Origin: Bacilli bacterium
GTDB taxonomy: Bacteria > Bacillota_I > Bacilli_A > RF39 > UBA660
Direction: 5' to 3'
DNA: 64,000 nt
NCBI GenBank assembly: GCA_038321575.1
Contig: JBBQFD010000001.1
Location: 2,982 to 66,981, forward strand
A program made the position numbers and the translations under genes. A model generated the notes under the pieces. The model had not been told where the DNA came from, ran no database searches, and worked only from the letters and a program-made list of their open reading frames with translations. Positions 1-64,000 of this stretch are shown piece by piece. Each line of letters begins with the position of its first letter. The first letter of the stretch is position 1.

Positions 1-287
1 ATACAAACATATAAATATTAAAATATTTAGCAGAAAAATCTATCCCGCTACCGATATTAGGCTTTGATATATAACTGTTGTAAAAAGATAATACATTATT
101 AGTTTGAAACATTAAATACGCAATTAAAAGCGTTAGAATAACGTGTATTAATCTAAAGTATTTAATAAATAATGCATATGGTTTTCTAAGTATCACAATT
201 AGCACACCCTTTATTTTATATATTAAGTATACAACAAAACATTAAAAATTAAAAGAAAAAAACTACAATTAAGTAGTTATAATTATC

Positions 288-376
288 TTGGTGCCGCCCG
301 AGGGACTTGAACCCTCACAATATTACTATCACTGGATTTTGAGTCCAGCGCGTCTACCATTCCGCCAGGGCGGCAC
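288..376 (-). tRNA. tRNA-Leu (anticodon CAA), long variable arm, CCA encoded
   Basis: The reverse complement reads GTGCCGCCCTGGCGGAATGGTAGACGCGCTGGACTCAAAATCCAGTG...GGTTCAAGTCCCTCGGGCGGCACCA. The anticodon loop is CTCAAAA and a type II variable arm is present. Confidence 0.85.
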
Positions 377-434
377 AACAAGATTATAGCATATTTATTT
401 TATTTAGAAAAGAAAAAATCAGTATAAACTGATT

Positions 435-2267
435 TTATTCCTCATCAAATTGACTATTATAAAGTTTAGCATAGAACCCATTTTTTTGAAGAAGTTCTTC
501 GTGTTTACCTTGTTCAACAATATCACCTTCATTAATTACTAATATCAAATCAGCATTACGAATGGTTGATAGACGGTGAGCAATAATAAAACTAGTTCTT
601 CCTTCCATTAATTTATCCATAGCTTTTTGGATTAATACTTCCGTTCTTGTATCAACACTACTAGTAGCTTCATCTAAAATCAAGATTTTAGGATCCGCTA
701 AAATAGCACGAGCAATAGTAAGAAGTTGTTTTTCTCCTTGTGATACATTATTAGCTTCTTCATTTAAAACCATATCATAATCATTTGGTAGAGTTCTAAC
801 AAAGTGATCAACTTGCGCTGCTTTGGCAGCTTTAATGATCTCATCATCAGTAGCATTTAACTTACCATAACGAATATTTTCTCTAATTGTATCGTTATAT
901 AACCATGTATCTTGTAAAACCATTCCAAAGGTTGTTCTTAAATTATTACGTTTTAAATTCTTGATATTAATACCATCAATGGTGATTTCACCACTATTTA
1001 ATTCATAAAAACGCATTAATAATTTAACTAAGGTTGTTTTACCACCACCGGTCGGTCCAACAATCGCAATCTTTTGACCTGGCTTAACTTTAACTGAGAA
1101 ATCTTTAATAACAATCTTTTTTGGATTATATCCAAAACGAACATTCTTAAATTCAACTTCTCCCTTAACATCTTTTAAAACTTTAGCTTTAAATATTTCC
1201 GGAGTTTGTTCTTCTTCTTCTAAGAAAGCAAAAACTCTTTCAGATGCGGCTATCGTTTGTTGTATAACATTTGAGATGTTTGCTAGTTGGGCAATCGGTT
1301 GATTAAATTGACGAACATATTGGATAAATGCTTGGATATCACCAATCGTCATTCTTCCGGTTATTGCAAAATAACCACCAAGAACTGATACAGCAACATA
1401 TCCAATGTTACCAACAAAATTCATTATTGGGAATAATAAACCGGATATGAATTGGCCTTTCCAAGCTGAATCATATAGTTTAGTATTACTTTCCTCAAAA
1501 GTATTCATCGAATCATCTTCACCATTAAAGGCTTTAACGATCACATGACTAGTATACATTTCTTCAACATGACCATTTAGGTTTCCTAAATACTCTTGTT
1601 GATCAGTAAAGTACTTTTGACTTTTTTTCATTACAAATATTACAAAGCCAGCTGACAATGGTAGCATTAATAATGCTACAATGGTCATTTCCCAGCTTAT
1701 CGATAACATCATTACCATAATACCCACTACTGTTACAAATGAAGTAATAATTTGGGTAATACTTTGATTTAAACTTTGGTTAATAGCATCAACATCATTA
1801 GTTATTTTTGACAGTACTTCGCCACTAGTTGTTTTATCATAGTATTTTAATGGTAATTTATTAATTTTTTGTGATATTTCTTCACGTAATTCATAAGTAA
1901 CTTTCATAGCTACTTTGGTCATTAAATGACCTTGGATATAACTTAGAATCGCACTTATTAAATATAGTACAACTAATAACAATAAAATATTACCAATGAT
2001 TGTAAAATTAATGGTTCCAGTTCCTGCAATTAACGCCATAACTCCTTTAAAGAGTTCGGTTGTAGCGCCACCTAATATCTTAGGTCCTACAATTGCAAAG
2101 ATTGTTGAACCAATTGCAAATAGACTAACTACAATAATAATAAAGTGATATTTTGATAAATATTTAATTAATTTTTTTAATGTACCTTTAAAGTCTTTTG
2201 GTTTATCAAGTGAATTACTATTCCCATGACCACCCATTGGACCTACTTTTGGTGTTGTATTAGCCAT
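435..2267 (-). CDS. ABC transporter, fused permease/ATP-binding subunit (type I exporter half, 610 aa)
   Basis: An N-terminal six-helix transmembrane domain is followed by a nucleotide-binding domain with Walker A GPTGGGKTT, signature LSQGEKQLL and Walker B ILILDEAT. Its start overlaps the stop of the upstream partner at 2267. Confidence 0.9.
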   Translation of the reverse strand: MANTTPKVGPMGGHGNSNSLDKPKDFKGTLKKLIKYLSKYHFIIIVVSLFAIGSTIFAIVGPKILGGATTELFKGVMALIAGTGTINFTIIGNILLLLVVLYLISAILSYIQGHLMTKVAMKVTYELREEISQKINKLPLKYYDKTTSGEVLSKITNDVDAINQSLNQSITQIITSFVTVVGIMVMMLSISWEMTIVALLMLPLSAGFVIFVMKKSQKYFTDQQEYLGNLNGHVEEMYTSHVIVKAFNGEDDSMNTFEESNTKLYDSAWKGQFISGLLFPIMNFVGNIGYVAVSVLGGYFAITGRMTIGDIQAFIQYVRQFNQPIAQLANISNVIQQTIAASERVFAFLEEEEQTPEIFKAKVLKDVKGEVEFKNVRFGYNPKKIVIKDFSVKVKPGQKIAIVGPTGGGKTTLVKLLMRFYELNSGEITIDGINIKNLKRNNLRTTFGMVLQDTWLYNDTIRENIRYGKLNATDDEIIKAAKAAQVDHFVRTLPNDYDMVLNEEANNVSQGEKQLLTIARAILADPKILILDEATSSVDTRTEVLIQKAMDKLMEGRTSFIIAHRLSTIRNADLILVINEGDIVEQGKHEELLQKNGFYAKLYNSQFDEE

Positions 2268-4462
2268 TATAATTCCTCCTTACTTAGTTGTGAGGTTGCA
2301 ATTTCTAAATAAGTAGGGCAACTCTTTAACAACTCCTTGTGGGTACCTGAACCCACAATTTTTCCTTGATTTAAAACAATAATCTGATCAGCATTCATAA
2401 TCGTACTAATTCTTTGGGCAACAATTAACACGGTTCCTGCTTTAGTATATTTCTTTAAAGCTAAACGCAAATTAGCGTCTGTCTTAAAATCTAAAGATGA
2501 AAAACTATCATCAAAGATATATATATCCGGTTTTTTAACTAAAGCGCGAGCAATTGATAGGCGTTGTTTTTGTCCACCTGATACATTAGCTCCTGCTTGC
2601 GCAATTGGGGCATCATATTTATTTTTTAATTTATTGATAAAGTCTGATGCTTGGGCAACAACTGATGCTTCATTCATTTCATCAATTGTTGCATCTTTTT
2701 TACCATAACGAATATTAGAATCAATCGTCCCTGAAAGCAATACCCCTTTTTGTGGTATATAACCAATTACATCATGTAAGGTTGCTTGCTTAACATCTTT
2801 TATATCAACGCCATTAACTAAGATCTTACCTTTATTAACATCATAGAATCTTGGTATTAAATTAACTAATGTTGATTTACCGCTACCGGTTGAACCAATA
2901 AATGCAGTTGTTTTTCCTGGTTTAGCTGTAAATGATATATTACATAAAACATTTTCATCAGCATCTTTATATTTAAATGTTACATTCTTAAATTCCACTA
3001 AACCACGTTTACTTTCAATAAATTCTTTTGGTTCAATGGGATCTTTAATTGAAGCATCAGTATCTAATACTTCTTTAATACGTTTTAAAGATACAGCAGC
3101 ACGTGGCACCATAATAAACATAATCGTTATCATAATGAACGCCATAATGATTTGCATTGTATATTGCATAAATGCCATCATATCCCCTATTTGCATAGTC
3201 GAATTAGCTATTTGGTGTGATCCTACCCATACTATAAGTAAAATAACTAAACTCATAATTAACGTTACAATTGGCATCATTAATGCCATGACACGTCCAA
3301 TGAATAAACCGTTATCCGCTAATTCAGTATTGGCTTTATTAAAACGTTTTTCTTCAAACTTTTCACTACCAAAAGCTCTAATAACTAATATTCCTGATAA
3401 ATTTTCACGAGCCACCAAATTTAATTTATCAATTAATTTTTGCATAACTTTAAACTTAGGCATCGCAATAATAAATACCGCTATGATAACCCCGATTAGT
3501 AACATTATAGCAAGGGCTATAATCCAACTCATGGAATTACTCTTTTGTAAGGCCATCATTACTCCACCTATACCTAAAATAGGTGCATAACAAAGAATTC
3601 TAATCCCTAAGAATACTAGTGATTGCACTTGTGTTATATCATTAGTTGTTCGGGTAATTAAAGATGATGCGCCAAATTGTTCAAATTCGGTATTCGCAAA
3701 ACTTGTTACTTTTTCAAATACATCATGACGCATATTTTGAGCGACTCTAGCCGCTATACGTGATGCATAAAAGCCTACTACTACTGCTGATATACCACCA
3801 ACTAAGGCAAGTACCAACATCATTAACCCTTTATTAACAATATAATCAGTTTGAATAGCATCGGTATTAACTCCGGCTTCTTGATAAAACTTCTTTGTTA
3901 AACTAGTTGCCATCTGATTTTGTAGACTAACTTGTAATTTATCTGCTTCAGTTCTTGATTTATCAAAAGCTGTGGTTGGTAATTTTTCTAAAGTTGGTAA
4001 TAATAAATATATTTTCTTAAAATCAACCGCGGTTGTATTTGAACCCGTTGTTGGTGTTTTATTCATGTCCCTTGCAAAATTCATCATCGTTGCGGTAGCA
4101 TGACCAAATATTTTATTTAAAGCTAAAATATTAGTTTTATTTTTTAAGACATATATATTAGATGTTTTCACTAATGAATAAGTCTTAGTATAACTAATAT
4201 CACCCATTTTAATTAATTTATAATTAGCGGCTACTACTTGCTTATCGCTACTAGTCATAAAGACCGTCATTAAACGATAACCATTTTCACTAACTACTTT
4301 AGGTGCTGCTTCAGTAATACCTCCTTGTTGAATACCTACATTGATAATATCTGACATATAATTAGGTAAGCTTAAATCCATTCTTGCTTGAATAAACAAG
4401 AATGCTAATGATAAGATTACTCCAATAGTAAACGGTTTTAAATATTTAATTATTAACTTCAT
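2267..4462 (-). CDS. ABC transporter, fused permease/ATP-binding subunit (731 aa), partner of the previous gene
   Basis: Walker A GSTGSGKST, signature VSGGQKQRLSIARAL and Walker B IYIFDDSFSSLD are present. About 170 extracytoplasmic residues are inserted between TM1 and TM2. The 3036..3590(+) ORF inside it is spurious. Confidence 0.9.
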   Translation of the reverse strand: MKLIIKYLKPFTIGVILSLAFLFIQARMDLSLPNYMSDIINVGIQQGGITEAAPKVVSENGYRLMTVFMTSSDKQVVAANYKLIKMGDISYTKTYSLVKTSNIYVLKNKTNILALNKIFGHATATMMNFARDMNKTPTTGSNTTAVDFKKIYLLLPTLEKLPTTAFDKSRTEADKLQVSLQNQMATSLTKKFYQEAGVNTDAIQTDYIVNKGLMMLVLALVGGISAVVVGFYASRIAARVAQNMRHDVFEKVTSFANTEFEQFGASSLITRTTNDITQVQSLVFLGIRILCYAPILGIGGVMMALQKSNSMSWIIALAIMLLIGVIIAVFIIAMPKFKVMQKLIDKLNLVARENLSGILVIRAFGSEKFEEKRFNKANTELADNGLFIGRVMALMMPIVTLIMSLVILLIVWVGSHQIANSTMQIGDMMAFMQYTMQIIMAFIMITIMFIMVPRAAVSLKRIKEVLDTDASIKDPIEPKEFIESKRGLVEFKNVTFKYKDADENVLCNISFTAKPGKTTAFIGSTGSGKSTLVNLIPRFYDVNKGKILVNGVDIKDVKQATLHDVIGYIPQKGVLLSGTIDSNIRYGKKDATIDEMNEASVVAQASDFINKLKNKYDAPIAQAGANVSGGQKQRLSIARALVKKPDIYIFDDSFSSLDFKTDANLRLALKKYTKAGTVLIVAQRISTIMNADQIIVLNQGKIVGSGTHKELLKSCPTYLEIATSQLSKEEL

Positions 4463-4904
4463 TTTTTACTTCCTTTCCGTGGTCAAAAGCAATACACAAC
4501 TTATCCATAAGATGAATTAGTTGTTCCGTATCCTCTTTACCTAGCTTTTCAGCTACCATATCTAGTGCATGATTAAAGTGAGTGCTAGCTTCATTTAAAA
4601 ACTGCTCACCTTTATTAGTAATTGCCACATCAATAATACGACGATCTAATTTAGACATCGTACGAGCTACTAAATCCTTTGTTTCTAATCCTGATATCAT
4701 TTGCGATACCGCTGCATTAGAAGTTCCTAATTTAGCACTTAATGATGACATATTAACATTTCCTTCTAGATTTTTAATTTCTAAAATCATCTTAAGCATA
4801 AAAAATTCACCTTGTGATACACACATATTTGGTTTATTATGCCCGATAACTTTCTTAACGCTATTAATTGATTCTAATAAACGCTTTCCTTGACTCTTTT
4901 CCAT
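4446..4904 (-). CDS. MarR-family transcriptional regulator
   Basis: The 152-aa protein has a winged-HTH pattern (SQGEFFMLKMI...LSAKLGTSNAAVSQMISGLETKDLVAR...DRR). It lies upstream of the ABC exporter pair and overlaps it, giving the classical MarR-plus-exporter arrangement. Confidence 0.8.
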   Translation of the reverse strand: MEKSQGKRLLESINSVKKVIGHNKPNMCVSQGEFFMLKMILEIKNLEGNVNMSSLSAKLGTSNAAVSQMISGLETKDLVARTMSKLDRRIIDVAITNKGEQFLNEASTHFNHALDMVAEKLGKEDTEQLIHLMDKLCIAFDHGKEVKNEVNN

Positions 4905-4992
4905 ATTTCCTCCAATACTTAATCTGGTTAATATTTAATGTACTTAACTATTTTAGCGCTATTTAAATCAAAAGTCAATAAAAAAGAATCAA

Positions 4993-5559
4993 TTATGATT
5001 CTTTATATTTTGATTTAAATAAATCAGTCTCCATTGGTTCACTTTCTTCTTGCATAATCTTTGGTAATTCGGCAATACTAGCAAGTCCGAAGTAATCTAG
5101 GAAGGTCGAAGTTATTCCAAATAACATAGGACGACCTGGTAAATCAGAACGACCAAGCTCCTTAATAAAATTACGACTTAAAAGCTTTCTTACCATGTGA
5201 CTACTATCAACCCCACGAATATTTTCAATATTCATCCTGGTTACTGGTTCATTATAAGCAATAATCGCTAAAGTTTCTAAAGCTGATTGGCTTAAATATG
5301 AACTTTCTTCATTATCAATTAATTTTTGATAATATTCTTTATGAATAGGTTTTGTAACTAATTTTAAATAGTTACCTAATACCTCCATTTTAATACCACG
5401 ACTATCTTTTTCATATTCGGTTTGTAAATCATCAATTAATTCTGCTAATTTACTACGATCTACTTCTAAAATGGTTTCGGCTTGTTCTAAAGATAAGCCT
5501 TCATCACCTACTACAAATAATAAACCCTCTAAAATGGCTAATAAGTTCACTTTATTCAC
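4993..5559 (-). CDS. scpB: segregation and condensation protein B
   Basis: The N-terminus (LAILEGLLFVVGDEGLSLEQ...) and winged-helix repeats match ScpB. It overlaps scpA by 8 nt. Confidence 0.85.
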   Translation of the reverse strand: MNKVNLLAILEGLLFVVGDEGLSLEQAETILEVDRSKLAELIDDLQTEYEKDSRGIKMEVLGNYLKLVTKPIHKEYYQKLIDNEESSYLSQSALETLAIIAYNEPVTRMNIENIRGVDSSHMVRKLLSRNFIKELGRSDLPGRPMLFGITSTFLDYFGLASIAELPKIMQEESEPMETDLFKSKYKES

Positions 5560-6277
5560 TTCCTTTTAAAACTAAATATATTTCTTTAAAATTATTTTCT
5601 TGTTTTAATTCTAATTCTTGCTTTTTAGCAAGTTCTAAAATTGATAAGAACGTTATTACTACATATTCTTTCGTAAATACATCAAATAACTCATCAAAAG
5701 ATACCTTCTTTTTAGTTTTTAAGATATTTTTGATTTCTAAACTACGTTCAAAAACTGAATACTCTCTTTTTGTAACTGAAGTATTTAATGGTTGATCTAA
5801 TAAACGACGATCTAAAAACTTTTGAAAAGCCGCTAATAAATCATCAACCGTTATTTCACTTTCAAGTTTAGTTTCTTCTTCATCCTGACAGAATCCTAAG
5901 CTAGAAGGCCCTTTGGTATATATCTCTCTGCGAAGTTCTTCTAACCCTTTAAAAACTGACGTAACTTCTTTATATTGTTTATATTCTAATAAACGATTAA
6001 TTAATTGTTCACGTGGATCTTCTTCATATTCATCTTCATCGTTTTTATTATTAGGTAGTAAAATACTTGATTTAATTTCAATTAATTCAGCCGCCATACT
6101 TAAGTATTCGCTAGCGATATTAAGATTCAACTTTTCCATCGCTCTAATATAGCTTAAATATTGTTTAGTTATTTCTTCGATACTTATATCAAAAATATCG
6201 ATGTTTGATTGCTTAATTAAATGGAGCAACAAATCAAGTGGTCCATCAAAGTTATTTATCGTTATTTTATAATCCAT
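5552..6277 (-). CDS. scpA: segregation and condensation protein A
   Basis: The protein (FDGPLDLLLHLIKQSNIDIFDISIEEITKQYLSYI) is kleisin-like and follows the scpA-scpB gene order. Confidence 0.85.
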   Translation of the reverse strand: MDYKITINNFDGPLDLLLHLIKQSNIDIFDISIEEITKQYLSYIRAMEKLNLNIASEYLSMAAELIEIKSSILLPNNKNDEDEYEEDPREQLINRLLEYKQYKEVTSVFKGLEELRREIYTKGPSSLGFCQDEEETKLESEITVDDLLAAFQKFLDRRLLDQPLNTSVTKREYSVFERSLEIKNILKTKKKVSFDELFDVFTKEYVVITFLSILELAKKQELELKQENNFKEIYLVLKGSE

Positions 6278-6333
6278 TTAATCACTTCCAAGTACTTTAA
6301 TTATAGCATACATCATTTATATATGGTATACTT

Positions 6334-6651
6334 TTGATAGGTGATTATATGAAAAAATTTACGATGCGTGATGAAGAATTTGTATGTGAAAACTGTGGTA
6401 TAAAAGTATCTAAACTTGAGTATACAGCTCGTGATCATTGTCCTAGTTGTCTATATTCAAAACATGTTGACTTAAACCCTGGTGACCGTTTAAATGATTG
6501 CTTAGGGCTATTAGAACCGATTGGGATTGAGAAATTTAAAAACACTTATAAAATAATCTATAAGTGTCATAAATGTAAGGGCATTCATAAGAACATTATG
6601 GCAGATGATGATAACATGGATTTAATAATTGAATTATCTAAAATAAACTAA
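6334..6651 (+). CDS. RNHCP-domain zinc-ribbon protein
   Basis: Three CxxC pairs (CENCG, CPSC, CHKCKG) and the motif TARDHCPSC are present. Confidence 0.6.
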   Translation: MIGDYMKKFTMRDEEFVCENCGIKVSKLEYTARDHCPSCLYSKHVDLNPGDRLNDCLGLLEPIGIEKFKNTYKIIYKCHKCKGIHKNIMADDDNMDLIIELSKIN

Positions 6652-6671
6652 AAAAAAGGACTAAGTCCTTT

Positions 6672-7295
6672 TTATTTTAAATTCTTAACTAAATCAGTTA
6701 TATAAGGTAGAGCCACAATGAAAGCTGTTAATATAATAAATAATACTACAATAAAGATTATTCCTACCTTATTGCTTTTTTCTTCACCATTAACATGACT
6801 AATTGAAGCATTGTTAACAACTGCATCCGGATTAATCGCTTGTTTAGCTAATAATAAAGTATTATCTAACTCATCACTTAAATCAGGGCTTTCTACATTA
6901 ACTAATTGATCAACATTAGTAGTCACTTCAATTGCTGGTTCATTTACCACAACTGGCGTTACCACTGGTTGGACAACTGGTTCTTCTGTATTAAAGATAT
7001 TAATTGGATCTGGAACCATTGTTTTTTCAATTACTTCTGGTTCACCAAAAAATATATTAGCATTTGTTGATAACGAATTATCAGCCGTATATGTAGTATC
7101 TGCATAAGTAGTTGGTTGCACAATTGGAGCTACTGTTGGTTGAACAACTGGTTCTATAACTGGTTGTGCAATTGGAGCTACTGTTGGTTGAACAACTGGC
7201 GCTTCTGCAAACAATACTTCAACAGCTGGTGCTGCTACTTCTTCCACGTCATCAATTATTTCAATATCATCATCTAAATTAATTTTATCGTTCAT
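6672..7295 (-). CDS. Pro/Val-rich repetitive protein with C-terminal membrane anchor
   Basis: The protein has an acidic N-terminus, tandem (V/I)(A/V/E)P(I/V)VQPT-type repeats and a C-terminal hydrophobic helix (GIIFIVVLFIILTAFIVALPYI). Confidence 0.6.
   Translation of the reverse strand: MNDKINLDDDIEIIDDVEEVAAPAVEVLFAEAPVVQPTVAPIAQPVIEPVVQPTVAPIVQPTTYADTTYTADNSLSTNANIFFGEPEVIEKTMVPDPINIFNTEEPVVQPVVTPVVVNEPAIEVTTNVDQLVNVESPDLSDELDNTLLLAKQAINPDAVVNNASISHVNGEEKSNKVGIIFIVVLFIILTAFIVALPYITDLVKNLK
7119..7220. repeat. ~51-nt tandem direct repeat (2 copies) inside the Pro/Val-rich gene
   Basis: The 32-mer gcaattggagctactgttggttgaacaactgg occurs twice, 51 nt apart. Confidence 0.7.
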
Positions 7296-7358
7296 AATTA
7301 TAACCTCTCTTTACTCTACCTTGATTATACCAAATATTACAACTAATTAAAAGAGTTA

Positions 7359-8147
7359 TTATAGAGTTAATTCTTTTTTATTATAATTATAATAAATACC
7401 TATTATTGATAACAAAATAATTATTAATGACAATATCAAATATCCTATGTTCATATGATTATTTACTAAAATAAATCTGGCATTAAAATACTCAAATGGT
7501 GAGATATATTTTAAGAAATCAATCTTATCGCTCATCATTGATATTGTTTGAATAAAATATGTACCTAAAACAAGACCTAAACTAATACCCATCATCTTCT
7601 TAGTTTTATTATAATAGGTACTTATGAATAATGTCAGGAAGAAAAACACATATTGCATCATTAATGGAGCTATTGATAGATAAAACCATTTACTAAATTG
7701 CAAAGAATGGCTTAAACTAAAACTAGTATAAGTCATTAAACCAATTAATAAATTAAAAATAAAAATATATATAACCCCAACTATGATTTTATCCGTAATA
7801 ATCTTATTACGACTAATTGGTTTTGAATATAAGAATTCAATTGTCTTATCACTTTCTTCTTTAAGTAAAATATTAGCGCCCATTATCGATGCATAACAAC
7901 CACCAATAATTGTAATCATCATATACCCTTCAGTGGCAAACCAACCAAAGACAGAGCCGACACTAACAATGTCCATATTGAACATCTTCAATACATTCGG
8001 TGGGAAGCTCTTTAGAAATTGATCTAATTGACTAGATTGTAAATTCATAGCTGGATATATTAAAAATACCGTTATTAATATGAATATAATAATTGATGTC
8101 CATATAATTAAACTCTTTAAATTTAATTTAAATTCTCTTTTTAACAT
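7359..8147 (-). CDS. ABC-2 family transporter permease
   Basis: The 262-aa protein has six predicted TM helices and lies immediately downstream of an ABC ATPase. Confidence 0.7.
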   Translation of the reverse strand: MLKREFKLNLKSLIIWTSIIIFILITVFLIYPAMNLQSSQLDQFLKSFPPNVLKMFNMDIVSVGSVFGWFATEGYMMITIIGGCYASIMGANILLKEESDKTIEFLYSKPISRNKIITDKIIVGVIYIFIFNLLIGLMTYTSFSLSHSLQFSKWFYLSIAPLMMQYVFFFLTLFISTYYNKTKKMMGISLGLVLGTYFIQTISMMSDKIDFLKYISPFEYFNARFILVNNHMNIGYLILSLIIILLSIIGIYYNYNKKELTL

Positions 8148-8155
8148 ATTTCCTC

Positions 8156-9019
8156 CTATTTATAATAATGCATAAATACTTCTTCAAGTGTTGGTTCTTC
8201 AATTAATAACACTATAATATTAATCTCACTAATAATTTTAATCAAATCATTAATATTGCCTTTATATATAAAGACAATCTTATCATTATTTTTTTCTTTA
8301 ATAACAATATCTTTCATTGGCAGTAATAAGCGTTTATATTCATCACTTATGATTGTTACAATGCTAAAATCACTCTTTGTAATCTTATCCATTTCCTCAA
8401 TCTTAATAAGATGACCACCCTTAATAATCCCAACACGATTACAAATACGTTTTACTTCTCCTAAAATATGTGATGAGAAGAAAATAGTTGCCCCGCGTTT
8501 TTGTTCTTCTTTTAATAGTTCAAAAAATACTTCTTGCATCAAAGGATCAAGACCACTAGTTGGTTCATCTAAAATAAGTAATTTTGGACTATGCATTAAC
8601 GCTAAAATAATCCCAACTTTTTTTAAGTTCCCAAATGATAATTCATCAATTTTTTTGGTACTATCAACTTCTAATTTTTTAACTAAATAAGCAATACGTG
8701 TTTTTAAATCTTGTTTATAAAAAGTTGCGTTATATTCTAACATTGCTTTAACTGTTAAATCATCATATAGTTGAACTTCAGCTGGTAAATAACCAACAAT
8801 TTCTTTTATTTTAATATTTTCCTTAGTATTAATGCCATCAATATATATTTCACCACTGTTTTTATTAATCATATTCATAATTGCCCTGATAGTAGTACTT
8901 TTACCACTCCCATTAGGCCCAATAAATCCAAATATCTCACCAGTTTTAAGTTTTAAACTGAGATCTTCCACCCCAAGAGTCTTACCATAATATTTTGTTA
9001 GTTTTTCTATCTTTAGCAT
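8156..9019 (-). CDS. ABC transporter ATP-binding protein (ABC-2 type)
   Basis: Walker A GPNGSGKST, signature LSFGNLKKVGIILAL and Walker B LLILDEPTSGLD are present. Confidence 0.9.
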   Translation of the reverse strand: MLKIEKLTKYYGKTLGVEDLSLKLKTGEIFGFIGPNGSGKSTTIRAIMNMINKNSGEIYIDGINTKENIKIKEIVGYLPAEVQLYDDLTVKAMLEYNATFYKQDLKTRIAYLVKKLEVDSTKKIDELSFGNLKKVGIILALMHSPKLLILDEPTSGLDPLMQEVFFELLKEEQKRGATIFFSSHILGEVKRICNRVGIIKGGHLIKIEEMDKITKSDFSIVTIISDEYKRLLLPMKDIVIKEKNNDKIVFIYKGNINDLIKIISEINIIVLLIEEPTLEEVFMHYYK

Positions 9020-9085
9020 TTTATCACCTATTTGAATTATACTCTAAAGTGGCTTTAATTTCAATAAAAAAGCAGATTACTCTGC

Positions 9086-10078
9086 TTATATCCAAACCGC
9101 AAATAAGATAGCGGCCATACTTAATATTAATCCTACAACCCAGAACATTTTAACAATATCACGTTCATCCCATCCTAATTTCTCAAAATGATGATGTAGT
9201 GGTGCCATTAAGAATACTTTTTTATTAAAGTATCTGCCCGCTATCATTTGAATTATACTTGATAAAGTTTCAATAACAAAGACACCAGCTACCACTATTA
9301 ATGTAACTTCATGACTTGTTAAAATAGCGACCGCGGCTAAGGTTGCCCCTAGTGATAATGAACCAGTATCGCCCATAAATATTTTAGCAGGATGAGTATT
9401 GAATAATAAGAAGCCAAATAATGATCCAACTAGAATAAAACAGAAGATTGCTATATCAGTATTACCTGCTGCCCATGTTGAATTCCAACTAATCATCCCA
9501 AAGGCAATAAAAGCAATGGCTGATAAACCAGCCGCAAGCCCATCTAAACCATCAGTTAAATTAACAGCATTACTACTAGCAACTAATACAAATAATAAGA
9601 ATATTCCATAGAACCATCCCATATTAATTGCAATACCTAAAGTATGAATATTTAATACTGGATCTAATCCACTTTGAGTAAAGATATAGAAGAAAATAAT
9701 TGCAATAAATAATTGACCAAATAGTTTTTGCATTTCGCTTAATCCAAAATTATTTTTTCTTTTAATAATTAAATAATCATCTATAAAACCAAGGGCTGCG
9801 TAAGCTACAAAGACAAATAAAACAATAAGTAAATTATCAGAGAACTCTATTTTATTCATAAATAGAAGGATCACTGCGGTTAATAAGGTTGGTATAATGA
9901 AAATTAAACCACCCATGGTTGGTGTCCCATCTTTTTTAGCGTGCTTGTCTTCTAAAAAAACACTTACTTTTTGTCTAACATTCATTTTTTTTAATAAGGG
10001 TATTGCTATTAAACCAGTTATAACTGATAAAACAAACCCAATCATTAACGCTAAAATAGCTTTTGCTAATATTAACAC
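9086..10078 (-). CDS. mraY: phospho-N-acetylmuramoyl-pentapeptide transferase
   Basis: The 330-aa polytopic protein has DDYL, NAVNLTDGLDGLA, FMGDTGSL and HHHFE motifs. Confidence 0.92.
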   Translation of the reverse strand: MLILAKAILALMIGFVLSVITGLIAIPLLKKMNVRQKVSVFLEDKHAKKDGTPTMGGLIFIIPTLLTAVILLFMNKIEFSDNLLIVLFVFVAYAALGFIDDYLIIKRKNNFGLSEMQKLFGQLFIAIIFFYIFTQSGLDPVLNIHTLGIAINMGWFYGIFLLFVLVASSNAVNLTDGLDGLAAGLSAIAFIAFGMISWNSTWAAGNTDIAIFCFILVGSLFGFLLFNTHPAKIFMGDTGSLSLGATLAAVAILTSHEVTLIVVAGVFVIETLSSIIQMIAGRYFNKKVFLMAPLHHHFEKLGWDERDIVKMFWVVGLILSMAAILFAVWI

Positions 10079-10198
10079 AACATCACTCCTAATTCTTTTA
10101 AGGTATAACTATTATAACATTCTAAAGGACTATTTGTATATCTTAAACAGAAATTTTATAGATTACTTGTCAACTAATTGTAGAAAAAATCATATCTT

Positions 10199-11560
10199 TT
10201 AGATATGATTTTTTAAATATTCACTTACTGTTTCAAAATCATTAAATGGTATTTTATGATCTTTCATAATAATAAATTCTTCATGACCTTTACCTAATAT
10301 TAATAACATATCGTTTTCAGTCAGCATATCAATGCCTTTTGCAATCGCTTTAGCGCGATCAAGTTCAACTATATAATTAGTTTTATCAGAACCAGCAATC
10401 ATGTCATTGATAATTTGTTGTTCATCTTCGGTATGTGGATCTTCATTAGTAATAATTGCCAAATCGGCAGCATTCGTAACCATCTTTGTCATAATGGGGC
10501 GTTTTAAACGATCACGATCACCAGTACAACCAAATACTACATATAATTTACCAACTAAAACCTTCTTAGCAATTTCTAAAATCTTTTCAATTGCATCTGG
10601 TGTATGAGCGTAATCGATAATAATCATATTATTTTTATAATTAATTATTTGCATACGTCCTGGCGGCGCTTTTAAAACGGGGATCATTTTACTAATATCT
10701 TTATAGCCCATTTCATACATTAAAGCAATTACTAATAATAAATTATATAAGTTGTATTTACCAATTAAAGTGGTTTCTGTATTATAAACTTCATCTTTAT
10801 ATTGATAAGTAAAAGTTGTATTTTGACTACTCATTTTATAATCAGTAATTCTAAAATCACCACCATTAATACCATATGTATAATTTTGTTTATCTGGTAA
10901 TAAGAAGTAATTCTTATAAGCATCATCAAAATTAACAATTGCCTTACCATCTGTTTTTAATTTTTTAAATAATCTTTGTTTGTCAATCGCATAATTTTCC
11001 ATTGTTAAATGGAAATCTAAATGATCTTGGGTCAGATTAGTGAACGCAGCATAATCGAACTCTAAACCATCAACTCTTTTATATGCTAAGCCTTGACTAC
11101 TTAATTCCATAACCATATTAACACAACCCGCTGCTTTCGCATCAAGCATCATATTATATAGTGCTATTAAATCGGGGGTGGTATTATCTAAACGATTTAT
11201 TTTATCAATAATATAAAAACCAATTGTTCCTATATAGGCTGTCTTTTCGCCTAATTGATTTAACATATTGTGTACTAAAAAAGCACAAGTAGTCTTACCA
11301 TTGGTTCCTGTAATACCAATAAAACGCATCGTTGCAATATCACTACCATATGTATCTTTTAAATATTTAATTAAATATTCCCTAGTATCGGTTACAATTA
11401 AAGCATCAACGCTGTAAGTACCTTCCTCAGCAATTATACGAGTAGCACCATTTTTGATAGCAGCATCAATATATGAATGGCCATCACTTTCAACACCGCG
11501 CAAAGCAATAAAAGTATCCCCTGGGACTACTTTTCTAGAATCATCTTTAATGTTCATCAT
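10199..11560 (-). CDS. murE: UDP-N-acetylmuramoyl-L-alanyl-D-glutamate ligase (MurE-type Mur ligase), atypical specificity motif
   Basis: DSRKVVPGDTFIALRG, GITGTNGKTT and DYAHTPDA are present. The DNPR-motif position reads TNEDPHTED. Confidence 0.75.
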   Translation of the reverse strand: MMNIKDDSRKVVPGDTFIALRGVESDGHSYIDAAIKNGATRIIAEEGTYSVDALIVTDTREYLIKYLKDTYGSDIATMRFIGITGTNGKTTCAFLVHNMLNQLGEKTAYIGTIGFYIIDKINRLDNTTPDLIALYNMMLDAKAAGCVNMVMELSSQGLAYKRVDGLEFDYAAFTNLTQDHLDFHLTMENYAIDKQRLFKKLKTDGKAIVNFDDAYKNYFLLPDKQNYTYGINGGDFRITDYKMSSQNTTFTYQYKDEVYNTETTLIGKYNLYNLLLVIALMYEMGYKDISKMIPVLKAPPGRMQIINYKNNMIIIDYAHTPDAIEKILEIAKKVLVGKLYVVFGCTGDRDRLKRPIMTKMVTNAADLAIITNEDPHTEDEQQIINDMIAGSDKTNYIVELDRAKAIAKGIDMLTENDMLLILGKGHEEFIIMKDHKIPFNDFETVSEYLKNHI

Positions 11561-11642
11561 ACAACCACTCCTATTACTAATATTTTACTATAATTAACTA
11601 TTAATAACAACCAACTATAACAAAAATAGAGTGATGTTCACT

Positions 11643-13073
11643 CTATTTACTTAATCTGTTTATAATTACTTCTTTACCTAATAAATGAATTGTATCAGGT
11701 AATTCTGGTCCGTGCATTTGACCAGATACTTTAATTCTAATTGACATATATAATAATTTGCCTTTAGCACCACTTTTTTCTTTAGTATTATTGATAGCTA
11801 TATTTACGTTATCAATTGTCCAACTATTAATACTATTTATTTCATCTTTAAAAACATTCAAAGTATTACTAATTGATGAATCACTATTCATAAATTCTAA
11901 AGCTTCACCACTAATTTCAATATGTTCTTTAAAAAATAAATCCGTTAATAATACTATTTCTTTACCATATGATAAATGATTTTGATAAATCATAACTAAT
12001 TCTTTAATCCATTCCCCAGTCTTACTATTTAAATCATAAGCAGCTTGTAAATGAGGAACAGTAATTGCTAATAACTCATCAATTGTAAGTTTCTTTATAT
12101 AGTGAGCATTAACCCAATTTAGTTTTTTAACATCATATACCGCAGGTGATCTACTAATACGTTCTGGTGTAAATAACTTCGCTAATTCTTCTAAGCTAAA
12201 TATTTCATCCGTCGTTTCAGGATTCCAACCAAGGAATGCTAAATAATTAACCACTGCTGCTGGTAAGTAACCATCGTTATATAAATCCATAAATGATGAT
12301 GCTCCATGACGTTTACTTAATTTTTGACCATCAGCACCAACTACCATTGGTAAATGAATATAGGCTGGTTTTTCCCATCCAAAAGCATCATAAATTAAAT
12401 TATATTTAGGAGTTGATGATAAATATTCATTACCTCTAATAACATGGGTGATAGCCATTAAATGATCATCAATTACATTGGCAAAATTATATGTTGGATA
12501 GCCATCTGATTTTAATAAGATTTGATCTTCTAATAACTTATTTTCAATACTTATTTCACCATAGACAATATCTATAAAAGTACTTATACCGTCTTTTGGC
12601 ATCATTTGACGAATAACATATGCTTCCCCATTACTAGTTTTAGTAATTATTTCTTCTTTAGTATATTTTTTACAAAACCCATCATATAAAAATGGTATTT
12701 TATTAGTATCAGCTACTGCTCTTAATTCATTAAGACGTTCTTCACTGCAAAAACAGTAATAAGCTTTCCCTAACTCAACTAATTTTAAAGCATACTCTTT
12801 ATATAAAGGTAAGCGTTCACTTTGAATATATGGTCCATATTCTCCCCCATTACGTGGGCCTTCATCAGGGCTTAAACCACATAAAGAACAAGTATCATAG
12901 ATGAAATCAATAGCTCCTTCTACTTTACGTGTTTGATCAGTGTCTTCAATACGAAGAATAAAATCCCCATTATTGTGTTTAGCCACTAAATATTCAAATA
13001 TAGCACTTCTTAAATTACCTACATGCATCATTCCTGTTGGACTTGGCGCAAATCTTGTTCTTACTTTTTCCAT
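11643..13073 (-). CDS. gltX: glutamate--tRNA ligase
   Basis: The protein has RFAPSPTGMMHVGNLRSAIF (HIGH-class) and KLSKRHG motifs. Confidence 0.93.
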   Translation of the reverse strand: MEKVRTRFAPSPTGMMHVGNLRSAIFEYLVAKHNNGDFILRIEDTDQTRKVEGAIDFIYDTCSLCGLSPDEGPRNGGEYGPYIQSERLPLYKEYALKLVELGKAYYCFCSEERLNELRAVADTNKIPFLYDGFCKKYTKEEIITKTSNGEAYVIRQMMPKDGISTFIDIVYGEISIENKLLEDQILLKSDGYPTYNFANVIDDHLMAITHVIRGNEYLSSTPKYNLIYDAFGWEKPAYIHLPMVVGADGQKLSKRHGASSFMDLYNDGYLPAAVVNYLAFLGWNPETTDEIFSLEELAKLFTPERISRSPAVYDVKKLNWVNAHYIKKLTIDELLAITVPHLQAAYDLNSKTGEWIKELVMIYQNHLSYGKEIVLLTDLFFKEHIEISGEALEFMNSDSSISNTLNVFKDEINSINSWTIDNVNIAINNTKEKSGAKGKLLYMSIRIKVSGQMHGPELPDTIHLLGKEVIINRLSK

Positions 13074-13120
13074 TCATATCACCTCTTTAATTTTAACATA
13101 AAAACAAAGAAAAAAACAGT

Positions 13121-13942
13121 TTATAACTGTTTCCCTAATTTATTAGCTTTTACATTATCAAAATGTGCTTGAACATTATCAACTGATTTATACATATTTT
13201 GATTTGCTAAGAACTGTTCACTACGACATGTTAAATATAAATTGAAATCAGCCACTTGTTCTTTAGTTAAATCTTCTTTATTAAAGAATAAATCAATTAA
13301 TTGCATTTCAATTTCACCTAAATTACTTTTTTTAGTATCATGACGATTTTGCATATTATCATACATCGCTACTAATACTTCACTCTCAACTATTTCACCA
13401 TAATGCTTAATTCCAGCTTTATTCAAAAACATATCAGGACTACTCTTTAAGAAACTACCTAAAATAACTTCAGTACCATATATTTTTTCAAATAAACGCG
13501 CAATAATCTTTTCATCATCATATGGCGTAACATAATGATTTTCATTACCTACTGCTGATTCGGCTATGTTATCTAAAATACCTTGATGGAGAGGTTTTAA
13601 GACATTATAACCAGCTAAACCAAGCTTTCCTGTATTATTTCTACTCATCGACACTAAAATTAATCCTTTAGCTAATAATAGATCGATATCACGTTCTTTA
13701 ATGCTATCTAATTTAAAATGGATTTTATTATTTTTAGGGTCGAAACTAACTTCTTGCAAATCATTAACTTCATCACTAACAACGTCTAATACTTCACTTG
13801 ATTTACTAACATAGTTAATATCTATAAGTGATCCATAAGGAGAGTCACTTACCCTACCTAAAATCTTACCGCTGCGATCAATAAATTCACTGTTCAAGTC
13901 TTTAACAACTTGCATCTTTAGTAGTATTTCAGTATTTTCCAT
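13121..13942 (-). CDS. hypothetical protein (273 aa)
   Basis: This is a long ORF with a terminator hairpin directly after its stop. I recognise no motif. Confidence 0.5.
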   Translation of the reverse strand: MENTEILLKMQVVKDLNSEFIDRSGKILGRVSDSPYGSLIDINYVSKSSEVLDVVSDEVNDLQEVSFDPKNNKIHFKLDSIKERDIDLLLAKGLILVSMSRNNTGKLGLAGYNVLKPLHQGILDNIAESAVGNENHYVTPYDDEKIIARLFEKIYGTEVILGSFLKSSPDMFLNKAGIKHYGEIVESEVLVAMYDNMQNRHDTKKSNLGEIEMQLIDLFFNKEDLTKEQVADFNLYLTCRSEQFLANQNMYKSVDNVQAHFDNVKANKLGKQL

Positions 13943-14187
13943 AAATCCACCACTTTCATTAAATTATAAAGTGTTTATTATTTGAAATCCATTTCCCAGT
14001 CAGTTTTCACTCTGTATATTGGTTGTGGGAAATAAAATTTCAGCAACAATATACTCCTTTAAATGAGTTCTATTATATACTTAATTCTATTTTTTTTCAA
14101 GTCCTTTTTAGAAATTCACACCCATATATGATTTAATGTTGATTAATATGGGAAATACTCATAAATAATTTCCCAAATATAATTTAA

Positions 14188-14220
14188 GAAAAGAAAAAAA
14201 CATGAATTATTCATGTTTTA
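14188..14220 (-). terminator. Rho-independent terminator
   Basis: A hairpin (aaacatgaattattcatgttt) is followed on the minus strand by a U7 run. Confidence 0.6.
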
Positions 14221-14460
14221 AGATAGTAAATCTTTTTTAGAAAGATATTCTTTTTCCTCTATCTCCCCACGCGCTAGACGCATTTTTAATTCATCAAGAG
14301 CCGAATTGGATTTATTTGATTCCATATGTTTCATTAGTTCTTTTATTAATATAAATAATAATCCTACAATTAGGATAAAGCTAAACATTCCTAAACCTAA
14401 ATGAATCCAAGGGCCCATACCTGATGCGTAGTCACCTACTGCGTAACGCCCATACATCAT
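14218..14460 (-). CDS. SHOCT-domain small membrane protein
   Basis: One TM helix is followed by LDELKMRLARGEIEEKEYLSKKDLL (SHOCT motif). Confidence 0.65.
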   Translation of the reverse strand: MMYGRYAVGDYASGMGPWIHLGLGMFSFILIVGLLFILIKELMKHMESNKSNSALDELKMRLARGEIEEKEYLSKKDLLS

Positions 14461-14518
14461 AGTAACACCTCCTTGTTTACTTAATCATAACAGGAGATTG
14501 TGTCATAATTATGTCTTA

Positions 14519-15099
14519 TTATAGTTTTTTGTATATTCCTTTTTCAGAATACCAAATACCGTCTTCGTTTTGAATATAAAATTTATTATCAAGTTTATCT
14601 TTTTGAATAATACGAGAACTTTGGCTAACTACTACACAATTATCTGGCACATCAGTTGTGACTACACAATTAGCACCAATGCGACAGTTATTACCAACTG
14701 TTATCTTACCAATTATTTTAGCGCCAGCTCCGATATAACAATTATTACCAACTGTTGGGCCGCCGTTTTTAAGATGATTTAAAATAGTATTAGATCCAAT
14801 TGTTACTTGATGAAATATAACGCAATTATTTCCGATTATAGCATCTTGTGATATAAATATTCCTTGAATACCATGGGGAAAACTGGATATTCACCAATTT
14901 TAGTTTTATAACTAATCCAGCTACCCATCTTATATAACTTACGTTCATAAACTTTAATTAATAACCTCGTTAAAAACTTATCGGAGGGAGCCATAGTAAT
15001 CTTTTTTTTCAATTTTAAAACATCACCATAAATAAGAATAATTATTTCACCAAATAATATTACAATTATTTTAATTATTATATTTTTAAATTGTGCCAT
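14519..15099 (-). pseudogene. WcaB/CysE-like hexapeptide-repeat O-acetyltransferase, frameshifted at a C4/G4 homopolymer
   Basis: The listed 87-aa ORF (14836..15099) ends ...KIGEYPVFPMVFKEYLYHKML. In the -1 frame the same DNA continues PHGIQGIFISQDAIIGNNCVIFHQVTIGSNT...GNNCYIGAGAKIIGKITVGNNCRIGANCVVTTDVPDNCVVV, which is a left-handed beta-helix hexapeptide repeat, and reaches a stop at 14519. The frame break is at gggg 14875..14878. Confidence 0.7.
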
Positions 15100-15113
15100 T
15101 ATTTCACCTACTT

Positions 15114-15611
15114 TTAATTGATTATTTCATTATTAATATGATGTTCAAACTCATAATTTTTACTAGCTAATTTATCACCTATAAATACAGGATTAAATCC
15201 CATTGTTTTTAATTCAGCCGTTGTTGCCCATTTGAAATCCATTTTCATATCACGTTCTGGCCCATGTTCAATAATAATATGATCACTTAGATTCACTTGT
15301 TTAATATCAACTGGCTCAACAATATAGTAAAAACTTATTTCATGAACTTTTTTACCATTATTTTTATAAAAGAAATTCTCAGCAATCGATAAAAGTTTAA
15401 CTATTTTAACTGGATAACCGATTTCTTCTTCCATTTCCCTTAAAACAGCATGTTTAGTATCTTCACCTAACTCAACATGACCCCCAGGCAAACAATAACG
15501 ACCATTATCATTCATCTGAACAGTTAATATTTTATCATCAATGATTACTATTCCGTTAACTCTATATTTAAAATCAATAGCATCAGTACTTATTTTTACA
15601 TCTTTACTCAT
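15114..15611 (-). CDS. NUDIX hydrolase
   Basis: A Nudix box is present (GGHVELGEDTKHAVLREMEEEIG). Confidence 0.85.
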   Translation of the reverse strand: MSKDVKISTDAIDFKYRVNGIVIIDDKILTVQMNDNGRYCLPGGHVELGEDTKHAVLREMEEEIGYPVKIVKLLSIAENFFYKNNGKKVHEISFYYIVEPVDIKQVNLSDHIIIEHGPERDMKMDFKWATTAELKTMGFNPVFIGDKLASKNYEFEHHINNEIIN

Positions 15612-15620
15612 TTTTACTCC

Positions 15621-16850
15621 TTATTTAAGTGTCATTAAAACAACGCATTCAACATGATAAGTATTTGGGAACATATCTACTGGTGTAATTTCTTCAACTT
15701 TATATAATTCCGTTAACAACTTTAAATCACGAGCTAAAGTTGCGGGATCACATGATACATAAATAAATTTGGGTGCTTTCACTTTTAATAAGTGATCAAC
15801 TGCAAATTTATTTAAACCAAGTCTTGGTGGATCGACTACAATTACATCTGGTTTATATTCAAGCGTATTTAAAATCGTTCCAACATCACCACATTTGAAT
15901 CCAATATTAGTTATTTTATTTAATTCTTTATTCTTATTAGCGTCTAACACCGCATATTGATTAGACTCAACACCCAATACTTCTTTAGCATTATTAGCCA
16001 TATATAAACCGATTGATCCAGTTCCACAATATAGATCTAAAACCTTTTCAATACCGCTTAGATTGGCGTATTTTACTATTAAATCATATAACTTGATTGC
16101 TCCTAAAGTATTTATTTGGAAAAATGAATCAGCTGATATAATAAATGAATATTCACCTAGTTTTTCAACAATATAATTTTGACCGCTTAAAGTCGTATAA
16201 TTATTTCGTTCTTTTTTGACAATATTCATATCTTTAAAATGATTTATATAAGCTTCTTCATTAATGGGACCAGTTGTATCAAGTACAATCATTTGATCAG
16301 TTGTATTAATACTTGAACGAAGAATTATTTGATTAATATTTTCGAGTGGCAAGTCCTTAAACTCTTTAATAAGCGCTTCATTTCTTGAATCACTTATTAA
16401 ACAACTATCAATTTCAATAACATCATAACTACGGCGTTTAAAATAACCAACTTTTTCGATTACTTGAAGCGTTATTTTATTACGATAATGTGCTTCTTCA
16501 TTACCAATAATTGGTTGAACTAATGATTCATCAATTCCGCCAAAACGGGTTAATATTTCTTTAACTTTATTTTCTTTATAAGCAAGTTGATCAGTATAAC
16601 CCATATGCATTAAATTACAACCACCACATTCAATATAATATGGACAGCCTGGTTCTACTCTTAGAGGACTCTTTTTAATGTACTCTAAAACTTCCCCTTC
16701 ATAAAAGTTCTTATGATCAGCCGTTATTTCGACTAAAACAACTTCATCAATAAGCGCATTTGGTATAAAGATAATCTTATTATCTATTTTTCCAATACCA
16801 CGACCTTGATGATCAAGGTTTATAATTTGTAATTCTATTTTTTCTTTCAT
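15621..16850 (-). CDS. rlmD: 23S rRNA (uracil-C5)-methyltransferase RlmD/RumA family
   Basis: An N-terminal TRAM domain, a CGGCNLMH iron-sulfur motif, the SAM site DLYCGTGSIG and a C-terminal VDPPR motif are present. Confidence 0.88.
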   Translation of the reverse strand: MKEKIELQIINLDHQGRGIGKIDNKIIFIPNALIDEVVLVEITADHKNFYEGEVLEYIKKSPLRVEPGCPYYIECGGCNLMHMGYTDQLAYKENKVKEILTRFGGIDESLVQPIIGNEEAHYRNKITLQVIEKVGYFKRRSYDVIEIDSCLISDSRNEALIKEFKDLPLENINQIILRSSINTTDQMIVLDTTGPINEEAYINHFKDMNIVKKERNNYTTLSGQNYIVEKLGEYSFIISADSFFQINTLGAIKLYDLIVKYANLSGIEKVLDLYCGTGSIGLYMANNAKEVLGVESNQYAVLDANKNKELNKITNIGFKCGDVGTILNTLEYKPDVIVVDPPRLGLNKFAVDHLLKVKAPKFIYVSCDPATLARDLKLLTELYKVEEITPVDMFPNTYHVECVVLMTLK

Positions 16851-16908
16851 TTTATCACCTCCTTAATTATAACATCTTTTAAGCAATAAAAAGATAAGAC
16901 TTATCGCC

Positions 16909-17721
16909 TTATTTTAAATATATAAATACTGCAAACCCAATTGCTGATGTAATGATAACAGCAATCGTAAAGATTAATAATTTAATTAGGAAGTTATTTT
17001 TCTTTAAAGCCGTACTCATATCTTTCAATCCTTCAAAATCTTGTTCATTAAAGTTTAGACTTGAAGTATAAAATGATTTATCTAAAGTATGGTTTTCAAC
17101 GGCTGGTTCATTACCTGACTCTAATATTTTTCTAATTGGGTCAGTTTGACCAATTATTGTATCGCCACTTGATCTTAAATCACCAAACATATTAAGTGAT
17201 AATTCACGATCACCTAGTTTATTTAACATACTAGTATTAGTAATCGTATTAATTAATCCTTTAAGATCTTCATCATCTTCACCAAGATATTCTTTTTTGT
17301 TCATATGTTCTTGTAAACTAATCCCTTTTAAAATATTATATTGAGTATTTTTTAAACTACGATAATCATTAGTTTCACTAGTCTCATCACGTTCATCTTT
17401 AGCTTTTGATAAAATATCACGAATATCATAATTTTTATCTTCTTCAACAATAACCTCTTCTACAATTGGCGTCACTGATTCTTTAACAATTTGTCGAAGT
17501 TCTTTTTCTCTACGAAAATTTTCACGATTCTTTAACATTTCTTTAATACGAGTAATATCTATCTCATTAGTTTTTTCAATTTCCGCAATGCCTTCAATAT
17601 TTGAATATCCAATTTCACTATATATTGTATTATATAACTCTTCATTAGCACGAGTTCGCTTAGTTGGTTCTGTTTCCTCAGGTTCAGTTGCTTGATAATA
17701 GCGTTCCATGCGGCTTGCCAT
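16909..17721 (-). CDS. hypothetical acidic protein with C-terminal TM anchor
   Basis: The 270-aa protein is Glu/Asp/Lys-rich and ends in a single hydrophobic helix (LIKLLIFTIAVIITSAIGFAVFIYL). Confidence 0.5.
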   Translation of the reverse strand: MASRMERYYQATEPEETEPTKRTRANEELYNTIYSEIGYSNIEGIAEIEKTNEIDITRIKEMLKNRENFRREKELRQIVKESVTPIVEEVIVEEDKNYDIRDILSKAKDERDETSETNDYRSLKNTQYNILKGISLQEHMNKKEYLGEDDEDLKGLINTITNTSMLNKLGDRELSLNMFGDLRSSGDTIIGQTDPIRKILESGNEPAVENHTLDKSFYTSSLNFNEQDFEGLKDMSTALKKNNFLIKLLIFTIAVIITSAIGFAVFIYLK

Positions 17722-17828
17722 ATAATCACCTCATTATTATAATAATAATACCATATTTTAAGATATTATTAAACACTTTACTTGCATTTTATCGTCTTTT
17801 TTTCTATAATGATGTTTAGGAGGAATCT

Positions 17829-18038
17829 ATGGAAAAAGTAAAAGTTATCAAAGATGCTTGTATCGGTTGTGGTTCTTGCCAAGCAATCGCTCCTGCCATT
17901 TTTGAAATAGGTGACGATGGTTTTGCAGACATAAAAAAAGGTGTTGATTTTGAATTGATTACTGAAGAAATAAAAAAAGATATCATGGATGCCTTAGATG
18001 GCTGTCCAACTGGCGCCATTGAATCAACAGAAGAATAA
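17829..18038 (+). CDS. ferredoxin (single 4Fe-4S cluster type)
   Basis: CIGCGSCQAIAP...CPTGAI is present, and the sequence AGGAGG lies upstream of the ATG. The overlapping 17816..18019(-) ORF is spurious. Confidence 0.85.
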   Translation: MEKVKVIKDACIGCGSCQAIAPAIFEIGDDGFADIKKGVDFELITEEIKKDIMDALDGCPTGAIESTEE

Positions 18039-18056
18039 AAAATAAGAACGTTGTTC

Positions 18057-19250
18057 TTATTTTTTTCTTATTAATACTTTATTATTTAAATTACTAATAA
18101 ATAATTGCTCTTCATTGTCAATATTAGTAAAAATAGTGATAACTCCTAGTTTTTGACATAAATTAATAAACTCAGTCAAAACTAATTTTATTCTTTGATC
18201 AGTCTTTGCTTTTTCCAGCATGCTTTTACTTATTTTTATATAATCTATATCTACCAAAGATAAAATGGGGATAATAAATTGTTGGCTTTCTAAGCTCATT
18301 TCGCCGATACCAACTTTTATTCCTGTTTTTTTAATATCAGAAATTATTTTTACTATTTCTCCCGTTGAACCTTGATAATATTGAGTATCTATATTAATAC
18401 ATAATTTATTAGGAACAATCATATTTTTATTTATTGCTGTTTGTAACTCTCCTACAATATCATGCTCTTTAGCAACAATTGTTTGATAACTCACATTAAC
18501 TATATATTCTTTTTCTTTATCATTAGGGATTATTTCTTCTAAGCATCTTTTTAAATTAATCATATCGATTTTTTTAAGCTTATGATTGATTCTAAGAACA
18601 TCATAATGGCCATCACTAAAAAGATTTTTTTCGTGCTCATCAACAATTGTTAAATCAATAATATTTTCATTATTACCATTTATATCATAAAGTGGTCGAT
18701 ACGCATATTTGAATTCATTTTTATCTAACATTTCATCGACTGAATGGATAAAATTTTTGGTATCAGTAAATTTTTTATATATTTGATCATTATAATATTC
18801 AATTAAATTTTCTTTTTTCTTAGCTTCATACATTGTTAAATCAGCCTTTAATAACATTTCATCCAAGTTTTCTTTAGCTAAAACAATTCCACTATTAAAA
18901 GTAAACATAACCGGAATTTGTTCTTTCTCATAATCATTTTTAATATCATTATAAACTGCAATGATTTTATCAGAAATTCCTTCTGGGTTATCATTAGTAA
19001 CAATAACAAACTCATCACCATGAAGTCTAATTAATAGCGAATCAGAGAATCTTTTAGTTACTATTTGCGAAAACAAAATTAAGCACATGTCCCCTACTTT
19101 ATGCCCAAAATTATCATTAATATATTTTAAACTGCGAAAATCAATTGCAATCAAATAGGTTGTTCCATCTTTTTTAATATATTCTTTGTATTGTTCTTTT
19201 AAATATAAAGCGTTGTTTAAACTAGTTAGTTCATCTATATATTGTGTCAT
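18057..19250 (-). CDS. GGDEF domain protein with degenerate HGDEF motif and degenerate EAL-like C-terminal domain
   Basis: The N-terminal half (DFRSLKYINDNFGHKVGD...RLHGDEFVIV) has a GGDEF fold with G-to-H at the first position. The C-terminal half has an EAL-like outline (YRPLYD..., VDYIKISKS) but lacks the EAL and DDFGTG catalytic residues. Confidence 0.65.
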   Translation of the reverse strand: MTQYIDELTSLNNALYLKEQYKEYIKKDGTTYLIAIDFRSLKYINDNFGHKVGDMCLILFSQIVTKRFSDSLLIRLHGDEFVIVTNDNPEGISDKIIAVYNDIKNDYEKEQIPVMFTFNSGIVLAKENLDEMLLKADLTMYEAKKKENLIEYYNDQIYKKFTDTKNFIHSVDEMLDKNEFKYAYRPLYDINGNNENIIDLTIVDEHEKNLFSDGHYDVLRINHKLKKIDMINLKRCLEEIIPNDKEKEYIVNVSYQTIVAKEHDIVGELQTAINKNMIVPNKLCINIDTQYYQGSTGEIVKIISDIKKTGIKVGIGEMSLESQQFIIPILSLVDIDYIKISKSMLEKAKTDQRIKLVLTEFINLCQKLGVITIFTNIDNEEQLFISNLNNKVLIRKK

Positions 19251-19258
19251 GTTTGCTC

Positions 19259-19993
19259 CTATTCATTATTAGTTTCATTATATAATTTTTTGACTTCTTT
19301 TGGCGTTAAAGTTCGATATTCACCAGAATTAAGTCCTTTTAAATCAAGGAAAGCAATTCGTTCTCTTTTAAGTTTTAAAACTTCAAAACCTAAAGCTTCG
19401 AACATATTTTTAATTTGATGATTACGTCCTTCGTGAATGATTACTTCAACAATTGAAGTGTTACCAGCGCGATCAAAACGGCGTAATTTTACTTTCGCTT
19501 TAGCGGTTTTTTTACCATCAATAACAACACCATTAGCTAAACGATGTACAACTGCACCGGTTACAATCCCTTGTACTTTAACAATATATACTTTATCAAT
19601 ACTGTTTTTGGGATGCATCATCATATTCGCAAAATCACCATCATTGGTTAAAATTAGTGCTCCGGTAGTATCATAATCTAAACGACCTACTGGATAGATA
19701 CGCTTATCGGTCGCAATTAAATCAACAACCACTGGGCGATGTTTATCATCACTTGTACTTGTTATATAACTACGTGGTTTATTTAATAAATAATATTCTT
19801 TGTTTTCTTGTGCTAAAACTACACCATTTATAACAATGATGTCCTTATCTTCAACTTTAGTTCCTAAAGTTTGGATAGTTTCGTTATTTACTTTTACTTG
19901 CCCTTTAGTAATTAATTCCTCAGCTTTTCGTCTTGAACAATAACCACTATTAGCAATGACTTTTTGTAGTCGTTCCATATATATCACCTCCAT
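19259..19993 (-). CDS. rluB: rRNA pseudouridine synthase (RluB/RsuA family)
   Basis: An S4 domain is at the N-terminus (LQKVIANSGYCSRRKAEELI), and the catalytic motif GRLDYDTTGALILTNDG is present. Confidence 0.88.
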   Translation of the reverse strand: MEVIYMERLQKVIANSGYCSRRKAEELITKGQVKVNNETIQTLGTKVEDKDIIVINGVVLAQENKEYYLLNKPRSYITSTSDDKHRPVVVDLIATDKRIYPVGRLDYDTTGALILTNDGDFANMMMHPKNSIDKVYIVKVQGIVTGAVVHRLANGVVIDGKKTAKAKVKLRRFDRAGNTSIVEVIIHEGRNHQIKNMFEALGFEVLKLKRERIAFLDLKGLNSGEYRTLTPKEVKKLYNETNNE

Positions 19994-20039
19994 AATTATA
20001 TATTAAAAATCATAAATAATCTATCTTTTTCGCTTGCTA

Positions 20040-20063
20040 AGAAAAAAAGGGAATAAACCCTTA
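20040..20063 (-). terminator. Rho-independent terminator of asnS
   Basis: The hairpin aagggtttattccctt is followed on the minus strand by a U7 run. Confidence 0.6.
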
Positions 20064-21497
20064 AAATTCACAGTTATCTGGTGTTCTTGGGAATGGTATT
20101 ACATCACGAATATTTTCAACCCCTGTTAGATAGATTAACAGTCTCTCAAAGCCCATTCCGAAACCACCGTGTTTACAACCACCATATTTTCTTAAATTAA
20201 TATACCACTCTAATTCTTCAGTTGAAACATTCATTTCTTGCATTCTTTTTTCTAACAATTCTAAACGTTCTTCCCTTTGTGATCCACCCATTAATTCGCC
20301 AGCTCCTGGCACAAGTAAATCAACAGCCGCAACTGTTTTATTATCATCATTTAAACGCATATAGAAAGCTTTAATATCTTTTGGCCAGTCTTTTACAAAA
20401 ACTGGCGATTTAAAGTGTTCTTCTGTTAAATATTTTTCGTGTTCGGTTGCTAAATCAGCACCCTGAACAGGTTTGTTTTCAAAGTTTTTGCCAGAACTTA
20501 ATAATAAGTCAATTGCTTCTTGATGTGTAATTCTAACGGCTTTTTTATCGAGTACCGCTTTTAATTTGTTAAGGATTCCTGGTTCAACAAACTTATCAAA
20601 GAACTCCATTTCAACAGTTGCATTATCTAAAACATATTTAATTAAATATTTTAAGAAGTCTTCTTCAATATCCATAACACCGTTTAAATCACAGAATGCT
20701 ATTTCTGGTTCAATCATCCAGAATTCTGATGCATGCGTTTTAGTATGTGATTTTTCAGCTCTAAAAGTTGGTCCAAAAGTATATACTTTTTTAAAAGCCA
20801 TCGCAAATGCTTCAGCTTGTAATTGACCCGATACTGTAAGTGAAGTATGTTTACCAAAAAAATCTTTAGTGTAATCAACTTCATTACTTTTAGCAATACG
20901 ATCTAAATCAAGAGTAGTTACTTGAAACATTTCCCCTGCACCTTCAGCATCGCTGCCAGTAATGATTGGGGCGTGAAAATATACATAACCACGTTCTTGG
21001 AAATAAGTATGAATAGCTTGTGCTACTATACTACGCATTCTAAAAACCGCTTGAAATAAGTTTGATCTTGGTCTTAAGTATGCCACTTCTCTTAAAAATT
21101 CACGTGTATGTCTTTTTGGTTGAATTGGGTAATCTTCAGGGCAATCACCCTCAAGAACGATACTAGCTAATTCTATTTCAAAAGCTTGCCCTGCAGCTGG
21201 TGAAGGAATTACTTTACCTTCTATTTTAACAGCTGATCCAACACGATATTTTTGAATATCTTCAAATTCTTTTAATCCTTCATGATAAACCACTTGCACT
21301 GATTTAAAATATGTTCCATCATAAAAATCAATAAAACCCATATCTTTTTGTTTACGATGATTCTTAATCCATCCTTCTAAAACAATGGTTTTATCCATTA
21401 AACTTTCTATTTCAGCATATAACTTTTTTACATCTATTATTTCCATAATATCCTCCTGTTTATTAATAAGGTTTTTATATATACAATTATAACACAA
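20061..21497 (-). CDS. asnS: asparagine--tRNA ligase
   Basis: The class II core has FRAEKSHTKTHASEFWMIEPE and GGSQREER. The likely true start is Met17 (MEIIDVKK, about 21449); the first 16 codons are probably an ORF-caller extension. Confidence 0.88.
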   Translation of the reverse strand: MCYNCIYKNLINKQEDIMEIIDVKKLYAEIESLMDKTIVLEGWIKNHRKQKDMGFIDFYDGTYFKSVQVVYHEGLKEFEDIQKYRVGSAVKIEGKVIPSPAAGQAFEIELASIVLEGDCPEDYPIQPKRHTREFLREVAYLRPRSNLFQAVFRMRSIVAQAIHTYFQERGYVYFHAPIITGSDAEGAGEMFQVTTLDLDRIAKSNEVDYTKDFFGKHTSLTVSGQLQAEAFAMAFKKVYTFGPTFRAEKSHTKTHASEFWMIEPEIAFCDLNGVMDIEEDFLKYLIKYVLDNATVEMEFFDKFVEPGILNKLKAVLDKKAVRITHQEAIDLLLSSGKNFENKPVQGADLATEHEKYLTEEHFKSPVFVKDWPKDIKAFYMRLNDDNKTVAAVDLLVPGAGELMGGSQREERLELLEKRMQEMNVSTEELEWYINLRKYGGCKHGGFGMGFERLLIYLTGVENIRDVIPFPRTPDNCEF

Positions 21498-21532
21498 AAT
21501 ATGATTTTAAAAGAAAAAAACAAGCATAATGC

Positions 21533-23509
21533 TTATTTTTTAAAACGATATTTAAAGTAATCTAATCTCTGTGTTTGTTCATAAACATACATATAATCAC
21601 TTACGCGTTTATTTACTGCTTGAATATATGTATCATCGACGGTTGGATCTATTTTCTTATTACCTCCACTTGAGGCATAATACATTGCTCGATTAGTAAT
21701 CCAACTACCATTAGTGAAGATAACGGTTGTTTCTTCATTTGAAAAATAATCTTTACCTTCGTAATAACGAGGATCATAATTTAAATCAAATAAATTAGCA
21801 ATCGTTGGTAAAATATCAAAAGTACTAGCTACTTTACTATAAACAGTTGGTGTTAATTTACTATTATAAATAATAAATGGTAAACGATCAATATTAAAAT
21901 CTTCATAACGATCAATTGGTGATGCTGAATTAAGATTTTCAATTCCCATATTTAATGGGTGATGATCCCCAAATATAGCAATAACTGTATTATCTAGTTT
22001 CCCTTTATCTTTTAAGGTCTTTAATAAATATGCAAGTGACCTATCTAATTCAATAGCTTTGGCCATATAACTTTTTATCTTATTTGAATAAGGTAAACCT
22101 GACACTAAACTCCAATTATGTTTGACAACACCGTTCATATCATCATATGGAAAGTGAGTGGTCGCCGTAATTATAAAACTAAAAAACTTATCTTGATCAA
22201 TAAAATGTGGAAGCGATTCTTCCATTAAATTTAAATCGCTAGGCCAACCTAGAATTGGTTTAATATTTAAGTCATCATTATTATAAAACTTTATTGATCC
22301 CATATTAGCGTGTAATATAGTTCTACTATAAAATTTATCAGAATAACTATGATATGAAGTATTATAATAATTATCGTTTTTAAATAAGTTAAACATTGAT
22401 GTTGTATAATCATTATTACGATATTCGTTTGGCACACATTCAGTAGGTATTGGTACTATTGAAGTAAGCGCAATATATTCACTTTCACCGGTTGTACAAC
22501 TATATTTAGGGGTATAGTAATTATCAAAATACCAACCCTCTTTAGACATCATATATAAAGTTGGTGTTAATTGTTCATTAATAGCAACCATATCAAATGC
22601 TTCAATCATAATTAAAATTAAATTCTTTCCCTTAAACTCACCCGTCATAATATTTTTAGGAGTTATACTTTGATTAATATAAAAATTATTTAAAGTGTTT
22701 AAAGTCGCATTGGTTTCACTAGCAATTGTTTGTTTCCATGTAGTATCATCTATTTTACGAGTAAAATCAGTCTCAACTGGTTTTGGTTTTGGTTTATCAA
22801 TGATAATTTTAGTAGTATCTTTGCTTGGGCTAACCATATAAACAATATCACGCCACAAAAAACGTGTTGCCCCAAATTGTCTAAGTGATAAATCAATTAA
22901 AACTGGTTTATTATATAATTCTTTATTAGTTTTTATTTGATTAGGACTACTAAAAAAGTTCATATTAACAGTAAACATTGATACAAAATGAAGAGAAATG
23001 ATTAATAAAACCGCCATCAAATCAATAAGTTTACTTTTTTTCTTATATACTATAATCTTCTTTTTAAAAATAAATAACAATAAAAATATTATGAATGGTA
23101 AAAAACATAAATAATATTCTAATTTAATATATTTAATAAAAGTAACAACGTATTCGGTCACTCTTCCAGCACCATCACCAGTAGCATTAAGTGACATATA
23201 ATTACCCATAAAATTAAAGAATCCTAATTGTAAAGTGGCATATAATCCAATTACAAAGATGGTAATTAAAATTAATTTCTTACTAATATTAGGTTTGAAA
23301 AAAGAATAAATAAACCCCAAGAAAATACTTAATGTAATACTAAATAATATAATACGAATTGATTCAAAAGCGAATATTTGCTTAAAAGCTATTATTTTGA
23401 AAACTGTTTCAATAAATAATATACTAAACAACAAAAAAATAAATATCTTCATAAAATATCGGGCTTTTGATAGTTGTTGTTCTTTATCTATCATATAATC
23501 ACCTAACAA
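21533..23509 (-). CDS. ltaS: lipoteichoic acid synthase family protein (LtaS-like sulfatase-fold membrane protein)
   Basis: Five N-terminal TM helices are followed by an extracellular alkaline-phosphatase/sulfatase-type domain (GDHHP, TATTHFPY). Confidence 0.75.
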   Translation of the reverse strand: MLGDYMIDKEQQLSKARYFMKIFIFLLFSILFIETVFKIIAFKQIFAFESIRIILFSITLSIFLGFIYSFFKPNISKKLILITIFVIGLYATLQLGFFNFMGNYMSLNATGDGAGRVTEYVVTFIKYIKLEYYLCFLPFIIFLLLFIFKKKIIVYKKKSKLIDLMAVLLIISLHFVSMFTVNMNFFSSPNQIKTNKELYNKPVLIDLSLRQFGATRFLWRDIVYMVSPSKDTTKIIIDKPKPKPVETDFTRKIDDTTWKQTIASETNATLNTLNNFYINQSITPKNIMTGEFKGKNLILIMIEAFDMVAINEQLTPTLYMMSKEGWYFDNYYTPKYSCTTGESEYIALTSIVPIPTECVPNEYRNNDYTTSMFNLFKNDNYYNTSYHSYSDKFYSRTILHANMGSIKFYNNDDLNIKPILGWPSDLNLMEESLPHFIDQDKFFSFIITATTHFPYDDMNGVVKHNWSLVSGLPYSNKIKSYMAKAIELDRSLAYLLKTLKDKGKLDNTVIAIFGDHHPLNMGIENLNSASPIDRYEDFNIDRLPFIIYNSKLTPTVYSKVASTFDILPTIANLFDLNYDPRYYEGKDYFSNEETTVIFTNGSWITNRAMYYASSGGNKKIDPTVDDTYIQAVNKRVSDYMYVYEQTQRLDYFKYRFKK

Positions 23510-23538
23510 TATTATACTACTTATTTATTTTTTTAAAA

Positions 23539-24951
23539 CTATAATTTAATCGTAACTGATGTTCCTTTATTTTTAGAACTCTTAATATCAATGCCATATT
23601 CATGAGCATCAGCAATGTATTTAGCAATGCATAAGCCAAGTCCATAACCTTTCTCTTTACTATCAACTCGGTAATAGCAATTGAATATTTGTTCTAAATC
23701 ATTTTTAGCCATACCAATACCATGATCATTTATTCTCAGCATCTTATCATTAATGATAATTGATATATCCGTGTTTTCATTAGAATATTTAATCGCATTA
23801 TCTAAGAAAATAGTTATTAATTGACGAACCTTAGTATAATCAGCATTGATCATTTGTTTTAATTTAGTTTTAATTATGATATTAATTTTAATATTCTTTT
23901 TTTGTGCTATTTCGCGCATATCAATAACAATATCATTAACTAATTGTTGTAAATCTAAATCTTCTTTTTTTAAGATTACTTTACCAGCTTGGAAATGATT
24001 TAAATCAAGTAATTCATTAACTAATGTTTCTAAAGTTTGTGTGTTATTAATTATTTTATCATACACTTCATCGCTTGCTTTAATTGTTTTATCTTTAAGA
24101 TTTAACGTATAACCACGGATTAAAGTAAGTGGTGTTTTAAACTCATGTGAGACATTCGCTACTAATTCCTTAGCACGACCCTCTAATTCTTTAATATCAT
24201 TAATATTTCGGTCAATTTCAACTGTCATTTGATCTATTGTTTTTGCTAAATCACCAATTTGATCATCACGTATAATATTAGTTTTAATTGCATAATTACC
24301 CTTACGAATCTCATCAGCAACTTCCGTAATTCTTTCAATTGGTTTAGTAAAATAGTTTGAATAAATAATTCCTAAAATAGTACTTACCATTAACGATATT
24401 AATAAACTAATATAAATCAACATGTTAAATGAGCTATACGCTGTATAAACGCTTTCAACATCCCTGTGTAAAAAAATTGTTCCGATAATACTGTTACCAT
24501 TCATTATTGGTGCATAAGCCGTAATTGTTTTAGTCTTAAAATAATCACTATATTTATAAGTAATTCCACTATTGCTATTTTTTATAAAACTGCTGTTCAA
24601 AGTTTTTACATTACTTAAAAAGTTTGAACAACAGGTCGTTAAAACAACTTCGCCATTACTTTCAATGACCCATAAATCGATGTCCGACATATTATGTATT
24701 GATTGCCAAAAAATATCCTTTGGGCGAGGATTTATTGGGTCAATTAATGATCGACCCACATCAGCAAGCTGTTCTGCTTTTATAATTAATTCTTGTTCCG
24801 TTTTATTAATTGATAATTGGCGGTATTGGGTTAAAAAGATAATAGCAATAATTAAAGTTGAAATAAAAACAATCGAAGAAATACCCACTGTTAGTTGGGT
24901 ATTTATATCGTTAAATTTATTTTTTAAATGTTCACTCTTCAAGTTCTTCAA
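23539..24951 (-). CDS. sensor histidine kinase
   Basis: The protein has a TM region, an extracellular loop, a second TM, a HAMP domain, HisKA (VSHEFKTPLT) and HATPase_c (GYGLGLCIAKYI). It overlaps the response-regulator gene. Confidence 0.88.
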   Translation of the reverse strand: MKNLKSEHLKNKFNDINTQLTVGISSIVFISTLIIAIIFLTQYRQLSINKTEQELIIKAEQLADVGRSLIDPINPRPKDIFWQSIHNMSDIDLWVIESNGEVVLTTCCSNFLSNVKTLNSSFIKNSNSGITYKYSDYFKTKTITAYAPIMNGNSIIGTIFLHRDVESVYTAYSSFNMLIYISLLISLMVSTILGIIYSNYFTKPIERITEVADEIRKGNYAIKTNIIRDDQIGDLAKTIDQMTVEIDRNINDIKELEGRAKELVANVSHEFKTPLTLIRGYTLNLKDKTIKASDEVYDKIINNTQTLETLVNELLDLNHFQAGKVILKKEDLDLQQLVNDIVIDMREIAQKKNIKINIIIKTKLKQMINADYTKVRQLITIFLDNAIKYSNENTDISIIINDKMLRINDHGIGMAKNDLEQIFNCYYRVDSKEKGYGLGLCIAKYIADAHEYGIDIKSSKNKGTSVTIKL

Positions 24952-25621
24952 ACTTATAACCTACTCCCCAAACTGTTTTGATATCCCATTTTAATTCATT
25001 AGTTACTAAACAAATTTTTGCACGTAATCGTTTAATATGAGTATCGACAGTTCTTATATCACCAAAGTATTCATCACCCCATAGCATATCCAAAAGGATT
25101 TCTCTAGAATAAACTCTACTTGGGTGTTGAGCAAGTAAATAAAGTATTTCCATTTCTTTTTTAGTTAATACTAATTGATGATTATCAATTGAAGCTGTAT
25201 AATTACGCATGTTAATATCTAAGTTACTGATTTTTAATTCAGCATCACTGCTTTCAACTTTTAATCTACGCATTAAAGCTTTAATTTTAGCAATAACTTG
25301 TTTTGGACTAAAAGGTTTAACAATGTAATCATCAGCTCCAACATCTAATCCCATTATCACATCTTCATCTTGAGTTTTAGCGGTTATCATTATGATTGGA
25401 ATATCGGATTCTGACCTGATTTTTTTACAAACTGTCATGCCATCCATCTTAGGCATCATAACATCTAAGAGTATTAAATCAAATTTGGAAGATTTAAATA
25501 ATTCAAGTGCCATCAGCCCATCATATGCAACAGTAATATGATATTCTTCTAGTTTAAAATGAGGGGTCATTAATTCTATAATATCTTTATTGTCATCAAC
25601 CATTAATATTGATAATTTCAT
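24932..25621 (-). CDS. OmpR-family response regulator
   Basis: The receiver domain has D-D-K residues (LMVDDN...LLDVMMP). The winged-helix output has RVYSREILLDMLWG and a GYKF-like motif. Confidence 0.9.
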   Translation of the reverse strand: MKLSILMVDDNKDIIELMTPHFKLEEYHITVAYDGLMALELFKSSKFDLILLDVMMPKMDGMTVCKKIRSESDIPIIMITAKTQDEDVIMGLDVGADDYIVKPFSPKQVIAKIKALMRRLKVESSDAELKISNLDINMRNYTASIDNHQLVLTKKEMEILYLLAQHPSRVYSREILLDMLWGDEYFGDIRTVDTHIKRLRAKICLVTNELKWDIKTVWGVGYKFEELEE

Positions 25622-26016
25622 AAAATCACCTTTATACTATTTTAACACAAATTGAAGATGTGTGCTTATTTCATTTATTTAGTTTTTTTTCGTTATTAAT
25701 CATTATCAACCCTCTTCCTTGTTTAATCTCCGCAACCATCTTTATCTTTTCTATCAGTATTCATTTCCATTGCGGTGACAATGTTTTAAATCCATCATCT
25801 TTATATATTTGGAAATTACTACTGACGATATAATTTCGATAATTAATTGAATCTACATCAGCTATATCATCCTCCTTAACAATTATTTATACTTAAATAT
25901 TCTTCTTTCTTAACTTAAGTATATTTCTATATTATGTCTTTTTTATGTCATTATAAAAAAACTTTTATTATTTTGTAAATAAAAAAGACCCAAGAAATCT
26001 TGGATCTTTTTATTGT

Positions 26017-26244
26017 TTATTTTACTAAGAAATTAATGATATTAGTTAAGAATAATCCTCCAACTAAACCTGTTAATAAGGCTAAGACTAGAGCATCCGC
26101 ATACCCCTTATTATTATTGATTGGGTATTTACCAATAGTTTTTTGAACACCTTTTTCATGACGTTCTTTATTAACTACCAAGCTATTACGATACTCTTTC
26201 AGTTGTTTAAATAACTGTTCTCTTGGGCTTAAATTCTTTTCCAC
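26017..26244 (-). CDS. small membrane protein (75 aa)
   Basis: A basic N-terminus is followed by one C-terminal TM helix. A terminator hairpin follows. Confidence 0.45.
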   Translation of the reverse strand: MEKNLSPREQLFKQLKEYRNSLVVNKERHEKGVQKTIGKYPINNNKGYADALVLALLTGLVGGLFLTNIINFLVK

Positions 26245-26285
26245 CAGACACCTCTTTCATATATAACATCATTATATCATAATAA

Positions 26286-26314
26286 ATAAAAAAACTACTC
26301 TAATGAGTAGTTTA
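26286..26314 (-). terminator. terminator following tRNA-Ala
   Basis: The hairpin aaactactc-taat-gagtagttt is followed on the minus strand by a U-run. Confidence 0.55.
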
Positions 26315-26325
26315 AATGTCAACCT

Positions 26326-26402
26326 GGTGGAGAATAAGGGACTCGAACCCTTGACCCCCTGCGTGCAAGGCAGGTGCTCTAGCCAACTGAGCTAATTCCC
26401 CA
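26326..26402 (-). tRNA. tRNA-Ala (anticodon TGC)
   Basis: The reverse complement reads GGGGAATTAGCTCAGTTGGCTAGAGCACCTGCCTTGCACGCAGGGGGTCAAGGGTTCGAGTCCCTTATTCTCCACCA. A G3:U70 pair is present. Confidence 0.9.
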
Positions 26403-26429
26403 AAATATAATTTGGTTGAACACTCAAAA

Positions 26430-26458
26430 TTATAGCATATATATATAGTGTTGGCAAT
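26430..26458 (-). promoter_or_regulatory. sigma-A-type promoter for tRNA-Ala
   Basis: On the minus strand a -35 TTGCCA, a 17-nt spacer and a -10 TATAAT lie about 27 nt upstream of the tRNA 5' end. Confidence 0.5.
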
Positions 26459-26534
26459 ATCATTTTAATTATATTTAATATATTATTAAAGAAAAAAGTA
26501 AATTAATGATTTACTTTTTTAAAAATTGTTGTTA

Positions 26535-27251
26535 TTATTTTTTACTCTTATGTTCCACTTTAACATATTCATGATAAATAGGTGCTATCTTAAAGGTTAA
26601 GATAAGGGCAAATATAATCGCAAATCCACACATAATTGATGCAATACCAACCCTTGTTATTGGCAATAGTATATATACTAAAGTAAGTGGTAAGATAAAT
26701 GATAAATACCCTATTATAAGCCATTTAAGAGCCTTTTTAATCTTTTCCTTATTATGTTCCAACTTAATACCTTTAACTGCTTCCCAGATACCTAAAAGCA
26801 AGAATCCAAAGTAATAGAATCCATATAAACTATGTATACTTGTTTGGATATTAAAAATAACATAATTACCACCACAAGATACCCCTTGAATTGATTGCGG
26901 TACAAAGACAAAGTAAGCAGCAAAAGCGATTGCTATAAAGTAATAAAATCTAAGTAAATACGAACCCTTGCCTAATTTAGATATTAAATATAGTCCAACC
27001 ACTGGCAAGAACGTTATACAGAATAACCCAAGTCGTGCCCAGAATAATAAATCTGAACCTCCACATATTTGGTATTCTGATAACTGAAAGATTGCTAAAA
27101 ATACTAATGTAATAACGATTCCAATATCAGATTTAGCTTTATGGCTCTTATAAAGTGTGTATATAGCTAACGCTATTTCTATTACAAATGTAATAATCAT
27201 TATAAGTGGTGAGAAACAATATAAAGTCATTCTTCCTTTGTCTTTTTTCAT
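26535..27251 (-). CDS. seven-helix integral membrane protein (possible 7TM sensor module)
   Basis: The 238-aa protein has seven predicted hydrophobic helices. It lies 66 nt downstream of the HD-domain gene. Confidence 0.5.
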   Translation of the reverse strand: MKKDKGRMTLYCFSPLIMIITFVIEIALAIYTLYKSHKAKSDIGIVITLVFLAIFQLSEYQICGGSDLLFWARLGLFCITFLPVVGLYLISKLGKGSYLLRFYYFIAIAFAAYFVFVPQSIQGVSCGGNYVIFNIQTSIHSLYGFYYFGFLLLGIWEAVKGIKLEHNKEKIKKALKWLIIGYLSFILPLTLVYILLPITRVGIASIMCGFAIIFALILTFKIAPIYHEYVKVEHKSKK

Positions 27252-27317
27252 AAATGTATAGTCTCCAATTCTAATTTAATTGATTTCTTAATTTTACAAT
27301 ATAACTTAAATTATTTT

Positions 27318-27968
27318 CTATGTTTTATTCTCTATATTATTAACCTCTTTAAATTTTTCTATAAATTTGCTTTTATCGATTAATAATTCACTTACTAATC
27401 TTAAATAATTCTTATATGCTTCATCTTGAATATACATCTTGGCATATCCATCGATCCCGAACTTTTCTGTTATGTGCTTATATGATCGTTCTATTTGTTG
27501 ATCTAAAGTTAAGTTTGGGAAATGTTTTAGTCCATATAAGTAAGTTCTTTTAACGGCCATATCAACATCTATATTTCTATCAGCCGAAGATAATAATTTA
27601 CCATAAATACTTCGTGGTTCACTTTTCAAAGAAGCTCTGTGATCTTCAATTGCTTCTTTGATAATCACTAATTCCTGTGGTGTAAAAAAGTCTTTTACTG
27701 CTTCATCTTTAAAAAACATTTGTGCTGAAACCATTTCATGGTTTTTAGCATCTACATGATGCCCAATATCATGATAAGCGGCGGCAGCATATATCATATT
27801 TGAATTAAGATTTAATTCGTGATTTAATTCAAAACTTCTTTTAATAACATAATTAATATGACTAATATCATGTGCTTTATCGTTTTTGTCATATATAGGG
27901 AAAACATTAATTTCTATGTATTTAATTAATTGCTCATTATCCATTGTTTTTTTCAAATTAATCACCAA
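27318..27968 (-). CDS. HD-domain phosphohydrolase
   Basis: YAAAAYHDIGHHVD plus downstream His/Asp residues typical of the HD superfamily are present. Confidence 0.75.
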   Translation of the reverse strand: MVINLKKTMDNEQLIKYIEINVFPIYDKNDKAHDISHINYVIKRSFELNHELNLNSNMIYAAAAYHDIGHHVDAKNHEMVSAQMFFKDEAVKDFFTPQELVIIKEAIEDHRASLKSEPRSIYGKLLSSADRNIDVDMAVKRTYLYGLKHFPNLTLDQQIERSYKHITEKFGIDGYAKMYIQDEAYKNYLRLVSELLIDKSKFIEKFKEVNNIENKT

Positions 27969-28077
27969 GATTATTATAACATGTTTTACAAAAAATGAAG
28001 CAATAGTGAAGTGAAACTTATTTTGGACACCTTATAAAAAACAAAAAAACTCTTATAAAATAAGAGTTCATTATCAA

Positions 28078-28120
28078 ATGGTCGGGAAATAAAGGGGATT
28101 CCCAAATTTTTATTTTTACT
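28078..28120. repeat. degenerate copy of the tRNA-Pro 3' end (att-like direct repeat a)
   Basis: The sequence aatggtcgggaaataaaggggattcccaaattttt shares its first 14 nt with the tRNA-Pro 3' end at 29505..29520 (aatggtcgggaaa). Confidence 0.6.
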
Positions 28121-28682
28121 ATTTAATTATTTTTTTTAACAGCTCGATTAACTTATCAAATACTTCTTCTCTATTTATTGATGTGTCTTTATATATAAAG
28201 CCTTTTTCTTTACATATATTTTTATTTTCTTGCTCTATTTTATGTATATCACCAAAATGAGACTTAATTTTATCATAAGACCAATCATGTGTGTAATCAT
28301 TTCTATTATCATTTTTCATTATATTTTGAATAATATCTTCGTTTGTTAAATTGTTGTGACCTAAAAATATTACTATATCATCATCGTTTAATAGCTTTCT
28401 TGCCATTTCAGAATCAATCAACGAACCCTCAACAATACTACCATATTTATTCTTGTTAAATTCTCTATTCCAATTGACAAATTCAACAAGGAATTCTGGA
28501 AACACAGTTACTCTTGCCTCGCTATATCTATTACCCATATCCAAATTGGGCAATGCTTTTATGAAACCATTCCTAACCGCTTCCATTGATACTAATGTGT
28601 ATTGCGGGAATTTTTCTTTAATCATACTTGCTAAAGTTGACTTGCCACTTCTTGCAGTTCCTAAAATATATATATTTTTCAT
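28119..28682 (-). CDS. P-loop NTPase / small-molecule kinase-like protein (AAA_33 / zeta-toxin-like fold)
   Basis: An N-terminal Walker A (ILGTARSGKSTLA) and a later hhhhD Walker B-like stretch (IVIFLGHNN) are present in a 187-aa protein. Confidence 0.6.
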   Translation of the reverse strand: MKNIYILGTARSGKSTLASMIKEKFPQYTLVSMEAVRNGFIKALPNLDMGNRYSEARVTVFPEFLVEFVNWNREFNKNKYGSIVEGSLIDSEMARKLLNDDDIVIFLGHNNLTNEDIIQNIMKNDNRNDYTHDWSYDKIKSHFGDIHKIEQENKNICKEKGFIYKDTSINREEVFDKLIELLKKIIK

Positions 28683-28800
28683 TTCATACTCCTCTCATTA
28701 TTAATTAAATTATACATTATTATGCCAAAAATTAAAAGTCATAGAACTTTTATATTCCATGACTTATTAATAAAAAACCAACAATTTGGGTATCTTTTAA

Positions 28801-28845
28801 AATGGTCGAGATATAAAAGGGACTCCCAAATTTTTGTTATTTCTT
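28801..28845. repeat. degenerate copy of the tRNA-Pro 3' end and downstream flank (att-like direct repeat b)
   Basis: The sequence aaatggtcgagatataaaagggactcccaaatttttgtt is preceded by cttttaaa, as is the tRNA-Pro 3' end. Confidence 0.6.
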
Positions 28846-28854
28846 GTTTTTAAA

Positions 28855-29412
28855 TTAACGGTTTTTTTCTATTATATTCTTATATACCTCAATTAAATCT
28901 TTATCCATCATATTTTCAGGCAATGTTTCTAAAGAAAAGAATTTTAATCCTCTGGATTCTTTCATAGACTGAAAATATCCATTTCCTTTATCAATTATTT
29001 CTTGATAATTGCTTCCTAATGTTCCAAAGTATTTTTTTGTTATATACAACATTGTATTATTATACACAATATCGCCATTTGGGTATGAATTTTTTCTGGT
29101 TTCGCCAGATACGGCTTTTACAAGCACTAAATTTTCAGCTTCAGCAGTTAGCCCTGTTTCTTCAGCTAGTTCTCTTGTGGCAACCTCTTCAAATGTTTCC
29201 CCTAATTCTTGTAATCCACCAGGAATACACCATAAATCGCGATCAGTACGATGTTGTAATAATATTTCGCCACTCTCATTAACAACAATAATAGCGCTTC
29301 CATTTTGAAATAAAGGCATGTTTCTAAATTCGTTTTTTAATGCGTTTCTCAATTTTAAAATATAGCTCAAAATTTTCTCCATATTAAATCTCCTGCAAAT
29401 ATAATATAACAT
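28855..29412 (-). CDS. NUDIX hydrolase
   Basis: A Nudix box is present (GGLQELGETFEEVATRELAEETG). The true start is probably MEKILSY, about 29382. Confidence 0.8.
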   Translation of the reverse strand: MLYYICRRFNMEKILSYILKLRNALKNEFRNMPLFQNGSAIIVVNESGEILLQHRTDRDLWCIPGGLQELGETFEEVATRELAEETGLTAEAENLVLVKAVSGETRKNSYPNGDIVYNNTMLYITKKYFGTLGSNYQEIIDKGNGYFQSMKESRGLKFFSLETLPENMMDKDLIEVYKNIIEKNR

Positions 29413-29507
29413 AATATATTGTTTTTAGAAAGAAAAACCGTGGAATTTTATATTGCTCCAACGATTTTTTATGTTAATTCCCAAAAAGTTGGGAAACTCT
29501 TTTAAAA

Positions 29508-29584
29508 TGGTCGGGAAAACAGGATTTGAACCTGCAACCTCCTGGTCCCAAACCAGGCGCACTACCAAGTTGTGCTATTTCCCG
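29508..29584 (-). tRNA. tRNA-Pro (anticodon TGG)
   Basis: The reverse complement reads CGGGAAATAGCACAACTTGGTAGTGCGCCTGGTTTGGGACCAGGAGGTTGCAGGTTCAAATCCTGTTTTCCCGACCA. Confidence 0.88.
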
Positions 29585-29588
29585 AAAC

Positions 29589-29665
29589 TGGTGCGCCCGG
29601 TGGGAGTCGAACCTGCAACCTTTTGATCCGTAGTCAAACGCTCTATCCAATTGAGCTACGGGCGC
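29589..29665 (-). tRNA. tRNA-Arg (anticodon ACG)
   Basis: The reverse complement reads GCGCCCGTAGCTCAATTGGATAGAGCGTTTGACTACGGATCAAAAGGTTGCAGGTTCGACTCCCACCGGGCGCACCA. Confidence 0.88.
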
Positions 29666-29686
29666 ACATATATATTTATCATTAAA

Positions 29687-29762
29687 TGGTGGCTTCGGTC
29701 GGAATCGAACCAACGACACCTTGATCTTCAATCAAGTGCTCTACCAACTGAGCTACAAAGCC
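29687..29762 (-). tRNA. tRNA-Phe (anticodon GAA)
   Basis: The reverse complement reads GGCTTTGTAGCTCAGTTGGTAGAGCACTTGATTGAAGATCAAGGTGTCGTTGGTTCGATTCCGACCGAAGCCACCA. Confidence 0.88.
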
Positions 29763-29770
29763 ATAATAAA

Positions 29771-29846
29771 TGGCGGTCCCGACGAGAATCGAACTCGCGA
29801 TCTTCTGCGTGACAGGCAGACGTGATAACCGCTACACTACAGGACC
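29771..29846 (-). tRNA. tRNA-Asp (anticodon GTC)
   Basis: The reverse complement reads GGTCCTGTAGTGTAGCGGTTATCACGTCTGCCTGTCACGCAGAAGATCGCGAGTTCGATTCTCGTCGGGACCGCCA. Confidence 0.88.
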
Positions 29847-29852
29847 AAAATA

Positions 29853-29929
<77 letters not shown>

Positions 29930-29961
29930 ATATTAAATAAGGTTGGTACATAATAAATAGA

Positions 29962-30054
29962 TGGCGGAGAAAGAGGGATTCGAACCCCCGCGCCGTTTTA
30001 CCGACCTCCCGGTTTTCAAGACCGGTCCCTTCAACCAGGCTTGGGTATTTCTCC
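29962..30054 (-). tRNA. tRNA-Ser (anticodon TGA), long variable arm
   Basis: The reverse complement reads GGAGAAATACCCAAGCCTGGTTGAAGGGACCGGTCTTGAAAACCGG...GGGTTCGAATCCCTCTTTCTCCGCCA. Confidence 0.85.
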
Positions 30055-30072
30055 TTGTTAAACATATATAAA

Positions 30073-30161
30073 TGGTGCCTAAGGCCGGACTTGAACCGGC
30101 ATGAAGTATTATCCTCGCAGGATTTTAAGTCCTGTGCGTCTACCTATTCCGCCACTCAGGC
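30073..30161 (-). tRNA. tRNA-Leu (anticodon TAA), long variable arm
   Basis: The reverse complement reads GCCTGAGTGGCGGAATAGGTAGACGCACAGGACTTAAAATCCTGCG...GGTTCAAGTCCGGCCTTAGGCACCA. Confidence 0.85.
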
Positions 30162-30169
30162 AAATTATA

Positions 30170-30245
30170 TGGTGTCTCGTACAAGATTCGAACTTGTGAC
30201 CCTTTGATTAAAAGTCAAATGCTCTACCGGCTGAGCTAACGAGAC
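30170..30245 (-). tRNA. tRNA-Lys (anticodon TTT)
   Basis: The reverse complement reads GTCTCGTTAGCTCAGCCGGTAGAGCATTTGACTTTTAATCAAAGGGTCACAAGTTCGAATCTTGTACGAGACACCA. Confidence 0.88.
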
Positions 30246-30270
30246 ATATTATTATATATGATATCAAAAA

Positions 30271-30346
30271 TGGCTGCCTCGGCTAGAATCGAACTAGCGA
30301 AATGCCACAGTCAAAGTGTGGTGCCTTACCGCTTGGCTACGAGGCA
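30271..30346 (-). tRNA. tRNA-Gln (anticodon TTG)
   Basis: The reverse complement reads TGCCTCGTAGCCAAGCGGTAAGGCACCACACTTTGACTGTGGCATTTCGCTAGTTCGATTCTAGCCGAGGCAGCCA. A U1:A72 pair is present. Confidence 0.85.
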
Positions 30347-30368
30347 ATCTAACCTAGCTATAATTAAA

Positions 30369-30452
30369 TGGTGGAGGGAGATGGATTCGAACCATCGAAC
30401 CCTAAGGAGTTGATTTACAGTCAACTGCGTTTAGCCACTTCGCTACCCCTCC
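30369..30452 (-). tRNA. tRNA-Tyr (anticodon GTA), long variable arm
   Basis: The reverse complement reads GGAGGGGTAGCGAAGTGGCTAAACGCAGTTGACTGTAAATCAACTCCTTAGGGTTCGATGGTTCGAATCCATCTCCCTCCACCA. Confidence 0.85.
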
Positions 30453-30456
30453 AACA

Positions 30457-30532
30457 TGGTGCCGAAAATAGGACTTGAACCCACAACCTACTGATTACAA
30501 ATCAGTTGCTCTACCAGTTGAGCTATTTCGGC
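30457..30532 (-). tRNA. tRNA-Thr (anticodon TGT)
   Basis: The reverse complement reads GCCGAAATAGCTCAACTGGTAGAGCAACTGATTTGTAATCAGTAGGTTGTGGGTTCAAGTCCTATTTTCGGCACCA. Confidence 0.88.
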
Positions 30533-30535
30533 ATC

Positions 30536-30612
30536 TGGTGGGAGATATAGGACTCGAACCTATGACCCCCTGCTTGTAAGGCAGGTGCTCTAACCAACTG
30601 AGCTAATCTCCC
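30536..30612 (-). tRNA. tRNA-Val (anticodon TAC)
   Basis: The reverse complement reads GGGAGATTAGCTCAGTTGGTTAGAGCACCTGCCTTACAAGCAGGGGGTCATAGGTTCGAGTCCTATATCTCCCACCA. Confidence 0.88.
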
Positions 30613-30640
30613 AATCGTCTTAAACGTCTGGACGTAATTA

Positions 30641-30669
30641 AATATAACATTTAAGCCTTTAATTGTCAA
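30641..30669 (-). promoter_or_regulatory. sigma-A-type promoter of the 12-tRNA operon
   Basis: On the minus strand a -35 TTGACA, a 17-nt spacer and an extended -10 TGtTATATT lie about 30 nt upstream of tRNA-Val. Confidence 0.5.
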
Positions 30670-30685
30670 TATAATTTACTTTTTT

Positions 30686-31036
30686 TTATCTTTTTTTTAA
30701 ATATTTGTCAACCCAAATTGGAAGTTTCATAGCTAAGGTTTTAAAACCACTTGCTGTTTCAATAATTTTATGTCTTTTAGGGTTAGCATCACCTTTAAAA
30801 TTAATGTTCTTAATACTCAATTTTAATTGGCTTAATTTTTCGTCAACTTCTAAGATTTCAACATGAATTTGATCACCTATTTTGACAATATCATTAACAT
30901 TTTTCACAAAACCATGTGATATTTCTGAAATATGAATTAAACCTGAGTAATATTCGTCACATGAAACAAAGATGCCGTATGACTCGATACCGGTTACAGT
31001 ACCATCTACAATTTTCCCTTTTTTATACTTTGTCAT
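30686..31036 (-). CDS. S1 RNA-binding domain protein (general stress protein 13 / YugI-like)
   Basis: The S1 fold (GKIVDGTVTGIESYGIFV...GLIHISEISHGFV) sits in a 116-aa protein with a basic C-terminal tail. Confidence 0.8.
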   Translation of the reverse strand: MTKYKKGKIVDGTVTGIESYGIFVSCDEYYSGLIHISEISHGFVKNVNDIVKIGDQIHVEILEVDEKLSQLKLSIKNINFKGDANPKRHKIIETASGFKTLAMKLPIWVDKYLKKR

Positions 31037-31131
31037 TGATACACCTCTTTATAATTATAACATATATATGCTTATTCTAAAAGGTATTTACTTAAGGTTT
31101 AGACTATTGTATAATTGATTTGGTGATGTAA

Positions 31132-31365
31132 ATGACAGATGTCGAAACGCTTATAATTAATATCTTAAATAAACTTCGTCCCTTTCTTATAAATGATGGT
31201 GGCGATGTTGAATTTATTAAATATGAAGATAATATTGTATATATTAAATTATTAGGAGCATGCTCTAATTGTTTAATGGTTGATATGACTTTAAAAGAAG
31301 GTATTGAGGCTGCTATTATAGAAGAAATACCTGAAGTTAAAGAAGTAAGAAATATTACAAATTAA
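31132..31365 (+). CDS. NifU-like (Nfu C-terminal domain) Fe-S cluster protein
   Basis: LRPFLINDGGDVEFIKYEDNIVYIKLLGACSNCLMVDMTLKEGIE contains a CxxC pair. Confidence 0.8.
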   Translation: MTDVETLIINILNKLRPFLINDGGDVEFIKYEDNIVYIKLLGACSNCLMVDMTLKEGIEAAIIEEIPEVKEVRNITN

Positions 31366-31388
31366 AAACAAGCCTAAGCTTGTTTTTT

Positions 31389-32159
31389 TTATTCTAATAT
31401 TTGTTTAATTTGATCTAGTTTTTGTTGTGCTGGTGATGATTGAATATTTGAATTTTCTTCTAAGTCTTCTAATTTGATTTGATATTCAGCTAATTTAATA
31501 CTCATATCACTAGTTACTTGATCAAGTTTAGTTTGATAATTTGCAATTTGTTGATTTAATTCGGTAATGGTTACTGATAAAGCATCAGTTTTTTTCTTTT
31601 CGTCTACATACATAGTTTGATAATCAACAGCTGGTGTAACATCATCTTCTGGCATACCATAAACTGGTGCTGTCATAACTGGTGCTGTCATAACTGGTGT
31701 TGATTCAACTACTGGTTCAGTTGGTTTATTAAAACTTAATAATTCTTCTAAACTGCTTAGTTTAACTGCTTCTACTACTGGTTGTTCCGTAAATACCTTT
31801 TTATTAGCACTTAACATATTAACCACATTGTCAGCAAGTTTAAATAAACGATAAGTATTAACTTTTACTGCTGTCAAATCTTTAAGATTTAAATCAGTAA
31901 CCGTTTTTAATTCGCCCTCTTTTGCTTCTTTTACAATAACCTTAATTAATTCTTTAATGTAATTCCATTCATTTTCATCAACTATTTTTTCTGTTAATGA
32001 AGCGTCACTAATTCTTGATGCATATAGTTTTATATAACCATTTTCATCTTTTTCATTTAGTGTATAGATTAAATATTTAATTGTATTGCTCATAAAATAA
32101 CGAACAACGCTAATATTTAAATTACTATTATTTTGATCTAATATTATCACATTTTCCAT
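31389..32159 (-). CDS. hypothetical protein, DUF1292-like N-terminus with coiled-coil C-terminus
   Basis: The protein starts MENVIILDQNN. It has a PVMTAPVMTAPV dipeptide-block repeat and a heptad-rich C-terminus. Confidence 0.45.
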   Translation of the reverse strand: MENVIILDQNNSNLNISVVRYFMSNTIKYLIYTLNEKDENGYIKLYASRISDASLTEKIVDENEWNYIKELIKVIVKEAKEGELKTVTDLNLKDLTAVKVNTYRLFKLADNVVNMLSANKKVFTEQPVVEAVKLSSLEELLSFNKPTEPVVESTPVMTAPVMTAPVYGMPEDDVTPAVDYQTMYVDEKKKTDALSVTITELNQQIANYQTKLDQVTSDMSIKLAEYQIKLEDLEENSNIQSSPAQQKLDQIKQILE

Positions 32160-32222
32160 TTTGTATCCCCCTATTTACTCTATTGTTTATTATACTCATT
32201 TTATAATTATTATTCAATCATT

Positions 32223-33236
32223 TTAAGCAAAATAATCAATATCCATATTCTTACGAACACGTTTCATAACTTCTTGAGCTTTTTCTTTAGCTTTTTTAGT
32301 ACCTTCTTGTAAGATTTGTTCGACTAATTCTGGACGATCTTCATAATATTTACGTTTTTCTTGAATTGGTTTTAAGAAAGTCATCATATTTTTAATAAGT
32401 TGCTTCTTACAGTCAACACAACCTCTAGTACCCGCCATACATTCTTTTTTAATATCGATTACTTCATCACCACTTACAAGTTGATGATAATAATAAGCCA
32501 TACATACATCAGGATTCCCTTTATCATCTTTTTTAACGCGATTAGGATCAGTTACCGCTTGCATAATTTTTTTGCTTACTTCGGCTTCAGTGTCTGCTAA
32601 ATAAATAGCATTACCTAAACTTTTGCCCATTTTTTCATTACCATCTAAACCTTTAATACGTGGCGTTTTACTTAGTAGATATTCTGGTTCAATAAATGTA
32701 TTGCCATATATCTTATTAAATTTACGAACTATTTCACGTGTTTGTTCAACTTGTGGTATTTGATCATCGCCGGCTGGTATAACCGCACCATCAAATGCTG
32801 TAATATCTGCAGCTTGACTAACGGGATAACCTAAAAAACCATAAGTAACGCTTTCGCCGTCTTGACCAAAGATATATTCTTTTTGCGCTATTTCACTTTT
32901 AACAGTTGGATTACGATGTAATCTTGATATAGTTACTAAGTTAGAAAAATATACTGTTAATTCCGCTATTTCAGGGATCATTGATTGAATAAATATAATT
33001 GATTTAGTTGGATCAATACCAACAGCTAAATTATCTAATGTTACTTCCCTAATATTTTTACTTATTTTTGATGGGTCATTAAAGTTATCAGTTAAAGCTT
33101 GCACATCAGCCACAATAATATAAACATTATATTTGTCTTGTAATGCAACTCTACTTTTTAAAGCACCAAAATAATGTCCAATATGTAATTTACCTGTTGG
33201 GCGTTCTCCTGTTAATACATTTTTTTTATTTTCCAT
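32223..33236 (-). CDS. trpS: tryptophan--tRNA ligase
   Basis: TGERPTGKLHIGHYFG (HIGH) and KMGKSLGN (KMSKS) are present in a 337-aa class I enzyme. Confidence 0.92.
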   Translation of the reverse strand: MENKKNVLTGERPTGKLHIGHYFGALKSRVALQDKYNVYIIVADVQALTDNFNDPSKISKNIREVTLDNLAVGIDPTKSIIFIQSMIPEIAELTVYFSNLVTISRLHRNPTVKSEIAQKEYIFGQDGESVTYGFLGYPVSQAADITAFDGAVIPAGDDQIPQVEQTREIVRKFNKIYGNTFIEPEYLLSKTPRIKGLDGNEKMGKSLGNAIYLADTEAEVSKKIMQAVTDPNRVKKDDKGNPDVCMAYYYHQLVSGDEVIDIKKECMAGTRGCVDCKKQLIKNMMTFLKPIQEKRKYYEDRPELVEQILQEGTKKAKEKAQEVMKRVRKNMDIDYFA

Positions 33237-33305
33237 AAATGCCTCCTTGATTTAGTAATATTATATGAAAATTATATCACATATTCAACAAAAAAAGCAT
33301 TATAA

Positions 33306-34547
33306 TTAATGCTTTCCGATTGTATATAAGTATAATGCTCCCACAAATTCCTTAGGAAAGATAACCGCTAACCCTGCTAAATCACTTTTTACGCGTGGTT
33401 TATCTTGAGTAAACATCTTATCATATAAATAACGAAGTAATAATTGACGACTAAATATTTGTTTAAAATCACCATTTTTAATTTTTTCTTCTAATGATTT
33501 TCTAGTCACCATATCAATCTTATTAATTCCTTTTAATAATTGTTTATGATAATTAAATATCCCATATATATATGAATCATCAATATCTAAAACTTGTCCT
33601 AAATATTCAAGATTATCATTCATAAATTCTTTATAATCATCACCATTTTTAGGAATAACTCTTTTTTCATAAACATTTAATAAAGTATTATTAGTAAAAC
33701 TTTCAATATTTTTTTTAAATTTACCTAAGTTCCACCATAGATTAAATTCTAAATGAAAGTGCTTAAAAGTATATAATTTACCCTTTAGTTTATTAAATGC
33801 TTTCATCGTATCATTATAACCTAAACGAATTGATCTTCTCGATAATTCGGCATCAAAAGCAACAAAAGAACCAATTTTATTTTGTGGAGTTATTACTTTA
33901 ACATTGATATTTTCATTCTTAATTTTTTTAGTAACCCCTAACGCATTCAAATCAATAGCGATTACCTCTTCAGCTCCTAAATCAATTGCTAAATTAATAG
34001 GTAGATTATCATAGTAACCACCATCAATATATTCTTGACTATTAATTTCTCTTTGTTTAAAAATAGGATAACATGTTGCTGATGCTAATAAATACTCCAT
34101 TAACATATCTTCTGGAATTTCTTTTTTAATTAACACTAATGGTTTTAAATCATTTAATTTAACAGTAATTAATCCAAAATCTTTTTTTGATTTATAAAAC
34201 TTTTTAACATCAATAGCACTCATAACTGTTGTTTCTAGATTTTTAACATCCATACCGCCTCTTAAAATAACGGCTGAAAGATAAGTTTTAAATAAATCAG
34301 TTTTGCCTTTTAAAGTATTCATATCAATATTAATATCACGATCAAGAACATCAGCATAATTAAGATTTTCCCACATTTTTTTAGCTTTTTTAAAGTCATT
34401 TTGTAACATTAAACAACCATTTAAGGCACCAATTGATGTCCCAGTTACAATATCATATTTGATACGCATTTTTTTAAGTGCTTTCCATGCACCAAATTGA
34501 TAAGCTCCGCGAGCTCCACCGCCTGATAAAACTATCGCTCTTTTCAC
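33306..34547 (-). CDS. patatin-like phospholipase
   Basis: The oxyanion hole (LSGGGARGAYQFG), the serine nucleophile (GTSIGALNG) and an Asp in a DGG-type motif are present. Confidence 0.85.
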   Translation of the reverse strand: MKRAIVLSGGGARGAYQFGAWKALKKMRIKYDIVTGTSIGALNGCLMLQNDFKKAKKMWENLNYADVLDRDINIDMNTLKGKTDLFKTYLSAVILRGGMDVKNLETTVMSAIDVKKFYKSKKDFGLITVKLNDLKPLVLIKKEIPEDMLMEYLLASATCYPIFKQREINSQEYIDGGYYDNLPINLAIDLGAEEVIAIDLNALGVTKKIKNENINVKVITPQNKIGSFVAFDAELSRRSIRLGYNDTMKAFNKLKGKLYTFKHFHLEFNLWWNLGKFKKNIESFTNNTLLNVYEKRVIPKNGDDYKEFMNDNLEYLGQVLDIDDSYIYGIFNYHKQLLKGINKIDMVTRKSLEEKIKNGDFKQIFSRQLLLRYLYDKMFTQDKPRVKSDLAGLAVIFPKEFVGALYLYTIGKH

Positions 34548-34609
34548 AATATCACCTAATATTATTATATCACTTTTAATATTGCATTAAAAGGTGGCAG
34601 CTTTAATAA

Positions 34610-35797
34610 CTATGATATTTGATGAGCTTTTATATATTCCTCAATATCACTTACACGATCTAATTGTTCCCATTTAACATTTAAATCATTTCTACCCATA
34701 TGACCATAACTTGCTAATTGTTGATATATTGGACTAGTTAATTCTAATGTATTAATGATATTTTGTGGTGTTGAATTCCACAAATCTTTAATTAAAGCAA
34801 TAATATAATCTTCACTATAAAAACTAGTATTAAAAGTCTCAACTAAAATTGATATAGGGTTAGCTACTCCTATTGCATATGATAATTGAATTTCTAATTT
34901 AGAAGCCACCTTTGCCGCCACTAAATTCTTCGCGATATATCTGGCATAATAAGCGGCACTGCGGTCAACTTTAGTAGCGTCTTTACCACTAAAAGCCCCA
35001 CCACCATGGCGAGAGTAACCGCCATAAGTATCAACAATAATCTTACGCCCAGTTAAGCCGCTATCACCAAGTGGACCACCAATTACAAAACGGCCCGTTG
35101 GATTAACTAAGATTTTAGTGTTATCATCGATTAAATTCTTTGGTATTATTTTTAAAATTACTTCGTTTATGATATCATTTTTAATTTGGTCTTGGGTAAT
35201 CTCTTCATCATGTTGAGTTGATACGATTATCGTATCAATTCGCCTAGGAATACCATCTTCATATTCAACTGTTACTTGGGTTTTACCATCAGGTCGAAGG
35301 TAACTTAGAATTTGATTTTTCCTAACTTCTGATAATCTTTTCGCTAACTTATGAGCAAGTGATATTGGTAATGGCATTAACTCTATTGTTTCATTACATG
35401 CATACCCAAACATCATTCCTTGATCACCTGCGCCAATTTGGTTTATAGACCCATCTAATTTAGATTCTAAGGCTTTATTAACACCAATTGCAATATCACT
35501 TGATTGTTTATCAATCTTAATGATTATTTCGCAGGTATCACCATTAAAACCATATAAATCAGTGGTATAACCAATATCCTTAATTGTTTTACGAACAATA
35601 GCTTCGATATCAACTATCTTTGATGAAGTAATCTCCCCCATTACTAAAACAAATTGTTTAGTAACTGCGACTTCACATGCGACATGGCTACTTGGATCAA
35701 CACTTAAATAAGCATCTAATACGGCATCAGATATTTGATCACATATCTTATCAGGATGCCCTTCGGTAACAGATTCGGAAGTAAATAATCTTTTCAT
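34610..35797 (-). CDS. metK: S-adenosylmethionine synthetase
   Basis: [32 protein letters not shown] and the [10 protein letters not shown]-loop are present. Confidence 0.95.
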
Positions 35798-35825
35798 ATT
35801 TTTTCTCCTTCTATATTACCTTAAT

Positions 35826-35962
35826 AAAAAAACTCCGACACATAGTCCGAGTTAGATTCCTTTTTCTTATCTCTCGGCTTTAGCCGCAGGATTTAGCACC
35901 TAATTTAATAGGTTGCTGGGTTTCACAGGACCTGTATCCTCCACCGCTCTTGATAAGGTAAT
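35826..35962 (-). promoter_or_regulatory. SAM-I (S-box) riboswitch with terminator-type expression platform, leader of metK
   Basis: The minus strand reads CTTATCAAGAGCGGTGGAGGATACAGGTCCTGTGAAACCCAGCAACC...GGTGCTAAATCCTGCGGCTAAAGCCGAGAGATAAG. A hairpin (aactcggactatgtgtcggagtt) and a U7 run follow immediately before the metK RBS. Confidence 0.85.
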
Positions 35963-36068
35963 ATTTAATTTATTTACTTATATAGTATCCCAAAAATAAG
36001 GATTATTGTCAAGTATAATTGCTTTATGACCAAGTATATGCTAGAATACATAGCAAACGGAGGCCATT

Positions 36069-36509
36069 ATGAAAGATGTTAAAACAATTGATGTTATATT
36101 AGAAGTTATTTTTGATGAAGAAAGATCTAAAATGGGTGGTAATTTCCACGTAATAAAAGTTACCCCATTTAATACAGATGGCATAGATATTCAATTACCA
36201 AATAAAAGTGGAGCTTTTATCTTGCCCAAAAGTTTTATTGTAAAAAAGATTGCCTTTGTTGGTCGAAATGAAGACGAAACCGTTATTACTAAAAAAGAAG
36301 CAGAAGCAATTAAACAAAAAAATCTTTTAAATAAAAAAATTGATGCAATTGTCAATAACCTTGATACAACAATCATGGAAATGGAAAAAGGTTATAAAAC
36401 AATTGGTAAAAAGATAAACATTTTAAAAGAAGAACGTGCTAAACTTGAAGCTATTCAATCATTAACAAGTAAAATTACTGAGGGATCTAAAAAAACAATT
36501 AAAAAATAA
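36069..36509 (+). CDS. hypothetical protein (146 aa), coiled-coil C-terminus
   Basis: This ORF has an AGGAGG-like RBS (acggaggcc) and a strong terminator at 36508..36535. Confidence 0.5.
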   Translation: MKDVKTIDVILEVIFDEERSKMGGNFHVIKVTPFNTDGIDIQLPNKSGAFILPKSFIVKKIAFVGRNEDETVITKKEAEAIKQKNLLNKKIDAIVNNLDTTIMEMEKGYKTIGKKINILKEERAKLEAIQSLTSKITEGSKKTIKK

Positions 36510-36535
36510 AAAACCTAGTGGTTTTTTTATTTTGG
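36508..36535 (+). terminator. Rho-independent terminator
   Basis: The hairpin aaaaacc-tagt-ggttttt is followed by T-rich sequence. Confidence 0.65.
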
Positions 36536-36576
36536 TTAATTTAGGAGTATAATGTTATTAGGAATGAGGTAACGAT

Positions 36577-37317
36577 ATGAAAAAATTAATTATCCTTTTC
36601 TTAACCATTATGTTTATTACAACTGGTTGTACAAATACTAATTACAACGGCAAAGAAACCACTCTTTCTAAGATGTTTTTAGATAAAGGTTATACTATTA
36701 ACATTTATAGATCAAGTGAAGAACTAAGTAGCAACGTTGAAGATTTTGGTAAATCATATATAAATATTAATTATAATATTCTAGCTGAATATACATCAAC
36801 TGCTGCTTATAATATGAATGCCAATTATAATATTAAAAAAGTTATTGTAAATAATGTACGCGTAATATCTACATCAAAAATGGGTACCGTTGGCGAACTT
36901 GCTATCTTGAAAAGATATTCTGGTTCAACTGCCGATTCACACGTTGATGTCGTTGGTACTAGCGATAAATATGTTGAGAACATTGCCATACCCAATACAT
37001 CAGGTTACCAAATCGGGATTATGGTTGAATTAAATAAAATAGCCCTTTATGATCAAAACAAATATACCAATATATCTTATGCTACTTCAACTGAACCTAC
37101 TTTAGAAATGATATATGATAAACTTGGTATCGATTCTAGTACAGTTAGATTAAAAATAGGTTTTCGAATTGAATTACTGACGGTTGATAATATAACTTTA
37201 TACAAAGACTATGAAATTACAGTCCCACCAACTGGAGTTGATATTAAAAATGAAGAATTTCATTATGAATATTATCAAACTGATGTAAAAAAAATGGCAC
37301 CATTTTTACAAAAATAA
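36577..37317 (+). CDS. lipoprotein (hypothetical)
   Basis: The signal peptide carries a lipobox (LFLTIMFITTGC). Confidence 0.65.
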   Translation: MKKLIILFLTIMFITTGCTNTNYNGKETTLSKMFLDKGYTINIYRSSEELSSNVEDFGKSYININYNILAEYTSTAAYNMNANYNIKKVIVNNVRVISTSKMGTVGELAILKRYSGSTADSHVDVVGTSDKYVENIAIPNTSGYQIGIMVELNKIALYDQNKYTNISYATSTEPTLEMIYDKLGIDSSTVRLKIGFRIELLTVDNITLYKDYEITVPPTGVDIKNEEFHYEYYQTDVKKMAPFLQK

Positions 37318-37332
37318 ATAATGCTAATTTTA

Positions 37333-37362
37333 TAAAAAAAAGATACAATGTATCTTTTTTTA
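37333..37362. terminator. bidirectional terminator between convergent lipoprotein gene and pgi
   Basis: The hairpin aaaagataca-atg-tatctttt is flanked by A and T runs. Confidence 0.6.
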
Positions 37363-38556
37363 TTCAGCTAATATCTTCTTCATTGTTTCTTTGTATTTTT
37401 CGACTCCTTCTTGATTGAAGGCATCAACATCACTAAGATGACCATTAACCGCACAAGAAATCATAAAGAATTGAAGTATATATCCTAAATTAAAAGTTGT
37501 TAGTTTATCAACATTAATAATATTATTAATAACACCATCTTTAAAGTGGGCAATCGAGGTTGCTTTAGATGCAATATTATTTATTTCATTTAGACTCTTC
37601 TTATATTCATCAACTTCAATATCTTTTTCAACTTCTAAAATATTTATAACGGTTTCAAATAAAATATGACTACCGTCTTGAATAAATTGTCCCATCGAAT
37701 GAAGATCTCTCGTATTTATAATCCCAATTGGTAAAGTACCTTTACCATCTTTACCTAATGATTCTGAATATAATTGTTTTAACCATTCAGTAAGTGCATC
37801 TAATTTTGGTTCATAAGCAACAAAAGCTTCAACCATCGTTCCCTTTTTATAAAGAATATCTCTAATAATAGCATATTTAATTTGATTATTAACAGTCTTT
37901 TGTGATTCGATGGCACCATCTAATAACTCTTCAATATTGATACCAGCTACTGCGATTGGTAATAAACCAACCGGTGTAAAGACTGAATATCTACCACCAA
38001 TATCATTAGGAATATCAAATGTCTTATAACCTTCAGCATTTGCTTTTCCATTACCACCCGTTAAAATAATACGTTCTTTTAACTCTTCACTTGAATATTT
38101 TTCTTTCATAATATCTAAAATAAGGTCAAATACAACTCTAGTTTCAAAAGTTGTTCCTGATTTAGATATGTAATTAACAATAATGTCTTTGTTTTTAATC
38201 AATTCTTTTAATTCAATCAAATATTCACTTGATAGAGAAGTCCCCAGAAAATATATTTCTGGTTTTTTTTGTTCGTTATAGAAATATGGACTCAATGATT
38301 CAATTACTGCTAATGAACCTAAGTAAGAACCGCCAATTCCTACTACTAAAAATGCATCACAGTTGTTTTTAATCTGTAAACTAGTCTTTTTAATCTCATC
38401 AATCAGTTCTTGCTTTTTTAGATTTTTAGGATAAGCCCAACCCATCATATTTTGATGAGTTTTAAAATAATTACTTAATTCTTTGATTTTTGGATCATAG
38501 GTCGCAATCTCTTCATCAGTAATATCACTATAGGTTTTAAAATCAAAACTTATCAT
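37360..38556 (-). CDS. pgi: glucose-6-phosphate isomerase (Bacillus-type Pgi)
   Basis: VVGIGGSYLGSLA, SKSGTTFET, GGRYSVFTPVGLLPIAVAG and EWLKQLYSESLGKDGKG are present. It overlaps the giant upstream gene by 4 nt. Confidence 0.85.
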   Translation of the reverse strand: MISFDFKTYSDITDEEIATYDPKIKELSNYFKTHQNMMGWAYPKNLKKQELIDEIKKTSLQIKNNCDAFLVVGIGGSYLGSLAVIESLSPYFYNEQKKPEIYFLGTSLSSEYLIELKELIKNKDIIVNYISKSGTTFETRVVFDLILDIMKEKYSSEELKERIILTGGNGKANAEGYKTFDIPNDIGGRYSVFTPVGLLPIAVAGINIEELLDGAIESQKTVNNQIKYAIIRDILYKKGTMVEAFVAYEPKLDALTEWLKQLYSESLGKDGKGTLPIGIINTRDLHSMGQFIQDGSHILFETVINILEVEKDIEVDEYKKSLNEINNIASKATSIAHFKDGVINNIINVDKLTTFNLGYILQFFMISCAVNGHLSDVDAFNQEGVEKYKETMKKILAE

Positions 38557-41500
38557 TCTTTACCTCCCATATTTACTATTATTATATGTTTTTTCTTATC
38601 ATCAATCAAGTTTATAAGATTATCTTTAACTTTTTTTTCATCAATCATTATACTACTTACACCTTCAGATACATGGTCTTTATTATTTACTTTAATATCA
38701 TAAATAGTATTAAGATACTTATAAGTAAACTCAAAATTTAACCATGTTGAATCAATATGAGGATTGATTGTTAAAGTATTACCTGTTTTTTCTAAACCAA
38801 TAATTTTTTCGATACCTATTTTATAAGCCCAACTAGCCGAACCGGTATACCAAGTCCAACCACCGCGACCAGCGTAATTATTTTTTGAATAAATATCGGC
38901 TGCAATAACATACGGTTCAGTTTTATATTTTAAAACATCTATTGCATTAGTAGTACGATTAATTGGATTAATCATTTTTAAATAGCCGTATGCTTTATTT
39001 ATTTCACCAATCTTAATTAATGACATAATATACCATAAGGTTGCATGGGTATATTGAGCTCCATTTTCTCTAACTCCCGGTAGGTAATCACTTATATAAC
39101 CAGGGTCATTTTTTTCTTCAAAGAAAGCGGGGCTTAATAATTTAATTAAATGATTATCGTTGTCAACTAATCTATTGTCGATTTCTTTAATTAATGGTTT
39201 TATATTACGTGGATCAATAACATTGCTTAAAATACTCCATGATTGTGATAATAAATCTATTTGGCATGAAGCATTATTCTTAGAACCAAGGGTGTCACCA
39301 TTATCAAAGAAAGCTCTTAGATACCAACTACCATCCCAAGCATTAGCATTAATTGATTTTTTTAATTCAATAGCTGATTCATGACACGTTTTAATAAAAT
39401 CAACATCTTCTTTAGGGGCAATTTCTTCTATCTTATTTAAAAGATCATATAAGAAAAATCCTACCCAAACACTCTCTCCGATACCTTTATTACCAACTTT
39501 ATTCATACCATCATTCCAGTCACCACTACCCATCAAAGGTAGGCCGTTGGTCCCTAGTTGATTTAACGCTTTAGTAATTGATAATTTTAAATGATAGTAA
39601 AGTGTTTCTTGAGTTGCACTATATGAATAATTAATGCCTTTTTCGTCTTGTTGTTCACCTAAGTGTTCACCTTCAACAAAAACTACTTTTTCATCTAAAA
39701 TGGTGTAATTATTAGTTACTTTTAAATATTCATATGTTACATATAATAGCCATAAATAATCATCAGAGAACTTAGTGCGTGCCCCTAACGATAATTCTTC
39801 ATGCCACCAATGTAGAACATCTCCTTCAATGAATTGGTGTTTGGCATGTTTTAAGATTTGATCTCTGGTAAAAGTTGGATTACTATATATTAAACTCATT
39901 GAGTCTTGTAATTGATCTCTAAAACCAATTGCGCCACCAACTTGATAGAAAGCTGATTTAGCATATAATCTTGATGCATAAACTTGATATAAATACCAAC
40001 CGTTCATCATATAATCAAATGATTTATCAGGTGTCTTTATAACAATGTTTGATAGTTTTTCTTTCCAGTATTCAACTACTTCAATAAATTCATTAGCGAT
40101 AAACTCTTTAGTTTGATACTTGTTAATAATATCTTCGGTGTTATTAGCACAACCAAGCATAAATGATAATTCTTTACTTTCATCTTTAAATAGATCAATA
40201 CTAATCGAGATTGTTTTTGTTGAGACATCATTTAAATCATATTTTACAATCTTTTCGCTTGATGACATAAATACTTTTTCATTTCTAAAGACTTTATTAT
40301 AAACATTTTGCATAATCAAACTATTTTGTGTAACATCAAAATCAACTAAAATATGAGAGTTAGTTTGTTCTTCCGTTTCACCTAAAACCGGTTTAATAAC
40401 AAAGTCGATATCTAATTTAATTTTAGTACTCTTCTTATTGTTAATTTTTATGTCATAAAGTTTTAGATTATCACTTCTGGGGACAAATACTTTTATTTCC
40501 ATATCATAATCTTCAGTATTAGCAATAAAAATCGAATACCCAAATCCGTGTTTTACTAGACTTGGAATAAACTTTTGTTTATTAATATAAATAGCTTCAC
40601 TAGCAGGATCACCTACTGCATCATTGCTCCATGATGTTAATTTAAACTGACGACTATTGTATGCATAAGTAAATCCACCTAGATTGTTAGTTATAACGGT
40701 TCCGAAAGTCTCATTAGCAATTATATTTGACCATGGCGCTGGTGTATCATTATTAAAAACGTGATACTCACTACCATTTTTACTAAACCCACCATATTGA
40801 TTGTCAAAATCAATCTTTGGAGATTTAGTTTCTAACAACGTTATTAAATTAGAAGTTTTGCTTACTTCTAATTTAATTGGTTCTAAAAGATCTAAATCAA
40901 ATATTTGTTGATTTAATGACTTATGAATTGAAGCATCAAAATATATTTTAGTAATTGTTTTAAACAACACTAATTCTTCATTACTCAATTCTGATATTGT
41001 ATATACATTCCCTGGTGAGTTTTCAAAATAATTTAAATTATTAATACGATACATCAAATTATTAATGTATTTAGCAACTAATTCTTTTTTACCATCAACT
41101 TCATTATTTATAATAACCACATCTAAATAAATAGCGCGGCTCTTATAAAACTCATAAGCTTGTAAGATTTCTTTTATAAAACCTGAATCCTCAGCATTAT
41201 CAATATTAACTAAGATTAATGGTAAATCACCAGATACTCCAAACTTCCATAAATTATCTTGCGATAAATTATTAATATGTAAGATTTCATGACGTTTTAT
41301 GCTAATTGGTAGTGTTTGATAAATGTACTTAAGCATAGTGTTATATGACATTAACTCACGACCATTTAAACCAGCATAGTGATTGCGCATATTATTTAAT
41401 ATAGTTGCCATTTCAAACGCAACATCAACTATTTTCTTATTATTATAAGTGTTAACTATTTCATCAATTTGTTCTCTTGACTTGCCGAAACCAACTAATA

Positions 41501-44500
41501 AGTAAATTATCTTTTTACTATTAGCTTTAATTTTAATATTCTTACGAATACTCATGATCGGATCAATCAAGTCATCAATATCACATGACAAACGTTCACT
41601 ATTACATATTTTAAAAGGATTCGCCGTAGTATTGTTACGACCAATGAAATTAGCGCGTGATGTTTCAAATTCAAAATTGATACTATCTTCACCATCAATA
41701 AACATACGATTAACCACAAAATACTTAGTATTTTCTTTAGTGCGTGAACTTCTCTTAAAGATTAATGATGATGTTTTCTCATCTATTTCACTAGCAATTG
41801 TTAAACTGTTAAAAGCACGATGTGCAATATCTTCTTCATTACGAGCCATAATAATTTCAGAATAAGACGTTACTTCTAAATTAATATCATCATTACTAGT
41901 ATTTTCAAAAGTAATTTTACGTATTTCCGCATTATGTTCCTTGGTAACCATGATTTCCGTATTAGTAATTATATCTTCATCTTCTCTTGTATACTTGATT
42001 CGATCACTAGCAAAAACCACACGATATTTATCAGGTGCTTTCTTTGCTGGTAAATACGTATTGGTCCAAAAATTATTAGTTTTAAGATTTTTAATATATA
42101 TAAACACTCCGTAATTCTCATCCGTTACATTGCGGTAACGATTAATAAATAAATTTTTATATTTACTAAAACCTATACCGCGATCATTGATGAAAGTAGA
42201 GTAAAAACCATTAGATAAAACTCCCACACTAGGCATTGGCATAATACCAGTTTGTTCTCTAACGTCAGTATCTTGAATATCTCGTTTATAAGAATATTTC
42301 TTATAACGTTCTATTTTTAGATCAATATATGGTCTAATTTGAACTTTTTCTTTTAATAATAATTCAATTGCTTTAATGTTTTTATCAGCATGAAAATATT
42401 CTTGAATAATATTTTCGTGAAAATAATTAGCGATACTAGATAGTATCATCCCTTGATGATGTGAATAATAAGCTTTAACAACAACTTTATCTTCATTGTC
42501 ATAAGCTTCATATAAACCATATTTACCATACATATCTAATTTTTTAAGTTTCTTAATATTTTCATATACACCATTTGGATATCTACCCAAAGCCATTAAT
42601 GATCCATATGGAGCAATAACAATTAACGGGGTTTCACTATCTTGGAACTTTAAATGTGGGACCCCAAAAGCTTTATATTTATAATTTTGTGAGTCATCTA
42701 ATTCATTATAAGCTGATTCAGTTATACCCCATGGTAATTTGGGATCAGCTTCACGCATAAATTCTTTTTGAGCATAATACGCAAATAAATAAGTTTCATC
42801 TAATAAAGTGTGCTTATATGTTTTCATAAATATTAATGGCATATAATATTCAAACATTGTTCCAGTCCATGAAACAACACCTTTATATAGTTTATATTTA
42901 GTTAACGTCTTATCTAAGCAAAACCAATGTTTAAAAGGTACATCCCCTTTAGCAATAGCAATAAAACTAGAAAGGCGTGACTCTGATAAGAAATTATTAT
43001 AATGATATGGAACTAATTTACCTTCATTAATCGTATAACCAACACTAAAGACATCAAGATCATGATTATATAACTTAGAGAAATCAGTAGCAGCAATTAA
43101 TTTATTAACACGATATTCTAAAACTTTATAATGAGTTAAGTGTTCTAAGAATCCTTTTAAGACATATAACGATGAAACAAAATTACCACTATCAGCAGTT
43201 GATATAAAGAATGGTGGTATTGCTTTCATTTCATAAATATTATACCAATTATATAAATGACCATTCCATTTAGCTAAACCCTCAACACTCTTTAAAATAT
43301 TAGCTAATAAATCGATTGCGACAGTTTCGTTAATAATTTTTAATTCATAAGCTGAAATAACACTGGTTATCGATAAACCAACATTAGTTGGCGAAGTACG
43401 ATAATCTATCTTTTCTTCACGATTTGATTGAAAATTATCTGGCATCAAATAATTAAATTCTCTTGTTAAATAGTCCTCAAAGAAACTCCAAGTTCTGATA
43501 GCAATATCTCTAATTTCACCTTTAGCTTTGCCACTCAACGGTTGTGATTCATACTTAATATCAAGACTTATAAAGAACATTAAGAATGGCGCAAATATCC
43601 ATATCGAAGCCAAGAAGTATGCTACATAAATATAATCTTGTTTAAAATAGTATGCAAGCCATATTATTAATAATGTAAATAAATAATTAGCTTTAAAATT
43701 ATTAATATAAGTTAACAGATTATTTTTAGAACGCTTTTCCACTTCTTCCGAAGTAATCCAATTTAGTAAATTCTTTTTACTTATTAGCATGCGATAAACT
43801 GATTTAATAATCGCATCTAAATATAAACAAGTTTCATATGGCAATAGAGCTAAAATAATAAATGATTTTATAACTACTGCAAATATACCAGTAATTAAAT
43901 TCAAATAATACTTTAAAAATATATCATATTTTTGTTTTGAAAATATCTTAGCAAATAAATAAAAGAAGATTGGGGTCGCTATTATAATCATAACTATAAC
44001 CAAAGATATTGTTGGATTAAGTTTACTAATAGTAAATCCATATATGATTAATAACAGCAATGCTAAACTCTTTAAACTTCTAACTAAATTATCAAATATT
44101 TTCCACTTTTCAATTAAATTGATCGGATTTTTAACAACTTCGTTCTTTTTATTTCTTACTTTGTTTTTAAGCCAACTAATAATTTGCCAGTCACCTCTGG
44201 TCCAACGATGATGTCGACCAGCATCATTTAAGTATTTAGATGGGAATCCATCAAAGAATTCAACATCACTAACAAATCCACAACGTAAGTAATTTCCCTC
44301 TAACAAATCGTGGCTTAAAATAAGATTATCAGGGAAGTTATTATTGATTATTTCATCAAAAATCTCTAAATCATATATTCCTTTGCCAACAAAACTACCT
44401 TCATTAAAAACATCTTGATATAAATCAAAACTCTTGGTCGTATATATATCTAAACCTCCAAGACCTGCGAATAACTGTGTATATTGTGACTTATCAGTCG

Positions 44501-46259
44501 CTTCTAATTCAATACTAATTCGTGGTTGCATAATTGCATAACCAGCAATAACCTTCTTGCGGTCTTTTGATAAAACTGGTTTGTTCATTGGGTGAATCAT
44601 TGCCCCAATTAATTTTAAAGCAGTATTCAAAAGCAGTTTAGTATCTGCATCTAAAGTTATAACATATTTTATTTTAGTTTTAAAATCTTTAAAAGTATGA
44701 TAATTAAAATATAAATCTTGATCTTCTTTATTTAATTTGTGTAATAATAATTGATTAAAATGTAATAAAGCTCCTCTTTTTCTTTCATAACCTAAATAAG
44801 AAGCCTCACTTTCATTATAAAAGCGATTACGATACGCAAAATTAAATACCTTACTACCATATTTTTCGTTAAGTTGATTAACTTTCTTAATGCCAGCATC
44901 GATAACTATTTGATCCATAGCAACATTTTCTGTTGTCTCGCTAGTTACATCACCAAGCAAAGTAAAGTATAAATTAGTTGTACGGTTTGATAAATAATAT
45001 AACTCTAAATTATCAAACATTTGGTTAACTTTGTTAGCGCTATTTAAAATAGTTGGAATAACTACCATCGTACTATATTCAGCCGGAAAACTTTCTTCAA
45101 CTTTGATTTTAAATAGACTTTTCGTATTTACTGTTTTTAATAGTATTTGGTTTACTATATCAATAACATATCCTAATGACGGAATAAGTAAAAGCAGGAA
45201 CCCCGTTATTCCAAAAAAGTATGAACCTATAAACGACAAAATCAATGTTAATGCAAACACGGTTGTAATATACACAACAGTTCTTGTTTTATAATCTTTT
45301 TCTTCAAATAAATAAAATCCGATATGTTTTTCGTTATTGTCAGCAACTTTTACTAAGTTCTTAATGTATTGATACTCATTAATTTTATTATTTTTAACTG
45401 TTTTCTTAATTTGATTACGATATTCTGCTTTCGAACTTTCATACATCGAATCATATATATTAACTTTCTCATTAATTAATGCTTTTTCTGTATAACTAAC
45501 ACTAGAATATAGTAATTCCATCTTAACTTTAATCATTTTTTTAAGTGATTCAAACAAATTAACCATTAATAAATTCTCGTTTAATTTTTCTTCGTGTTGT
45601 TCTTTAATAATATCCTTTAATGACATACTATTTTTAATTAATAATTCATTTAATTTTTTAAAGACTGATTCTGAAATAGAATCAAGTTCACTTAATTTAT
45701 AGTTTAATTCTTCAATATAATAATGATTATCTAAAATCGAATTATTGATTTTTATATAATCATATATATTACGATTTTTCTTTTGATATTGATTTTTTTC
45801 GATTATTTTAAAAGCACGATCAATACTATGTGTTTCATCAAGTTTGTTGTTTAATTTCATTGCTAGTTTCTTAAGCTCATTAATTATGATAATTCTGAGA
45901 ACAATATTTATATAATCAAATTCATCATAAGAAAAATAATCTTTATTTGCCTCTTGGTAATTATTAATTTGTTCAAATACTATCGCCAAACTAAATTTGA
46001 AATTTTGTTGCACTAAAAAACTATAGAGTAATTCCCTTATTTGTTTCTTTCGACTATTTTTAATTTTTAAGATACTTTTCTTTTTTAAACTACCTTCAAT
46101 TTGAATTTGTTGTTCACTTATTAAATAGTAGTTATCAATAATCCATTCATTAATACTACCAACGCTTTGGTTTTGCTTTGTATATGAGACTAATTTTTTA
46201 TAATACACCGTTATATAATGAATATCCAAATTTAATTTTTTTAATACGATATTATTCAT
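38553..46259 (-). CDS. giant membrane glycosyltransferase-GH94 glycoside phosphorylase fusion, cyclic beta-1,2-glucan synthase (Cgs/NdvB/ChvB)-like, 2568 aa
   Basis: The N-terminal third has TM clusters flanking a GT-A-type region (LDADT DxD motif, HRWTRGDWQ). The C-terminal ~1000 aa has GH94 hallmarks (MGSGDWNDGMN, GGWTWYTGSASWAY). A middle alpha-helical region links them. Confidence 0.75.
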   Translation of the reverse strand: MNNIVLKKLNLDIHYITVYYKKLVSYTKQNQSVGSINEWIIDNYYLISEQQIQIEGSLKKKSILKIKNSRKKQIRELLYSFLVQQNFKFSLAIVFEQINNYQEANKDYFSYDEFDYINIVLRIIIINELKKLAMKLNNKLDETHSIDRAFKIIEKNQYQKKNRNIYDYIKINNSILDNHYYIEELNYKLSELDSISESVFKKLNELLIKNSMSLKDIIKEQHEEKLNENLLMVNLFESLKKMIKVKMELLYSSVSYTEKALINEKVNIYDSMYESSKAEYRNQIKKTVKNNKINEYQYIKNLVKVADNNEKHIGFYLFEEKDYKTRTVVYITTVFALTLILSFIGSYFFGITGFLLLLIPSLGYVIDIVNQILLKTVNTKSLFKIKVEESFPAEYSTMVVIPTILNSANKVNQMFDNLELYYLSNRTTNLYFTLLGDVTSETTENVAMDQIVIDAGIKKVNQLNEKYGSKVFNFAYRNRFYNESEASYLGYERKRGALLHFNQLLLHKLNKEDQDLYFNYHTFKDFKTKIKYVITLDADTKLLLNTALKLIGAMIHPMNKPVLSKDRKKVIAGYAIMQPRISIELEATDKSQYTQLFAGLGGLDIYTTKSFDLYQDVFNEGSFVGKGIYDLEIFDEIINNNFPDNLILSHDLLEGNYLRCGFVSDVEFFDGFPSKYLNDAGRHHRWTRGDWQIISWLKNKVRNKKNEVVKNPINLIEKWKIFDNLVRSLKSLALLLLIIYGFTISKLNPTISLVIVMIIIATPIFFYLFAKIFSKQKYDIFLKYYLNLITGIFAVVIKSFIILALLPYETCLYLDAIIKSVYRMLISKKNLLNWITSEEVEKRSKNNLLTYINNFKANYLFTLLIIWLAYYFKQDYIYVAYFLASIWIFAPFLMFFISLDIKYESQPLSGKAKGEIRDIAIRTWSFFEDYLTREFNYLMPDNFQSNREEKIDYRTSPTNVGLSITSVISAYELKIINETVAIDLLANILKSVEGLAKWNGHLYNWYNIYEMKAIPPFFISTADSGNFVSSLYVLKGFLEHLTHYKVLEYRVNKLIAATDFSKLYNHDLDVFSVGYTINEGKLVPYHYNNFLSESRLSSFIAIAKGDVPFKHWFCLDKTLTKYKLYKGVVSWTGTMFEYYMPLIFMKTYKHTLLDETYLFAYYAQKEFMREADPKLPWGITESAYNELDDSQNYKYKAFGVPHLKFQDSETPLIVIAPYGSLMALGRYPNGVYENIKKLKKLDMYGKYGLYEAYDNEDKVVVKAYYSHHQGMILSSIANYFHENIIQEYFHADKNIKAIELLLKEKVQIRPYIDLKIERYKKYSYKRDIQDTDVREQTGIMPMPSVGVLSNGFYSTFINDRGIGFSKYKNLFINRYRNVTDENYGVFIYIKNLKTNNFWTNTYLPAKKAPDKYRVVFASDRIKYTREDEDIITNTEIMVTKEHNAEIRKITFENTSNDDINLEVTSYSEIIMARNEEDIAHRAFNSLTIASEIDEKTSSLIFKRSSRTKENTKYFVVNRMFIDGEDSINFEFETSRANFIGRNNTTANPFKICNSERLSCDIDDLIDPIMSIRKNIKIKANSKKIIYLLVGFGKSREQIDEIVNTYNNKKIVDVAFEMATILNNMRNHYAGLNGRELMSYNTMLKYIYQTLPISIKRHEILHINNLSQDNLWKFGVSGDLPLILVNIDNAEDSGFIKEILQAYEFYKSRAIYLDVVIINNEVDGKKELVAKYINNLMYRINNLNYFENSPGNVYTISELSNEELVLFKTITKIYFDASIHKSLNQQIFDLDLLEPIKLEVSKTSNLITLLETKSPKIDFDNQYGGFSKNGSEYHVFNNDTPAPWSNIIANETFGTVITNNLGGFTYAYNSRQFKLTSWSNDAVGDPASEAIYINKQKFIPSLVKHGFGYSIFIANTEDYDMEIKVFVPRSDNLKLYDIKINNKKSTKIKLDIDFVIKPVLGETEEQTNSHILVDFDVTQNSLIMQNVYNKVFRNEKVFMSSSEKIVKYDLNDVSTKTISISIDLFKDESKELSFMLGCANNTEDIINKYQTKEFIANEFIEVVEYWKEKLSNIVIKTPDKSFDYMMNGWYLYQVYASRLYAKSAFYQVGGAIGFRDQLQDSMSLIYSNPTFTRDQILKHAKHQFIEGDVLHWWHEELSLGARTKFSDDYLWLLYVTYEYLKVTNNYTILDEKVVFVEGEHLGEQQDEKGINYSYSATQETLYYHLKLSITKALNQLGTNGLPLMGSGDWNDGMNKVGNKGIGESVWVGFFLYDLLNKIEEIAPKEDVDFIKTCHESAIELKKSINANAWDGSWYLRAFFDNGDTLGSKNNASCQIDLLSQSWSILSNVIDPRNIKPLIKEIDNRLVDNDNHLIKLLSPAFFEEKNDPGYISDYLPGVRENGAQYTHATLWYIMSLIKIGEINKAYGYLKMINPINRTTNAIDVLKYKTEPYVIAADIYSKNNYAGRGGWTWYTGSASWAYKIGIEKIIGLEKTGNTLTINPHIDSTWLNFEFTYKYLNTIYDIKVNNKDHVSEGVSSIMIDEKKVKDNLINLIDDKKKHIIIVNMGGKE

Positions 46260-46360
46260 CTTAAGCCTCCTATATTAACTATATTAATTATAACATATAA
46301 CACCAATTAACAAATATATATTTATATTCGATAATTTGTTATAATATAATTGGTGATAAA

Positions 46361-47722
46361 ATGAAAGAATTTAATGAGAATATTTTTAGAGCTTATGATA
46401 TAAGGGGTATTTACGGAAGTGAACTTACGGATGATTTGGCCTACAACCTTGGATTAGCATTTGGTACCAAATTAAAATTAGAGCACAAGACAAGAACTGT
46501 TGTTGGGTATGATAACCGCACTTCTTCAGTGTCGCTTTTTAATGCCCTCACTAAAGGTATTAAAGAAACAGGCATTGATGTTATTAATATTGGATTAGTC
46601 ACTACTCCGATGTATTATTTTGCTTGGCAACTATTTCAAGTTGATTCTGGCATTATGATTACGGCTTCACACAATCCTAAAGAACACAATGGTTTTAAAA
46701 TATCATTTAATGGCACCTTTAATGCCTATGGTGAGATGATTCAAGAATTCAAGGAATTCATCAAAAAAGGAAAATTTATAAGCGGTCAAGGACTTACTAT
46801 TAATGAAGATATAAAAGACCGTTATATTGACTTTGTTTTAAAATCAATTAAATTAGGTGAAAGACGACTAAAAATTGTAGTTGATTCAGGTAATGGTACT
46901 TCAGCCATTATTATAAAAGATGTTTTAAATAAATTAAATATTGATTATATCCCTCTTTATACAGAATCAGATCCTAATTTTCCTAATCATCATCCTGATC
47001 CTAGTGTTCCAAAAAACATGGAAATGCTTAGTGAAGTTGTTAGAAGTAAACAAGCTGATGTTGGATTTGCATATGATGGTGATGCTGATCGTATGGGTTT
47101 AGTTGATGAATCCGGCAACATGATTAGTAATGATCACTTTATGATTATGATTGTGAGAGATATTATTAATAACTTAAGCGATAAACGTATTTTGTTTGAT
47201 GTTAAATGTTCAAAGAGTTTAGAAGATGAAATTATTAAATTAGGTGGAACCCCAGTTATTTCAAGGACTGGTAATTCATATCTTAGAGCAAGAATCGTTG
47301 ATGATAATATCCCTTTTGGCGGTGAGTTATCAGGACATATTTTCTTTAATGATAAATTCCCTGGTTATGATGATGGTATTTATGCATCACTTAGAATGAT
47401 GGAAATATTAAGCAATACTAATAAAAAGGTTAGTGAATTATTAAGTGGTATCACTAAATATTACTCAACACCTGAATTAAAGATGAATGTTAGCGATGAT
47501 AAAAAATTCGCTTTAATTGAACAAGTAAAAACTTACTGCCAATCTAAAAATTATAAATTTTTAGATATTGATGGTTGTAAAGTCATATTCGATGATGGCT
47601 TTGTTCTTGTTAGAGCATCAAATACCGGTCCTCAAATAACCTTAAGGTTTGAAGCGACAACTGAATTAAGACTTAATGAAATGAAAACTGAATTTGAAAA
47701 TGTTATTAATAAAATGCAATAA
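46361..47722 (+). CDS. phosphoglucomutase/phosphomannomutase family protein
   Basis: The active-site serine loop (TASHNPKEHNGFK), the metal loop (DGDADR) and GELSGH are present. It is divergent from the giant synthase gene. Confidence 0.88.
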   Translation: MKEFNENIFRAYDIRGIYGSELTDDLAYNLGLAFGTKLKLEHKTRTVVGYDNRTSSVSLFNALTKGIKETGIDVINIGLVTTPMYYFAWQLFQVDSGIMITASHNPKEHNGFKISFNGTFNAYGEMIQEFKEFIKKGKFISGQGLTINEDIKDRYIDFVLKSIKLGERRLKIVVDSGNGTSAIIIKDVLNKLNIDYIPLYTESDPNFPNHHPDPSVPKNMEMLSEVVRSKQADVGFAYDGDADRMGLVDESGNMISNDHFMIMIVRDIINNLSDKRILFDVKCSKSLEDEIIKLGGTPVISRTGNSYLRARIVDDNIPFGGELSGHIFFNDKFPGYDDGIYASLRMMEILSNTNKKVSELLSGITKYYSTPELKMNVSDDKKFALIEQVKTYCQSKNYKFLDIDGCKVIFDDGFVLVRASNTGPQITLRFEATTELRLNEMKTEFENVINKMQ

Positions 47723-47723
47723 A

Positions 47724-47754
47724 AGAAAAATCTAGGTTATCCTAGATTTTTTTA
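47724..47754. terminator. bidirectional terminator between convergent PGM and GLUG-pilin genes
   Basis: The hairpin aaaatctagg-ttat-cctagatttt is followed by T-rich sequence. Confidence 0.6.
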
Positions 47755-50700
47755 ATTTGCTTCAACTGAAATACTTGTACCACTCAGTTTCCAAATAAAC
47801 TCTAAAGTAGTTGTATCTGTAAAATTAAATGAAGCATAATTCGTATAAATAGTTGTTTCTAATAACGCTTCTGCTGTAGAATTAATTCCATTTGGATCAT
47901 ACGTGTTAGCACTAATTACTGTACTACCGTTAATTGTTGATGTGGCTAAAGCAACCCCTTCTGATAACGGATTGTTGTCCTTAGCACTAATACGGTAAAC
48001 ATTTGCAGTTCCTACTATTGCACCACCGCGATATAATGATCCGCGTATTGACCCATTTGTATATCCCCAGCTGCTTGGCCAGCCACTATCGTAGGTATAT
48101 CCAGCAATTCCACCAACATAATTTGTTCCTGTTACATTTCCTTCTGACATAACATCAGAAGCATTACCATAATTATAACCAATTACTAATCCTGTATATG
48201 TAGTTCCCACTATGTTTCCAGATACATATATATCAGAAACATTGGTGCTACTTCCTTGATTATATCCAACTACTCCTCCAGTATGTGTCCCTGTTGCTGT
48301 TACAGCCAAGGTTTTTATATTCATTCCTTTTACTGAACCAGATCCGGTATTATTTCCGACTATTCCTCCGGTATAGTTACTACCATTTACAACAGTATTT
48401 GTAACATTGATTTTACTTATTATTCCTATATTTACACCGGCAATAGCACCAGTATAATTATCACCATTAATATTTAATCCTGTTAAATTAAAATTAGTAA
48501 CAGTCCCACTATTATATCCGAATATTCCGGTATTATAGGCACCGCTCAAGACAATATTATTTAAAGTCTTCCCATTACCATTAAAATTACCAGTAAATCT
48601 ATTGTTATCGCTTGATAATGTATAAAAGTATTTATCACTAAAATTGATATTATTCATTAATTTATAATAAGATCCTGGTGATAAACTAATTTGATTAAAT
48701 TCTTCGTAATTAGTTATCAAATACGGATCATCACTAGCGCCAGTACCGCTCATCGTAATAGCGGTATTGGCTATTTTAGGAATTATAACACCGCTGCTAT
48801 TGTAATCAAAATAATAACCATCAGCATCATTATCACCACCAATTATAGTATCTAGAGTTATTTCGTAAGTATTAATACTTGATATTCTAGAAGGACTAAT
48901 ATCAGAACCGTCAACTCCATAAAAACTAGTACCATTGATAGCTACACCATTAACTAAAATATCACTAGCCGACATAGCTTTATTAATTGTTCCGGCATTA
49001 CCAGTTGGTGATATTTTATTATAATTTGACGTCGCTGTAATATTGCCTTTTTTATAAATAACACCATTTATATAGCCATTTATATAACCATATGATTCTG
49101 GCCAACCACTATTATGATTATATCCAGCAATTCCTCCAACATAATTTATGCCAGTTACATTACCTTCAGTTGTAACACTCTTAATATTTCCTTTGTTATA
49201 ACCGGTAACTAATCCAACAAAATTAACCCCTGTTACGTTTCCTTTGTAAGAAACTGTTGATACATATGCATTGAGACCTCCGTCTAATAATCCAGCAATT
49301 CCACCAGTATTATCTCCAGTTCCCGTAATAGTTGCGTCAATTACATATGCACCGATAATTTTACCGCCACTGTTGCATCCTACTATTCCGCCGGTATTAG
49401 AAACGCCATTTACATTAAGATTTGTAACATTAATTTTACTAATTGTTCCTGCATTTAAGCCTGCCATTGCACCAGTACAATTTCCTCCACTAATGGTTAA
49501 TCCTGTTAAATTAACACTGGTAATAGTTCCACCATTGTATCCAAATATTCCAGTATTATAAGCACCATTTAAAACAATATTACTTAATGTCTTTCCGTTG
49601 CCATTAAAATTACCAGTGAATCTGTTATTATCACTAGATAATGTATAGAAATACTTGTTACTGAAACTAATGCTATTCATTAATTTATAATAAGACCCTA
49701 GCGAGAAACTAATTTGATTAAGTTCTTCATAATTAGTTATCAAATATGGATCATCACTAGCACCAGTACCGCTCATCGTAATAGCGGTATTAGCTATTTT
49801 AGGGATTATAACACCGCTGCTATTGTAATCAAAATAATAGCCATCAGCGTCATTGTCACCACCAATTATGGTATCTAGAGTTATTTCATAAGTATTAATA
49901 TCTGTTATTTTAGAAGAACTAATATCAGAGCCATCAGCTCCATAAAAACTAGTACCATTGATAGCTACACCATTAACTAAAATATCACTAGCCGACATAG
50001 CTTTACTAATTGTTCCGGCATTATCAGTTGGTGTTATTTTGTTATAAGTTGATTCGGCTGTAATATTTCCTTTTTTATAAAAAACACCAGCTATATAACC
50101 ATTCATATAACCATATGATTCTGGCCAACCACTATTATAAGTGTATCCAGCAATTCCTCCAATATGATTTTGACCACTTATGTTGCCTTCAGTGGTAACA
50201 TTTTTGATACTACCTCTATTATAACCAGTAACTAATCCAAGATAACACCATCCTGTTACATCACCTTTATAAGAAGTATTTGAAATATAAGCGTTAGAAC
50301 CTCCTATAAGAAATCCAACAAGTCCGCCAACATAGTTGGTACCGATAACATTTGTATCAATTACATATGCACCGATAATTTTACCACCTTCATTATATCC
50401 GGCAATTGACCCAGTATAAGTATTACCAGTAATTAACGAATTACTTAAACTCAAATCTTTAATCGTTCCGCTGTTGTATGCGAATAAACCCACATAATTT
50501 TGCGTTGGTCTATTAATGTAAAGATTATTAATAAATTTATTGTTGCCATTAAAAGTTCCAGAAAAAATGTAAGTATTATTATTTATCGGCAAGAACCCTA
50601 GGCCCGTTGTAAGTTCGGTTTTCAATGATTCAATGATAGTGTTACCATTTATATCACCAAAAGCAATTGTTGAACTATTAATATACGATTTATCATCTTG

Positions 50701-51339
50701 ATAATTTAAATTATAATTTAAATAAATTGTTTTGCCATTAAAATTTTCAGTCTTAGCGAGATTCGAAAAAGCCACTAAATCTTCAATGCTGTTTATATTA
50801 CATGTTGTATTTCCAGCATAGTTTTCAGTTGCTCCTGATCCGCATATAACTCCAGGATTAGAATCAACTACTTGTGAATATATAACGGTATCGCTATGAA
50901 TACCCATAATATCTGCTAAAAAGGTTGTCTCATCAAGAATTGATTCAACAATAGTTGGTTCTACATCAGTGTAATCTTTTACAACAGCAATTTGTAGGTC
51001 ATTGTTCCAAATACCCAAATAAACAACTCCTTCGTTATTTACTTCAACTTTACCACTATCAGGGAGTTTACCTTTAATATTTAATTTAATTTCACTTGTT
51101 TGAACACCATCTTCAAAAGTTACAACAAAACTAGAAACTGTCGTTTCTGTACTATTTAATTCGGCATACTTCATTTCAGCAGCTGAAACAATATTATCAG
51201 CACTTCTTAAAAAAACATCTGCTCTTGCTTTTTGAATGACACCAAAGATGGTTGGTGTTGCTATTAATGCAATAACCGACAAAATCACAATTACTGCTAA
51301 TAACTCGATTAAAGTAAATCCTCTTTTAATATTTTTCAA
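47752..51339 (-). CDS. giant class-III-signal-peptide (type IV pilin/ComGC-like N-terminus) protein with GLUG-motif repeats, 1195 aa, TTG start
   Basis: The N-terminus MKNIKRGFTLIELLAVIVILSVIALIATP is a prepilin peptidase site (G|FTLIE). The body has more than 20 GLUG motifs (NYVGGLVGF, NHIGGIAGY, NTGGIVGCN, NFVGLVTGYN) and an internal ~340-aa duplication. The start codon is TTG, preceded by AAGGGGG. Confidence 0.8.
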   Translation of the reverse strand: MKNIKRGFTLIELLAVIVILSVIALIATPTIFGVIQKARADVFLRSADNIVSAAEMKYAELNSTETTVSSFVVTFEDGVQTSEIKLNIKGKLPDSGKVEVNNEGVVYLGIWNNDLQIAVVKDYTDVEPTIVESILDETTFLADIMGIHSDTVIYSQVVDSNPGVICGSGATENYAGNTTCNINSIEDLVAFSNLAKTENFNGKTIYLNYNLNYQDDKSYINSSTIAFGDINGNTIIESLKTELTTGLGFLPINNNTYIFSGTFNGNNKFINNLYINRPTQNYVGLFAYNSGTIKDLSLSNSLITGNTYTGSIAGYNEGGKIIGAYVIDTNVIGTNYVGGLVGFLIGGSNAYISNTSYKGDVTGWCYLGLVTGYNRGSIKNVTTEGNISGQNHIGGIAGYTYNSGWPESYGYMNGYIAGVFYKKGNITAESTYNKITPTDNAGTISKAMSASDILVNGVAINGTSFYGADGSDISSSKITDINTYEITLDTIIGGDNDADGYYFDYNSSGVIIPKIANTAITMSGTGASDDPYLITNYEELNQISFSLGSYYKLMNSISFSNKYFYTLSSDNNRFTGNFNGNGKTLSNIVLNGAYNTGIFGYNGGTITSVNLTGLTISGGNCTGAMAGLNAGTISKINVTNLNVNGVSNTGGIVGCNSGGKIIGAYVIDATITGTGDNTGGIAGLLDGGLNAYVSTVSYKGNVTGVNFVGLVTGYNKGNIKSVTTEGNVTGINYVGGIAGYNHNSGWPESYGYINGYINGVIYKKGNITATSNYNKISPTGNAGTINKAMSASDILVNGVAINGTSFYGVDGSDISPSRISSINTYEITLDTIIGGDNDADGYYFDYNSSGVIIPKIANTAITMSGTGASDDPYLITNYEEFNQISLSPGSYYKLMNNINFSDKYFYTLSSDNNRFTGNFNGNGKTLNNIVLSGAYNTGIFGYNSGTVTNFNLTGLNINGDNYTGAIAGVNIGIISKINVTNTVVNGSNYTGGIVGNNTGSGSVKGMNIKTLAVTATGTHTGGVVGYNQGSSTNVSDIYVSGNIVGTTYTGLVIGYNYGNASDVMSEGNVTGTNYVGGIAGYTYDSGWPSSWGYTNGSIRGSLYRGGAIVGTANVYRISAKDNNPLSEGVALATSTINGSTVISANTYDPNGINSTAEALLETTIYTNYASFNFTDTTTLEFIWKLSGTSISVEAN
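48355..50394. repeat. ~1.02 kb near-identical tandem duplication (2 copies) inside the GLUG-pilin gene
   Basis: Long DNA stretches in 48550..48960 and 49570..49980 are near-identical at a 1020-nt offset. Protein residues about 316-655 and 656-995 are collinear with few substitutions. Confidence 0.8.
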
Positions 51340-51452
51340 AATATGCCCCCTTATTGTTATTAATAAAATTATAACATTATTTTCTGTTTTTGAAAAGAAA
51401 AAGACTAATTATTAGTCCTTTTATGATACATATAAATATAAATTTATAAAAA

Positions 51453-52205
51453 CTACTTTTTTTTATTTTTTTGAATATTATAAGTCATTTGAAGAATTAA
51501 CTTAGTTGGTACTATACGGCCAATATAATAAGCTATCTTCATGTACCATCCCGGTATAATAATTAATTTCTTCTTAAACATTTGATCAATTGCATATTTA
51601 GCAACATAACTACTTTTTAAGGGTTTCATACTAAAATCAACATTAGCTACTTTACTAAAATTAGTAGAAACTGGTCCTGGGCATAATACTGAGACTACTA
51701 CTTGAGAGTTATCTCTTTTTAATTCTTCATATAAAGCAGTTGTTAGTCTTAAAACATAGGCTTTAGTTGCATAATAGGTAGCCATTAAAGGACCTGGTTG
51801 AAATGCTGCTGCCGATGCGACATTTAAGATATAACCACTATTTCTTTTTTTCATATTTTTTAAAAATAGCTTACTCAATATATGGACAGCTTTGATATTT
51901 AAATCAATCATATCTAATTCTTTATAAATATCCGTATCATTAAATTTACCGAATAAGCCAAAACCAGCATTATTTACTAAAATATCAATCTTATCATTTT
52001 CATACATATCATAAAGTTTATTACAGTTATTTTCTTTACTTAAATCTAAAGTTACTATTTCAGTTTTACCTTTTAACTCTTTAGCAACTTCTTTTAGTTG
52101 CACTGTATTTCTAGCTACTAATACTAAATCATAACCTAGAGTATCTAAATATCTTGAGATATCACGGCCAATACCACTTGATGCGCCTGTTACTATTGCT
52201 TTCAT
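51453..52205 (-). CDS. SDR-family oxidoreductase
   Basis: TGASSGIG, NNAG and a S...YxxxK catalytic triad (YYATK) are present. Confidence 0.85.
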   Translation of the reverse strand: MKAIVTGASSGIGRDISRYLDTLGYDLVLVARNTVQLKEVAKELKGKTEIVTLDLSKENNCNKLYDMYENDKIDILVNNAGFGLFGKFNDTDIYKELDMIDLNIKAVHILSKLFLKNMKKRNSGYILNVASAAAFQPGPLMATYYATKAYVLRLTTALYEELKRDNSQVVVSVLCPGPVSTNFSKVANVDFSMKPLKSSYVAKYAIDQMFKKKLIIIPGWYMKIAYYIGRIVPTKLILQMTYNIQKNKKK

Positions 52206-52244
52206 TACAACACCTCTATAATAAGTATAACATAATTATAGCCA

Positions 52245-52272
52245 TAAAAAAATCTAGATAAACTAGATTTTT
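52245..52272 (-). terminator. terminator after heliorhodopsin gene
   Basis: The hairpin aaaatctag-ataa-actagatttt lies directly after the stop codon. Confidence 0.55.
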
Positions 52273-52278
52273 AAATTA

Positions 52279-53058
52279 TTATGGTTGCATTACTCCGAAG
52301 AATACTAACCATGCCAATACTGATTTAGCAACTAAGCTAAGAATAATATAAGCACGTTCGCCATATAGATAATCTGCCCATTTGCCTTTTTCTTTATATT
52401 GTAAGATCATATTAATTGGGAATAGATTAAAGAATACTAAATATGATCCAAATACCGCATAAACAAACCATGGTATTTGAGTAGGATCAGAATTACCAAA
52501 GGCATACATAATAACTACTATCCAAGGAATTAAGCCGGCGATTGATCCAAATATAAATGGTAACCAATCAATTTTCTTGTGATTTTGATTCATTTTTTCC
52601 ATTAATAAACCAAATAGATTCATGGTTGCATTTAAACCAAAGATCAACATTAATGACCCAATGTCTTTAACGCCGAATAATACAGCAATTAAGACAATCA
52701 TTAGTGATGAGCTAAGAGCATATTCATACCATCTAAACATATTCATATTATTACTTATTTGTTTAATGTATCCCTTATTAAATCTAGGTGATGCTACTAT
52801 AAAGTGAAACATCGCTGATAAGAATAGAAATACTGATACTAATATCCCAAATGGTAAAGTAAACAATACCTTTTGAACATTTACTAAATGCATTGTTGCT
52901 TTATCAAAAGTTAAAAAGTTTGAATATATATCTGGTCTAAAATTAGCCACCTTTGCCACATTTAACGCTACATATAGCATAAATGCTCCTTGAATAAAGT
53001 GGAAAAATCCCATAAATAAATTAAATCTTGTTAGGGCCTTAAATTTGTTTTCTAACAT
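52279..53058 (-). CDS. heliorhodopsin
   Basis: Seven TM helices are present. The 259-aa protein has FRWYEYALSSSLMIVLIA (TM3, Glu counterion) and GERAYIILSLVAKSVLAW (TM7, Schiff-base Lys), the hallmark blocks of heliorhodopsins. Confidence 0.85.
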   Translation of the reverse strand: MLENKFKALTRFNLFMGFFHFIQGAFMLYVALNVAKVANFRPDIYSNFLTFDKATMHLVNVQKVLFTLPFGILVSVFLFLSAMFHFIVASPRFNKGYIKQISNNMNMFRWYEYALSSSLMIVLIAVLFGVKDIGSLMLIFGLNATMNLFGLLMEKMNQNHKKIDWLPFIFGSIAGLIPWIVVIMYAFGNSDPTQIPWFVYAVFGSYLVFFNLFPINMILQYKEKGKWADYLYGERAYIILSLVAKSVLAWLVFFGVMQP

Positions 53059-53099
53059 AAATAACCTCCTTTAATATAATAATACCACTTTTTGCATTA

Positions 53100-53138
53100 T
53101 TTGCAAGTAAATAAAAAACCATATTTAATATGGTTTTT
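53100..53138 (-). terminator. Rho-independent terminator
   Basis: The hairpin aaaaaccatattt-aa-tatggttttt is followed on the minus strand by a U-run. Confidence 0.6.
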
Positions 53139-53144
53139 AACATG

Positions 53145-53318
53145 TTATTCTCTAAAATTTCTCTTTCCGAAAATAACGGAAAGAACAAATAGTACTAAGA
53201 ATACTAGGAATAGTACTTTAGCAATTTCAGTTGCTGCGCCGGCAATTCCTCCAAAACCAAGAATACCTGCTATTATAGCAATTATAAAAAAGGTTATTGC
53301 ATATCTAAGCATAATCAT
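53145..53318 (-). CDS. DUF1328 (UPF0391) family small membrane protein, 57 aa, not in ORF track
   Basis: The minus strand encodes [57 protein letters not shown], preceded by GAGGGGG. The 53092..53334(+) ORF opposite it is low complexity. Confidence 0.65.
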
Positions 53319-53380
53319 AACCCCCTCTCGTTAATGAATATAATATATGATTACATCATTACCTTAAGTATAGCATGATA

Positions 53381-54088
53381 TCACTTATAAACGAAATTGA
53401 GTTCTTTATTTATTAGTATGTATATTCCATATAAAATAGTAAACAAAGTAATTAAAAGTAGATATAACACTACAAGATACCCTATTGGACCAAATAATTT
53501 AAACATATTCTCTAAGACAGTCCCTTTTGGTCCTTCCATTAAATACATAAAATTAGCATGTGTAATTGTATTGAAAATATATATTAATGCCATAATAATT
53601 ACAGATAATATATAATATGAATATAAATCTTTCTTTGTTATTTTAAACTTATAAGTTATTAACATATAAATAGTTCCCATAACCAGCATCATATGACTCA
53701 TAATAAAGAAAATAGCTCTTAAAAGTCCTGGGTCGGGATGTAATTTCCCTGGCATTAAAGCTACTGCTAACGCCGTTGGGATTCCTATTAAAAAAGTAAA
53801 AGTAAATAACTTATTATTTGGCCATATAAGACATATAATAAGGAAAATAAAATCTAAATTGCATACATGAAGAGACAATAAATCTTGGATTTTAAATACT
53901 CCAATTGAAATATCAAATCCATATCTAACACTTCTTATCAAAATAATAGTAAGTGCTAAGAAAATCCCAATCATTCTTACTTTATCAGGATATTTTTTAG
54001 CTATTAATATAAATATAATTCCTAAAAGAATTGGTATAATCATCGATATAATATGTTCGTAACCAAATAGATTTAGATTATATATCAT
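53381..54088 (-). CDS. polytopic membrane protein, YwaF/TIGR02206-like
   Basis: Seven to eight TM helices and an LHVCNL motif are present. Confidence 0.5.
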   Translation of the reverse strand: MIYNLNLFGYEHIISMIIPILLGIIFILIAKKYPDKVRMIGIFLALTIILIRSVRYGFDISIGVFKIQDLLSLHVCNLDFIFLIICLIWPNNKLFTFTFLIGIPTALAVALMPGKLHPDPGLLRAIFFIMSHMMLVMGTIYMLITYKFKITKKDLYSYYILSVIIMALIYIFNTITHANFMYLMEGPKGTVLENMFKLFGPIGYLVVLYLLLITLFTILYGIYILINKELNFVYK

Positions 54089-54089
54089 A

Positions 54090-54878
54090 CTATTTTATAA
54101 TTCTTTCTAGTGATGATGGTACACGACCTTTGAATAATATCTTACCATCAACTACCGCAATCTTATCAAAATTTGATCCCGTTTTATTATTATATTTAGT
54201 CATTAAATTATTAACACCATTAGTAAGTGTTTGTATAGCTTCACTTGATGCTACATAATTAGTTGGAATTGGTATTCCTTGAACTGAAACAGATTTTAAA
54301 CTACCTGTTGATATATTATTAGTTACTGATCCTTCAAAACTTAAGTACAAATTAACACTACTAGGTAAAAATCCTAGAGCTGGTATCTCTTTTTTAATTT
54401 GATCTCTAGAATATTTACTGCCTAATACTTCATTTAAGAAATAATCAACATTAGCAGCTCCTGATGCTTCAATCGAACCATCATTATTAATTTTTACTTG
54501 AACATTTTTAACAGCAAAATAACTAGGGCGGTTCATATTAAGGAATGATGTTATTTCTGCACTTGTAAATGATACTTCAATTGGTTTAGCAACTCCAAAT
54601 ACATAATTGTATTTAGCCTCTGAATCACCAGTAGGTACTGCATCTTTTACATATTGTAATTTACTCATCATGCTATCATAATCAGCTTTGGTATAAGTAA
54701 CACCTAGGCTTTTAGTCCATAATAAACCAGGCATCATAAATCCTAATATCAATATAATAACAATATTAATAACTATAAAAATCATAAATCTTCTTAGAAA
54801 TTTATGTTTCTTTTTAGGTTTTGGTTTCATTGTGACTTCTACTATTTCTTCGTTTTTAATAGGTGTTTCTTGGTCCAT
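54090..54878 (-). CDS. hypothetical protein with N-terminal TM anchor
   Basis: A basic N-terminus and one TM helix are followed by an extracytoplasmic Ser/Thr/Asn-rich domain. Confidence 0.5.
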   Translation of the reverse strand: MDQETPIKNEEIVEVTMKPKPKKKHKFLRRFMIFIVINIVIILILGFMMPGLLWTKSLGVTYTKADYDSMMSKLQYVKDAVPTGDSEAKYNYVFGVAKPIEVSFTSAEITSFLNMNRPSYFAVKNVQVKINNDGSIEASGAANVDYFLNEVLGSKYSRDQIKKEIPALGFLPSSVNLYLSFEGSVTNNISTGSLKSVSVQGIPIPTNYVASSEAIQTLTNGVNNLMTKYNNKTGSNFDKIAVVDGKILFKGRVPSSLERIIK

Positions 54879-54970
54879 AACTATACCTCTTCTCTAAAGA
54901 TAATTATATTCCTTAAAATAAAATAAATCAATTCAATAAAAAATCTAACTTATTATAGTTAGATTTTTAT

Positions 54971-55132
54971 TTATTTGTTAGCTTCCTTAGCTGCTTTTGC
55001 TTTTCGATCTGCTTTAGCTTTTTCAGCTTTTGGTCCATAATATAATGAATTTAATATTTTCATTTTTTTACCAATTTTAATAACAAATTTTTTTCTTACA
55101 CCTTCTGGTAATTCTCTTTTTACTACTTTCAT
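54971..55132 (-). CDS. small basic protein (53 aa), not in ORF track
   Basis: The minus strand reads AGGAG, 9 nt, then ATG. The product is MKVVKRELPEGVRKKFVIKIGKKMKILNSLYYGPKAEKAKADRKAKAAKEANK. A perfect terminator hairpin follows at 54938..54969. Confidence 0.45.
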   Translation of the reverse strand: MKVVKRELPEGVRKKFVIKIGKKMKILNSLYYGPKAEKAKADRKAKAAKEANK

Positions 55133-55238
55133 GTAATTCATCTCCTATACGTAATATATTATATCATTAAATGTATATAAAAAACAATATTTAATTGGTT
55201 AAGTCGTAATAATATGGCTTTCCATCATTACATAAATC

Positions 55239-55730
55239 TTATTTATAAATTTTTCTTATTTTAATTGTGCTTGCACTTGTCTTAAGATTATTTAAATGCT
55301 CTATTTGCCAATTTCTTTCAGCTTCCAATATATCATCCACATTAGCGTTATCTTTATTTAAATAATATAATGCTGAAATAACATACATTGCTGATCCTTC
55401 TGAATGAGTTTTAACGTGACAAGTAGCAAGGGCATGACTACACGCTCTAGCGATTTGACATGCAACTTTATCGGTTGCCTCAAGTTCTCTAGCAACTGCA
55501 AGCGTGGGATATGTAAATTTTCTTGCATCCCACATTTTAACTTCATCACTTAGCCATTTATTTAACATATTAAGCGCATCACGAGGTCTTGTTTCATTAG
55601 GATATTTATCTTCAATTAAATATAAATACTTTGTCACACAATCAAATGCCCATCTTGCCAATAATTTTTGATCGGTATCTTTTATTAATTCAACTAATCG
55701 CGGATCATGTCGTAATTTTTTTAAATCCAT
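55239..55730 (-). CDS. hypothetical alpha-helical protein (163 aa)
   Basis: It is an intact ORF upstream of the FAD oxidoreductase. I recognise no catalytic motif. Confidence 0.5.
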   Translation of the reverse strand: MDLKKLRHDPRLVELIKDTDQKLLARWAFDCVTKYLYLIEDKYPNETRPRDALNMLNKWLSDEVKMWDARKFTYPTLAVARELEATDKVACQIARACSHALATCHVKTHSEGSAMYVISALYYLNKDNANVDDILEAERNWQIEHLNNLKTSASTIKIRKIYK

Positions 55731-55746
55731 AACAACACCTCCTTAG

Positions 55747-57126
55747 TTATTTCATTTTTCTAGCAACTTGAATACCATTCATACTGGCTTGCATTAACCC
55801 TCTAGTAATTCCAGCCCCATCACCTAGTGCATAAAGATTTTTGATGTTAGTTTCGAAATTATTATTAACCATTACTTTATTAGAATAGAATTTTACTTCT
55901 ACACCATAAATTAGCGTTTCATCATTAGCAAAACCAGGCATCATAAGATCAAGTTTTCCCATTGTTTCAATTATATCAGTCATAATTCTGGTTGGAAAAA
56001 CTAAACTAAAGTCCCCTGCCACTGCATCTTTTAAAGTTGGTTTTAATTTATTATTCATAAATTCTTGTTGACTTGTTTTTCGATAATTCTTAAAATCACC
56101 ATAGCGTTGAACCATAACTTTGTTATTAGTAAATAAATTAGCTAATTGCGCGATTGTTTTACCATATGTTACCGCATCTTCAAATGGATCTTCCATTTCT
56201 AATGAAACAAGGAGAGCAAGATTAGTATTATTAGATTTTAAGTTTTCTTGTTTATAACTGTGTCCGTTAGCAACCGCTAGATCGTTATCATAACGTTCTT
56301 CACTAACTTCACCACGAGGATTCCAACAAAAGGTACGGACTTTATCATTAAATTTATCAGTATAATTAACGATTTTGCTCTCATAACTAATGTCATCTAT
56401 TTCTTTAGTAATTTTGCTATCAACTTCAACTCGCACTCCTATATCGATAATACCCGTTTTAGATTCAATATGATGTTCATGACAAATCTTGCTTAACCAG
56501 CTACAACCATCACGGCCAACACTAACAATTACTTTTTTCGCCATATAACTTTGGTTATTAACTAATACACCATATATAATATTATCTTTAATTAATAAAT
56601 TTGATACCGGAGAATTAAATAACATATCAATTCCCATATCACTTAATTTATCTTCAATTTTAGAATATATTTCAAATGATGCTTCCGTACCTAAATGTCT
56701 AATGCCTGATTCAATGACTTTTAAACCAACTTTCTTGGCTTTTTCTTGAATACTAGGATTACCATGTTCACCATATACTTTTTTATCAGCACCAAATGAT
56801 AAATAAATATCATCCGTATATTTTAATAACGTATTAAATTCTTCTAAAGTCATATAATTAATAAGATTCCCGCCCACTTCACCATGACCATTAATACTAA
56901 GTTTACCATCAGAAAAAGCTCCAGCACCTGAAAACCCCGTTATAATATTACAAGGAACACAATTAACACATTTACCAATATGTCTTTTAGGGCATACTCT
57001 TTTTTTAATTGATCTTCCCTTTTCAATCATTAAAATATGACTTTTCGGATACAATAATTTGTATTCGTATGCTGCAAAAATACCACTAGGGCCAGCACCA
57101 ACAATTATTAAATCATATTCATTCAT
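55747..57126 (-). CDS. FAD-dependent oxidoreductase (COG2509-type)
   Basis: A Rossmann GxGxxG is present (DLIIVGAGPSGIFAA). The protein is 459 aa. Confidence 0.75.
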   Translation of the reverse strand: MNEYDLIIVGAGPSGIFAAYEYKLLYPKSHILMIEKGRSIKKRVCPKRHIGKCVNCVPCNIITGFSGAGAFSDGKLSINGHGEVGGNLINYMTLEEFNTLLKYTDDIYLSFGADKKVYGEHGNPSIQEKAKKVGLKVIESGIRHLGTEASFEIYSKIEDKLSDMGIDMLFNSPVSNLLIKDNIIYGVLVNNQSYMAKKVIVSVGRDGCSWLSKICHEHHIESKTGIIDIGVRVEVDSKITKEIDDISYESKIVNYTDKFNDKVRTFCWNPRGEVSEERYDNDLAVANGHSYKQENLKSNNTNLALLVSLEMEDPFEDAVTYGKTIAQLANLFTNNKVMVQRYGDFKNYRKTSQQEFMNNKLKPTLKDAVAGDFSLVFPTRIMTDIIETMGKLDLMMPGFANDETLIYGVEVKFYSNKVMVNNNFETNIKNLYALGDGAGITRGLMQASMNGIQVARKMK

Positions 57127-57171
57127 ATTATCACCACAAGTATTATAGCAAAAAAAACTAACTTTTTATAG

Positions 57172-57870
57172 TTAGTTTTTTTCTTCTTTTAAAATGCTAT
57201 CCAGAAACTGAACATTTATATGCTCAGCATCACAAAACGGTTTATTATCAGAATGTCCACATCTACATAAAGTAATACGGTTCCTTGGTTCTAATATGTT
57301 ACCATGCTCATCTTCAATAGTAATATCGCCTCTTACCCAAATTGGACCACTACATCCCTTTAATGGATCTTGAAGTATTACAATACTCGGATCATATACC
57401 GGTTCAATGACTTGATTAGTATTTTTATCATACATAACAAGTCTTCCTGATGGGCAATCGCAAGCTAATTTAATAGCTAACTTTTCATCTTCAGCATTGT
57501 TCGCTTCTTCAGTTAAAGTCCAAGCATTACCTTTTTTAGAATGACAAAATCTGGACAATGAACACAACTCTTCAACATCTTCCATGATAAGATTCTTACC
57601 ATAATATTTTAAAGCATCTTCTTTAAATGGTTTCATAGTAGGACTTAGGGTGCCATCAAAATGGGTTGCAACGTGAGCACCATCACAAAAAGGTGCATTC
57701 TTTGATTTACCACATCTGCACAATGCGTAAGCAGTACTAACTTCAAATTTCCTGCCTTGTTTATATATATAACCAGTCGTATTTAAATCAATGATCATTT
57801 CTTCTAATGATATATTCCCTGATACTAAATATGGGCCATTCTTGGTTATCTTTATTTTATTTATATTCAT
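57172..57870 (-). CDS. tandem CDGSH iron-sulfur domain protein
   Basis: Two CDGSH-type motifs are present: CRCGKSKNAPFCDGAH and CRCGHSDNKPFCDAEH. Confidence 0.8.
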   Translation of the reverse strand: MNINKIKITKNGPYLVSGNISLEEMIIDLNTTGYIYKQGRKFEVSTAYALCRCGKSKNAPFCDGAHVATHFDGTLSPTMKPFKEDALKYYGKNLIMEDVEELCSLSRFCHSKKGNAWTLTEEANNAEDEKLAIKLACDCPSGRLVMYDKNTNQVIEPVYDPSIVILQDPLKGCSGPIWVRGDITIEDEHGNILEPRNRITLCRCGHSDNKPFCDAEHINVQFLDSILKEEKN

Positions 57871-57918
57871 TTTTTATCACCTGATTACATTATAACAAAA
57901 AAATCTAACTTATAAAAG

Positions 57919-58311
57919 TTAGATTTTGTATATATAATAAGTTATTAGTGACACAATAGTTGATAATGAGCTTCCCCAAATCAAATCTATAATTGTAATC
58001 TTTAAAGGCCATTCTTTTAAAGTAGCTAGATTAGTAAGATCATATGTTGCATATGTTACTAATCCAAATAATAAGGCTGAAATAATTAATTGAATAACAT
58101 CTTGTTTAACAATAGCTGGATTAATTACAAAGTATACTAATCCTACTAAAAAGATTAAATAAAATATCCCTGCTGCAATTAAATTAGGGCTATTAGTCAT
58201 TAAATGTCCTATGGCATTCTTATAAAAATCTTTTGAGATTAATAAAAGCCATATACCATCAATAACTAAAAAAGCTATAAGTGCTATAAAATACATTTTT
58301 AAATAATTCAT
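57919..58311 (-). CDS. DUF2177-like small membrane protein
   Basis: Four TM helices are present. The likely start is Met10 (MNYLKMYF), giving an ATGA overlap with the upstream gene. The ORF track extends it to 58338. Confidence 0.55.
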
Positions 58312-59123
58312 TTTCTCACTCCTTTCTTCGGAAACCAAGGAATAAACTTGCTTGTTATCTTACTATATTTTTGATATTCCTCATCATCCTTATATTTTTT
58401 TTCGAGTAATGGAACTCCTGATACAAATAATAATAAAAAAGTTATTACTATCGGACTAATTATTATTAAAAGATTTTGACTATAAGCTGCTATAAAAAAG
58501 CCCCACCATAGTAATGACTCTCCAAAATAATTTGGATGTCTGGTATATTTCCATAAACCAGTTTTCATTAATCGATTATTTTTATCTCTATTTTTTATAA
58601 AATAAGCTAATTGGTAATCACCAATAACTTCGAATAAGTATCCTGTGATCCAAATTAATATCCCAACAACATTAATTAAACTTAATTTTGTAAAAGAAGC
58701 ATTGCTATATTGCATCGGTAAAGATATAATCCACATAAACATTCCTTGTAAAATAAATATTTGGAAGTATGCTCTTATATTAACCCATTTACCCCATTCG
58801 CTTCGCCAATTAGCGTATCTAAAGTCTTCTTTCTTTCCATAATTACGTTTAAATACATAATATGAAAGTCTTAATCCCCAAAGCATTATTAGCATTAATA
58901 GAATAATGTTTTTTAAAGAGTAAACTCCAAATATTAACATCGTTATTATTGAAACTACTACAAAACCTAGTCCCCATCCAATATCAATCAAACCATTATT
59001 CTTCTTAACTCTAGCCATAATATAAAATAAATTCATATATATAAATATTATTATCGCACTTGTTAAATATACGTTCATATTATCACTCCTTTTACAAAAC
59101 TTTTTTATATTTATATTATACAC
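58308..59123 (-). CDS. DUF1295 / steroid 5-alpha-reductase-like membrane protein
   Basis: A polytopic protein with C-terminal [20 protein letters not shown]. Confidence 0.7.
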
Positions 59124-59147
59124 CTTTTATAAAATTAGTAATAATTA

Positions 59148-59774
59148 TTACTTAGTCTTTTCGTAATAGTAATTTATAAAAGAAATTATTGCATAACATA
59201 GCTTTTCCATGTTGCCATCGTTATCTCTAAATTTCTTATTTATTTCTATTTGAATTACATCAATATCTGTATTTGAATATATATATTGAGTAATTCCACC
59301 GCCTTTAAAAGGATCATTATATTTAATATTGTTTATTCCATACTTATTAAATGCTTCCTCTAGTTCTTTTATTACACTGAAGTCAGCAGAAAGATTATTT
59401 AAAGTTCCAAATTCAACATCAAAATCTCTATCAATGCCTGCCCCGTGAATATCTATTAATAGCTTAACGTTATCTTTTTTGATAACAGCAAGTAAACTCT
59501 CTTTGAATTCATCAATAATATTTGAATTTGAATCTATTCCGTTATCTTTTAACTTAATATAGTATGAACAATTAACTTTATCGGCTACATATTGTGCTAT
59601 TTCCTTAGTAAATGGTTCACTCTTTTTTAAACCGTTTTCTTTTTGTTGTCTCATAGTGTGTACAGCCGTTAAAATTACAGGTATTTTACCTTCTTTTGTT
59701 AAATACATGTCAGTATTTTCTTTATCATTATAATTATTTATTTCATCTTTAAAATTCATGTTATCACCTCGCAT
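59148..59774 (-). CDS. hypothetical protein, possibly N-formylglutamate amidohydrolase-like fold
   Basis: IPVILTAVHT...LLIDIHGAG...VIQIEINKKFR gives weak similarity only. Confidence 0.4.
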   Translation of the reverse strand: MRGDNMNFKDEINNYNDKENTDMYLTKEGKIPVILTAVHTMRQQKENGLKKSEPFTKEIAQYVADKVNCSYYIKLKDNGIDSNSNIIDEFKESLLAVIKKDNVKLLIDIHGAGIDRDFDVEFGTLNNLSADFSVIKELEEAFNKYGINNIKYNDPFKGGGITQYIYSNTDIDVIQIEINKKFRDNDGNMEKLCYAIISFINYYYEKTK

Positions 59775-59795
59775 TCATTATAATAAAAAAAGTTT

Positions 59796-60581
59796 TTATG
59801 AACCTGTTCCTTGATAATGTTTTAATGAATAATTAAAAATTAATACCGCTGGCACAATAATTAACATACCAAGTAGTGGTGATATAATCGAAATAATACT
59901 GTTGCTTTTTCCTAAAAGATATAATAGTGGATAATAATTAATACAGGCGATTGGGATAATATAAGTAAAGAATTTCAAGACAACATCGTTAAATATTCCT
60001 ATTGGATATTGTCCCATCTCTTTAGAACCGTCCGTAAAAATATTAACAACCTCAAGTCCCTCAATTGTATAAAATGTGATAGCTGCACCAATTATAAACA
60101 ATGATAAAAATATAATTATTGATGATAAACACATAATAGCAATTATCCAAACACGACTCATAACAATTGTATCGCTTTTAGAAATCGCATATATCAGTAT
60201 TATAACAGTACCTATTACTCTACCAATTTTTTCATAAGCAATATTACTACCAATAATTTGCAAATAGATATTCCTTGGTTTAATCAATAATAAATCAAAT
60301 GTCCCACTTTTAATCAATTTTTTAAAGCGATCAAAGCCGCGACCGATAAACTCTGCTGATGAAAAACCAATATTAATAACCGAAAATGATATTAAAACAT
60401 CATATAAAGTAAACCCCTTAATACTGCCAAAACGACTAAAAAGTGAATACATAGCTATATATGATGTACCTATAGTAAGTGTTTGAGCAATTACAATTAA
60501 TATGAAGGGTACTTTATACTCAAGTTTACTACGTAAATGCATACTTAAATACTTTAATAACATACTAACCTCCTTGTACAT
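59796..60581 (-). CDS. ABC-2 family transporter permease
   Basis: A six-TM protein. Its start overlaps the upstream permease. Confidence 0.65.
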   Translation of the reverse strand: MYKEVSMLLKYLSMHLRSKLEYKVPFILIVIAQTLTIGTSYIAMYSLFSRFGSIKGFTLYDVLISFSVINIGFSSAEFIGRGFDRFKKLIKSGTFDLLLIKPRNIYLQIIGSNIAYEKIGRVIGTVIILIYAISKSDTIVMSRVWIIAIMCLSSIIIFLSLFIIGAAITFYTIEGLEVVNIFTDGSKEMGQYPIGIFNDVVLKFFTYIIPIACINYYPLLYLLGKSNSIISIISPLLGMLIIVPAVLIFNYSLKHYQGTGS

Positions 60582-61365
60582 ATATGCGTTTAACTATTAT
60601 TTTCAAAAATGTTGTGCCGATAAACATAATGACGGCTATCCAAGCAATTTGAAGTACAAGACTAAATAATGCTTCATTAATAAGCATATTACCAGTATAT
60701 ACACGCAACGGTAAATCAGCAATTAAACGGAACGGTAAGTAATATGTTAAATTTTTAATTATTTCGGGCAAAAATGGCAACGGTAAGTGGCTACCTGATA
60801 ATAACTTTATAACAATAAAAATGATATCTGTTATACCGTCTCCCGTATTATTATAAAAAGATAACATAGTTACTAACATTACAATAACACCAATCATAAT
60901 CGATCCTAAGAATAATGATATTATAAATAATATAAACGCAAAAAACGATATGGGTAATGTTAAATTATAGGGGGCTGGCAAAAAAATGGCAACAACTATA
61001 ATTGGTAAAAACCTTAAAGAGGTTGCAGCGTATTTTTTAGCAAGAAGTCTAATAAACCAAAACCAATATAATTTATATGGTTTAGTTAACTCATAACATA
61101 CATTACCTGATTTAAATGATTCTATTATATCGTCATCTGCCATTAAATATAACATCGCAAAAAAAGCTTGATTAATCCACACATAAGGAACCATTTGACT
61201 AAAACTAATAATTTGGTTTTGATTCCCACTTGTATAAAACGACTGAAAAACAAAAATTAGTAACGTCCCCCAAAAGAATTGTGCTAGAATACCAGATAAA
61301 GCAGCAGAACGATATTGTAAAGCATTAATAATTTGAAGCTTGAAATATGTAACATAACTTCTCAT
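60565..61365 (-). CDS. ABC-2 family transporter permease
   Basis: A six-TM protein that overlaps the ATPase gene stop. Confidence 0.65.
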   Translation of the reverse strand: MRSYVTYFKLQIINALQYRSAALSGILAQFFWGTLLIFVFQSFYTSGNQNQIISFSQMVPYVWINQAFFAMLYLMADDDIIESFKSGNVCYELTKPYKLYWFWFIRLLAKKYAATSLRFLPIIVVAIFLPAPYNLTLPISFFAFILFIISLFLGSIMIGVIVMLVTMLSFYNNTGDGITDIIFIVIKLLSGSHLPLPFLPEIIKNLTYYLPFRLIADLPLRVYTGNMLINEALFSLVLQIAWIAVIMFIGTTFLKIIVKRIYVQGG

Positions 61366-62345
61366 ATCTGATGTTCCTTGTATAGTTTAACAATTATTTC
61401 TTCAATATCTTCCTCATAAACATTAATATCGTTTATTTCAAATACTTTAGTATATTCACTTATTACATTAGAAATTGTTTGTTTCTTTAAATCAATTTTG
61501 AGTAGTAAACGATTTGTTGTTAATTCGCCAACAGTAACGCCATCTAAATTTGTTATCTCGAAAAGATTGTGACCATATATTTCTAATTTTTTAAAAGTTA
61601 AAAACTTTTTTTTAATTTTAGAAATACTACCATCATATAAAATTTTACCTTTGCCAATTAAAATAATTCTTTTAGCTAAAGCTTCAATATCTGCCATATC
61701 ATGAGTAGTTAATATAACTGTTACTTTTCTTGTTTTATTAATATCTTTAATTATATTTCTAATTGCTAACTTATTGACGGCGTCAAGACCGATGGTTGGT
61801 TCATCAAGAAATAAAATGTTTGGTTTATGAAGCAATGCCGCCGCTATTTCAGCGCGCATCTTTTGGCCAAGACTAAGTTGTCTAACAGGCATTTCAACTA
61901 TATCGTAAAGATCGAAAGCTTCAATTAACTCTTTTTTTGTTTCTTCGTATTCTAAAGCATCCAATTTATAAATATCACGTAAAAGATCATAAGAATCTCC
62001 AACTGGTATATCCCACCATAATTGAGATTTTTGGCCAAATACTACTCCGATTTTTGCAACATATTTTTCGCGATCAGCGAAAGGGTCCATACCATCAACA
62101 ATACATTCTCCACTATCAGGATACAATATACCTGATAACATTTTTATTGTTGTTGACTTACCAGCACCATTAGGCCCAATATAACCAATAATTTCTCCCT
62201 TATCAATTTTAAAAGAGATGTTATCAACAGCTTTAATGATGGTTTTGTTTGATTTGAAAAAATTTTTAATAGCTGCTTTTAAACCGCTTTTTCTTTTATT
62301 AACTTTGTAAAATTTGCTAATATTTTTCACTTCAATAAAACTCAT
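61362..62345 (-). CDS. ABC transporter ATP-binding protein
   Basis: Walker A GPNGAGKST, signature LSLGQKMRAEIAAAL and Walker B ILFLDEPTIGLD are present, with a C-terminal extension. Confidence 0.9.
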   Translation of the reverse strand: MSFIEVKNISKFYKVNKRKSGLKAAIKNFFKSNKTIIKAVDNISFKIDKGEIIGYIGPNGAGKSTTIKMLSGILYPDSGECIVDGMDPFADREKYVAKIGVVFGQKSQLWWDIPVGDSYDLLRDIYKLDALEYEETKKELIEAFDLYDIVEMPVRQLSLGQKMRAEIAAALLHKPNILFLDEPTIGLDAVNKLAIRNIIKDINKTRKVTVILTTHDMADIEALAKRIILIGKGKILYDGSISKIKKKFLTFKKLEIYGHNLFEITNLDGVTVGELTTNRLLLKIDLKKQTISNVISEYTKVFEINDINVYEEDIEEIIVKLYKEHQI

Positions 62346-62523
62346 AAAGTCCTCCTATTAAATATACATAGAAAGTATTAAATGGTATATATAAAATTAA
62401 CTATTAAGATTATAACATAAGTGAGATTAAAATTTACAAATTTTTTAATTTTATTAGAGCATTAAATTAAAGATGATCATCAGATTTGTATTTTTTTTTA
62501 ATATTAATTAAATGGTGATTCAA

Positions 62524-63105
62524 TTAATAAAACTTCTTTTCATCTAGTTCTAAATTTTTGCCACTTAAAACGTGCTTTAAATATTCTTTAACTCCAATAT
62601 TAGGATTGGGTTGACTATATTCAAAACATTTAAGAATAGATATATCACTTGGTTTGGCAATTCCATTATTTATTGCATATTCCAGGTGTTTTAACTTAAC
62701 TGTTTGTATCGCTTCGTTTATCGTATCAAATTCATGGATTCCTTTTTCTGTTTCAAATGAATGTTCAAACCAAAAGATTTTGTGATTATTTTCGAATAAT
62801 AAAAATGTGTGAGTAGGATAATTATTAGGCGTATCTATTAAGAAAATCATAAATATAGTCCTAATTGTATATCCATGCTCCCTAAACCAATTTCTTTCTA
62901 ATTCAACTTGATCCCAGCATGTACCATAGTGACTCTCTATTAGTCTTTCTGGTTCTTGAATAATACAATTATTATACCAATTCTTATTCCATTCCTCATC
63001 TTGATCGATGTATATTTTATTATCTTTTGATAAAAAACCATAATATATATTTTCATGCATATATTTTAATAGCTGATGCGGGGTTTTAATTTCTTGATAT
63101 TTCAT
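62524..63105 (-). CDS. hypothetical protein, possible papain-like Cys/His fold
   Basis: Conserved Cys (GTCWDQ) and downstream His residues are present in a 193-aa protein. Confidence 0.4.
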   Translation of the reverse strand: MKYQEIKTPHQLLKYMHENIYYGFLSKDNKIYIDQDEEWNKNWYNNCIIQEPERLIESHYGTCWDQVELERNWFREHGYTIRTIFMIFLIDTPNNYPTHTFLLFENNHKIFWFEHSFETEKGIHEFDTINEAIQTVKLKHLEYAINNGIAKPSDISILKCFEYSQPNPNIGVKEYLKHVLSGKNLELDEKKFY

Positions 63106-63201
63106 TTAATCACCTATCAATATTATATCAAAAAAACTTGATATTCTCATATCAAGTTCAACTAATTCATATTTGGTATGGAGGCAAAAGGAATTACTGA
63201 T

Positions 63202-63822
63202 TTATTTTTTATTTTTTAAATCAATTAGACCATTACTATTTTCACGCTTTAATTCATTCCATCTTTGTTTGCTCATTACTGATTCATATGTAGTGATAGG
63301 AATGCCGTTTTTGACCCAGGATTCATCAATTACATTAAAAAGTTCAAACCCTAGTTTTTCACTAACTCTTTTTGATTTTTTATTACCTTCATCCCATCCA
63401 GATATAACATTGTCATACCCTATGCTGAATAAGTGATTTAAAACCGCAGAAATTGCCTCAGGCATGTACCCTTGACCCCAATAATCGGGGTGTAAATTAT
63501 AAGCAAGTTCAATCGCTTTAATATCTTCTCTTTCTCGGTCGGATGTAATATTCCCAATGGGAGCCATGTTTGTTTTTAAATAAATAATCCAATCAAATGA
63601 TTTCTTTTCACTGACACATTGTTCATAATGTTTATCCATACCATCACTAAACCAAGCTCTAATTTCTTTAGGATCTTGTTTTTTAAATTCAAACTCCCCG
63701 TTGATATCTCTAACTTTTCGCATATCATATTCATAAACTGAAATATAATCTTCAATCGTTCCTTTTTTTAATATTAATCTATTTGTCTCAATCTCAATAG
63801 TTTCATAATTTTCAATGTTCAT
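63202..63822 (-). CDS. GNAT-family N-acetyltransferase (RimJ/RimL-like)
   Basis: The acetyl-CoA binding region is present (WGQGYMPEAISAVLNHLF). Confidence 0.8.
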   Translation of the reverse strand: MNIENYETIEIETNRLILKKGTIEDYISVYEYDMRKVRDINGEFEFKKQDPKEIRAWFSDGMDKHYEQCVSEKKSFDWIIYLKTNMAPIGNITSDREREDIKAIELAYNLHPDYWGQGYMPEAISAVLNHLFSIGYDNVISGWDEGNKKSKRVSEKLGFELFNVIDESWVKNGIPITTYESVMSKQRWNELKRENSNGLIDLKNKK

Positions 63823-63939
63823 AGGTCACCTCACATATATTATAGCATGTTCTTCTTTGCTTTTTATAAAACGAAAACCATGGAAATTGCCCTTATTTAC
63901 ATGGTTTTAATTGTGTTTTGTCCCAATAATTGGGAGTGA

Positions 63940-63990
63940 CTTTTAATTTGGCATGGAATCAAAGGGGATTTTCAAATTTATTTATTTTTG
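63940..63990. repeat. third degenerate copy of the tRNA-Pro 3'-end/flank repeat (d)
   Basis: The sequence cccaataattggga...cttttaatttggcatggaatcaaaggggattttcaaattt parallels cccaaaaagttggga...cttttaaaatggtcgggaaaac at the tRNA-Pro 3' end and repeats a/b. Confidence 0.5.
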
Positions 63991-64000
63991 TAATAATCAA

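What the first reader, a model, noticed from the sequence alone, without database searches (positions are those of the whole stretch)
51453..53058. Heliorhodopsin with intact Schiff-base lysine and glutamate counterion, adjacent to an SDR oxidoreductase
The 259-aa seven-TM protein carries the two most conserved heliorhodopsin blocks: FRWYEYALSSS in TM3 with the Glu counterion, and GERAYIILSLVAKSVLAW in TM7 with the retinal-binding Lys at about codon 245 (nt 52324..52326).

Heliorhodopsins are confined to monoderm or membrane-exposed microbes, and their function is still debated. No blh/crt retinal-synthesis genes are in this window.

The gene immediately downstream on the same strand is an SDR-family dehydrogenase. 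Retinol dehydrogenases are SDRs, so it could be a retinal-handling partner. The SDR link is only a guess from adjacency.

A DUF1295 (5-alpha-reductase-like) protein and a DUF2177 membrane protein lie 5 kb away.
Basis: partly seen in the sequence, partly recalled or inferred. Interest (0 to 1): 0.65.

Follow-up and report, generated by a model that had tools for sequence, protein, structure and literature searches.

The report
Ordinary heliorhodopsin; dehydrogenase neighbour likely coincidental
The gene is a genuine, intact heliorhodopsin (a retinal-binding light-sensor membrane protein) in an uncultured low-GC Bacilli bacterium, but it looks like its own transcription unit, and the dehydrogenase next to it is a common gene of this lineage that usually sits elsewhere, so nothing here points to a retinal-handling partnership.

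Summary
ORF 52279..53058 (-) encodes a 259-aa heliorhodopsin. It scores far above the curated cut-offs (Pfam E 1.3e-98; NCBIfam HeR 318 bits against a cut-off of 100). Its model superposes on solved heliorhodopsins (TM-score 0.92). K245 aligns with the Schiff-base Lys241 of 48C12 and E112 with the Glu107 counterion. A classical SDR lies 73 nt downstream on the same strand.

The proposed SDR partnership is not supported:
- The adjacency occurs only in three closely related genomes (HeR at least 78% identical). It is absent from about 68 other loci of the same HeR clade.
- Equally close SDR orthologues in other Bacilli MAGs sit after rpoA-rplQ, with no heliorhodopsin within 6 kb.
- In all three linked loci a terminator-like hairpin follows the HeR stop codon.
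- The SDR has no specific similarity to retinol dehydrogenases.

The SDR idea was already published as speculation (Bulzu 2021; Cho 2024). The DUF1295-DUF2177 pair 5 kb upstream is the better-documented recurrent heliorhodopsin neighbour (Chazan 2021). It lies within 6 kb in 4 of 89 other loci here, but in this window it belongs to a separate operon.

Verdict: a new member of a known family, of low interest.

The parts
52279..53058 (-). Heliorhodopsin CDS, 259 aa, no extra domains
   Evidence: Pfam PF18761 E 1.3e-98. NCBIfam NF038020 317.8 bits against cut-off 100. PDB 48C12 E 5.5e-61. AF2 model pLDDT 91.9; Foldseek TaHeR 6is6 TMq 0.92.
52324..52326 (-). Codon of K245, the retinal Schiff-base lysine in TM7
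   Evidence: Aligns with Lys241 of 48C12. Codon AAA. Invariant in 51 clade sequences.
52723..52725 (-). Codon of E112, the Schiff-base counterion in TM3
   Evidence: Aligns with Glu107 of 48C12. Codon GAA. Invariant in the clade.
53079..53106 (-). Promoter-like site for the heliorhodopsin gene (TTGCAA, 16 nt, TATTAT, with TG before the -10), followed by the RBS AAAGGAGG
   Evidence: Consensus scan and sequence read. Prediction only: such sites occur at chance frequency in this AT-rich region.
52246..52272 (-). Terminator-like hairpin plus U-tract directly after the HeR stop codon (AAAAAUCUAG-UUUAU-CUAGAUUUUUUU)
   Evidence: Fold -16.2 kcal/mol for the 80-nt gap region, z -2.66. Equivalent hairpins with different stem sequences follow the HeR stop in L001, L099 and L005.
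53113..53138 (-). Terminator-like hairpin ending the upstream transcription unit (after the DUF1328 ORF)
   Evidence: Fold; coordinates.
51453..52205 (-). Classical SDR oxidoreductase, 250 aa. It is an adjacent gene and is judged not to be a functional partner of the HeR.
   Evidence: Pfam adh_short E 3.6e-43. The best NCBIfam model, mycolate reductase, scores 170.6 bits against a cut-off of 380. Orthologues at 64-69% identity lie next to rplQ without HeR.
53145..53318 (-). Small DUF1328 membrane protein ORF (57 aa), immediately upstream of the HeR promoter
   Evidence: Pfam PF07043 E 1.9e-16; coordinates.
58308..59123 (-). DUF1295 membrane protein (steroid-reductase/ICMT-like). It belongs to a family that recurs near heliorhodopsins, but here it is in a separate operon.
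   Evidence: Pfam PF06966 E 1.3e-70. Its stop codon overlaps the DUF2177 ATG as ATGA. Literature: Chazan 2021.
57919..58311 (-). DUF2177 membrane protein (probable ATG start at 58311), the family most characteristically found next to heliorhodopsins
   Evidence: Pfam PF09945 E 1.1e-43. The RBS and ATGA overlap were read. DUF2177 or DUF1295 lies within 6 kb of HeR in L047, L060, L085 and L087.

Best explanation
This is a canonical heliorhodopsin of an uncultured, wall-bearing, low-GC member of the Bacilli.

The protein is a 7-TM opsin with the N-terminus predicted to face the cytoplasm. It should bind all-trans retinal at K245, with E112 as counterion and the H20/H85 pair nearby. It keeps the lateral TM5/TM6 fenestration residues, so retinal is most likely taken up from outside rather than made in the cell.

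By analogy with characterised heliorhodopsins, it most likely acts as a slow-cycling light sensor or regulatory 'helper'. It would signal through its positively charged cytoplasmic loops to a soluble or membrane partner, and would not pump ions.

The gene looks like its own transcription unit: a promoter-like site and RBS upstream, and terminator-like hairpins on both sides.

The SDR next door is a lineage-wide oxidoreductase that happens to lie downstream in this sublineage, so it is probably not a retinal-handling partner. If the neighbourhood hints at a function at all, the hint is the DUF1295-DUF2177 operon 5 kb upstream. That would point to the published membrane-lipid or photo-oxidative-stress theme.

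Shown here: family membership, catalytic residues, fold, gene organisation and lack of conserved SDR linkage. Inferred: retinal binding, absence of ion transport, the sensory role and the identity of any partner.
For: **Family and residues**
- Searches give the profile and PDB matches.
- One search confirms H20, S81, H85, N106, R109, W110, E112, S241 and K245 at the positions of 48C12 H23, S76, H80, N101, R104, W105, E107, S237 and K241.
- All of these are invariant in 51 clade sequences.

**Fold**
- The model has pLDDT 91.9, seven long helices and an ECL1 beta-hairpin at 43-67.
- The top ten Foldseek PDB hits are all heliorhodopsins, with TMq 0.84-0.92. Type-1 rhodopsins score about 0.6.

**Topology**
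- Predicted cytoplasmic segments carry 10 K+R in 43 residues. Predicted outer segments carry 5 in 52.

**Fenestration**
- Query F168/S172/G175/F210/N211/P214 match 48C12 F162/C166/G169/F206/N207/A210, as defined in the Kornilov 2025 preprint.

**Separate transcription unit**
- Promoter-like site.
- Hairpins with U-tracts on both sides.
- Hairpins after the HeR stop also in L001, L099 and L005.

**SDR not linked**
- Survey.
- Reciprocal contexts.

**Host**
- The best named GltX relatives are 'Bacilli bacterium' or 'Mollicutes bacterium' MAGs at 72-75% identity.
- ORFs whose N-termini look like MurF/MraY and an ORF with a Sulfatase domain, as in LtaS, suggest a walled monoderm. None of the three was confirmed by a family search.

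**Literature on function**
- Glutamine synthetase, photolyase and ABC-transporter regulation (PMC9529153, PMC9769723, PMC11109279).
- HeR-only genomes mostly lack retinal synthesis.
Against: - No experiment supports it: retinal binding, photocycle and absence of transport are inferred from homology.
- The terminator hairpins are AT-rich. The window's own has only 2 G-C pairs and failed the consensus terminator scan, so read-through into the SDR cannot be excluded.
- The scan found no -35/-10 pair for the SDR in the 73-nt gap, only a TATAAT box.
- The HeR-SDR pair stayed together across one rearrangement relative to the GH94/PGI block (window against L001).
- Cho 2024 lists SDR among ten recurrent HeR operon partners in other phyla.
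- Only 64 kb of the genome is visible, so retinal genes, DegV or photolyase could lie elsewhere.
Confidence: 0.8

Rival explanations
1. The SDR is a retinol dehydrogenase that oxidises scavenged retinol to retinal to load the heliorhodopsin. 2021.
For: - It is adjacent on the same strand with a 73-nt gap.
- The pair is kept in three related genomes despite a nearby rearrangement.
- Retinol dehydrogenases are SDRs (established knowledge).
- Bulzu 2021 noted adh_short genes near HeRs.
Against: - The adjacency is absent in about 68 other clade loci with downstream sequence.
- Equally similar SDR orthologues (64-69% identity) sit after rplQ with no HeR within 6 kb, including one in a contig whose record name carries 'Hadza'.
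- There is no specific match to retinol dehydrogenases. The top PDB hits are generic oxidoreductases and ketoacyl reductases. The best NCBIfam model scores far below its cut-off.
- A terminator-like hairpin lies between the genes.
- The Arg after beta-strand 2 (VLVARN) is the usual NADP(H) signature of classical SDRs. This is inferred from the published SDR classification and was not tested. It would favour reduction of retinal rather than its production.
Confidence: 0.04
2. The heliorhodopsin is a 'helper' rhodopsin that binds the neighbouring SDR and modulates it in the light, as shown for glutamine synthetase, photolyase and an ABC transporter.
For: - Cho 2024 classed SDR as one of ten recurrent HeR operon partners, mainly in Rhodococcus and Nocardioides with -4 overlaps, and in Thermococcus with a 56-nt gap.
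- ICL1 and ICL3 here are positively charged, as required for such interactions.
Against: - The lack of conserved adjacency and the reciprocal contexts are the same as for the first rival.
- The predicted transcription units are separate.
- The published SDR-group loci have overlapping genes in other phyla. No evidence shows that those SDRs are orthologous to this one; this was not tested.
Confidence: 0.06
3. The heliorhodopsin works with the DUF1295-DUF2177 genes 5 kb upstream, and possibly with the CDGSH and FAD-oxidoreductase genes between, in light-triggered membrane-lipid remodelling or defence against photo-oxidative damage.
For: - Chazan 2021 found DUF2177, DegV and DUF1295 to be the most characteristic HeR neighbours, especially in Firmicutes and Chloroflexi.
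- Cho 2024 supplementary data list the gene orders DegV-DUF1295-DUF2177-helR (Clostridium fimetarium) and FAD oxidoreductase-DUF1295-...-helR-DUF2177 (Dehalogenimonas).
- In my survey 4 of 89 other HeR loci carry DUF1295 or DUF2177 within 6 kb. I estimate about 0.5% per locus by chance.
- Some of these loci also carry genes that look, from sequence motifs only, like glutathione peroxidase, TspO and DegV.
- DUF2177, DUF1295 and DUF1365 genes are listed among genes responding to singlet oxygen in Chlamydomonas (PMC4067076).
Against: - Seven ORFs and at least two operon boundaries, including a terminator-like hairpin, separate them from HeR here.
- The closest relative L001 has no DUF1295 or DUF2177 within 10 kb.
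- No DegV is present in the window.
- Neither DUF family has a known function.
Confidence: 0.2
4. The heliorhodopsin is an energy-harvesting or ion-transporting pigment that uses an exogenous xanthophyll as a second antenna.
For: - The full fenestration, or carotenoid-binding-site, motif is present and invariant in the clade.
- A viral HeR transports protons (PMC9448325).
Against: - According to the same preprint, the transporting viral subfamily is exactly the group that lacks this motif.
- Carotenoid binding to a HeR rests on docking in a preprint, not on measurement.
Confidence: 0.07

Closest known systems
Heliorhodopsin 48C12 (PDB 6su3/6uh3) and Thermoplasmatales archaeon TaHeR (PDB 6is6)
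   Same: About 41-46% sequence identity over the full length. Same fold (TMq 0.85 and 0.92). Same Lys, Glu and His-His active-site residues, the same Ser and Asn polar network, the ECL1 beta-hairpin and the fenestration residues.
   Different: Position 213 of 48C12 (Gln) is Met217 here, and Met is invariant in this clade. There is a one-residue insertion in ICL2 and a longer ECL1. The host is a low-GC Bacilli lineage, not an actinobacterium or an archaeon.
Trichococcus flocculiformis TfHeR, the characterised Bacilli heliorhodopsin that binds and stimulates CPD-II photolyase (PMC9769723)
   Same: The host belongs to the same class. Relatives from a nearby family (Jeotgalibaca) are 63% identical to the query. 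The mode of action, a regulatory helper acting through its cytoplasmic loops, is the one I consider most likely here.
   Different: No photolyase gene was found in the window.
The 'SDR group' of heliorhodopsin operons (Cho et al. 2024, PMC11109279, Supplementary Data 6)
   Same: An SDR-family gene lies immediately next to helR on the same strand.
   Different: Published members are mostly Rhodococcus and Nocardioides, with 4-nt gene overlaps. Here the gap is 73 nt and contains a terminator-like hairpin. The SDR is an orthologue found elsewhere without HeR.
The DegV / DUF2177 / DUF1295 heliorhodopsin neighbourhood (Chazan et al. 2021, 10.1101/2021.02.16.431466)
   Same: A translationally coupled DUF1295-DUF2177 pair lies on the same strand within 6 kb of HeR, in a Firmicutes-type host.
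   Different: The pair is not adjacent to HeR and not in the same predicted operon. No DegV is visible. CDGSH, FAD-oxidoreductase, Imm5-like, a 262-aa protein with no significant family match, TMEM164-like and DUF1328 genes lie in between.

Membership tests
Heliorhodopsin (Pfam PF18761 / NCBIfam NF038020) | Full-length match to the family profile above the curated cut-off | tested here: met
   Pfam 329.7 bits against cut-off 26.7, model positions 1-242 of 242. NCBIfam equivalog 317.8 bits against cut-off 100.
Heliorhodopsin (Pfam PF18761 / NCBIfam NF038020) | Schiff-base lysine in TM7 at the position of 48C12 Lys241 | tested here: met
   K245 aligns with K241. It lies in predicted helix 230-256 and is invariant in 51 relatives.
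Heliorhodopsin (Pfam PF18761 / NCBIfam NF038020) | Single Glu counterion in TM3 (48C12 Glu107) and the His23/His80 pair | tested here: met
   E112, H20 and H85 are aligned and invariant.
Heliorhodopsin (Pfam PF18761 / NCBIfam NF038020) | Seven-TM fold that superposes on solved heliorhodopsins, with the ECL1 beta-hairpin | tested here: met
   Model pLDDT 91.9 with strands at 43-52 and 57-67. Foldseek 6is6 TMq 0.92, rmsd 1.6 A. Type-1 rhodopsins score about 0.6.
Heliorhodopsin (Pfam PF18761 / NCBIfam NF038020) | Inverted topology (N-terminus in the cytoplasm) | tested here: met
   Positive-inside count is 10 K+R in the predicted inner segments against 5 in the outer segments. This is computational only.
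Heliorhodopsin (Pfam PF18761 / NCBIfam NF038020) | Binds all-trans retinal, has a long photocycle and shows no ion transport | not testable with these tools
   Needs heterologous expression, spectroscopy and electrophysiology.
Heliorhodopsin (Pfam PF18761 / NCBIfam NF038020) | Monoderm host | tested here: met
   The best named GltX relatives are Bacilli or Mollicutes MAGs. ORFs that look like MurF/MraY from their N-termini and an ORF with a Sulfatase domain, as in LtaS, were not confirmed by family searches. The inference rests on 64 kb only.
HeR-SDR co-transcribed operon group (Cho et al. 2024) | SDR gene adjacent to helR on the same strand | tested here: met
   SDR 51453..52205 (-) lies 73 nt downstream of HeR.
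HeR-SDR co-transcribed operon group (Cho et al. 2024) | Both genes transcribed from a single promoter | tested here: inconclusive
   A terminator-like hairpin with a U-tract follows the HeR stop in the window, L001 and L099, and a TATAAT or TATACT box follows it. The stem is AT-rich and no transcript data exist.
HeR-SDR co-transcribed operon group (Cho et al. 2024) | Association recurs among related heliorhodopsins | tested here: not met
   It occurs only in the window, L001/L002 and L099 (HeR at least 78% identical). None of about 68 other clade loci with at least 900 nt downstream has an SDR downstream. One locus has a weak, divergently oriented SDR upstream.
Retinol dehydrogenase (SDR superfamily) | Classical SDR motifs (TGxxxGxG, NNAG, Ser-Tyr-Lys) | tested here: met
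   TGASSGIG, NNAG, S-x-YYATK and PG motifs were read in the translation. Pfam adh_short E 3.6e-43.
Retinol dehydrogenase (SDR superfamily) | Specific sequence relationship to characterised retinol or retinal dehydrogenases | tested here: not met
   The top PDB hits are unnamed oxidoreductases and ketoacyl-ACP reductases. The best NCBIfam model, mycolate reductase, scores 170.6 bits against a cut-off of 380.
Retinol dehydrogenase (SDR superfamily) | Catalyses retinol/retinal interconversion | not testable with these tools
   Needs an enzyme assay.
DegV/DUF2177/DUF1295 heliorhodopsin neighbourhood (Chazan et al. 2021) | DUF2177 (with DUF1295) close to HeR with potential for co-expression | tested here: inconclusive
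   The pair is present on the same strand 4.9-6 kb upstream. It is separated from HeR by other operons and a terminator-like hairpin.
DegV/DUF2177/DUF1295 heliorhodopsin neighbourhood (Chazan et al. 2021) | DegV family gene in the neighbourhood or genome | tested here: not met
   No DegV hit among the window ORFs scanned. The rest of the genome is not visible.

The most novel reading that the evidence does not exclude
In this Bacilli sublineage the heliorhodopsin has recruited the lineage's conserved SDR as a light-regulated partner, acting either on retinoids or on a membrane lipid carbonyl. The pair, kept together through a local rearrangement, would then be a young photoreceptor-enzyme module, possibly working with the nearby DUF1295-DUF2177 genes.
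Probability: 0.07. Interest if true: 0.55.

Novelty: new member of a known kind. Interest (0 to 1): 0.2.

Why it matters
Heliorhodopsin function is still only partly understood, so each conserved gene neighbourhood is a possible clue. This locus adds little. The protein is a textbook family member, with thousands of relatives in public data (7350 hits at E below 1e-20). The proposed SDR link is already in the literature as speculation, and it fails conservation and reciprocity tests in this clade.

The useful outcome is negative. SDR adjacency in low-GC Bacilli should not be read as evidence for a retinal-supply partner. The DUF1295-DUF2177 association is the one that recurs.

Tried and rejected
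- **Exact look-up of the window HeR** in the contig index found nothing, although the identical protein P0001 is in the protein collection. I used relatives instead.
The wider survey therefore used an alignment against metagenome contigs.
- **Neighbour clustering** across 90 loci found no family shared by more than a handful of loci, apart from one large cluster in 17 loci at varying offsets that I did not annotate. This argues against any strongly conserved operon in this clade.
- **Other upstream genes.** I looked for homologues of TMEM164-like, CDGSH, FAD-oxidoreductase, the pilin-like protein, the 262-aa protein and DUF1328 near other HeRs and found none. Imm5-like recurs only in L097/L098, at 27% identity.
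- **Habitat.** A literature search for the study and sample accessions found nothing, so the habitat stays unknown.
- **Horizontal transfer** was considered and rejected. Local GC (0.278) matches the window. HeR identity tracks GltX identity on an 820-kb contig that appears to be shared (70% and 75%).
- **A fused signalling domain** (MORN, Zn-ribbon) was considered and rejected. The profile covers residues 9-257 of 259.
Full report
**1. The observation**

ORF listing shows a 259-aa ORF at 52279..53058 on the minus strand and a 250-aa ORF at 51453..52205 on the same strand. The gap between them is 73 nt.

The first ORF matches Pfam Heliorhodopsin over the whole model (E 1.3e-98, 329.7 bits against a cut-off of 26.7). 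It also matches the NCBIfam HeR equivalog (317.8 bits against 100).

Against solved structures it aligns end to end with 48C12 (E 5.5e-61) and TaHeR (E 3.3e-58). In that alignment:
- K245 (codon AAA, 52324..52326) falls on Lys241 of 48C12.
- E112 (52723..52725) falls on Glu107.
- H20 and H85 fall on His23 and His80.
- S81, N106, R109, W110 and S241 fall on S76, N101, R104, W105 and S237.

All of these residues are invariant in an alignment of 51 clade members. An AlphaFold2 model built on that alignment has pLDDT 91.9, seven long helices and a beta-hairpin at residues 43-67. Its ten best PDB matches are all heliorhodopsins (TaHeR TMq 0.92, rmsd 1.6 A). Type-1 rhodopsins follow at about 0.6.

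Charged residues follow the positive-inside rule for an N-in topology: 10 K+R inside against 5 outside.

**2. The host**

The window is uniformly about 28% GC, with no composition break at the gene. It carries a tRNA cluster and a SAM riboswitch, a glutamyl-tRNA synthetase, ORFs whose N-termini look like cell-wall genes (MraY, MurF) and an ORF with a Sulfatase domain, as in LtaS.

The best named relatives of its glutamyl-tRNA synthetase are 'Bacilli bacterium', 'Mollicutes bacterium' and 'Firmicutes bacterium' MAGs at 72-75% identity. One 820-kb contig appears to carry both a 75%-identical GltX and a 70%-identical HeR (inferred from matching contig lengths). That suggests vertical inheritance.

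So the host is an uncultured, wall-bearing, low-GC monoderm. This fits the known host range of the family (Bulzu 2021).

**3. Gene organisation**

Upstream of the HeR start lie the RBS AAAGGAGG and a promoter-like site (TTGCAA, 16 nt, TATTAT with an upstream TG; 53106..53079). Further upstream, a hairpin plus U-tract (53113..53138) closes the preceding unit, which ends in a 57-aa DUF1328 ORF.

Directly after the HeR stop is a 10-bp hairpin followed by U7 (52246..52272), and then a TATAAT box and the SDR's RBS.

The stem is AT-rich and failed the stricter consensus terminator scan. The equivalent position in the other two HeR-SDR loci (L001, L099), and in an unlinked HeR locus (L005), also carries a hairpin plus U-tract with a different stem sequence. 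I therefore read HeR as most likely monocistronic. This remains a prediction.

**4. Is the SDR a partner?**

I ran three tests.

*(a) Conservation.*
- Exact-protein look-ups and two collection scans gave 89 other HeR loci at 51-79% identity. Two later look-ups added L097-L099.
- Of the 89 loci, 68 have at least 900 nt downstream of HeR.
- An SDR follows HeR only in L001/L002 (one organism, HeR 78% identical) and L099 (79%). One further locus has a weak SDR hit on the opposite strand upstream.
- Relatives at 66-75% identity have META-domain, HIT, Wzz and other unrelated neighbours instead.
- SDRs are abundant paralogues (more than 8000 hits for this one). About one incidental SDR per 80 loci is at or below chance.

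*(b) Reciprocity.*
- The closest SDR orthologues on long contigs (69%, 67% and 64% identical) all sit just after rpoA-rplQ, and no HeR lies within 6 kb.
- One of them comes from a contig whose record name carries 'Hadza'.
- The HeR-linked SDRs (66-67% identical) are no closer to the window's SDR than these. It is therefore the same orthologue, not a HeR-specific subfamily.

*(c) Specificity.*
- The SDR has the classical motifs.
- Its best structural relatives are unnamed oxidoreductases and ketoacyl reductases.
- Its best NCBIfam model, mycolate reductase, scores 170.6 bits against a cut-off of 380.
- It has an Arg after beta-strand 2 (VLVARN). In the published SDR classification this usually marks NADP(H) use, and so reduction rather than retinol oxidation. 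This is an inference and was not tested.

The one point in favour is that the pair stayed together while the GH94/PGI block moved from one side of it to the other between the window and L001. That is a single event in close relatives.

**5. What the literature already says**

- Bulzu et al. (2021 preprint) noted adh_short genes near HeRs and suggested retinol dehydrogenases. They also reported that HeR-only genomes rarely encode retinal synthesis.
- Cho et al. (2024) list SDR-family oxidoreductase among ten recurrent HeR operon partners. Their SDR examples are mostly Rhodococcus and Nocardioides, with 4-nt overlaps.
- Chazan et al. (2021 preprint) found DegV and DUF2177, often with DUF1295, to be the most characteristic HeR neighbours, chiefly in Firmicutes and Chloroflexi. 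They proposed a role in membrane-lipid remodelling.

The DUF1295/DUF2177 remark touches the stronger published signal.

**6. The DUF1295-DUF2177 signal here**

DUF1295 (58308..59123) and DUF2177 overlap as ATGA. A CDGSH iron-sulfur protein, an FAD-dependent oxidoreductase and an Imm5-like protein follow after gaps of 16-48 nt, which looks like a single operon. Next come a 360-nt gap, a 262-aa protein with no significant family match, a TMEM164-like acyltransferase and the DUF1328 ORF. HeR follows those.

In my survey DUF1295 or DUF2177 lies within 6 kb of HeR in 4 of 89 other loci (L047, L060, L085, L087). If each genome carried one copy, I would expect about 0.5% per locus by chance.

Some of those loci also carry genes that look, by motif only, like DegV, TspO, glutathione peroxidase and MarR. 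The supplementary tables of Cho et al. show the gene orders DegV-DUF1295-DUF2177-helR and FAD oxidoreductase-DUF1295-...-helR-DUF2177. DUF2177, DUF1295 and DUF1365 genes are also listed among singlet-oxygen-responsive genes in Chlamydomonas.

This fits a photo-oxidative or lipid theme. In this window, however, the genes are not co-transcribed with HeR, and the closest relative lacks them nearby.

**7. Mechanism**

Shown: all residues needed to bind retinal and stabilise the protonated Schiff base are present. The fenestration motif defined by Kornilov et al. (48C12 F162/C166/G169/F206/N207/A210) is also present, as F168/S172/G175/F210/N211/P214.

Inferred:
- Retinal is captured from the environment through that opening.
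- Light triggers a slow photocycle with internal proton transfer and no net transport.
- The signal passes through the basic cytoplasmic loops (ICL1 SPRFNKGYIKQ, ICL3 YKEKGKWAD) to an unidentified partner.

This follows the characterised cases of glutamine synthetase, photolyase and an ABC transporter. One difference from 48C12 is Met217 in place of Gln213. The Met is invariant in this clade, and I do not know what effect it has.

**8. Verdict**

This is a real, intact and apparently ordinary heliorhodopsin. It is a new member of a known family with thousands of relatives (7350 hits at E below 1e-20).

The SDR partnership is unsupported, and I give the two SDR readings together about 10%. The neighbourhood offers at most a weak echo of the published DUF1295/DUF2177 association. 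Interest is low.

Noticed in passing
window 55239..59123 (-): This looks like one operon with gaps of 16-48 nt: DUF1295-DUF2177 (ATGA overlap), then a CDGSH / divergent 4Fe-4S protein, a COG2509-like FAD-dependent oxidoreductase and an Imm5-like protein. Three of these families (DUF1295, DUF2177, FAD oxidoreductase) also appear beside heliorhodopsins in published tables for Clostridium fimetarium and Dehalogenimonas.
   Followed up: partly
window 47752..51339 (-): A 1195-aa protein has a prepilin-type N-terminal cleavage/methylation motif (TIGR02532). It contains two long, nearly identical internal repeats and has no other family match. It lies directly downstream of the SDR. The roughly 500-aa unannotated proteins next to SDR orthologues in other loci are not detectably homologous to it.
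   Followed up: partly
window 38553..46259 (-): A 2568-aa ORF; its 2546-aa counterpart in L001 carries GH94/Glycoamylase domains (the window ORF itself was not scanned). It is flanked by phosphoglucomutase-like and PGI-like genes. This block lies on the opposite side of the HeR-SDR pair in the related contig L001.
   Followed up: no
L003 and L004/L005 (CAYGGG010000004.1, CAYNFP010000008.1): The two genome records that carry 74-75% identical heliorhodopsins are titled 'uncultured Muribaculaceae bacterium', a diderm Bacteroidota family. The contigs are 24-31% GC, and one carries CotE and FtsW/RodA/SpoVE-type genes, so the label is probably wrong. If the label were right, this would be a diderm HeR host.
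   Followed up: partly
window 53145..53318 (-) and 53381..54088 (-): A 57-aa DUF1328 membrane protein ORF, below the usual ORF length cut-off, and a TMEM164-related integral membrane acyltransferase (TIGR02206) lie immediately upstream of the heliorhodopsin. Neither recurs near other heliorhodopsins in the loci surveyed.
   Followed up: partly
L092, L093/L094, L095/L096: In several Bacilli MAGs the SDR orthologue occupies a fixed position right after the ribosomal-protein/rpoA-rplQ cluster. That is an unusual, housekeeping-like location for an SDR of unknown substrate.
   Followed up: no
window 29508..30612 (-) and 35864..35959 (-): A cluster of 12 tRNA genes, and a SAM riboswitch (S-box) upstream of the metK-like ORF (34610..35797). 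Both are ordinary.
   Followed up: no
L087 2392..6624; L060 1470..6951: In these two metagenomic contigs the heliorhodopsin lies in a same-strand run with DUF1295. L087 also has DUF2177 in the run. The other genes look, from motifs only, like MarR, DUF523/DUF1722, DegV, PlsY and TspO-like membrane proteins. They are good candidates for studying the lipid or oxidative-stress link.
   Followed up: no
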